A stretch of DNA of 49,149 bases, counting the filler, from Sphacelaria rigidula (Eukaryota): NCBI GenBank assembly GCA_964200075.2. It is 3 parts of 3 records of this genome, joined end to end, with 100 filler letters (N's around TTAATTAATTAA, not from the genome) between each part and the next. Parts side by side here need not be neighbours in the genome. Positions count along the whole stretch, not along the records: positions 16,418 to 32,733 come from CAXNAA020001397.1; 2 more parts are not named here. One strand, written 5' to 3'. Position 1 is the first letter of the stretch. Every line of letters starts with the position of its first letter. The position numbers and the translations under genes are program-made. The notes below the pieces were generated by a model. It was not told where the DNA came from, ran no database searches, and was given only the letters and a program-made list of their open reading frames with translations. This document shows, in pieces, positions 1 to 49,149 of this stretch.

Positions 1-112
1 CGAACGGCTGCAAAAAAAGTAGTCGGCCCAAAAATGGGCGTTCTTTGCCCCTTTCCGGAAAGGAGCAAAAAACGCCCATTTTTGGGCCGACTACTTTTTT
101 TGCAGCCGTTCG
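1..112. repeat. Near-perfect palindrome centred at 56/57, probably the middle of a foldback MITE cut by the window edge
   Basis: Bases 1-56 are the reverse complement of 57-112 with 2 mismatches and no loop (…ctttcc|ggaaag…). Confidence 0.85.
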
Positions 113-667
113 GCGGTATGGTTCAAGCACGAGCTGAAAATTTTAGACATATTTTGTTGACCCACAAAACAGCACAGAGTTTATTTTTTAAAAAGATCGG
201 ACATCGTTAAGGGCCTGTACAAATTTAGGTACCTTTACTAATGGGACAGAGGAAGTAATAGTGATACGGCTTTTTCGGAGAAAGTGTATGCATACCCCGG
301 ATAAAAGTTCATTTGAATTATCGCGCGACGATTCTGTGACCTCTTTTTGCCGCACATCAACCACATGCGGATACAGGTAGTAGTTTTTGTATCACGAGTG
401 TTTCTTCAGAGCCGAAACACGATGCACATCCCGCAACAGCACCCACTACCTGAACAAGCGGTCAAACACACCTGAGACGGATACAAACATATCCACCGAG
501 TAGAAATTCCGCAAATCATTTTTATTCGCTCCATCTTCACAGGAAAACTCACGCCAGGTGGTGTCACGAAGCAACGGTAGATCTATCTACTACACATGTT
601 GCTTATATTTAAACTTTGATCGCGAGCATAGGTCATCTTTTTATTCAGCATCCATTTTACCTTAAAA

Positions 668-1080
668 ATGACCACATACAACATGTTCATGAGATCAGGA
701 ACGGATTTTTTTCGGGACGGTAGGGTTCTCATCATGTATACCAAGACGGTCGAATCGTCCGAACCGACCGTCATCCCCCTTGAAGCCCGTGATCTGACGG
801 GAAGTACGGTGCGAAGAGATTTAAAATCGACGTGGTCAGTACAGCGTTATAAGGAACGATGTGTCCGAATAACAAAAAAAAAATGAACTTCTTAAGCCAT
901 ATCTCATGGAAGGCGTCACCGATTTTAAATCTACCCGCGCTAAATTTGCCGTCAGATCACGGGCTTTCAGGGGAGTAACGGTTATGTCGGACGATGAGAT
1001 AGTCTTGGTGTAAATAACGGGAAAAAACGTGGCGGGAACACAACCCGTTCTTAACCTCGCGAACATATTGTTATGGCCAG
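668..1080. repeat. Degenerate long inverted repeat (old foldback element)
   Basis: ~668-835 and ~915-1080 are diverged reverse complements (aagcccgtgatctgacgg / ccgtcagatcacgggctt). The ORF-track peptides on opposite strands therefore resemble each other (YTKTVESSEPTVIPLEARDLT vs YTKTISSSDITVTPLKARDLT). Confidence 0.7.
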
Positions 1081-2754
1081 ATGACCTACCCTCGCGGTCA
1101 GAGGTTCGTGGCTGAACTCTTCGTATATCGAAAGGTATGCCCCCATGTGTTTGGCACCAAATCACAGCTGCTTAGGGGGATTTTGATTTGTTTTTGCACT
1201 TCGTTACGCAAAAAAAGACCGGTGGTTCACATAATTTAATTCGACGCGAGGGATTTAATTCTCTGGTAGTCGAATGTTTGAACGTAGTACACCACTACAC
1301 TGTTACACCTGCGTGTGTACTGTAGTAGTGTACCGTTCTCCCTTCATCTTACCGTACGACCCCTGTACTGTCCCCGAGAGCACAATGACCAAGGATTGCT
1401 CAGTGCGCTCAAATATAGATGTGTGTATGTATTGTGCCAGTGCATATATCGTAGGCCATCAATTGAATTGCATCATTACATCTAAAAAATAAGATGAATG
1501 ATGCCGATTCGACAGGCCCACGCTCGCGGTGAAAGGGTAAAGTGCTTCAGATGGTTGACAGTCCATCTGCATCATGCATACTTTCCCAGCTGAAGTTGAT
1601 GACGATTCAACAGAATACCTACTCTCGTCGTCAAAAGGTTCAACCATTTGACCGCGAGGGTAGTCTATCCTGAGTCATATACAGTCATACACAGCGGCAC
1701 AACCGATGGCCGGCTGAAATGATGTGCACAATCAATCGTTGTCAACGTGCCCGGATTCGCGCACTTCGGCCGACCACGGCAATCCGACTACGGAAAAGCC
1801 GAGAAGCGAAAAAGTCTCTGGAGCAGCTTGGGCCGCCCAACTTGTAGAGTAAAAAGACCGGTACATGCAATTAACGGCCATGATATCTCTGTAGAAAATA
1901 CTCCGGTAGTGAAACACATTCCGGGAAGAAGTCAAACCGTACGGCTCCAAACAGAAAGTCTCAAATCCATAAGAAAGGGCATATATTTGCAGCATAGGCG
2001 CCCGAACATATCAAGGCCTGTGGTGATTTTCGAAGACGTAACGATAACGCGACAGACGCCGCAACGCTCAGCGAAATGCGCGACCTCAGCCATGGTAATA
2101 TTTACATCAGCATTTTAACTTTTCGAGGTCTAAATCATTTCGAGTGCACAGAGGATAAGTGCCCGCAGCACTCCACCTGCGGATCTCCATACTGGCTTTC
2201 CCTTGGTTGTCATCGCACACTACCCTCGGATGTACAGGGCACGTTCGCGCCACGGCGCGGCACGCAGTGAGCTCCAACAAAACAAAAACACTGCAGAAAG
2301 GAAGCGAGTTGGGTAGTGGTGGAGAAGTCAAGACGTAGGTGCGGCCAACAGCGAGAGAGGTGCAGACGGCCGAAAAGGAGAGTAGAGAGCGGCTGAAGAC
2401 AAAACGAACAACCTCCCGTGAAGCTCGTGAAATGAAAACGGAAAAACAACCTGTAGTGATCGCAGAGAACGTTCCTGGATAAAATACTGCGCTGTCGTGC
2501 GTCGCAGTGCGGGGAAATGCAGCCCTCTGGTGCATTGAAAAATGACACCAGTATGCAGGGAAGACGTTCAAACAGAATCTTGATGCGTTTTAGAAATGAA
2601 AGATTTTTGGTGCTCCGCGCCACCGCTCAAATCGGGCGATTCCAAGGCAAGGGATTCTGTGGGATGTTCGGCGCTACAACCATGCCTTGAAGAACTCACT
2701 GTGAATGTGCTCGACGCCGCACTCTACCCCAGACCGAGGTTTCGGCGAACCCCC

Positions 2755-3250
2755 TTAGCGCCGGAGGTGTTCATTTCTGGAATCGGCATTATTTTGACTT
2801 GAAAAGGGCCTGAATATGATACCGATTCCACAAATGAGTACGTCCGACGGATCGGAGGGTTTGTATATTCGCCGTAGGGCAATGCACTCTGTGCCTACGA
2901 AGCCATAGAACACCCTCGCCGCCGGAGTGTTCACCGCATGCCTCCGTCGGGTTACGGTCGGGGTTCGTAAAGTCCAGTTGGGCCAGTCTACCAAAGACCC
3001 AGATGATGTGAAGAGAGGGGATGACGAAATTGAGCCTTTGACCACCGGAGGTGTACATTTCTTGAACGGCTGTATTTTCGTTTGTGGAAATGGCATCATT
3101 TTCACTTGAAAAGTCCTTGGAAATGAGGCCGATTCTAAATATGAACCCCTCCGGCGGTCGAAGGGTTCGGATCGGCGCCGTAGGGCAAAGCATCCTGTGA
3201 CTATGCGATATGCCTTCGTCGGGTTACGGTTGGGGCTAGGGTTAGATTGT
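2755..3250 (+). repeat. Two diverged tandem units of a repeat with a GGCATCATTTTGACTTGAAAA-like motif, ending in a telomere-like GGGCTAGGGTTAG
   Basis: 2760-2965 resembles 3045-3246. The motif occurs at 2785-2805 and 3092-3112 and recurs at 11618-11638. Confidence 0.55.
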
Positions 3251-4985
3251 TATTGGGTCAGTCTATCAAATATTCGGATACTACGGAGAGAGGAACTGAC
3301 AAAGAAAATATCATGATGGCATGGTGCTTGTGAAAATGTCATCGATATACTGCTGTCCTGGGCTGTAGCTAGCCAGCTAGCGGAGGGAAATGGAGCCCAC
3401 ACCGGGCCCGGACAAAGAACAAATTCAATCTTGTTGATCTCTCTGCGGTACAGCTCGAGTAGCCCACGTGTGTCCACTAAAGGTGGGCACCGGATACAAG
3501 AAATAAAAAACCGGTTACTGGATAAGAGGCATTTTTCTCAGAAACAAAAGCCGGTTTAATCGGTTTTTTCTCAGCAGGTTTAACCCTTTTAGGACCGGAC
3601 CCCCAGAAACACAGGGCTGACCCTGTGTTAGTGAAATAATTGGAAAAACGTCTTCGAGCGACCGGCCCAATCACGGCGATGCGAAATTTATCGGCCACAC
3701 CCGAACGGCCATCGCGGGGATTGTTATCGAGTGTGATGCCACTGTAAAGATCGTGTGGGGGCCCTATCACTGGCCCAGATAAGCCTTCCCAGGTTTCCAA
3801 GTGCAGGGTGGCCGCAGCTTGGGTTTATGGTATTACTTGCACTCAGTATACCGTTCCCGAGTTTTTCCGGAGTGTTTTTTGGGTCCCAATTCTATACTGA
3901 AACGTAGTAACTTACACTAACACAGGGTAGACCGGAAAAAAACGGGAAGGAGTGTACATGCTACAATGTGGTCATTTTCACGAGGCACAAAATCCAGGTG
4001 GGCTGCGGAAAGACAAGAGGAGCTACCGTAATGAATTCTGTGTACCCCTCTGCCGATGACTTGCAGTGTGTAGTCCACATGTATTTAGTGGACGGAGATG
4101 ACAAAGCTGTATACAGGTGGCTGATTTCGATAGCTGAGAATTGCCCAGAACGTGCAAGGGAATATGCAGCGGCATCTGCTGCTTAACTCGGAGAGGCGTA
4201 CTACACTGTACTGTACTAGTATATACTGCTATACGCATGCGCGCCGCAACGCTGATACCCTTCGAAGAGAATTTGCCGCATGCAACAAGGGGGATATTGG
4301 CGGCCCATCCCGACCACGAAGGGCTGTGTGGGAAGGTGGTGGGGACAAAAGTATCATCCAAAGCCACAAGTGGCGGGCGGCTCGCCGGTCGCCGCATCTT
4401 GTTGGAAGCTCTCTACCATGACCCATACTGCTTGTTACATCAGATGTACACCACCTAATGCGCACGCACCCTGCACCTGAAAATAGATTGGATGAAACTT
4501 TCGGTCTTTGTGATGACCCTACGGTTACATACGCGGAATTTCAGCAACACGCCACGGTTTCGTGCAGACGCCAGACACGTCATTCCTGACCAGCCTCATT
4601 GGTCATTCTGGAGGCCCGGTCCCAAAAGGGTTCACCGGTTCACCGCGAAACCGGTTTGACGTGATGAGCAGGGAAAAACGCCTCCACATCATTGAAGCGC
4701 AGGTGAATTAGGCGTTGTTGTCGTGTGTTTCGTGTGTCTTGTGTGTGATGGGTGATGGGTGATGGGTGATGGATACGATCAAACAAACCCATTGCCGGTG
4801 ACGGCAAGGTTCAATCTCACACCTCCGCACCCGTGCAACACCTGTCGAACTTACAGCACAATGGCTGGTGAAAAAGATTTTAATGCGTGAGAGGAACTGG
4901 TGTTGGTGATTACTTGGACAGCTGCTGTTCAAATCTGGCACCTAAAACCTAACCCTAGCCAACACGGTGTCGAAAGGAAAAACCA

Positions 4986-5597
4986 TAGTAGTAGGCGCCT
5001 AAACTGTTCATTTTGTAATTTCTTCGTCATTGGCGATTTTCTTAGCTCTTTCGCTTGCCACCGCTTTTCACATTGAGGATCTGAAGATACTTGTATCCGC
5101 TCCACATTCCCAGAAAAACAATCATCTGTACTCAATATTGGGCGACTTGCGGGCTGACCGGTCCTCGGGGGTCCTGCCACTTTTCAGCCTAGATTCTAGT
5201 TTCAGTTTCGTTTTTCTTGGGAACGTCCATCATGAGACCACGGCTGGACCCCTGGGGGGTCAGTTAAAGTGCGACAATCAATCAATCAATCATGCCAACT
5301 CTTCGGTATTTACGGTCGATCGAGCCTATCCCGATTGTATTTGTGAAGAAATGTACTGGCTTATTCTCTTGAAATTCCACCTACTCTTTGCACTAGAGCC
5401 GAATAACTGTATTTCAAGGTCAATAAAACCCTCCTGATAAACGGGGTATCTACTCCCATCACCCGATAACACCAACTAGCACTAACTTGGGCACTGTGTT
5501 TTGAGGGCGATCTGCTTATTTCACCAAAATCTACCGACGCTAGCACTTTCGAGAAAAACCCCAAAACAACCCTGAACACTCCAGGCGCCCAGCACTG
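4986..5597. mobile_element. Tc1/mariner-like MITE, copy 1
   Basis: Colinear with 9231-9783. It has degenerate TIRs (tagtagtaggcgcct … aggcgcccagcactg) followed by TA. Confidence 0.6.
5197..5297 (+). mobile_element. 5'-truncated non-LTR retroelement 3' end with a (CAAT)n tail
   Basis: Absent from the sister MITE copy at 9231-9783. 5223-5292 is nearly identical to 18763-18827 (catgagaccacggctggacccctggggg…gtgcgacaa-caatcaatca). Confidence 0.6.
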
Positions 5598-8500
5598 TAT
5601 TCACCCCACACCCCACCCGCCCTTGCAACCCAATGCCTAACGGAACGAGGGAGGAGCAGGGGTCATGCCATTCCTCAACGTCAAACTTCGCGATCGAACC
5701 GGTTACACCGGTTCACCGGGAAAAACCGGTTTAACTGCCATAATAACGCCTCCTTTTTCCGGTTCAACCGGGCAAAACAACTCCGATCCCTTATTCCAGA
5801 GCCGTAACCGGTGAACGCCTATTGGGCTCTCCAAGAACCGGTTATAACCGGGGGGTTGTCACAGGTGCTCACCTCTAGTATTCACAAACACAAGAAACCC
5901 GAATTAAATCCCGTCAAGAATCATGGAAAACAACGGAAAAATAGCTGGTTTGATATTTATTATTATGTAAAGACCCATACCTATGAACTCGGTGCCAAAC
6001 TGACTATACTTGATGAAAATCATCACAGCGTGGGCAATCGAGTGGAAGGTTTCGGTAGCAGGCTGTGGTACAGTACAGTTCGCCGTGATGCGCTTGGGTC
6101 CGGCTGATTCGTTCAACTTGGGAATACGATCGTGTGCTTGAGAAAGGGAGGAAAGTGAGCTTTGAGGCCGGCTCAGCACACTGCTCAGATCGTAGATCAC
6201 AAATTTCTATTCATATATCTACGCTCAGTGGCTAGTTGCTCCAAGCGCAGCCGAGCAACGCCCGGAAATATATGGTTACTACAGCTGTAGCGACTGCAAA
6301 GTCCGCATGCAGCCATTCGGTCGCAGGTTACACGCGGCGGCAGCTACCCCCGTCGACTCGTGAATTGCGCAATTTCAGGGAACTTGCTCTCTGCGCTCTC
6401 GGGCCCCGTTCATCTCGTACGAATGCTCGATCTCGGTTGGGAATGGCGTTGTATAGTGTAGCAGCATGGAATGAGCAACAACGCGGCAATGCTGTTGTCC
6501 GTGTGTACTGCCGCAGCGGCGCAGGACGTTCGCAACGCAAGCTCGTGGAGCTAGCAACTTACGTCGACAGCCGCCCTACTTGAGCTCCCATGTTCGCCAC
6601 CGCTGGCCGTCCTCCCCATGAAGCTTCGCTAGCGCAGTCTTTGCACTCGCCAGCTGTTTCCCTCGTCCTTGATCCCGTTCATAAATGACGTGGTGCAGTG
6701 TACTCGCATCAAAAACGGGAGCTAGAACGCCATGCGGCTGCTGGTTGTGGTGCAGTGTGCCCTAGGCCCGTAGACGCAGCTCATGATGGTCGGAGTCAAT
6801 TTGGTTCGTCCCAGCAGAACCAAAAGTGAGAACCGACGGGAATGAGAGAGAAGAAAACTTGCGGACACAAAGAGCCACGGGAAAATTAATATATTCCTGT
6901 CAACCGTTTTTTACGACCAATTGCCTATATCATAAAAGGCATCCGCATTATTACTGTACTGTGGATGCCCAGTACAGAGTCCTGCGCAGATATCGGAACG
7001 GTGAATGTGAAGATGACAACAAGTGGTATCCCAAAGGCGTGGTAGGGTCTACTGGTCTCCGGATCTCGTGAGGACTTTGTTCTTCTGTCTTACTTGCGCG
7101 AAGTCCGCTGCAGACCTCACTGCGGTACAATACCCTTCATCCTGCAAAGTGCACCCACCCACAGAGTCCCCATCTGTACACCCACAGAGTCCCCATCTGT
7201 ACGACACTGGTACCTCCTGTTGCATTGTCCCAACACACTGACATACGCCCCCCAGCCCCCCCCAGCCCCACCCTCCTGCCCTTCCCTAACCCCGTAATTG
7301 CCGAACAAAAACCTACACCGGCAAGGCCGTATGGCCAACAGGTTGGACATCTTTCAAATCGACACCATCGTCACATGAAATTGAGGGGTGCGTAGAATGA
7401 TGACCACAAAGGTTGACGGTGGGGGTATTTTTTTGAAAGTTGAAACTCTCTTTATTTTAGTACCTCCGGCCGATTGAAACTGAGAAATGTGCGAACGACA
7501 GGACGTGATGCATGTCATGAATGAGCCAAGAGACAACAGATATGCAGCATGCGCAAGATGCATTGCAGTGGGATACCAGAGATTCATTGGTACTTGGAAG
7601 CAAATAGTATAACATGATGTATGTATGGCATACCCTTCGCCTGGAAGTGCAGTGAGGAACACTATTTCGGAAAATGTTTCGAAAACGGCGGTCGATCTCG
7701 GATCTGAGAAGACCCATGTTCTGGCTGCGTGAGCGACGAAGGGGGCATGCACGAGCAGGGACAGTTGAGAGCAAGCAAGAGCAAGTAGTAACAGACACTG
7801 GCAGCAATTGCACATCGTGTGGCACATGACCGGGTCTCACTCCTGACGTTTCCCCGTGCCTCGACCAACGGGAAACTCCAGCGGGAAATCGTTGGCGTAG
7901 AGTACAACGGTGCAGTGTAGTTGCACATATACTGTCACGGTACTAGCGAGCAGTGCAGTAAGAACGTCTTCTACTCGGAACAGCGACAAGTGCACTTCTG
8001 CACCCACCCTAAGCGATATCGTCTCCAAGTTCGATTCATCATCCCGTCCGCAGCTACGGCTTTAGTGACTCGGACAGTGGATACGGTGCTAGAAACCGAG
8101 ATTTGTCAGTGCACAGGTTGTGTTGGTAGCGCAGAATCTTCCGTCGAGACAATCAAGGTTCAAAATCTTGACACCCAACCAGGTGTGAAACCTCGTCATG
8201 ACATTTTTGGGAGCAATGCTCGCGCTGTTGCTGCCGAGATCAGCCTGGCGAGTGATTCATAGGCGACGGGAGCAGACTGTAGACTGGGCAAGGTCTTCGA
8301 AGTTATTGCTGCAGAGTGAGGAGGTGAGTCCACACGATTCTTGCGCTTGACATGTTTACACTTTCGACGACACGACAGACAGAGAGACAGGAGTCGAGTG
8401 GAAGTACCGTGAGGTGGTCGACGACGTCAACGCACCTTCGGATACACAGGTCTTTTCGTTCGAGCCAGTCTTTCTCGAATGCTGCGGTGACCATGCGACC

Positions 8501-8999
8501 AAATAATCCACCAGTGCACAAACGCTACCGAAATCCATGCTGCACACATGAAATTAGGCTGTGCGGGGTCATCCTTTTCGGGCTTGAAAAATGAAAAGTC
8601 TCAAAGGGGGTGTTATGCACCGTAAACCCTAAGCTGGTCGCATATCTGATCGTTTGGTACAGGTGCATGATTCATTCATTTTTTTTGCGAAGTACACGTG
8701 CTCCTGGTAACGGTCGCGATATCTCGTTTGGAATGTGCTCTTCAGAACTATTTTCTCGCGAGCGCAAGAGGGGCCGTTAATTAGAACGAAACCCGTCGTT
8801 CAAATGTACCCCGCACTAGGATGTAAAGTGTACTCTTCACAGAGGCCCGATGTTCGGGGTGTACGGGCGGATGTGTCCAGGCAATGTAAGAAAAAGTAGA
8901 ATAATTCATTTCATTCATCTGTTATGCCCAATTATTAGAGTATTATTGCTTTCCAATGTAATGGAGGCATTAGCAAGGAAGACACGTACCTTCCAGTAG

Positions 9000-9505
9000 T
9001 TTGGGTCATGTTCCGCAGATTCATTTATGGGAGCTACCCATGTTTTCCCTGGGTGAGCTACGAGAGCTGTATGAGCTACGCATGTTTGCCCTACGTGAGC
9101 TACCAACCCGTAGCTCATCAGCTCATATTCGTCCGAGGTGAGCTACGGAAGCTGCGTGAGCTACACACGTTCGCCACAGGTGAGCTACCAACCCGTGGCT
9201 CATCGGCTCATATCCGTCCTGGGTGAGCTTTAGTAGTTGGCGTCTGAACTACCCATTTTGTGATTTTTTCGTAATTGGCGATTTTCTTGGGCTCTTTTCG
9301 CTTGCCACCGTTTTCACGTTGTGGACCTGAAGATACTTGTATCCGCTCCAAATTCCAAGAAAAAAATAATCAGTACTCAATACTGTATTGGGTGACTTAC
9401 GAGCTTACCTGTCATCGAGGGTCCTGCCACTTTTTAGCCCAGATTTTGACTCTTCGGTATTTTCGATCGATCGAGCCTGTTCCGATCGTAATTGTGAAGA
9501 AACTC

Positions 9506-9538
<33 letters not shown>

Positions 9539-11026
9539 TATACCTACCCATTGCACAAGAGTCGAAAAACTGTGTTTCACGGTCAATAACACCCTCCTGA
9601 TAAACGGGGTATCTACTCGTATCGCCCGATAACACTAAGTAACACTAACTTGGGCACTATGTCTTGTGGACGATCTGTTTATTTTACCAAAATCTGTAGA
9701 CGCTAGCACTTTCCAGTTCTATCCAAGTGTAGTACGCGAGAAATTCCTAAAACAATCCGGAATAATTCTGATGCTGACAACCATATGAAAGCTGCATGCG
9801 CTACGCATGTTTGCCCTGGATGAGCTACCAACCGGTAGCTCATCAGCTCAGATTATTCCTGGGTGAGCTATGAGTGCTGCGTGAGCTATGAGAGCTGCAT
9901 GAACTACGCATTTTTGCCCTAGATGAGCTATGCGAGATGCATGAGCGGCGCATGTTTGCCCTGGATGAGCTATGAGAGATGCATGAGCTACGCATGTTTG
10001 CCCTGGATGAGCTATGGAAGCTACATGAGCTACGCATGTCTGCCCTGCTGGAGCTCAAGAGCTGCGGGAGCTCAGGAGTTGTTTCTGTTCCGATGTTCAT
10101 GCACATTGATATTGTACGTACGTGACGACGGTTAGATGTGCACACCTGTGTTCCATTTCGTGTAGCGATGGATTTGCTTCTTGTGAACACCAGCATGGCT
10201 GCATCAGAAGTCATCCGCATCATAGCCACCACACACACACACACAACCACAGACGCACACACAACCACATATACACACAATTCGCCCTGCATGGCGACCG
10301 CGGGGGGCAGCAGCTCTAGCGGCGCTTCAGTCGGAAATGATGCCGTGGATCTGGATCCTTCGCAACAGGCGATCAACGTGGAGGAAAATGTGATCGCACT
10401 TTCTTTGGTGTAGCGATGGCTGGGCTCATCCGCTCATGTTTTCCACACGTGAGTTATGAGAGCTGCGTGAGCTACACATGTTTGCCGTGAGTGAGCTATC
10501 GAGCATAGCTCATCCGCGTATGTTTTCCCTGGGTGAGCTACGAGAGATGCATGAACTATACATGTTTGCCCTGGATGAGCTATGAGAGATGCATGAGCTA
10601 CACATATTTGCCCTGGATGAGCTATGACAGCTGCATGAACTACACATGTTTACCCTGCGTGAGCTACCAACCCGTAGCTCATCAGCTCATATTCGCCCGG
10701 GGCGAGCTATGGGAGCTGTATGAGCTACACACGTTTGCCATAGGTGAGCTAACAACCCGTAGCTCATCAGCTCATAGCCATCCTGGGTGAGCTATGAGAG
10801 CTGCATGAGCTACGCATGTTTGCCCTGGATGAGCTACCAACCCGTAGCTCATCAGCTATGAGAGCTGCACAAGCTACGCGTGTTTGTCCTTGGTGAGCTA
10901 CCAACTCGTAGCTCATCAGCTCATATCGTCGTGGGTGAGCTATCGGACGTAGCTCACATGTATATGTTTGATTACGAGTGAGCTACGGCCCGCAGATGAG
11001 CTAGCTCATGAGCTGTCCTACGTGTG
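9000..11026. repeat. GAGCT-rich tandem array (~42-bp unit gagctatgagagctgcatgagctacgcatgtttgccctggat), interrupted twice, ending in a transposon TIR
   Basis: Blocks lie at ~9000-9230, 9786-10075 and 10420-11026. The terminal agctcatgagctgtcctacgtgtg matches the TIR of the element at 43961-44227. Confidence 0.8.
9231..9783. mobile_element. Tc1/mariner-like MITE, copy 2, inserted at a TA site of the satellite
   Basis: Homologous to 4986-5597. Removing it approximately restores the satellite unit gggtgagc-ta-tga(g/a)agctgcatg. Confidence 0.65.
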
Positions 11027-12145
11027 GATTTTTTTACGAACAGCAATCGGGGGGCTCTTCGGCACCCGGGCCTCGAAGAAAATCCAGCGAAAAATATGTT
11101 ATCCGCGAGATATGACCATGCGCAGAGGGATCTCTCGCCTCCAGAAACCACTTCCCCTTTCTAAGCCAAATTTCAGTTACGTATACCTGATCTAGGAATT
11201 ATTTTCTAACCTTACCTTATCTGGGCCACCGCTTCCCACAAAGTACCTGGTGCAGCACACTGCGCGCAAGGGAATCTGCGCGACAACTCCAACCATGGTG
11301 TCCACACACTCGGCTCTTTTCTCGCTCATTGGCCGTTCACGAACGCCACAACGACCACTACCCTTTTCTCCCCGGTAATGGTTCCCGAGTCTCTCCGCAT
11401 CGACACAAGAAGTGGACTCACAACTCACGAAGCTTTGGTCTTTTCCGCTTGCGGAGGGTGACGTGACAACGTGCTGTTGCGATCTGGGGCTGGTGTCATG
11501 TTCCGTATTGACCCTTCTTGGACCCTTTCCCCCCACAATAATCGTGTGTTAGTGGCAGATGTCCACTAGTTTTGTTTTCAAGTCAAAATGATGCCAACCC
11601 ACACCCCATTGTGAAATGGCATCATTTTGACTTGAAAACAAAACTAGTGGACATCTGCCACTAACACACGATTATTGTGGGGGGAAAGTGGGAGAAAGTG
11701 GGGAAAAGTGCCACACACATACATTTGTGAGTAGTCCGGTCCCAATAGGGCTAATGGTTGTGGCGCTAGGGTTAATAACATGTGGTCGTTGTGGCGTTCG
11801 TGAACGGCAAATGGGCGGGAAAAGAGTCGAATGTATGGACGCCATGGTTGGAGTTGTCGCGTAGATTCCTTTGCGCGCAGTGTGTCGCATCAGGTACAAT
11901 GTGGGAAGCGATGGCCCAGGACACGTATTTTCTTGGGCGACTGGTGACCCGGAGAAGGTACGATCGATAAAGAATTCCTAGATCAGGTATACCTGGCCAA
12001 AAGTTGGTCTAGAAAGGAGAAGTGGTTTCTGAAGGCAAGACTTGCTTCTGCGGATGGCCGTATCTCGTGAGTAACATGTTTTTTGCTGTTTTGTTTCAAG
12101 GCCCAGGTGCCGAGCAGCTCCCGGATTGCTGTGCGTCAAAAATTC
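11027..12145. mobile_element. Foldback element: ~330-bp diverged outer inverted repeats around a perfect 72-bp inner inverted repeat
   Basis: The outer arms are ~11027-11358 and ~11782-12145. The inner arms 11525-11596 and 11617-11688 are exact reverse complements with a 20-nt loop. Confidence 0.8.
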
Positions 12146-12656
12146 GAAGCGAAATCGGTGTAGATTGTGTGTTTTGCTGTTTTTGTGTATCTGGTCATTT
12201 CATTTTTCGTACCTTTCGTAGGCAGAACACGAGAAGGTATACTTTTTCTAGGCCATTGCCCTTTATTTATCTTCCGCTCAGAAAGAGAGGTCAACGTGGG
12301 AAGAGGGGTGGGCACTGTCAGCCTCAACAGGTGGCTTCACGGGCGATGCCCCACGGTGAAAAAGATCGCATGACCCACGTGATCCGTCACAACACACATC
12401 GCAAGTAATTGCTGCTGAAAGGTGTCTGTTAACGCTTGAACGGAGCGAAGTTGAAGCAGGGCTCTCCAGATGCGGGCCCCACCCCGTGCGCATCTCTCTT
12501 GAAACCATATACAGCTGTAGTTTACGAAGATACCAATATACTTCTTGCTGTCCGTGTTCGCTGCTGCGTCCCAACCGCAGCAGTGACGCCTTGGGCGGTA
12601 CTATCTGCTCACTGCACAGCGGCAGGGTGCAGGGTGGCACAGCACACCGCAGAATG

Positions 12657-13003
12657 GACACTCTCTACGATAGCCCCCCCCCCAAAAAAAACAGCCCAAA
12701 AGTGTCACGAAAAAAATGGTCATACAGCGCCTGATATTTGGGCTCAGGCTGCATGAAGCGCCTCATGTGGGCGACATTGGCGAGAACAAACCCAAGCGTG
12801 GGAATTTCCAGCTGCTCGTTGTGCTCGGCTTTTCCATTTCGATTTACGTAAAGATTTTGCCTCCCTAAACCAGGCACTTTTTTTTCTTTTTTCTGGGGGG
12901 GCGTACTAATTTGTTGCTTGCCTTAGTCGTTTGACCATTGACCACGCACCCCTTTCGAGACGGGAGCATTTTTCGGGGGGGGGGGGCTATCGTAAAAAGT
13001 GTC
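12657..13003. mobile_element. MITE family A (TIR GACACTTTCTACGATAGCC), 4-bp TSD AATG
   Basis: TIRs gacactctctacgatagcccc / ggggctatcgtaaaaagtgtc. AATG occurs at 12653-12656 and 13004-13007. The interior is homologous to 29028-29273 and 34458-34711. Confidence 0.85.
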
Positions 13004-14369
13004 AATGTTACATCCTTAGCCTGTCCCTGTGCTGCATTGACTCCCCGCTGTCGTATGCAGTTCGCCACAACATGAACGCAGATGCTTTTGCTGCGGCCAA
13101 CGTGTACGTCGGATATCACGATATCACCACTCGCAATGCGCTAAATCGCAACGCCACATTTTTTACAGCTGCCCGGGTTGCGGCTGAGCGTGCGTTCGCC
13201 CCAGGTGGCGCACACAGGAATGAAAGGCCACCTCCGCAACTGTAGTGGCTGCCCGTATCTCGTGCGAAGCTGTATGATAACACAGCCACTATGGCGCCAA
13301 ATCCGACATTTCACACGGTGGAGATTTTTACCCGCTGGTGTCTAAACGTAGCGTGCAGTTGCCGACTACAAGTACGAGTACAAACGGTTTTCCACATTTT
13401 ACAGCAGAAAATAGAATCCATACTGTGCGCGGTACACATTTGACATTGTGTACGTACTGACTATGGGGTTATGTGCCCAGGGCGTAGTAGACTTCACATA
13501 TAATTCGGCGCGTTGAGATCGTGAAAAATCCGTAACATATGGGCAAAGTGTAAGTGGGGCAATCGCCAAAATACTCACATGGAAACTCTGCCCCAGGGCA
13601 CTGCAGATTGATTTAGCTAGAAGAACACCACTATAACCACCTTGCCGTCTTCCAAACTGTCGGCACTTTGAGATACGCTAGCATTGCTATTTTCTGTACG
13701 GGTATGTTGCCCCCTTATGGGGTACGCTGGAAAGGGTCCGTGGCAAAACGCAGTGGTCGCGCGAGAGAAGCTTAACCTTGGCATGTCGAGCTTTTTGGAC
13801 CGGGAATCTTTAGCCCCCGACCCTCTTGTATATTAGGGAGTATAGATGCTGCTTCTTTGCTGGGTTGCTATGAGCTTTCATCCCTGACTGGGCGAAAATC
13901 GACGATGACGCCAGCGAGATTCGTTCTGGTCTGCGAGCCCGACCGATGCCGTACTCAGTACAATCGTCATCAGACAGGAAGTGCAAAATAAACAAATACT
14001 GGGGAGCCTGGTATCCACCGTTTTTATGCAGACCGGGCTCTCACCGCCTTCTGCAGATGCACGAGCGACTGTAAGACCTTGCTCTTGTACGAATGAACAC
14101 ATCCTCCAAGTTTCGGCGTCATCACAAGCGAGGTGCGCGTTTTCTACACGCCCAACCTTCGAAAACACCGCCTCCATAACATTGAAAAGGAATGCCACTG
14201 TATTATCGACAATGGTTCCTTAAACATCTCCGAAATTTTCGTGACTGGCAAGGTACCTGATGACCCTCGAATGCTTGAAAGTGCCACGACGTACACACAG
14301 GGCAGCTCTCCGAAGTGCTGCGTCGCAGTCCGGATTTTTCTGATTTCTCCGAAAATGAGGCTTCGGAGA

Positions 14370-15250
14370 AAAAATCAAGCCGCTTCGTTTTCGGACAAGT
14401 CTGAACGCAGAGTCCGAAAAAGCCGAAAAATTCTGAGATCTCCGAAGAAACAGTGTCGATAGTCATGGGCCTCACTGCGATGATTCCCGATCCCCGACAG
14501 AGGGGAAATGCCTGCGTCGACAATATTCGAAACCCATTGTAGCATGTTAGAACGGCGAATTTTTCGCTAGACTTCTCGCCGCACACGAAACAAAGTCGAC
14601 TTCACAGTCGACGAGAGATACGAACCGCTGAACCCCTCTCGCGATCAAACATAAGTGAAGCACCGCAAAAGGGAGGTGGAAAAATATCAAGCCGCTTCGT
14701 TTTCGGACAAGTCTGAATGCAGCAGTAGAGTTTATCGGCGTTGGGCTACAAACGTTCATGGTTGATATTACTTGATTTGAGTGTGTACAATGAGAATCGG
14801 ATGTTTAGTAGGGCTGACAGTCCCGTGTGATCCTCGCGTGCGCAGAATGCGTTTTCGTCGGAATCGGCGCCATAGGCGCCGATTTGGGGTCTACCAAGGC
14901 CGCACTTTGCGTAGGGAATGCATATGCCGCTCTTGCCCGAGGGTTCTCGGTATGCGTTGAGTTGGGGTTAGGGTTAGGGGTAGCGATACTTATAAACTTG
15001 TGTCAACCATGGACGTTTGTAGTCTAACGCCGGTAAACTAGCCTCAAAGGCAGAGTCCCAACAGTCCGAAAAATGCTGAGATCTCCGAAGAAACAGTGTC
15101 GATAGTCATGGGCCTCACTGCGATATTTTCCCGTTCTCGAGCGAGGGGAAATACCTGCGACGACAATATTCGAAACCCATTTTATGCACGTAAGAACGGC
15201 GGTATTTGTGCCAGACTTTTCGCTGCACACAAAACGAAGCTGATGCAATA
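14370..15250. repeat. ~310-bp tandem duplication whose second unit is split by a ~330-bp insert containing GGGTTAGGGTTAGGG
   Basis: 14370-14410 matches 14680-14721, and 14410-14600 matches 15050-15240 (gagatctccgaagaaacagtgtcgatagtcatgggcctcactgcgat). Confidence 0.65.
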
Positions 15251-15726
15251 GACAGTAGCGAGAAACCCAAGGCTATACTAGGTTGGAGATAGATGGTGGC
15301 CACAGACGGGGAAACAGGACGGGGATAAGATATGCAAAGCGTTTTTGTGTAGTGTGTGGAAGAAACATAGTTAGCACCTAAATGTTGGAAGTGTCTCTAT
15401 TAGAATTAGGAACGGTGTTCTATCTTGAAAGGGATGCGTGGTCAATGGTCAAACGACTAAGGCAAGCAAGACATGAGCACGCCTTCCTCCCCCTCGCCCC
15501 CATCCCAAGATCACTTCTCGATAGCTACCTCCTCCAGGAACTCCGACTCAGTTATACCGGCTACGGCGCAAGCACGAAGCTGCTGCAGCAAATACAGATA
15601 CACATTCTGTACGAAGACGATGGATACGGGACTTCGAAGCACGATCGAGCAGAGCTTACTTTGTACTGGCTGATAGAGGCTGGTTCAAACATATCACCCA
15701 AAAAACACCCATCGGCAAAACTTGAC

Positions 15727-15988
15727 GCCGTTTCAGGAGTTAGACCCTGAAATTTTGCACGAATGTTCTAAGGGTCATACGCAACTTTGCAGGAACGGGG
15801 TTTTTCGACTTTTTGACTTTTTTCACCTTTTTTCAGGGGTCCCAGTTTGGGGGGGGAAACCTCGACCCAATCGGATCCCCGTAAAACGGTAACAAAAACA
15901 AAAATCGGAAAACCCCGTTCCTGCAAAGTTGCGTAATGTCCCAAAGCACAGTTGTGCAAAATTTCAGGGTCTAACTCCTTGAAACGGC
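15727..15988. repeat. Foldback/palindromic MITE-like element
   Basis: The arm gccgtttcaggagttagaccctgaaattttgcac…tacgcaactttgcaggaacgggg has its reverse complement ending at 15988. Confidence 0.75.
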
Positions 15989-16317
15989 ATGAAGGTTTTG
16001 GCCTTTGTGCGATGAAGCTTGCCGTACCGCGGCGAAACCGCAAACTACTTGATTTTAGTAACAAAAACGGCGTGTTTGGGCCTTTTTTGACGTGAACATG
16101 GAAATTCAAGCACTAGTTGATCGAGTTTTGCGACGAAAAATTGTGGATCCCATCCTTGGGTTTTGCGGAGGCAGATAGTTTGCGAAGAAATGAAAAAACA
16201 TTGTCGCAGTGCCGTTTTTCTGGGGTCCCAGAATGGAGACTACTTCGAAAAACGACTTCGATCCCGTCGGACCCCCGAAAAACGGTGAAAAACTCAAGAA
16301 GTAAAAAAAAAATTGTC

Positions 16318-16417
16318 NNNNNNNNNNNNNNNNNNNNNNNNNNNNNNNNNNNNNNNNNNNNTTAATTAATTAANNNNNNNNNNNNNNNNNNNNNNNNNNN
16401 NNNNNNNNNNNNNNNNN
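16318..16417. other. Assembly gap with artificial six-frame-stop spacer
   Basis: 100 nt: N44-TTAATTAATTAA-N44. Confidence 0.95.
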
Positions 16418-16553
<136 letters not shown>

Positions 16554-16689
16554 TTCGACGGACATCATCGCCAAGCCAATACTACCATCGTCGATCCAGC
16601 TTCCACAACCGTGCCATCGAACAACCATCACCAACAAATTTCAACATCTTCAGCTGAACCTGCGACCGATACCTGCCCACCATCAAACG

Positions 16690-17110
16690 GTATCGGGTTT
16701 TCCTTCCTTTCAGGTTCGCATGTCACTGCCAACCATTGTACACCCAATGAAATTTAATCTGGCAGTTGACAGTGGCTCCAGTGGGCATTTTTTTGGATAA
16801 TCAGCTATTGTTGATTACGTGAAGATCGGTCCACCCATGAGCATTCTTACTGCTGGACGTCATCTCCTACAGGGTACGGGAAGAGGCGTTATGAGCACCA
16901 TCGCTATTGATGTTGAAGAAATCCAGCGCTCCGTTCACCTTCCTGCCGTGATTTTTTCAGGTCTGAGAAGACGTCTGTTCTCTCCGGTAGAAGCAGTAAT
17001 AAAAGGGGCGTCAAGCGTCTTTTCGGCTAATTCCTACGTAGACCTCGATGTTTTATAAATTCCGATAAGCAACTGCGGTGGAGCGTTCCACTACATGAGC
17101 ATGCAGGTTG
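16690..17110 (+). mobile_element. Degenerate Ty1/Copia gag-pol relic (aspartic protease region)
   Basis: LAVDSGSSGHF (from 16759) is followed, after frameshifts, by KIGPPMSILTAGRHLLQGTGRG…LPAVIFSGLRRRLFS. This fits the Copia protease DSGxxxH…VPGLxxNLxS pattern. Confidence 0.7.
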
Positions 17111-17550
17111 CTCAAAATTCGAAAACCTTGAGCAAAAGGATCGAGTCAGCACTCACGACCAATGTATTATCCGGGGAATGTGTGGAGATGGGCACAGCAT
17201 TATCAGCCACACTGTCTCCGCCGAACACGGCAGGAACCGTCAAGATCGTAGATCCACCTCCGACAGAAGTCGGCCGAAAAGTCGAAACTGTGTGCCGTTC
17301 AGCCGGGAAAATGGGCAAGAGTCGAAACAACAGTAGATCTAGATCTTCATGGGTCAAGCCTACAACTGCATGCATCAGTGCGGATAATAGATGAAATTAG
17401 AAATCTCATGAAAGGAACAGACGAGTCAACTCTACAACGGCAGAAAACAGCAGGCGCGGAAGATATAACAAGGGTATAGGAACGTTATTCCATCTTCGAC
17501 AACGAGGAGACTAACAACTACACGGCACAAGGTCCGTGATCAGCATCAGA

Positions 17551-18762
17551 CAGTGAATCCAAAAAAATGGGGTTGATACAAAATATGGGGTTGAAGTGGC
17601 ATTTCTCTTTTGCAGGGGAGACACGAAACACTAGCGATCTAGCGAAGCCATCTTCCCCCCCAAATGTCCGNNNNNNNNNNAGCAGTTGAGCAGCTGTGGC
17701 TAGGTGCACCTGAAGAATGCAGTGTACAGGCGTGTCGATGACGACATCACCAGAGAGAGAAGCAACGACAGAGAGGAAGCTCCTCGCCCGAGTCCTTTGT
17801 GTGTCCCCGCTCGGCGATAACCAAACTCTCGAGAGACTGGCATCATCGATCTTACCAGCATGTGCCCAGTTTTCCATGTCCCGAAACACCAAGCTGCGGA
17901 GAGATTCCGTCGTCTTTTCATGCCTTTCGAGCTCACGAATGCGAAGATCGATTTTTCTCTGCCTCTCCTCTTGGACAGGACGCGCCTCTGTGCGCTGAAA
18001 AACATGTCGTTGAAAAAATAGGGCAATGTTCCCGTCACCGCTACTACTGTCACACACATGCCAGGAAGGGCGGTGCTGCGGCAATAATAGATATATCCAA
18101 TTTGAACTTAGGGGGTGTTATTCATCGTTGATTTTCGCCGACCTCTCCCAACGGGGTGGCCGAGCAGAAGGGCGTGCCACACGCCAGTTGAGGGGAGTGT
18201 ATGAGAGATCAAACATTTGTAGAAACTTTTTTGACATGCGGAGTGAAAAAAGATACCTCTGGTGGTCATCTCACTGTTGCTAACGTGGCGCATAGACAAT
18301 GTGCAGCGCGCTGGTCACGTGGACAGCTCGGTACAGTACGAGTACAGTAGTAGCTTCCCCAAAGTAACAATTATTCTGATGTCAGGAGGACGTGGTCACG
18401 TTAACCAATTGCATGGAAGTCGCGAGACCTGTGAAAGCTAGAGAGTTTGGTTTTATGATCTGCACCCACAAAATTGGAACGGTTCTGAAAACCTGAAGGA
18501 AGGTGGCCGCTTCGGGTCCAGTCAAACATCCGAAGAAACTATCGAACAGCGATACGAAACTCTTCCGGGATTGGCATTGGACAGTGCTCGAACAATGGAA
18601 TAGAAATCAACAAGTTACCGTTTGTATTAGAAAACAATGCGCATGGAACGCTTTGCAGCTTCGAATACACAGAGTTTGATGGAAAGAAACCTCTCCGGGC
18701 CCCCATGTGCGTTGTATCCGCCTGTCCAAGTTTTTCCTCGTTCATCGATGCCCGGCTGGGGT
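17551..18762 (+). mobile_element. Diverged, truncated relative of the long-TIR element at 20518-22334
   Basis: Starts cagtgaatccaaaaaaatggggttga (vs cagcggatcctaatttttggggttga). 17690-18290 is colinear with 20645-21235 and 18440-18760 is more weakly similar to 21380-21720. Contains a 10-N gap. Confidence 0.7.
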
Positions 18763-18827
18763 ACGTCTATCATGAGACCACGGCTGGACCCCTGGGGGTC
18801 AGTTACAGTGCGACAACCAATCAATCA
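18763..18827 (+). mobile_element. Non-LTR retroelement 3' tail fragment, (CAAT)n
   Basis: Near-identical to 5223-5292. Confidence 0.6.
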
Positions 18828-18889
18828 AATTAAATCACTTTTTGGAATTATCACCTCCGTTACACCTCACAGAGGAGGATGTATCGGTC

Positions 18890-19878
18890 AGGTTGGTAAG
18901 TACAGGTTGAAGCCTACCAAAATTGTAAGCCGCCGTTTATCTCGAGGCTCGGGTGGAAAACGTGCGATACAACATTTTTTTGCTTTATTGGGAGAATTTG
19001 GAAAGGCCCAGGTGGGATCATGAGGAGGATCTGAGGCAGTATGATGCAGTGATATTGACGTACTGGATGGGAGATCCGAAGATGGATGAACCGGATAGCT
19101 CGAAGTATCGAAAGTATCGTATCAATCTGGCGACAAGGGCAGAAGCTAGGGAAAGAGGGCAGATGTTTGTTGCCAAAGGCCATGAACTTCGAAGCAATGT
19201 TAATAATGCTGATTTCCACGTTTATGACTCGCAGCTGGTTGGCTGCTATATTTACTTCCACACGCAGAAAGCAGGGTGGCAGATAGCCCAGGTTATGGGA
19301 CTACAAGCAAACGCGGGGCTACAAAGTCGGCCGCACACAATTCGGATGCTGGATTTGGGAGGGAGGTACAACGTCCATCTTTCCATGGAAATTCTGAACA
19401 CCTCCCGAAACCAAGTGGGGGATTGGTGCTGGGATTACCATGTGCAGCGCGGGACGTCGAAATTGTTCCCGCATGCGTTATAGCTGGGAGCATGGGAGGA
19501 GACCATCGACTATCTTCTGATTTGAAGACGGGCATCTGAAGATTAAAATAGATGATTGGGAAGCGGTTTGGCATCGGTACGTAGCAAGAAGGAGATGAAG
19601 CTGCGCTGGAAGATCGATTAAATGCTGTCTAGCCTAGTTTATTAGTTGGAATGTGTTCTCTGTTTCCTTGTGTTGGTGGGACGCAGGCAGCAATCGAAGT
19701 ATGAGACTGATGTTGGGAAGTGATGTATAAAGTAATCGTAGGAACGAGTGAAGTTATATATATATATATATGTGTGTGTGTTTGTTTTCTGAGCTTTCCT
19801 CCTTGGTTTGAGAATTGTCTCGATATAGAAGCACGGAGGATGAAGGATTTATTGAGGCTCACTTAGTACGTTAGTACA
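18890..19878 (+). mobile_element. 3' end of a Ty3/Gypsy chromovirus: chromodomain-bearing pol C-terminus plus probable 3' LTR (~19493-19878)
   Basis: KIVSRRLSRGSGGKRAIQ / (frameshift) LYWENLERPRWDHEEDL fits a chromodomain. The following ILTYWMG…KYRKYRI…GCYIYFH…GDWCWDYHV resembles the extension of brown-algal chromoviruses as I recall them. The stop is at 19483 and a TG…CA segment ends ttagtaca at 19878. Confidence 0.7.
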
Positions 19879-20517
19879 TGGCATGTGTTTGTTCACCGAA
19901 ATTATCAGTGTAACGATGAAATTTAGGTTCACAGAATGGGCTGATGTGGTGAGACAAACACTCTGTGACTTTTCGGTTTCTTATCTGATGAATCCAAGTG
20001 AATAGAAGAGCTATGTGTATACACGAATTGAATTGTCTGAAGCTAGAAAAGATCGTTGTTCGTGACATAAGGGTAAAGCTTTCCTGGTTTTTTGAAGGAT
20101 TACAAGTTTAACATTGGAAACTATCTGGTTGGATTTCAGAAATCTATGATAGAAGCAAGACAAAACCATGTCATCCGGCTTTCTGGGCAACATACACCAC
20201 CCTGAAAGCTGCTGTTCACTGGTCACGTCGTCTTGATCACCCACAAAAGCGATCAAACCTCTGAAGAAATTGAACTCCAGCTTCTCTCCTGACATTTTTG
20301 ATTGTTTGACTGTACACAAGTACCAAGAACTGTCCTGAAACAATATTTGAGGAAAGATTGCCTGTTCACCAGCATGGTTGGCAAGCACGTCGTACGAGGT
20401 GAGGTTTCGCTTCTGTTTCAACTGCATGAATCTGTATGCAGGACCTTGCTTTATTTGAACACTGTGAATCCTAAGTATCGTACACCGTACGTACTGGAGT
20501 TTCGCATCAACCTGTAA

Positions 20518-22334
20518 CAGCGGATCCTAATTTTTGGGGTTGAACTAAGAAATGAGGTTCAACCCGCAGATTGTTTTCGTTCGTGAAATATCAAACAGTA
20601 ACACAGAAAGGAAGTCCTTCCCCCCAAAAGTCCGCAGGAGGAGTTGGGCAGTTCAAGCTAGGTGCACCCAACGAATGCGGTGTACACGCGTGTCGATGAC
20701 GATACCACCAGAGAGAGGAGCAACGATAGAGAGGAAGCTCCTCGCCCGCGTCCTTTGTGTGTCCTCGCTCGGCGATTACCAATCGCTCGAGAGACTGACA
20801 TCATTCATGTTACCAGAATGTACCAAATGTTCCATGTCGTGCCCAAAGGCCGAGCTGCGGAGAGATTTAGTCTCTTCGTCTTGCCCGAGCACTTCACCGA
20901 TGCGAAGATCATTTTTTCTCTGGCTCTCTTTCTGAACAGCACGCGCCTCTGTGCGCTGAAGAACATGTCTTTCGAAAACAGGGCAATATTCCCGTCACCG
21001 CTACTACTGTTCTCTGTCACACACATGTCCGCAAGCACGGTGCTGCGGCAAAACCCCACAGATCCAATATGAACTTAGGGGGGTGTTATTCATCGTCGAG
21101 GTCCGCCACGCCCCAACCGGGCGCTTGACCGCACGCCAGATGGGAGGAGTGCACGAGAGATCAAACACTTGTGAAGACGTTCTTGACATGCAGAGTGAAA
21201 AACGATACCTATGATGGTGACCTAACTGTTGCTGGCATCGTGCAGAGGGGTGCGTCAGCTGCGATCTTGAGCTTTCGTTCATCTACTCTACTGACTGCCT
21301 GCCGCCTGCAGAGCGTCAAGCTATAGAGGTCACACTGGGTAGTGTAACATGTTATTATGTACCCGAATTCAGAGCACCTTTGGAAACGAAAGAGTTCATT
21401 TTTTCAAAGTACGTCGACATGGTTGAAATGACTCTCCTTAACCCAGGGAAAGTGCCCGCTTTGGGTCCGTTCAAACGTTCGAAGATAGTGTCGAACAGCA
21501 CTATGAATCTTTCCTGGCATTTTCATTTGCCGATCAGTACAGTACCATCACAAATCGACAATTTAACGTCCTTATTAGACACTAACGGGCATCAAACTGT
21601 TTGTAGGTAAAAAGACGGGCATTTTCATAAACGAGAAGCTCTATGTTCCCCCGTGGGCGTTGTATGCCGTCTCGAAAACTATGCCGTCCTTCTTCCAAAC
21701 TTGGCGGGCGGACGGGGAAGCCGCAGTTCCAAAGTGTTGGGGCGTGGCGGACCTCGACGATGAATAACACCCCCTAAGTTCATATTGAATCTGTGGGGTT
21801 TTGCCGCAGCGCCGTGCTTGCGGGCATGTGTGTGACAGAGAACAGTAGTAGCGGTGACGGGAATATTGCCCTGTTTTTGAAAGACATGTTTTCCAGCGCA
21901 CAGAGGCGCGTGCTGTTCAGAAAGAGAGCCAGAGAGAAAATGATCTTGGCATCGGTGAAGTGCTCGGGCAAGACGAATAGACGAAATTTCTCCGCAGCTC
22001 GGCCTTTGGGCACGACATGGAAAATTGGGTACATTCTGGTAACATGAATGATGTCAGTCTCTCGAGCGATTGGTAATCGCCGAGCGAGGACACACAAAGG
22101 ACGCGGGCGAGGAGCTTCCCCTCTGTCGTTGCTCCTCTCTCTGGTGGTATCGTCATCGACACGCGTGTACACCGCATTCGTTGGGTGCACCTAGCCCGAA
22201 CTGCCCAACTCCTCCTGCGGAGTTTTGGGGGGAAGGACTTCCTTTCTGTGTTACTGTTTGGTATTTCACGAACGAAAACAATCTGCGGGTTGAACCTCAT
22301 TTCTTAGTTCAACCCCAAAAATTAGGATCCGCTG
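20518..22334. mobile_element. 1.8-kb non-autonomous element with ~600-bp terminal inverted repeats
   Basis: 20518-21117 and 21736-22334 are highly similar reverse complements (CAGCGGATCCTAATTTTTGGGGTTGAAC…). The spacer is ~620 bp. No TSD was found. Confidence 0.9.
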
Positions 22335-23065
22335 CTCTGTGTACAAGGCACCAACGTCATATGCTTCGAGTCAAGTGTCGATTAGCAAACACAGTCGAAC
22401 CCACCCATACGCGTTGGGGCACAGAAATGATAAATCAACGAAACATCGGTAAGGTGTCTGTTGTATATTCCCCTCTTTGCTTGACTTCCATTTGCACAAA
22501 CTTTGGGCTGCTATAGCGCCTCACCCACGCGCCATCACATCGTTTCTACGCCGTCGTCGGTCGTCCTCCTCTTCGCAAAGCCGACCTCAGTGAACCCCTT
22601 CCGAGTAGATTAGCCCGAGAAACGCCCACAACCAAGAGGAGCCCGGGAGGGGAGGGCTAAAAGGCGGGTACAAGATTCTCACACAGAACGCACCTTTGAA
22701 TGGATACGCATGCATGCATTCTAGACCGCGTCCTACCCTGTATATATTACAGAAAACTCGGGTTCTATGTATCATCCCGACCTCTTGCACTTCCCGCAAC
22801 TGGGCCCGGTCTTGATACCCCCACATGATCCCTTTATCACACGCAACGACGCACACACATGCTCAGCCTACTGCCCTCCCTCTACAGTACATCTATATTT
22901 CTCCCATCGGAATGATTCCCACGATTCTGTATGGCGCGCGCACACCACCAAACAATGGGGTGGGCAACAGCAGGGTAGATAACACGCTATTGGGTCGCTA
23001 CTGGCACAAAGAGCATGCAATACATGTCTACTCCAATACCCGACAAGATCGGCTGTCGTGGATTC

Positions 23066-26000
23066 CTAACCGACGGGGTCAGTGGACTTCTCGTTGATTC
23101 TTTCCAAGGTTTGCTCTTTGAGGAGCTCGATGGCTTCAGGTCTGAGAAGAGGCTGGTCGGGCGCGACGAAGCCCTGTTCGCCTGCTACGACGGCATTCTC
23201 TTGTTCGGCCTCGATGCCGTCCATGGCTGCCTTTTCTTGTTCCTCCACCGGAACCGGTACCGCGTCTCCAGCTGCCGCTGCCGTGAGCGGGGGAAGGTCG
23301 CTGAAATGGTTACGAGGTAAGAGGGCGGGCGCGCGCGGGGGGAAAAGGTGGGGTGGTGGGGGTAAGGGGGGGGAAAGGTAGTCATGATCATGCATGTCAT
23401 AAGTCATCTGACCATTGACCTCGCATCCCTACATAGCCGGGACGGAGCACGCCGGGATTTTGCCGGACAGGTTCGCACTCAATCACCAAGCGCGACGCGC
23501 CGTGGGTGTATGTAAAGTCGCACGAAGGATGGGCTATTCGGCTCGAAGCCTGCTGACCATTTTGCGTCTGGATGACAGCCAACAATGAGTTGCTTTATTT
23601 TCTGGTATCGCCACTTCCAGAGACAGCCACGGCTTACACACGGCCTCATGGGTGTCTCACCGTTAAAACGCATGAAGGGTGAGCTGCATCCTGCCAACAT
23701 TGTTCGGCCCGGGGCCTACTGAATATCTTGCATTTGGATGCCAGCCTACGACGAGTCGCTTTATTTTGTGATATGGCCACTTTCAGGGACAACCACGGCT
23801 TATACACTGCCTCATGGGTGTCTCGCCATGTAAACACTACGTAGTACGACATTCCATCGTGCGGAGTTGAGGTTCTTCCACGCCGCACAACGTGATTTAG
23901 CTCGACTACCATCATGGGTACTGCAAACAAAACGCAAGCGCGCAAAGTGAATCGGTAACCTGGTTGCCGAGCTTACGCAGTGAATGAGGTGTTTTACAGC
24001 GCCATCGTCAACCGACAGCTACCCCATCGGGGGTCCGTCCCTACAAAGCCGGGACGGAGCACGCCGGGTTTTCTCTGGACCGGGCTGTGTGGCGGGGGGG
24101 GGGGGGGGGCGGAAACGCCTAGTGAGGCTTTCGGATTGCACACGCGAGGATGAAGTTCCAACAAATGAGGGGAGGTTAGGTGGGATAGGGCTAAAGTTGG
24201 TATGCTTGGGGAAAGGAAGCACGTTGTACACAAAAACAATTCCCCCATTTAGTATTGTCGGAACAATACGGAGCAGAACACCGTTCTTCGAGGGAGTGTC
24301 TCTGACCGTACACAATGGCAATGATGATCGGTTTGGTATCAAAGAGCGGAGGCGAGGTCTCTACGCTTGTAGGCCCCCCGACGGCTTGTGAGCCCGTGAC
24401 TCGTTCAGAGTCGGTCGAGAGATATATCTTTCCGAAACTGATGTCGAGTACTCGAAACCCTAGATTCCCGGGGTTCATCAATTGAAACCAGTGACGAGTG
24501 GTGGTAACCGAAAGAACTGAAAAACCACTTTCAATCGAAGAAAATGTTTCGGCAAAGCTATCGCGCTGTGCACGAGGCACCGATATTTGTGAATAGACAC
24601 AACACGATTTCCTTCAATCGGTGAGGACAGGGGACATTTCGCGTGGATGCACACGATGGGGCGATAATGATCATCGACGAAAAACACTGGCAGTGCTTAT
24701 TGCGCCTACACATAACCCCCCGAGTAGTGATATTCTGGAATCGTACATGAGGTAGTCAAACTCGCCCCGCAACACATGTCCAATGTGGTAGCTGTTGCCC
24801 GTCAGAAATACAATGATGTGTACCCCATGACTTAGGTCGCCCCCACGCACATCCTCTCGACTCCTCGCGGCCACGCCATACTCCTCATCGAGACCGAAAA
24901 CTTAGGTTGTGAGTTGATGTAGTACGCTTCCTCCTGTAGAAACCCAGCTACAGGTGGTTGACGTACCTCAGGGTAGGTTTGGGCGCAGGTGAGGGCGGTG
25001 TTCCAGTGGTGAAATAGTAGGTAGTGTCCGAGCCGTACGTTTCCTGGCGGTAAGGGGTCAAGCTCCCCAGGGAGACCTGCGGGCACATGAATGTTTGTTT
25101 GTGGGAGTTAATTGTCACGATCTCCTAGGGCAGGAATGTGTAGAGTTAGTCAACGTAGTAGAGCGTGCATTTTTGCAAGAATGTACTTCTCACGACACAA
25201 CCGTAATTGGTTCTTTCGATGAAATAGATCATACCAGGAACACACGTAGAAAACAAGTAGACTCACGCTGGCAGCATCGGCCGTGGGCACAGTGACGGGG
25301 ATTACACCCGCGCCGCCGGTAGAATCCAGACTCATGCCCAGGACAGCACCGGTAGCGACATCCTTCGTAGCCGTAACGATAGGACTGTCAGCATCCAACG
25401 CTTCGTGCTCTTGGAAGTTCACGCACAGGTCGTCGAACTTGACGGACTGCACATTTAGTGATACCGGGAAAGTGAGTTCAGATTGGTGCTTCGGGCGGTG
25501 GACGATAGAGCACTTCACGTTCATTGTGCCGATTGTCTCAGGTACCACTATGTTACCTCGATGAAAATTGAGACTACCAAATAAGTTATACTAGAATCGC
25601 GTACGAGCGAGTGCGTTTTTGACGGCGATAGATCTCACGAGCCGCGAAGGACGATTGAAAGATTTGCACATCCATTACTCACTTTCGCTAGTGCACTCCC
25701 GACTCGAAATACTAAAACGGCCACTTCGGGATGTCGGGAAATAGGCCATACCTTGACAGGGAAGGTGACGAAGCTCGACAGGGTGGCCATGACATCCACG
25801 TACCACTTCTCCAGAGAAGACATGCCGCCCAGGTCCGCAGTTGGGATGATGTTGGCCTGGTGGAACATGTACTTGTCCCTGGTTTTGGCGAGAGTACGAA
25901 ATTGTGTAGAATGAGGGGAGCGGAGCAAGCGGCGCGTCCACATCATCCTCGCGGGGAGGCGAAGTGTCGTGACTACTAGGAACAAATGTCGTCGGAGTGG

Positions 26001-29000
26001 AGCAAACAGTATCTGAACCGTATACCCTGACATACCTGCGGCCCATGAGCATGTAGCGCGTAGTGGTCTCAGCCTCGGCCTTGTAAATGGCGTCGGTGGA
26101 ACCGAAGGACGCGATGTCATCGTTGCTGTTGCAGCCGTTCACGGAGCCGATGTTCGAGCACGTCTGCTCGAGGATGCGCGATGGGCAACGTCACACCACC
26201 GGGCGAGGGGAGAAGAGACGTCAGGTCACAAACTGAACCCTTTCCAAACTATTGCCAAGAATGCCTTCGATGATCGGGCTGACCTCGTCGACCCGCAGTG
26301 AACACATCCACAGATCAACTTATTTCAAAACACGACCAGAACATTAGCCTCCAAATGGTTCCTCACCCCACGGTCGGGTATGGTGGGGTCCAGCTCCGAG
26401 CAGCCGCAGACGATCCGTCTGATGTATTCGTTTTCATCCACGAGGCACTAAATGTTTTTCGAACAGGATGTAACCCGAATATGAACGACAACGACGACGA
26501 CGACAAAAAAAACATCAGAAAACGACAGGATCAGGATACGCACGACGGCTGATGTGCAGTTTTGTGAGCTCTCGAAGCGAGGAAGTATGCCGGACGTTGA
26601 CCCAGCAGTCGCCCACGATGAGCCGAGTTACCCTGCTGCGGCCGGTGGGGTGGAAATGTCATGACGACACTGGTTGGGTATTGTAGCCTTGATTTAGACC
26701 TTACTCAAGGCTTCTTTACCACACCAGCTATATCTCACCACGTACGCCACCACAGGTCATGAAACCGGCGGCGGGATGATGGTATGCACGGGGTTATTCC
26801 GCCCTTTTCTTATGAGCGCTTACAACGAAAGGGTTTATTCGAGGCAAGCATTTCAAAAAAGGTACATCCATCGAGGTTGGGTTGACTGGAGTTGGTGGAT
26901 CGAACGCGGTTGACTATTGCGGAAAAGAGCGTGACACCGCCTCCTGGGGCCCCCGATATCTGGTAATGATAAATGTATCAGTCATCCTCCGATAGGGGGG
27001 GAGGGTATTTGATTGCACGAAAAAAAGGGCTCATAAATTTGTCAGACGACCTGCCACAGTCGCGGTACGCTTGTATTCGTTTCAAAACGATGTCAATCGG
27101 CATGAATGAGCGTCACGTATCTATAACAAGCTTGTTCGAGCAATCGTTGCTACTTTTAACGACGATTTGACCTGGAATGTCGTGCAAGAAATGGCCCAAA
27201 ATACCCCCCCTCCCTATCGTAGGATGACTCGTATTAATACCACATTCATGACACCCACTCCATACCCTCTTGGAAAGCCAACTGTACTTCCAGTACCCCA
27301 GACCGGTTCTGGATGACGATACCATATTCCGGTTCAACTCGGCTCAAGCCCACACCCTACCTTGCCGCTGACGCAGTTATAGTAGACGTAGGTAGCGTAA
27401 CGCGGCACGATCTGCATCCCAGCGTGCCCTTGTGTGTAAAGATATCAACATGCGCGGTGGGCAGCATCCGAAGAGGGCACATCAGGTCGATATGATGCAC
27501 AGATTTGTCTCTTTGGTCCAATATATTTCAAAACAGGTTACTCGTCATTGCTCGTCTTCCTGCCCATCCTTCCTCAATAGGGTAAATAGCAGATTTCGCG
27601 GAGCGTTTTTCTATTCCACGCAGCCCGACCTGAAATAAATGGAGGTGGAAGCAAGCAGCCAACTTCATCGTGCTGCACGGTGTTTTGACCACCCTCTAGC
27701 GAATCCTCACCATTTGTGGCCACGGTGGAGTAGATGGAGTGGAACTGGCTGTTCTCGTTGACAAGGCTCACGGCGGTCTGTATGCCATCGTACGTGTTGT
27801 CACCGGGGTAGCAAGTCATGAGGTTGGCTTCACCGGACCTGAGACAGTTGGCGTTGAAGAGACCGGTAATACCCGGGGAAACCATACTGCGCCAGTTGTA
27901 AGTGTCCATGTCGAACATGCCCGAAAACACCGCGATCCGTGCGTTGGCTGCGTTGTGCGGGAGGCGTTGGTGGTTGAGAACAAGATGAACGGGCGGAGCG
28001 AGAACACGTCGAGTGAGGTGGCGAAAGGGAACAGGATGAAAAAAGCATGCTCCAAGGAGACGTTTGAAAGTGGGCAAGAAAAGTCAGCTTCCAATTTGGT
28101 GATGTTAACCCATTTACGTTTCGAAACGGCTTCAATCAAGACGGCTTTGACATAGGTAGATTATGAGCATAGGCAGCGTGAAGGGACGTATCGCGGGTAC
28201 CCTCTGTTTTCAGTACTTTTGGCACTGAGCGTTTCAGGGTACCTCAAGGATTGAAAGCTTTACATATCCGGAGTCGGATCACGCCTTTTTCCTGCTTCGA
28301 TGCGTGCCAACCCCCTTGGGGTACATGCTCGTTCATGGTTAATATTTGTTGCTGCTTTCCGTGGCCGCACGCACGGGATTGACTCCTCCTGCAATACATT
28401 GGAGAACCGCGCGCTTAGGGCACCACATCGTGGTTCACAACACGTCAGGATCGATGTTTTTCAAACCCTGGTCGGGACAGTCCCTGCAGGGATCACGCCC
28501 CTGACCCTAACACTAACACTAAGTCTCACCCCAACCCCAACCATGGGTATGTTCTTATTCCGACGAGGTCTCTCAATCTCGCGGACCTCCGCCGCATAAC
28601 ACCTCCTCCCCTCCCTCCCTGCAACCCCACACAGCCCCAACGCTCGGCCACTCTGTACAACAGCGCACATACCTCCGTCTTCGGCGTTGCAGTCTGACGC
28701 TTGGAGCTCATCGCGAGAGAGATGTGTGAGGGTGTGACTACCATGGAAGCCATCGTTGGGGTAAGCTAGTACCGCCTGGAGCAGAGCGTCACTGTCCCAT
28801 CCACCGGCGGCCGCCTCGGCCTCCATGAGGGGTACGGTAACGCTCAGGTAGTCCGGGGGAATAACAACGCTCTGTAGGCCTGAAACGTTTGAAGGAGGGG
28901 GGCGGAGTGGAGGGGAGGGGGGAGCAGATTTTGCCTGAAATGTGCCCTCCGATATACGATGACATTCAGCTTGGCAGCACCGTAGAGCCTGGGCGGGCAT

Positions 29001-31421
29001 CGGGCGGGAGTTTCGGAGAGCGGGTGCGACCCTTTCTCTGCAGCCCCCCCAAATAATAGCTGGTTCAGGAAGGCAAAATCTACACGTACATCGAAATGAA
29101 AAAAGTCAAGCACAACAAGCAGCTGCGAATTCCCACGCATGGGGTCGTTTTCGTCGATGTCGCATGTGTGAGGCGTTTCATGCAGCCTGAAACCAAATAC
29201 CAGGCACCAAGTGTCCATTTTGTTAGTGACAGTTTGGGGTTGATTTTGGGGGAAGGTTGTCGCAGGAAGACTCGTGCATCAGGTGGCGAGGCGTTGAGCT
29301 CAAGTATACTCAAGATGCCTCCGTAGCCTACTCGTAATTGCTGAATTGTTTGACGGCAGCGGTTGCACAGATGCATGGACAATGAATTCGAGCACAAGTA
29401 CTCATTCGGTAGACGCAACTCAGAGAAGAACAGAGCATACACGAACGTCAGTCGTCATGCGAGGTGCCAACCCAAGAACTAGTGACGGAATCGAGAATCT
29501 CCCTCAACAGTCGCCCGCCATGGCGTCGCACCAAGGAGTCTGCGTGCATGAAGCAATTCATGGAAGGAGGGCGCGACGCCATCTGTTGATAACACAATGA
29601 AAGAGCGTGAGAGAGGTGCAGAAGTGCGGGGAGATTTCCCTCATAGCAAACAAATCCAAATCTGCAGAACCTCTCCCTCATCGCAAAATCGAACGACGTT
29701 CGCAGGATGAACTCCGAGGAACACGATTGAGCAACCCATACACACATACCGAATAATGTTCGTCACAGTCCGAACTCACCAGGAGGTGTCATCTTTGTCC
29801 CCTTGACCGTGACGATCGTCTCCTCGTACGGAGGTACATACGGAGAACCAACCTGTTCTTCGAAGCACGCGGTCGCACGGGGGCGGGAACTAGGGTAGTG
29901 AGATACATCGTTGTCTTTACGCTAGCGCACTACTGTCGTCGGAGCTGCGGGCGCCGTCAGGGAGGAGAAATTCACATAGCGGCCAGGTTTAGAGCCGCAC
30001 AGTCTCGGTGATGTGAGCTTCACCACCCACGGCACCACGACACACCGGTTGCCTCGTGTCGCACGTTTGATCCACTGCTGCGAGATGCGAACAGATGCCT
30101 GCCGAAATAACCACATGGACAAAGTCGAACGCTTCGCCATAATCCGGCGGAGAGTATGCAAAATCTTACGGGAAGCGAACATCGTTTCGCAGGTACGTCC
30201 GTGAGCCCTTCAATCGTCGCTACGACGGATGTCGTGACTGAGTAGGCTACAAAAGCAATGCCCCTCCCGAACGCCAGCCCCCTTTCCCGCCGCTCCGAGC
30301 CTCAACAGCAACGAAGTTTGAAATAAACGTTATGTAGCACAGCTTGACGTGTCAACTCCACTTCATCAACTTCGACTAGTAATATCCTTCGGACACCCAT
30401 AGTGCATCTGGTAAGAGTGCAAAGTTATGTTCGCCCGAATACCCCATCCCGTCCTCACCGCACCTGCCCCGATTAACGCAACAAACATGATTATACGGTA
30501 AAGCAGCTAGACGGTTTGACTGCATGAACCCCGAGGAGGGACTATACGAAAACAGCAACCACCGAAAAAGACTGGAACACCCGCCAACGCCGGGATACTT
30601 CACTCCAGCTGAATATTTGGGGACTGGCTGCCACATCAATGCGGTTCGCCCCGGTGGCTCAGTTGGTAACCTCGAAACCTCCTGACGGTTGGATCGTGGG
30701 TTTAAATCTCGCACTGATGTGGGATTTTTCCTCACACCGTGTCCAACAGTGGACAGCAAGTCGTGGGTACACACAATTCGACCCAACGGTCGACGAGGGA
30801 AAGGGACTGCTGAACCCCTCTCGCGATAAAAAAAAGGATTGATACTCACCTCCTGTAGGATACCAGCCCCGTTGAAGGCGTACTCCGTAATGATTTGGGA
30901 TGAGTACTGGCTGTTCAAATCATTCTGAACGCTGATCATCTTCTCATAGTCCGCAGCTGAACATCTGTATGCCTGCGTAGTTTAAACCCCGAGTTGCATA
31001 TCCGGCACCACACCAAATGGTGGGGCGGAGAAGGAAGACACGGTGGGGAAGCAGTTGACAATCAGAGATCAGAGATCGAGCTTGAGAAAATATGAGTGGG
31101 TGTATGGTGGTAGGAACAGGCAGGGGTGCAGGCGCGAAGAATTCAAACATAGAGATGTTCTTGATTTGCTCGCTTTGAGTATACTGAAGATCGAGGTTGC
31201 GCACTATAGGATCATATTTCCCCGGAGCTCAGGCCCGTGCTGAAACGTCGAAGGGTTCGAAAGGTGCGACCCAAAATTAAAAGGGAAACAAATATTGTAA
31301 GGGTTCTGGGCGATGAAACTACACTCACCGGACCCTCGTTGAATAAGCCATCGTATTCGAATTCGTGCGTAGCGAGGAACATATCATCAACCGTGGCTCC
31401 CAGGTAGAAACGGCGCTCTCC
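23066..31421 (-). CDS. Agd3-like (carbohydrate esterase family 18-like) polysaccharide de-N-acetylase; 12 exons, 5'-incomplete, 553 aa recovered
   Basis: Exons: 31421-31329, 30972-30850, 29852-29780, 28879-28673, 27947-27711, 27428-27361, 26447-26367, 26163-26036, 25878-25752, 25446-25267, 25076-24967, 23300-23066. All introns are GT-AG, all phases match and there is no internal stop (1662 nt). Motifs in order: GERRFYLGATVDDMFLAT, YRCSAAD…ITEYAFNGAG, FHGSHTLTHL, SPGITGLFN…PGDNT, IVPRYATYVYYNC, TRYMLMGRRDKYMFHQAN, FPVKSVKFDD, IPVTVP, ETYGSD. The order matches the fungal Agd3 esterase and C-terminal domains as I recall them; not database-checked. Confidence 0.85.
26979..27230. mobile_element. 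MITE family B (TIR GAGTCATCCTACGATAGGG), 4-bp TSD GTAT, intronic
   Basis: TIRs cagtcatcctccgataggg / ccctatcgtaggatgactc, with GTAT on both sides. Homologous to 40465-40721. Confidence 0.85.
28390..28602 (-). mobile_element. Telomere-repeat-carrying MITE, older decayed copy, intronic
   Basis: Reverse-orientation homologue of 31676-31910. It has a decayed (CCCTAA)n tract at ~28500-28542 and is flanked by CTCCTCC on both sides. Confidence 0.7.
29028..29273. mobile_element. MITE family A, diverged copy, 4-bp TSD GTGC, intronic
   Basis: The interior is homologous to 34458-34711 (atcgaaatg…gcacaac.agcagctg…atgcagcctgaa). GTGC occurs at 29024-29027 and 29274-29277. Confidence 0.75.
30642..30838 (+). 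mobile_element. tRNA-derived SINE, 3'-truncated copy, intronic
   Basis: A box TGGCTCAGTTGG and decayed B box GGTTTAAATC. The body matches 37081-37418. Confidence 0.75.
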
Positions 31422-31675
31422 CTACCGTCGATGCGAAGCCGGGTGGGGGATAGGTACAGTCAAGATAGAGTGAGCGGGCGGAGAGGCGCAGGGCAAGCGT
31501 GGGAGGTACGGGGAAAGTCAGAGCTCGTAGCATGGGTGAACCCACCATTATATTGTAAGATAATGTAACGATACGAGCTGCAGGTAGTGGGATACTTCAT
31601 GTGTAAATCGTGAACTTCTCTTCTGCACCGTCACACAGCGCCATGTTGAGAACATTACTCTGGAAGGAACCCCAC

Positions 31676-31910
31676 TGTAATACGTGAGAGGACCGCGTGC
31701 TTAGAGGACCGCATCGGAATTTAAACATCCCTATGATTAGGGTTAGGGTTAGGGTTAGGGTTAGGGTTAGGGTTAGGGTTAGGGTTATGGTCAGGGCCGT
31801 GGTACCTCCAGGGACTGACCCGATTGGTTTTGAAAAACGTCGATCCTGAGGTGTTTTGAACTACGTCGCGGTCCTCTAAGCACGCGGTCCTCTCACGCAT
31901 TACAACAGGC
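31676..31910 (+). mobile_element. MITE with 37-bp TIRs enclosing an interstitial (TTAGGG)8 tract
   Basis: TIRs tgtaatacgtgagaggaccgcgtgcttagaggaccgc / gcggtcctctaagcacgcggtcctctcacgcattaca. TTAGGG x8 lies at 31737-31784, followed by 2 degenerate units. Flanks are ACCCCAC / ACCCCAG. Confidence 0.85.
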
Positions 31911-32271
31911 ACCCCAGTGGCCACCCGTGATAAATAAAAATGGGTACATATCTCGCGATCTATAGGTTAACCGTGTCTTGACAAAATGAAGGCGACGACT
32001 TGACAAAGGTGTGTTGAGGGGGTTTTGAACCTTGACCCTTTGACCACGAGGGTGGATCACTTGCTGAACTGGGATCAATTTCACTTGAAACAATTGTGTG
32101 ATCCTGATGGACTCGTGGGTGAAAAAAAGGGTGTGGGATTACTTTCCAGCAGAGAGCCGAGTTGATTGATTGGTATGTTATCTCACATTATTAGCTGATT
32201 GCAACAACCAGCCCGTGGTCGGTTGTATCCTGCTGGTTTGACGACCGAAAATGGTCCTCCAACATTGATTG

Positions 32272-32484
32272 CTTGTTTTGTGTTGTCGTCCTCTTTATTC
32301 TGGACGTCGGTTTAGACCTCATTTCGGTATATGTGGGCGCACTAGCCGGGGTCACACAGGAGAAAAGCCAACACAGGAGTTCTTTCTTTATTATTTTTCA
32401 AGTTCCCAACCTTCCTCATGTGGTGCCTGTCTTTCTTCTTTATCGCGAGTGGCGTTCAGTAGTCCCTTCTTGCCCCCATCGATC
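32272..32484 (-). mobile_element. tRNA-derived SINE family, 5'-truncated copy
   Basis: The reverse complement matches the 3' half and the (ACAAC)-like tail of 37081-37418. Confidence 0.7.
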
Positions 32485-32733
32485 TTTAATATATATATAT
32501 ATATATAGTCTGAACTATGGTGCCGAAAATGACAGCCTGTGAGAGTACCCTTTTTGGTAAACAAACCAGGAGGGTACACCCTTTATTTTGCTAAAATATC
32601 ATCTCTTACCCTTTTTTGTTCACCTATTGACCCTTTTTCGTCAAGTGCGGACAGTACAGCCGGCTCAGCAGAAGATACGCCCAGCAGTCATAACCATAGT
32701 AATTTTCGGTTAAATTACCAGGGATGTGTACGG

Positions 32734-32833
32734 NNNNNNNNNNNNNNNNNNNNNNNNNNNNNNNNNNNNNNNNNNNNTTAATTAATTAANNNNNNNNNNN
32801 NNNNNNNNNNNNNNNNNNNNNNNNNNNNNNNNN
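32734..32833. other. Assembly gap with artificial six-frame-stop spacer
   Basis: 100 nt: N44-TTAATTAATTAA-N44. Confidence 0.95.
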
Positions 32834-34457
32834 TAATATACATAAATCAACAAGGGAATCACTTCAACAACAGAGATCCCACGACCTTTTCTTACACATA
32901 GACCCCAGCGCTGAGTAGGAGATTCAGCCCTTAGACACGACAGTGCACCTGCTGAGCGTGCAGTAGTAGAAACCCCTCGCCCGCGACTGAAGCAACAACG
33001 CGGTGACACTTTGAGGGGCGCGAAGGTGACGACGCATGTGTCTGTCCGAAGAGACGCACTGGGCAGCAGGAACAGTGAGAGTACAATAGTCGGTGCTGAA
33101 TGAGCAGCCGCTGCCAGTGCTGTTGGAAGAGGCGAACAAGTCACATAGCCATCGCTAGTCCGAGGGGACAGGCACGAGAGCGCTAGAGGCGTTGCCGCCA
33201 TTGCTGTCAAGGAGCAAGCCGGACAGGAAGTGGCGGCTGTAGCGAGTATGGATGAAACTGCTGCTGCTGTTGGCGATGTTGAGAGGGCGAGGTCAGAATT
33301 GACCAATGAGCAAGTACTGGTGGGCGGAGATCCCAGTTGCTTGTTGCCGCCAGACCAGCGTGTAGCTGGAGATACTCCTTGCATGCTCGAAGCTGCAGGA
33401 GGGTGTTATTCGCGTATTGCAAACGAGTAGGGTAACCAAGGAGCTTGCCGTGCTCACGGTGAATCTATCTGCGCCAGTGACATAGCGGGAGATCGTTCAG
33501 ATTATTCGCAGGGGTGTCTGCTTGAAGGCTCCCGGCGCCTGCGATTGCGCCTGCTAATCCGCCGCTGTTGTTGTTCTTATTGTTGTTGCTGTTTTTCCCC
33601 ATGATGAATAATGGATAACGGGGGAGAAAAAAAACATCCGAGTGTCTCGCACACTTCGCCTAAACTGCTGTTGCCAATATTGAGATCGCGAGACTCCTAG
33701 TGACGGGAGGAACTGTCGAAGGTGGCCGATTATCTTTATCGTGTTATGTTACTCAAGGATTGACCGTAAGTTGTGGGGTGTAGGCAAGTAGATCACTCGG
33801 GAAAGCTCGACGAGCGCGAGCAAGTTAGCCCGAAGAAAGAGCGATCCCCAGGGATAGCCAGCAGGCTGCTGGACAGATCCCTGCTACCTTTGGGTCCCAG
33901 ATCCGGCTGTACAGATATGGGAGTTTCGGGGCTGCCGGAAACTACCCCTGTATCACCCGCTCACTAGGTTACACGTCATAAAAGGAAACCTCTCCGCACA
34001 TGCCGAAATGGCGATTTCCACAATATTGTCTGTCGATATCCCGTTTGGATGTAAGTGTTTCCCGTATGGAGCACGACTGTCTGACATGTTATGTGCCTGA
34101 GAATATATTGACTACTCCCGGTAATGGAGACTTCTTATGTGTGAAGAACTCTGCCTTGAAGTATCTAAGCCCTAGCGGAGAGGAGGTCCTTGAAGCAGCC
34201 CTGTGACCATGCTCTCAGTTCGGACAGTTCTCCAAGTCGGCGGCGATGACAGAGGTGTCTGTAATTGTGTAGCACGTTGATAATGGCTCCCTTCTACTAC
34301 TACCACGACATCTTGCCAGACGTCGAAGCAGCGACGACAATGCTGCGGGAGTGATGGAGAATCTCGAAAGGCTCCCCGGCCAGCCAAAGCGTTTGGTGTG
34401 CAGCGGATATCCCATACGGCCCCGGTGATTTGTCATTATAGCCGTAGTCCTCAAAAT

Positions 34458-34711
34458 GACACTTTCTACGGTAGCCGCCGCCCCCAAAATTGGGTAGTTT
34501 GGGGAGGCAAAATCTTCGCGTTAATCGAAATGGAAACAGTCGAGCACAACGAGCAGCTGAAAAATCCCACGCTTGGGTTCATTCTCGCCGATGTCGCCCA
34601 TATGAGGCGCTTTATGCAGCCTGAACCCAAACATCAGGCGCTCTCTCGATGACCACGTTTTTCGTGACACTTTTGGGCTGGTTTTGGTGGGCGGCTATCG
34701 TAGAAAGTGTC
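34458..34711. mobile_element. MITE family A, 4-bp TSD AAAT
   Basis: TIRs gacactttctacggtagccgcc / ggcggctatcgtagaaagtgtc. AAAT occurs at 34454-34457 and 34712-34715. Confidence 0.85.
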
Positions 34712-35950
34712 AAATCTCTCCTGTTTCAGCTGGGCTTGGTGGGTCTCCAAGTGGCAACATTTTCGACGGTGTGCGATGTTCTCCGTGACAGCTGGATCAG
34801 GAGTTGTTGATGTTGCATTCGGCAACGTCAGAAAGTACCGCTCCATCTCTTACTGATTCTAGTTTTGTACGGCAGCGTTTTCCCGCCCTCGTCCTTTGAC
34901 ATACAATCCGCTCTCTACTCTTCTTTCTCGAGTTCTTCATATATATACAGCCCGCGAGGAATCCAAGATGAGAACAAACGATCGATAGTGTTCCGCTTCT
35001 CCACTGACTTGAGACGAAGGGGGAGGGGGGGGGTTGCATGGAAACTGATACCTCTGTCTTGTCCTGTCGGTTGTTGACTTATTTCCTTAGCTTGCAACTT
35101 ATGCTTCTCATTCCCCGCACCCTCCTGGCACCCAGCGTGGACACACTGGGAAGTAGAATGGGGGCACGGAGAAAGTGATACCTGTCTCGTCCTGTCGATT
35201 GTTCAGTTATTTTTCCTTGGCTACAGCTGTGCTCTTCATTCCCCATACCCTTGCACCAAGCATCCATACACTGGAAGGTAGAACCGTCATTGTTAAACTT
35301 TTCTGCCACGATAGCAGCGATGCCTTCGCAACTACCCTTACATGAGGTTCAATTTGGAAAAATCATGCCGAGTCTTGGAATACCAACTCGAACGTCAGCA
35401 CGGCTGCGTTGGCCAACTACTGAACACCGTATGTCACCACTGACCAACTACTGAACAACGCATGTTACCATAACCAATTTTACAATATGTGGGGCGGGTA
35501 GAGTAAAACATCAATCTAGCTCTCGCACTATGCGCAAGTTCTCCTAGAGATGGTTGACGCGAGCTCGTCGCTCAGTAGCTGCTCGGCTCATGACAAACTT
35601 TGGGTTTCAGCCACCCAGCCCTACCCCAAACCCACCTCGAGGCCTCTCCCACCATGGGAGAGCACAAGCGAGCTAAAAACGCCGGAGAATTCACCGCTCT
35701 GGGGCATGCGTTGTTGGATCACTGGAGCTGCTGGAAGTCCAAATCTTGATGATCCCCGATGACTGAAAACAGTGTTTCAATTACGAACACCGGGTGGACT
35801 TGAGTGCTGCATGTTCCAATCTCTTCAGTTCGCATTCTGCGATATACTCCAAATGGCAAGTTACCACCAACGTTTCCTAGGCAAGACATACTGGTCCACA
35901 ATGAACCCGTATCACCATACCCAGCACAGCTCTGGGTGATTTCAATATCT

Positions 35951-38900
35951 CTAGGATATGTGTTCCTGCCGCAAAGTTCCCTCCAGCTTTGATCCCAGCT
36001 CTCGAACAAGATTCGAAAACATGCCATTTTTATCGCCGAGCAGGTGCGATGGTGTCCCTTCCTCAGCAACACGCCCTGCGTCCATCACAAGCACTCGATT
36101 GCAGGATATTACATCCTCCAATCTATGAGCAATAACAATCACCGCTGCGTTGCTCAGGAAGGATCGAATCAGTCGCTGAATATTGGCGTCCGTGTCATTG
36201 TCCCTGTCGCAACAAGTCGAGCGTCCGGAGGTCCCCAGGAAATGACGTCGTACAAAATGAAATATGAGTCCATGAGTCTCAACTTCGAATTCTCGTTGTA
36301 CCAGACAATGCGACGACGTTCTCATAAAAAGCTTCACCAACTCAAGAGGTGATGCAGTTGCGAGACTTCAAGAGTGCAACCTGAAAATATGGCAACCCAG
36401 TGTACATTCGTTGACAAACGGTATGCGAGTACAGCACTCACACGTTTGCCGTGGCTTCATCGAACACCAAGACTCCGGGTTGGTTCACCATTGCCCTTGA
36501 AATGCACAGTAATTGTCTCTGCCCTGCGCTCCAGTTGCTCCCATGCTCACTGACATGGCTCAGTAGCCCCAGCGGCAGGCCTGCTACAGCACTCTTGAGG
36601 CCCGTCATCTCCAGTATTTCCCACATATGGGCATCAGAACACTGAGAACGAACGACGCAGAATCGAATAAGGGACACAGGGTAGATGCATACATGACATG
36701 GACCCTTGACCGCTGGCGAAACTCGATAGACTCGACGTCCACAAGCTCTAAAAATTCACAACGGGGAGAACTTCTCCTACTGCAAGGGTGGGCGTTTCTG
36801 TGTCTTCCCATGAAAACAGCAACCAATGTGCATGCCAACACGCTTGACATCGTCATCTTGTACTACCATCCCTGAACGGGTCCACCACTCATCGTGTAAA
36901 ACAACATTCAAAAGTGAAGAGCATATGATTCGCCTGAAGCACGTTGTGTGTACATCACACACTCACTACGTGTTTTGGTATATATTCCGCGTTTGTCCGG
37001 CGGATGCAGATGGAAGAAAATGGACCCTGAGCTTGAGAGGGGGATAAGGGGACGTTCAGCTTCCAAAAAGACATATCGCACCGGTCGCCCAGGTGGCTCA
37101 GTTGGTAACCTCAAAACCTTCTGACGGTTGGGTCGTGGGTTCGAATCTCGGGGCGATCTGGGTTTTTTTCTCACACAATGTCGTGCGTACACAAACTTCG
37201 ACCTAATGGTTGACGAGGGAAAGGGACTGCTGAACTCCTCTCACGATAAAAAATAAAGGCAAGCATCGCAGAGGGAAGGAGGAGAAGTAGAACAAAAGAA
37301 GAAAGACAAAATTCCCGTGTTGGCCTTCCTCCTGTGTGACCTCGGCTGGTGTGCCCACATATACGGAAAGGTGAGACCGGTGTCCAGAATAGATGGGACA
37401 ACACAACACAACAACACACCGTGTCAGCTTCTGACGCACCTGTCCTAATGGGTCCACGACGTCACGTACGCTACCAGAGAACACGTGTGAATCCTGAGAG
37501 ATGACAGTCACGCCCGATCGAAGCAATGATAGTGGAATTTCCTTGATGTCTCGTCCGCCAACAAAGATTCGTCCTTGACAACACTCCACAACACGTACGA
37601 GAGCAAGGGCCAATGAGCTCTTGCCAGATCCCGATCGCCCACAGATGCCGACACGCTCGCCACATCTTTAAGAATCAAATGAAAGGGCGTTGAGACTTGG
37701 TGAGTATCCCAACCAGGTCCGCGCAACAGAAATGTGAGAACGTAGTAGCAATGCATTTACCACCAACGTGATGCCGTAGAGAACAACTATACTTACTTCA
37801 AGATACGAGTCCACAGAACGAGCTTTAAAGCTGTGGAGCACGTGTGTTATACGCGAGGCCGGTGGGGCGGCTCGAGGGTGAACTTGGTTGGACAGGAGAG
37901 GGAGGCAATAAAACGTTCAAAAAGTTTACTTCTACCATTTCTTAAACCTTGCGCCAACTCACCTGACGGAAAGGCTCACGCCGTTCAGCACCAGCGGAAG
38001 GTCGGGGCGGTATCTTGCGCACACATCTTGCATCACTATCTCCTTGGGCGACCAGACGTCGGCGACTTGGACGTCGCCTTCTGGAGTCTAAGTGTCCGGA
38101 AAACACCAAGCGAAACGACTGCACTGACATGTGGAACGGCGCGCAAGTCTGCCAACTGATTTACTAAAGGACGAGGAGGCTACGCAATTGGTTAGGCGTA
38201 GCAACAACTTGCGCAACCACACACCTTTCCACTACAGATGTAGTAAACCTACCAGCCTTGGCAATGCGTACGGATCTCCCCACAGCTGTGCACCCGCAAG
38301 ACTGCCGTACTGAGTTTCGAAATCCACAGTGCGAAGATGTTTATGAATTATGCCCATTGCAAAGCGTGCTCAGTTGAGACGTCACCACCGCGAGCAACAC
38401 TCGTAGCCAGCGACGACGCACCTCGTTTTCTTGCTCTTGCTCGAGAGAGATGAACTGCTGCACTCTCTCCACGGAATTGAAGTGGTTTTCCAGTGCTGTC
38501 GAGGAACGCACTCCGAAACTGAGTGTTCTTGTTATCGCTAGCGCGTAGGACAACCCGAGGCCGACCTGGGGGCGATCATGCACCGTCAATAGTCATGTTT
38601 TGTGTGGTGATAGAAGTTCGCACAACACACTGTCCAACAGTGGAAAGCGACTATGCCGTGGGTACACAGAATTCGACGTAATGATCGACGAGGGAAGGGG
38701 ACTACTGAACCCCTCACGCGAAGAAAAAATAAAGGTGAGCACCGCAGAAGGAAGGTGGATAACTAAAACAAAACAAAAAACAGAAGAAAAAAACTTCTGT
38801 GTTTCCTCATGTGTGACCCCGGCCACCCACACATGCCGAAAGGTGTAGACCGGCGTCCAGAATAGATGGGACGACAACACACACAACAGGAGAACACAAA

Positions 38901-41900
38901 TAGCTGCTGTGACATGGATATTTCAGCTGACTTTCTTACTACGCGGGACCCCAGGTAAACATGTGATTGATGTTACCTTCATAACTTCAAGACAAGTGCT
39001 GTGGTCAAGGGAAAGTGATTGAGGGCAAGACAATCTCCCGAAGTATATTGGTGCGAAGGCGTGAAATCAGCAACATATGAACGGTTGTCTATGTATTCGT
39101 GCCACGCTTGCTGTGGTAGCAGTGTCTCGGTATTCTGCGCCATGGAACTCACTATTCCAGGTGATGATCGCCCAACCAGCACGGCCGTTAACGTGGCAAG
39201 GAAGACCACAAGTGCTCCAAGAAAGTCCAGTCGAATGCCCAGCCACCTGTCGAAATGGCGTGGGATATCCCAGTGAGGTCGTTTAACATCCATCTTCAGC
39301 CAGGTCACATGGTGACACGTGAAATCACGCCGTCACTCCAGTTCTTACGTACTGCGGCAAGTCGTGTCACCTGTTTGTGGCATCCCAGGTGAGGCGCGAT
39401 CTTGCATTAGCGTCGATGAGGAAGAAGTTCTTCTCCCTCATCTTGATGGCAATTCCGTAAGCTTGGATACTGAGGAGCCCATCCAGCGTTTCTTGAAAAT
39501 GGGAGTAGATTGGCGACTTTGTCGCGCTGTCGAGGCGCTTGAGCTGAAGCCGGGAATGGGACAATCACGCACTCGCATTAAATTGGGCGTCATTTCGAGT
39601 TCGCGGTTGCAACGACAAACCTTCATGTCGGCACGTCGGAACTGGCACCACGAGGGCACATGTCGGGCACAACTCAATGCACCCGAAAACAGTTCCGCAA
39701 AAAAATGATGATACACTACAGCACTGCGTTCGTTGTCCAAGCGGTCTACCCGCCCCTTTTAAGCTACATAACACGGTGTATAAGGTGTATAAGGTCTGTA
39801 GTGGAGCCAGTGTGATCGGCACTGCACACAGAGCCGTCGCTGTGATCGCTCCAACGATTAGCACTGAAACACGGGGAGCGCTACATACTCCGAGTTGTGA
39901 GCTATTCCAATACATAATGACAAAATGAGATACGCACCTCCTTCGCAGACAAGCGGTACGTCAGCTGAATCCGATGGTACGCAATAGCGATCGGGACAAT
40001 GAAGAAAAAGAAGCAAGGACTGGTCCCCACCACTACTCCGACTGCCCCCAGCAATGCGAGGAACGCGTCCATGAAGGATGCGAGCGCGGTTGGGATGGCC
40101 ATATCGATTGTATCGAAATCCGACGAGAATCTCGAGGTGATGCGCCCGCTCTCCGTCACTTGAAAGAATTGCAACGGTGCGCCCATCACCTGAAAAAATC
40201 ATCCGATTGTTACATCAATCTCAGTTTTGCTCAAGGCATCTCTTGCAGTTAAAATTCGTGCCCGATACAGCCGTGCCATGGAAATACACCCGACGGTACC
40301 AAGGCATCCCAGTGAGAGATGCAGACTCACTCTATGAAGGAGCGATTTGTGCAGCGCCTCACTGCTCCGTAGCCCAAGCCAGCACATCGCAAAAAAGCGG
40401 ACACAATTGATCACCACGACTAGCATGCACACTCCAGCGTACCTGCACGAAAAGGAACACCAAAGAGTCATCCTACGATAGGGGGGGGGGGGGTTGATTG
40501 CACGAAGAAAGAAGCTCACAGGTGTGTCAGACGACTTGCCACACTCGCGGTGCGCTTGTACTTGGTTTAAAGCGGTGTCAAGCAGTACGAATGAGCGTTA
40601 TTTTTCCGGAACAACCTTGTTCGAACAGCAGTTGCTGCTTCCAACGACGATTTGACTGAGAATTTCGTGCAAGCAGTGGCCCGAAATACCCCCCCCCCCT
40701 CCCCCTATCGTAGGATGGCCTCAAAACATGAATGGTGCAAGATAACCGTGTAGCTAGTTGTGTTCAATACGCTACTATAATTCAGCATAGAGAAAAATGC
40801 TCACTGCCCAAAAACATCGAACGAGTTCATGTGCAATGACAAAAGGCGAGTATGCCGGCGTGACAGAAGTAACAGGGCGCAAGAACCACCGGATAGCTGA
40901 AAAATCAGAAAGGTCTCACCAGCACAAATATACCCCAGGTTTTGTGGACGAGCTATCAGACCAGAACGCTAGTACGACCTCCTTCGAAACGTCCATGACC
41001 TGTAGAGTCACGGGGCGTACGCGGGAATGATGCGGGCTTGGTGAAACCTGATAATTGTCCACGGTGAACAGGTGAACAGGTGAACAGGTGAACAGGTGAA
41101 TAGTTGCTGGCTATGCGATGGTTCCACCGGAAAAACCCTCGTCCAGACAATTGTTTTACTCGAACTAGCCGCAGATGTTCATGGTAAGCAGTGACGCCTT
41201 GGATGCGCCAACATTGTCCACCTTATCCCAGACCTCACGAGTGGTGTAATGAACATGTCTGTCGTGATGAAAATCTACCGCCACCACCGACTAGCGTACT
41301 AACCTGAGCAAGTACAGATATAGACAGTGTAACGATCACCACCATTATCCCGCAAGCTTTTAGGTAGCTAAGATAAACGTTGGCCGGAACGCCTTCCTTG
41401 ATCCTGTCGTGGTCGACCTGAGCTGAGAGCTTGAGCATGGATTTCACCTGTCAAACACACGCAGAGGGTTGAAGAGGATAAAAATAACGTGTGAGGGAAA
41501 TCTCACCGGAACTCTGTGCCAATCAATACCGAATCATCCCATAATGAAAGTAGAGCTGCAAATATTCATCAAACGTTCTCCAAGTCACCTCGTCCGGTTT
41601 GGCCTTGTGTACGGGCGGTGTTGACCAAGATTCCACGTCAACGAAATTTGAGCGCGAGCCCGATGCTCCAGCGTCATATCCGGCGTGCTTCTCGAAATTC
41701 TGTGTCGCACAAGCACGTCGAGAAAGCGCATCACAAAGTCCATTGCACAGAGATTTCGAACATCCGCGTCTTATTCGAGTCTTCATAGGGGCACATGGGG
41801 ATGCCCTTGAATGTCTGGGACTCCACAAAAGGATTCAGAGCAATCGACAAGAGATCTCGTATTGCCCATGCTAGCACCCACCCAACCCTGCACGTCAAAA

Positions 41901-44900
41901 CCCTCCACGTTTTCACTTTTGGGACGTCCCGCTAAGTGCCTTCAACAGCACAAACATTTAAACCACTCTGAGATCCGCGTCCGTTGCGCAAATCCTCTCG
42001 AAATCTGTCCGCTCCGCATGCCTGCTCTTCCAACGCCTACACTTGCAGCCCTCTTTTTCCTCATCAATGAAATCACCAGACTGATATTAAGCTGGTGTAG
42101 AAAATGTTGTTCAAGAAGCGATTGACGGAAATTTCCTCTGTTGGCATCGAGACCCGCACTAAGGTGTTTCAGTGGCATATATTCCCCGCGAATCTCCGGT
42201 AAATGAAAGCGGCAACTTTATCGTTGACATCGGCAAGAGCAGAGGCTGTACTGAGTACAGCCAGTTTTTTTCCATAATCATCATCCGCTGCGGAACTCTT
42301 TGGGAGGCGTCTTGTCCCTGCATCCTCCCTGCCCACCGCTGAGGTGCGAAAGCAGTGACTACAACGATTCGGGTGGGTTGTGCTCCGAACGTCGAATTAA
42401 TCTCACCTTTTCACCTTCGATGGAAAGCACGCCTGCCTCCAGTACAGAACGACGGTCTGTCCGAGCGCGGAGCGTTCTGCGGTCAATGACGAAGAGGTCG
42501 CAATCTTCTTTCACGTACTGCACGTTACGAAGCCGGGGGGGGGGGGTACACATTATATCGAATATCGACGTCCGCGTGAGCTCATCACGTTTCCTTCGTT
42601 TTTTGGTGACAGTGCAGAAGCTACATTTCATCGTAGCTTCCAATCATGGATTAGAGTGTCATTTTGGGAGTTGACACGATTGCGGTTTCAACACGTTGCG
42701 CCGTGGTAGTGTAGGGTAGTGTAGTGCGGCCATGTCTGCAGTAAACAGTACGTTCTTTAAGGCAGATACTCACCTGCTGCTGGTGAGTAGACATAACAAT
42801 TGCTGCTCCCTCCGCCATCTTGCAAATGGCATGCCGAAAAACCCAGCTGCCCACAATATTGTCCAGAGCTGAAAGCGGGTCATCCAACAACACCATACTG
42901 CAGCCCGAATAAATGGCGCGGGCAAGCGCTATTCTTGTCTTCTGTCCACCGCTGATGGTAATGCCTATTCCAAATTTAGAGAACGCGCCGACAACGATAC
43001 ATCAAGTGTTGAAATCTCCGGCCACAAAGATCTTCGAATCAGTACTATCACACAGACTCCATGTACGATCAACTTGAATATTCTTACAAACCTTTTGCGC
43101 CAATAACTGTGCTGTCACCGTCCGGCCATGATGCGAAATCCCTTTCCAGCGCGCAATGGTGGACACAGCTTCGATAGCGCCCTTCATCAAAATCTCCTAG
43201 GGATCTGCATCCGCAATAAACCGGCGATGACACAAAAACTGCTTGCCGTGTGGCTGCACCTTATAACTCACGAGGAAGACATGAAAATAGCTTGAGAAAC
43301 GAGCGGAATGTGACACGAAAGTCCTAGGGAAGCGCGTATTTTTCGCCCACCTAGCGCCGACTCATTATGGGGGGTCTATTGTTTCAGTCATGTTGACAGC
43401 TAGGCGCATTTCACTTGAACAAAGGACGTTATGCGCTTAAGTAACATGCTGCGCGTGAGTTGCATGGCACCGACCTTCAACGTAATGCTTGAGTCTCCAT
43501 ATGCACATAAATCCATATACTTCGTATGTGATAAACGCCCAAAAGCTGATGAGACATCAACACAGGTTTTCCCTCGTCCTTCCGAGTATCAGGGCGCTGC
43601 ATCGTTCCTCGTATTTTGCAACGAGTAGCAATACCATACCACACATATATCTACTTGACTTGAGATATGAAGCGACCGCAACGCCAGGACCCACGTCGCG
43701 GAACGACATCTGAACCCTAAAATTCACACATACATGTCACTTACGACGAAGGAATAGTCAGATAGAAGAGCTGTCATTCTTCGAACTATCCGTGCACTCG
43801 GTGTAGCACTCAGAAGGTTACGGTCTTGATAGACGTTTCAGCATGCCTCCAACAGACACTATGAGGGTTAAGAAACCGGTTTGGACGTCTCATGCGTTCC
43901 CGCCCTCGAGTGGCAGGAGCCCTTTGATTTTCCCCATTAAAATTATGTGATACAAACGTGCACAAGACGGACAGCTCATGAGCTACCTGGATATTACTTC
44001 TTATTAGTGTACTGATCCGGATCATGAGCTAGCTAATTCGGCCCCCCTTTTCCCCATATTCGCTCCCGATAGCGCTGTACGTCGAGCACGCGGGGTAGCG
44101 CGCAGGTAAACGTAGCGGTTTGCCCTCTACAAGCCTGCTGTTACGTATTTTGCGTTTTTTGGACAAGGGATGTGAGAGTCCTCTTCGGTTTTTTATTTCA
44201 GGTAGCTCATGAGCTGTCCCACGTGTGCAAACGTGTATAAGGGTTTGTTCCGCGATGAAGCTCTTCACCCCTGTTGTCGCTGCCGGTTACCGTATGAGTT
44301 GGGACTTTAAATTTTACTCACACGCCCGTTTTCGTAACGAAAGAAATCGACAGCTGCTGGTCTTCTATTTTCGCCTCGGGTTCCAGTATCGCCAGCTTGC
44401 GAAAAATCAAGATTGGACGGGCCAATCGGATATTTTTGTGAAACTTTGTGAATTTCCACGTCAAATTCCAACGCTGACCCGGCACTTCAATGGGGAAAGG
44501 AGAGCGTTTTTTCTTGGTGGAACGAACGTGCTAACGTAGTAAAAACACGGGAGATATGACGAACACGGCGACCACGGCAAATGGTTCTGACCATAGTTTC
44601 GCATCCCGAACGACTTACCCCAGGCTGATGTTATCACGCGCGGAAGCGTTTACAATCCATGGCATATCGGGGCAGAGTGCTACCCTGCCGTCTGTAGTTT
44701 CGATGCGAACACTTCCATCATCGCTCTCGGGAGACAAGCGCTCTACGAGGCCCAGCAAGAACGTCGTCTTTCCAGAGCCAGTAGGACCCACTACGAGGGA
44801 CACTCCACGACGCATCTCCACCGTCACATGCTCGAGAAGCGTGCTTCCTGTCACCGGATGTCGACCAGAGAAACGAATGTTACATTGCATGACAAATGCA

Positions 44901-47900
44901 GTGGGAAATCAATCTCAAGTTTTGGCGGGCAGGGACTGGTGGCGTGTACGATAAGCACCCCTTGTACGATGAGGGTAGCTCGGTAGTTCAAACACCATCT
45001 GGTGTGATGTCAGCCTGATCTTCATCACCTCCAATTGGCGCAAAGGCTGCGTCATTGATGACAACTCTTGGTGTGACATTCCTATCTTCGCCGCGACCGC
45101 ACAGTGTGTAGTATTTTTCCCTCTGGGTCTCGTCTTCCAGCAGAAAATTCTGCAGGCGCTGAAGAGACACCTGTCGACGCGTGCACAAACGCGACGGCTG
45201 AGACGGTGAAGCCTGCACTACATAGCATGCTGATCCAAGAGCATTTAAGGCTGCTAGTAGTCGTACGTCAGAGGTACTACGGCACTAATCAGGCGGTTTC
45301 ACGCAAGGGCTGAACAGTGCAAGCCGCCATTTCAAGGAAAATTGACGGAAATGGGCAAAATGCAGGAAACCCTCACTTTGGCATCTGCATACAACTGGAT
45401 GGCCTTGGGCATGACATGAAACGGATGGGCAATTGTGTTGAACAAAGCCAATGCCGTGAACGCCGTTTGTGCGTCAAGCTTGTTCCCAGAGAGCACGAAA
45501 GCCGCGAAAGTCGCCAGGGCAACGATGATTGGACTCGAGCGCATGACAGCCTGAGGGTATAACAGGTGGTCGGATCGACGGGCAAGAACAACCGAAGCAC
45601 AGGGTTCGAATTGTCGAAGATGAATTCAGCTCAAACGCCGTCTTGGGTGCTCGAACGTGGCTGTACGCAGCTTCGCTTGTTCCACCCCGCAAGTCACATA
45701 CACCGAACGTAGCTGTCGGTGGACGTGCTCAGCAAAAACCAGTCATAATATTAATCTCACCTCAAAGCGTGCCCAACAAGATGAATGAACGCCACGGTAT
45801 CTCATTGATCACTTAGCCAGGAAACCACAAACCTCCATTGGGTACATTTCCCGAGTGTATTACCATTTGAACTTAATACTTACTTGATTGCAGGCATTTA
45901 GTGTTAAAGCGTGACGAATGCTTGCCAGTTCCTTCTCCCGCAGCAAGCCAACTCGTGTTTGGAACATCTTGCTCATTGAGTTGAGCTTCACAGTCTTGAT
46001 ACCGTCGATGACCTCGCCCACAAGGCTAATGCGGGCATCAGCGACCTTCAACACGTTCTTTCGGTAAGCCTGCGACCTGGAAGCCACGATGGCGAGAAAC
46101 ATCGGCGTCATACTCGAGATGCGAAAATTGAATAACCGAGACACAGTACAGCATACAGCGTCAGGTATACTGATTCGACAGCATTTCACGCGCATTCAAA
46201 TACGACGCCGAATTACACTCCTGAACAAAACAGAACGAACAACTGTAGACTGCGCACGCGTTGTCGAGGAGGGACGACCACGACCTGAGCGTACACGATA
46301 ATGACCACGAATGAAATGACCTCCAGTTCTTCAGATGGAAAAGTACGAAAACGACGATTACTTGCGAAAGGGTTGGGACGACAATATGAGTGGAGATTGG
46401 TGCTCACCTTTGTGCCACCCAGCTTTCTAGTGGAATCAGGACAGGAATCGCGCAAACACCAACCAGCGAAGAAGGTCCGAGGACGTACAATAGCAATGCA
46501 GTACATCCTATCGCCGTCAAAGGGGCGGCCCATAAGTTGTGAAAGAACACGACCACCTCGCGAAGCTTCGAGGCGTCCTTAGTCTGGGTGAAACAAGAAA
46601 AAATTGAAGGAGGTTCGAACACGTCGAGCTGAAACATCATATACGTCACATGTAGTAGTGGTGTAATCTACAAGTGTGCTATAGGCGTTTTGCAAACGAC
46701 CAAGGGTAGGCCGTAGCTGTGTGCAATTAGCTCCGAATGTGTCGACTTGAAAACGGGCCCTAACATACGGCTGGGGAGACACGATTTTTCCTCGCGCTTG
46801 GCCTGGCGACGTTGGTGCTGGTTACAGCGGAATATGACTGTTGCAGCAGGTACATTGGACGATCTATCTCCCTGATGGCAAACAGGACGTGCCCTTTAAT
46901 ATGCCCTGTATGTCATCCTGCGTGGAATATCACTAGCCAGAGCATCAAGGTACCTGAAAATTCAGCGTTTGACCCAGGCGCGAACCGTCCAGCGACGCTC
47001 TCCCCAGTCGAAGCGACTTGTTGTACACCGCCGCCGCTGCCGCCGTGTTGATGCCTGCCCCTACGACGAACACTGCAAAACACGGAAGAAATCACTCAAG
47101 ATCAGTACGCGGATCGTCACTGGTCAGTGAGCGACTATCGATACTGCCAATGCCGCTTCCACTTGGAAGTTACTACAACGCAGCCCGAGTGCCAGATGAC
47201 CACTCGCCTCCGTGGATGAAGTGCTGCAAAGTGCAAGCCTGTAAGAGCACGACGAGAAAGAGAAAAAACGCCAGCCCAAGCCCCCCTAGTGTTGTTGGAG
47301 GCACGATCGTTGATTCACCCTTCACGTACAGGATCACTTCACGGACGATCATTGGAGACCCAACCTTGCAGGTTTCTGTAACCAGCCGAAACAACCCAGC
47401 CATCCAGAAGTCACTGTTGTTAGGCCGTAGAAACGCAATTGAAGGGAGGGGAGACTTCAGCAGGTCGAACGCAAAAACAGTGTTGTGGCAACGAAACACA
47501 CCGGAACAAAGAATCCTGTAGCAATAACAGAACATCTCTAGATAGCGCTGCTTCGCTGACTTTACTTCACACGCCAATAGTACCTACTTATCCTGGCACG
47601 TCAACAATTCTATTCTACACGCCGTCACGCGTTCACATCACACTTCGCCACTGAATGCAGGCCCCCGAATAACCTTGGTTTGGCTGCCGTCAAATGGCTG
47701 ACGCGGTCCTGTGACCATGTGAGCCACATGAATGTGTGGTGATTGTCTAGCGTGCCCAACAACTCACGCATCGTCGAGGCGATTTCAGCGGTCAAAATAG
47801 AACGGACTAATCGTAGATGAGCCACTTGATTTGGCTCAAATTCGCTGCCCTCTAGTCTGTTTTCCGACGCACAAATAACATACCGAGCGAACAAGGCGTG

Positions 47901-48041
47901 AAAAGCAGCTGAGATGGACGGATGGCCACGACGCACGGTGTTTCGCCATGCCCGTTCAAATTTCTCCGAAATGACGACAGCCGTGAGCTCTGAAGGAAGG
48001 TGCAGTGTGTCATCCAGCTTCAGCTCCTCGCTCCTCCGTCT
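35951..48041 (-). CDS. ABC transporter subfamily C (MRP-like, TMD1-NBD1-TMD2-NBD2); at least 22 exons, 5' exon(s) not found in the window
   Basis: Exons: 48041-47884, 47413-47208, 47072-46954, 46583-46408, 46076-45884, 45550-45377, 45170-44996, 44847-44619, 43204-43092, 42964-42774, 42517-42407 (or -42415), [linker exons ~42340-41589 unresolved], 41447-41304, 40999-40920, 40442-40331, 40189-39938, 39543-39371, 39246-39153, 38565-38422, 38087-37963, 37665-37440, 36641-36442, 36203-35951. Phases are consistent apart from the linker. NBD1: [25 protein letters not shown]2: [56 protein letters not shown]2: [34 protein letters not shown]. Confidence 0.93.
37081..37418 (+). mobile_element. Full-length tRNA-derived SINE (~340 bp) in an ABCC intron
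   Basis: Pol III A box TGGCTCAGTTGG (37094-37105) and B box GGTTCGAATC (37138-37147), a unique body and an (ACAAC)n tail. Three more copies are in the window. Confidence 0.8.
38620..38888 (+). mobile_element. tRNA-derived SINE family, 5'-truncated copy, intronic
   Basis: Matches the body and tail of 37081-37418 (gtccagaatagatgggac…caacac). Confidence 0.75.
40465..40721. mobile_element. MITE family B, 4-bp TSD CAAA, intronic (about 20 nt from an ABCC splice acceptor)
   Basis: TIRs gagtcatcctacgatagggg / cccctatcgtaggatggcct, with CAAA on both sides. Homologous to 26979-27230. Confidence 0.85.
41031..41173. repeat. Short degenerate TIR element containing a (GGTGAACA)4-5 minisatellite
   Basis: Ends tgcgggcttgg…aattgtc / gacaattg…tagccgca. 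The tandem octamer lies at ~41063-41100. Confidence 0.4.
43961..44227. mobile_element. 267-bp MITE with CAC…GTG termini and perfect 8-bp TSD (hAT- or P-like), intronic
   Basis: TIRs cacaagacggacagctcatgagctacctg / caggtagctcatgagctgtcccacgtgtg. CAAACGTG occurs at 43953-43960 and 44228-44235. Confidence 0.85.
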
Positions 48042-48409
48042 CTGGTGTCGATAACAATTGGAACGAGTACAGGAGGGTCTCGTTTGTTGACGAGCGCTGT
48101 GGCAATAGCGGCAACGCAGTCCGAGCGTGCTGAGTATGTTCCTGACGTTGTCATAGCATGTCTTCTTAGGGAAAGGTGAAACAACCATCTTGGCTGAGAT
48201 TTCAGCCTCCGGTTTCTTATGCGATTTTCAATGTGAATGTTGGATCGTTCCTTAGTTGCGAATTTCCTGGCGGATATGTGCTATATGTGGTACAGTGCGG
48301 CGCCACTCTCTTGCCAAGGGTGATGTGAACAAAAGCAAGGAACCTCAACTCTTTCAGTCATCACAAGATTCTGTTCCATGTTTGTAAACGTATACATCCT
48401 CCCCCCGAC

Positions 48410-49063
48410 CGAAACCTGACTGGGGTTGGTTGTGTCGGGGTAGGCTATCCCCATCGACAACACAGCCACCAAGTAGGGGGGGGTAACTTGACCTACTGGC
48501 TTGCCTGTGTTGCGTGTCAGTGGTGACGCAACACGCAGTCTAGGCAGTGGGTCATGCGGACAGTGCTGACGTCCAGGCGCAATCCTGCAGCTTCGGAATT
48601 CTACCCTAGATCGGGAACCGAGTTGAATTCCGCAGCTGCAGTTTTTTACCCGGCGTTGAGACACTGTCACGGAAAGCACGTTGATGGAGATGAGGCACGC
48701 GTGAGTAAGTACCAGATTCGGCGCCCTAAAGATAGCGGCCGACGCGGGATGGGAAGGCTGCACCCTCCCGCGAGACCAACAAGCAAGGCAAGTACCGTGA
48801 CAGACGTGCCGAAGAACTCCCGGAACAGAAAAAAAGCCCGCCCGTAAAATTAGAAGCGAAACCAAGAAGGAGAGCAGAGCAAAGAGAAAGACATGAGGCT
48901 ATAGAGAAGGCTAAAGCTAGGTCGCGTACTGGGGATCTCAAAGTGGCGACCTGTAACGTCCGCAAAATGTCCTTCGCGGGAAAGAACGGGGTTGGCCATG
49001 CTGAGGTGGTCCTCCAAAATTGTCAGTCAGTAGGATACGACGTCATCGGACTACAGGATACAA
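48410..49063 (+). mobile_element. 5' region of an RTE-like LINE (structured leader plus N-terminus of an AP endonuclease), interrupted by a MITE
   Basis: The frame open from 48730 encodes …GDLKVATCNVRKMS…VLQNCQSVGYDVIGLQDT, matching APE motifs I (xATxNVR) and II (DVIGLQET). Confidence 0.75.
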
Positions 49064-49149
49064 GACACTTTCTACGATAGCCCCCCCCCCCCCCCCCCCC
49101 ACCCCCCAACAACACCAACAAAAAAAAAAACAAAAAACAAGCCGGTTCG
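49064..49149. mobile_element. MITE family A, left end (runs off the window)
   Basis: gacactttctacgatagccccc at 49064, the same TIR as at 12657 and 34458. Confidence 0.75.

Follow-up and report, generated by a model that had tools for sequence, protein, structure and literature searches.

Does a brown alga carry a working gene for a deacetylase of the kind known from fungal biofilms, and if so, on which polymer would the enzyme act? The question is raised by a locus of Sphacelaria rigidula. It lies in the window, the whole stretch of 49,149 nucleotides analysed here, which consists of three pieces (16317, 16316 and 16316 nt) separated by filler. A first-pass annotation had read the locus as a hidden, intact gene for an exopolysaccharide deacetylase like Agd3 of Aspergillus fumigatus.

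Gene structure and expression

The exons in the window lie on the minus strand, from 31421 to 23066. The spliced model has twelve exons, as did the first-pass annotation, and these sum to 1662 nt, equal to 553 codons and a stop. The 553-codon frame contains no stop or frameshift, each of the 11 introns has GT..AG ends, and phases agree from exon to exon; the rebuilt frame has exactly the length first proposed. An initial model based only on homology had 558 codons, and the count became 553 when two junctions were reset from spliced contigs of the public runs X6 and X7.

These two runs are RNA-like, while X1 and X3 are DNA-like (types guessed). Spliced contigs of X6 and X7 cover 11 of 11 introns, and ten of the joints agree exactly with the model. 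The eleventh, intron 5, is seen in X6 only and has the same length, 282 nt, but is placed at 27430/27713 instead of the canonical GT-AG position 27428/27711, 2 nt away and with a one-base difference. None of the 11 gene joints is among the joints listed for X1 and X3. Depth in X6 and X7 is roughly 500 to 8,000 in exon-rich bins, against 0.2-10.4 in wholly intronic bins. The gene is real, spliced and transcribed.

Exon 1 of the part in the window (31329..31421; this and all following exons are on the minus strand) follows an AG acceptor and is internal in the real gene. It encodes GERRFYLGATVDDMF... and carries the first catalytic motif, CM1 (D12, D13). Exon 2 (30850..30972) matches the Pfam family Agd3_CE at 15.6 bits (profile positions 22-62), and its joints 30972/31329 and 29852/30850 are found in both X6 and X7. 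Exon 3 (29780..29852), which has tblastn matches to brown-algal homologues, lies between joints 29852/30850 and 28879/29780. Exon 4 (28673..28879; joints 28879/29780 and 27947/28673) includes CM2, SHTLTH (H145, H149), and is 87% identical to P0002, another S. rigidula protein. Exon 5 (27711..27947) matches Agd3_CE at 24.3 bits (profile positions 168-232) and a brown-algal profile at 144 bits. Exon 6 (27361..27428) holds CM3, VPRY (R254), and matches Agd3_CE at 21.9 bits (profile positions 235-252).

A Cys-rich stretch is encoded by exon 7 (26367..26447), with joints at 26447/27361 (X6) and 26163/26367 (X6, X7). Exon 8 (26036..26163; joint 25878/26036) has 88% identity to P0002. CM4, YMFHQAN (M341, H343), is found in exon 9 (25752..25878; joint 25446/25752 in X6), which matches Agd3_CE at 12.6 bits (profile positions 292-340). 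The C-terminal beta domain starts in exon 10 (25267..25446), and both X6 and X7 have a contig over 24967-25074 / 25265-25429. Exon 11 (24967..25076) follows with joints 25076/25267 and 23300/24967. Exon 12 (23066..23300) encodes a Pro/Ala/Glu-rich tail that shares 65% identity with the C-terminus of P0002, and it finishes with the stop codon (23066-23068); exons 12, 11 and 10 are spanned together by X7 contig 25. Beyond the stop lies a probable 3' UTR (22153..23065, minus strand), covered by an X7 contig (22153-23137) and an X6 contig (22329-23137) at a depth of 841-1047.

The upstream end of the gene

The description of the gene as intact is not supported by the window. Exon 1 starts directly after an AG acceptor (CGGTAG followed by GGC), with no Met or start codon. 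In homologues a conserved region of ~290 aa precedes GERRFYLG, and this region is absent from the whole window. All 17 homologues with the motif and an upstream stretch of over 90 residues have sequence upstream of GERRF. Since the frame starts at an acceptor, lacks a Met and has its upstream ~290 aa outside the window, intactness is not demonstrated. Contigs of X6 and X7 join 30972/31329 and then extend 81 nt past 31422. This minus-strand run-on reads ..VEWATKGVFM, with which the upstream domain of homologues closes in a conserved way, and its exon is absent from the window. The gene-bearing piece is bounded 1.3 kb upstream of exon 1 by an N44-TTAATTAATTAA-N44 linker block (32734..32833, unstranded).

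The window thus holds only the last twelve exons. They encode the catalytic barrel in full, and after it the C-terminal beta domain and the Pro/Ala/Glu-rich tail. By analogy with homologues, the start codon, a signal peptide and an N-terminal CBM87-like domain are predicted on exons past the end of the piece. For such a three-domain architecture, the CE and C-terminal parts are in the window, the transcripts carry ..EWATKGVFM, the modelled homologue P0015 aligns with the entire 6nwz_A chain, and Pfam CBM87_Agd3 gives a weak match (E 0.068) in the homologue P0016.

Repeats and constraint

Repeats were recognised by further copies in the window or by an X1 word depth ~30 to 13,000 times the single-copy level (~135). 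Dispersed repeats (unstranded) are found in intron 2 (30646..30834; copies also at 37085-37253 and 38625-38729; X1 depth ~954,000), intron 3 (29040..29269; copies also at 34474-34707 and 12687-12873) and intron 6 (26980..27226; copy also at 40466-40717; X1 depth ~76,000). Intron 11 contains a high-copy repeat (23426..24083, unstranded) with 46-nt terminal direct repeats, an internal 166-nt tandem and an X1 word depth of up to 1.8 million, and by X1 word depth intron 4 has a further high-depth stretch. Neither window copies nor X1 word depth indicate a repeat in any of the 12 exons.

The first-pass annotation had counted four transposable element insertions, all intronic, and took this as a sign of purifying selection. 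Their intronic position stands and the count is four or five, but this is a weak sign of selection: exons make up only 20% of the locus, and four insertions would all miss them with a chance of 0.8^4 = 0.41. The exonic differences in the runs speak more strongly for constraint, as 13 of 14 are synonymous third-position changes.

Intron 9 also contains a decayed copy of exon 9 (25462..25590, minus strand; ..FHRGNIVV..TFPV). Its protein-level local score of 37 is reached by 0 of 2000 shuffles; it gives no DNA-level signal and is used by no RNA joint among those listed.

Membership of the Agd3 family

The Pfam, PDB and fold comparisons were made with individual exons or with homologues sharing 57-84% identity with the window protein. 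Four of the 12 exons match Agd3_CE (PF25115) collinearly, each below the 27.6-bit cut-off and with a rough sum of 74 bits; P0002 and P0001 score 137 and 141 bits on the same family. The spliced protein matches a profile of brown-algal PF25115 proteins end to end at 707 bits. With the fungal protein P0053, which contains CBM87, Agd3_CE and PF25117 (PF25116+PF25115+PF25117), it gives a BLASTP score of 131 bits. This supports the family proposed at first pass; identity is only 27-33%, so substrate specificity is not transferable from the fungal homologues.

All four Agd3 motifs named at first pass are present in the spliced frame, TVDDMF at position 10, SHTLTH at 144, VPRY at 252 and MFHQAN at 341. 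According to the excerpted text of PMC7229062, in CE18/Agd3 the Asp-Asp of CM1 provides the catalytic base and a metal ligand, the HxxxH of CM2 provides metal ligands more than 120 residues past CM1, the Arg of CM3 positions the catalytic base and the Met-x-His of CM4 is the catalytic acid. In an alignment of 52 sequences, the columns of the corresponding residues D12, D13, H145, H149, R254, M341 and H343 are near-invariant. D12 and D13 align with the near-invariant D298 and D299 of P0015, a Pylaiella homologue, and R254 aligns with its near-invariant R551. From D13 to H145 there are 132 residues, and all seven residues of YMFHQAN are also in the 6nwz chain. Judged by its sequence, the locus encodes a putative Agd3-type (CE18-like) deacetylase with conserved catalytic residues.

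For the Ectocarpus relative P0008, the match to 6nwz_A has an E of 4.9e-23 and aligns the four motifs. The AlphaFold model of P0015, which is 57% identical to the window protein, has a pLDDT of 89.6, and its best Foldseek match is Agd3 (PDB 6NWZ, 6nwz_A; E 3.8e-41, TM 0.71/0.82, 763 alignment columns). The next matches are human NDST1 (E 4e-14, TM ~0.44) and Pseudomonas PelA (E 6.5e-07). The deacetylase domains of both are, like Agd3, hexosamine N-deacetylases, but they fit the model far less well than Agd3 does. Pfam HSNSD-CE was seen only in the distant relative P0056 and not in the brown-algal proteins. An Agd3-like fold is therefore modelled for the window protein by proxy, through its homologue P0015.

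Agd3 of A. fumigatus (CE18 with CBM87; PDB 6NWZ) shares the four catalytic motifs with the window protein, with a CM1-CM2 spacing of ~132. Between CM3 and CM4 the window protein has an extra Cys-rich insertion (89 residues, against 55 in Agd3). Unlike Agd3, the gene has many introns, some of its brown-algal paralogues have WSC, extensin-like or GH114_assoc domains attached, and the 16-kb piece gives no sign of a GAG gene cluster around it. In the fungal cluster, the neighbours would be glycosyltransferase, UDP-sugar 4-epimerase, GH135 and GH114 genes. The piece (16.3 kb) has three further ORFs of 160 aa or more, and none of them matches a Pfam family.

A multigene family in brown algae

The gene had been presented as hidden and novel, but the searches turned up 51 brown-algal relatives, with 13 named taxa of eight genera among their sources (Ectocarpus, Pylaiella, Scytosiphon, Undaria, Sphacelaria, Choristocarpus, Discosporangium and Hapterophycus). 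Two of the Ectocarpus relatives are already labelled, automatically, as "Agd3 deacetylase domain-containing", and other brown-algal members carry the label 'WSC domain-containing'; none is characterised. Literature searches gave no paper on brown-algal Agd3 relatives, and the family is undiscussed in the main-text portions consulted of two large brown-algal CAZyme surveys. The window copy itself is absent from the protein collection searched. Its best match there is P0002 (84% identity over 468 aligned positions), the nearest annotated orthologue and a short model without CM1; identity to most other brown-algal relatives is 45-58%. A multigene family is present in every brown alga examined.

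In the tree, 42 brown-algal rows form one clade, with Choristocarpus and Discosporangium included, in agreement with the long residence that had been proposed. The stem of this clade is long (1.15) and stands apart from all other sequences, and there are at least four subclades within the family. The window protein belongs to a 15-row clade with the Ectocarpales and Scytosiphon group, WSC fusions included. By Pfam, paralogues carry WSC and extensin-like wall-associated domains, and in P0032 and P0036 Agd3_CE is fused to a GH114_assoc domain.

Function and substrate

By analogy with Agd3, D13, H145 and H149 would hold a divalent metal, D12, placed by R254, would activate water, and H343 would protonate the leaving amine. 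The most likely role would be de-N-acetylation of a hexosamine-containing (GalNAc/GlcNAc) glycan in the alga's own extracellular matrix, which may become cationic and adhesive as a result. The reading that we prefer is that an expressed gene of a brown alga, probably of the order Sphacelariales, has its twelve 3' exons here, and that its product is a metal-dependent carbohydrate deacetylase of the Agd3 type (CE18-like), which is presumably secreted and likely de-N-acetylates a hexosamine glycan of the alga's own matrix. We give this reading about an even chance, the substrate above all being conjectural.

We know of no GalN/GalNAc polymer from brown algae. The GalN-polymer hydrolase Ega3 belongs to GH114, and brown-algal genomes have an amplified set of about five GH114 genes each, according to the portions consulted of PMC11468063 and bioRxiv 10.1101/2024.02.19.579948. 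This amplification and the GH114_assoc domain of some paralogues make a GalN/GalNAc-type polymer more plausible, and the GAG/Pel-like amino-sugar polymer suggested at first pass gains from them while still going beyond the sequence.

The same enzyme and chemistry could instead serve an O-acetylated algal matrix polysaccharide, such as an acetylated fucose-containing sulfated polysaccharide, with O-deacetylation tuning wall charge and gel properties. Acetyl groups are common on fucoidans, and the sister family CE4 contains O-deacetylases as well as N-deacetylases, the former including acetylxylan esterases, which share this metal and His/Asp chemistry. The wall-associated WSC and extensin-like domains of paralogues would suit such a substrate, and the long brown-algal stem leaves room for a substrate change. 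We nevertheless consider O-deacetylation unlikely, as the top three structural neighbours (Agd3, NDST1 and PelA) are all hexosamine N-deacetylases and both the GH114_assoc fusions and the GH114 amplification indicate GalN-type polymers.

A role against foreign polymers is less probable again. Here a secreted enzyme would act in defence or surface conditioning on matrices of the Pel, GAG, PNAG or chitin type that epiphytic bacteria or pathogenic fungi or oomycetes produce. Many copies and a split into several subclades, both found in this family, may be common in defence-related secreted proteins. PMC7229062 places Agd3 relatives in bacterial exopolysaccharide operons, so such substrates exist on algal surfaces, but it also describes deacetylation as usually maturing a polymer, not destroying it. 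That the locus is a truncated, non-functional fragment or a non-catalytic binding protein, as the lack of a start codon and N-terminal domain in the window and the short P0002 model without CM1 might suggest, is highly improbable given transcripts that extend into a conserved upstream exon, the retention of every catalytic residue, the predominance of synonymous differences and 553 codons without a stop or frameshift.

Taken singly, the locus is ordinary and adds a copy to a family that every brown alga examined here has. The family is notable in being multicopy, expressed and under purifying selection, with all catalytic residues of a fungal biofilm deacetylase, beside amplified GH114. We tentatively raise the rather doubtful possibility that brown algae both make and remodel a matrix or adhesive polymer not yet described, GAG/Pel-like, rich in GalNAc/GalN and partially de-N-acetylated. 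Its processing toolkit, inherited from the brown-algal ancestor, would comprise the amplified GH114 family and the many Agd3-like CE18 copies, among them those fused to WSC or GH114_assoc domains. The substrate, if found, would be a new component for the model of the brown-algal extracellular matrix and may bear on adhesion and on interactions with surface microbes.

Gene structure and transcript evidence

Matches to the Pfam family Agd3_CE (PF25115) are found in collinear order in stop-to-stop frames on the minus strand of the window between 23066 and 31421. A query with one exon returned 20 brown-algal proteins, PF25115 being present in all 20; the best of these are two Sphacelaria rigidula proteins with 72–77% identity. 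Eleven exons were located by tblastn with brown-algal proteins, and the twelfth was found in a more permissive rerun. A first model was built by scoring every GT/GC..AG pair near the match ends. This homology-only model has 558 codons and all of its introns are GT-AG.

Four public sequencing runs (X1, X3, X6 and X7) were compared with positions 22001–32733. X1 and X3 are DNA-like, with even depth across exons and introns (about 135 in X1 and about 40 in X3), and none of the eleven joints is seen among the rows shown for them. X6 and X7 belong to a separate study and carry no record of being RNA; they are taken as RNA from the tool's guess and from their spliced contigs. Their depth is roughly 500 to 8,000 in bins that hold exons and 0.2–10.4 in bins that are wholly intronic. 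Their contigs skip 1666, 190, 305, 157, 203, 913, 282, 725, 900, 997 and 356 nt, and every skip but one is bounded by CT..AC on the plus strand, the reverse complement of minus-strand GT..AG.

The homology model already had nine of these joints, and the other two correct it (30972/31329 and 29852/30850); the homology-only junctions 31323/30972 and 30846/29857 were dropped, the RNA contigs giving 31329/30972 and 30850/29852. The final frame is 1662 nt, comprising 553 codons and a stop, the length proposed in the first-pass annotation. Ten of its eleven joints are seen exactly in spliced X6/X7 contigs. The joint of intron 5 occurs only in X6, where it is placed 2 nt off the GT-AG site; its length is unchanged and one base differs. 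We read this, provisionally, as the canonical junction combined with a strain difference. Contigs covering 22153–23137 point to a 3′ UTR about 0.9 kb long.

Intron 9 contains a decayed copy of exon 9 that is recognisable at the protein level (25462–25590, minus strand; ..FHRGNIVV...TFPV), and this copy runs in frame into exon 10. None of 2000 shuffles matched its similarity, it has no DNA-level signal, and it takes part in none of the RNA joints shown. It may derive from an ancient duplication of the exon. A second, decayed copy of the whole gene at 39.9–43.6 kb, hinted at by weak tblastn matches (E 0.16–4), was rejected because the profile gives only E ≥ 3 there.

The 5′ end of the gene

Exon 1 begins directly after an AG (CGGTAG, then GGC) and contains no Met. 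In 17 homologues, 98 to 681 residues stand before the motif GERRFYLG, ending in ..EELHVF.T.GWFD.G.W.WAH...EW.TKGIFM. When a profile of the roughly 290 amino acids upstream of GERRF in these homologues was searched against all frames of the window, it detected no such region; its best match was exon 1 itself (E 0.87). X6/X7 contigs run on for 81 nt past 31422 with sequence foreign to the window. The 30 letters shown of this run-on read ..VEWATKGVFM on the minus strand, followed by GERRF; even allowing 3 mismatches, they match nowhere in the window. An upstream exon therefore exists, is spliced on, and lies outside the piece that carries the gene; that piece reaches 1.3 kb past exon 1 on its upstream side, to 32733. 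The description of the gene as intact thus applies to the twelve exons only.

The three pieces of the window measure 16317, 16316 and 16316 nt and are separated by N44-TTAATTAATTAA-N44 blocks at 16318–16417 and 32734–32833. Their matching lengths suggest cutting and joining during assembly of the window, so the sequences flanking these blocks are not necessarily neighbours in the genome. A further N10 is present at 17671–17680. The nearest annotated orthologue, Sphacelaria rigidula P0002 (463 aa), is a short model whose start falls within exon 3 and in which the DD motif is absent, and the public annotation of its gene is probably incomplete too.

Family membership and catalytic residues

The translated protein aligns from end to end with a profile built on the catalytic region of brown-algal proteins, scoring 707 bits, and is 84% identical to P0002 over 468 aligned positions. 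Against fungal proteins with the CBM87_Agd3, Agd3_CE and PF25117 domains it scores 112–131 bits. Exons 2, 5, 6 and 9 each match Pfam Agd3_CE singly below threshold, and in order. The Ectocarpus homologue P0008 gives an E-value of 4.9e-23 against 6nwz_A, the chain of the Agd3 crystal structure, and their motifs align (vvDDlfl with qiDDmfl, HhtliH with sHtftH, ivPRf with vnPRw, and ymfHqan in both).

As reported for Agd3 in PMC7229062, D377 is the catalytic base, D378, H510 and H514 bind the metal, R613 positions the base, H668 is the catalytic acid and M666 is required for activity. The counterparts in the window protein are D12 (base), D13, H145 and H149 (metal), R254, H343 (acid) and M341, all of which sit at almost invariant positions when 52 sequences are aligned.

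The structural proxy was a Pylaiella homologue, P0015, taken at full length and sharing 57% identity with the window protein. Its AlphaFold model (pLDDT 89.6, pTM 0.89) has 6nwz_A as its best match (Foldseek E 3.8e-41, TM 0.71/0.82, 763 alignment columns), followed by human NDST1 and then PelA. The profile score, the collinear exon matches and this homologue model point to membership of the Agd3/CE18 family, as the first-pass annotation had proposed.

Distribution of the family

A named profile search returned 56 proteins. Brown-algal proteins and unnamed close relatives make up 51 of them, and the genera represented are Ectocarpus (several species), Pylaiella, Scytosiphon, Undaria, Hapterophycus, Sphacelaria, Choristocarpus and Discosporangium. 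Two Ectocarpus entries already carry the UniRef name "Agd3 deacetylase domain-containing protein". The novelty implied for the gene is therefore not supported: the family is already named automatically in Ectocarpus and occurs in at least eight brown-algal genera, and the locus adds one copy to it. A literature search linking Agd3 or CE18 to brown algae, algae or Ectocarpus found nothing relevant. The main texts of PMC11468063 and of the Phaeoexplorer preprint mention neither a deacetylase nor CE18; Tables S1-S2 of PMC11468063 and Supplementary Data 1-2 of PMC7229062 may list Agd3/CE18 genes of brown algae.

Many of the paralogues have WSC or extensin-like domains; GH114_assoc occurs in three. 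These three, P0029, P0032 and P0036 from other brown algae, combine Agd3_CE with one or two GH114_assoc domains (PF14741) and have no GH114 catalytic domain. A domain scan of P0032 and P0036 with a cut-off of E 0.01 gave no further family; for P0029 the domain content is that of a precomputed list.

Among 1.84 billion cluster representatives, 1049 relatives were found at E up to 0.001. Twenty representatives were looked up and ten are named, including chytrids, an ascomycete, a green-algal MAG and protist transcriptomes. A quick FastTree, not a careful phylogeny, used 146 catalytic domains, selected from 202 sequences (201 proteins and the window model) because they cover most of the profile; P0002 was excluded because it is truncated. 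All 42 brown-algal rows fall in one clade with local support 100 and a long stem. The window protein lies in a 15-row subclade with an Ectocarpales and Scytosiphon group that includes WSC fusions. In a narrow test for viral relatives, viral contigs were scanned with two peptide patterns; of the 9 matches to these, none was confirmed.

On a different piece from the gene, an ORF at 9843–10433 (minus strand) has a weak, sub-threshold match to a neurotransmitter-gated ion-channel transmembrane region (19 bits, E 0.0018).

Repeats and sequence constraint

Repeats are found in introns 2, 3, 6 and 11, and probably in intron 4. The first-pass annotation was right in placing the insertions in introns, but its argument for selection is weak because exons make up only 20% of the locus; by our own arithmetic, the probability that four random insertions would all be intronic is about 41%. 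Synonymous and nonsynonymous differences in the runs are a better test of constraint. Thirteen of the 14 exonic single-base differences are synonymous and at third positions, the sole exception being R529G in the low-complexity tail.

An inverted repeat lies just downstream of the gene; its 565-nt arms, at 20518–21082 and 21770–22334, are 97% complementary and 687 nt apart. The X7 contig 22153–23137 enters one arm, and relatives of the repeat occur at 17681–18295. Upstream of exon 1, a MITE-like element (31676–31904) has 50-nt inverted arms (88%) flanking a dinucleotide repeat; in the 358-nt bin around it (31667–32024) the DNA runs show a very high word depth, about 767,000 in X1. Intron 4 contains a similar high-depth stretch with a microsatellite at about 28445–28672.

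Predicted enzyme chemistry and candidate substrate

With fair confidence, the protein is predicted to be a secreted, metal-dependent deacetylase; this confidence covers the chemistry and not the substrate. O-acetylated fucans are an obvious alternative to a hexosamine polymer, and no such hexosamine polymer is known from brown algae. Low identity to the fungal Agd3 homologues and the long brown-algal stem branch also count against a hexosamine substrate. A hexosamine polymer would nevertheless be a candidate substrate, as the three structures nearest to the homologue model are all hexosamine N-deacetylases and a GH114-associated domain forms part of some of the paralogues. The GH114 family, to which the endo-alpha-1,4-galactosaminidase Ega3 belongs, is also reported to be amplified in brown algae, with about five genes per genome (PMC11468063; Phaeoexplorer preprint). 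The interest lies in the family and its substrate, rather than in the copy in the window.
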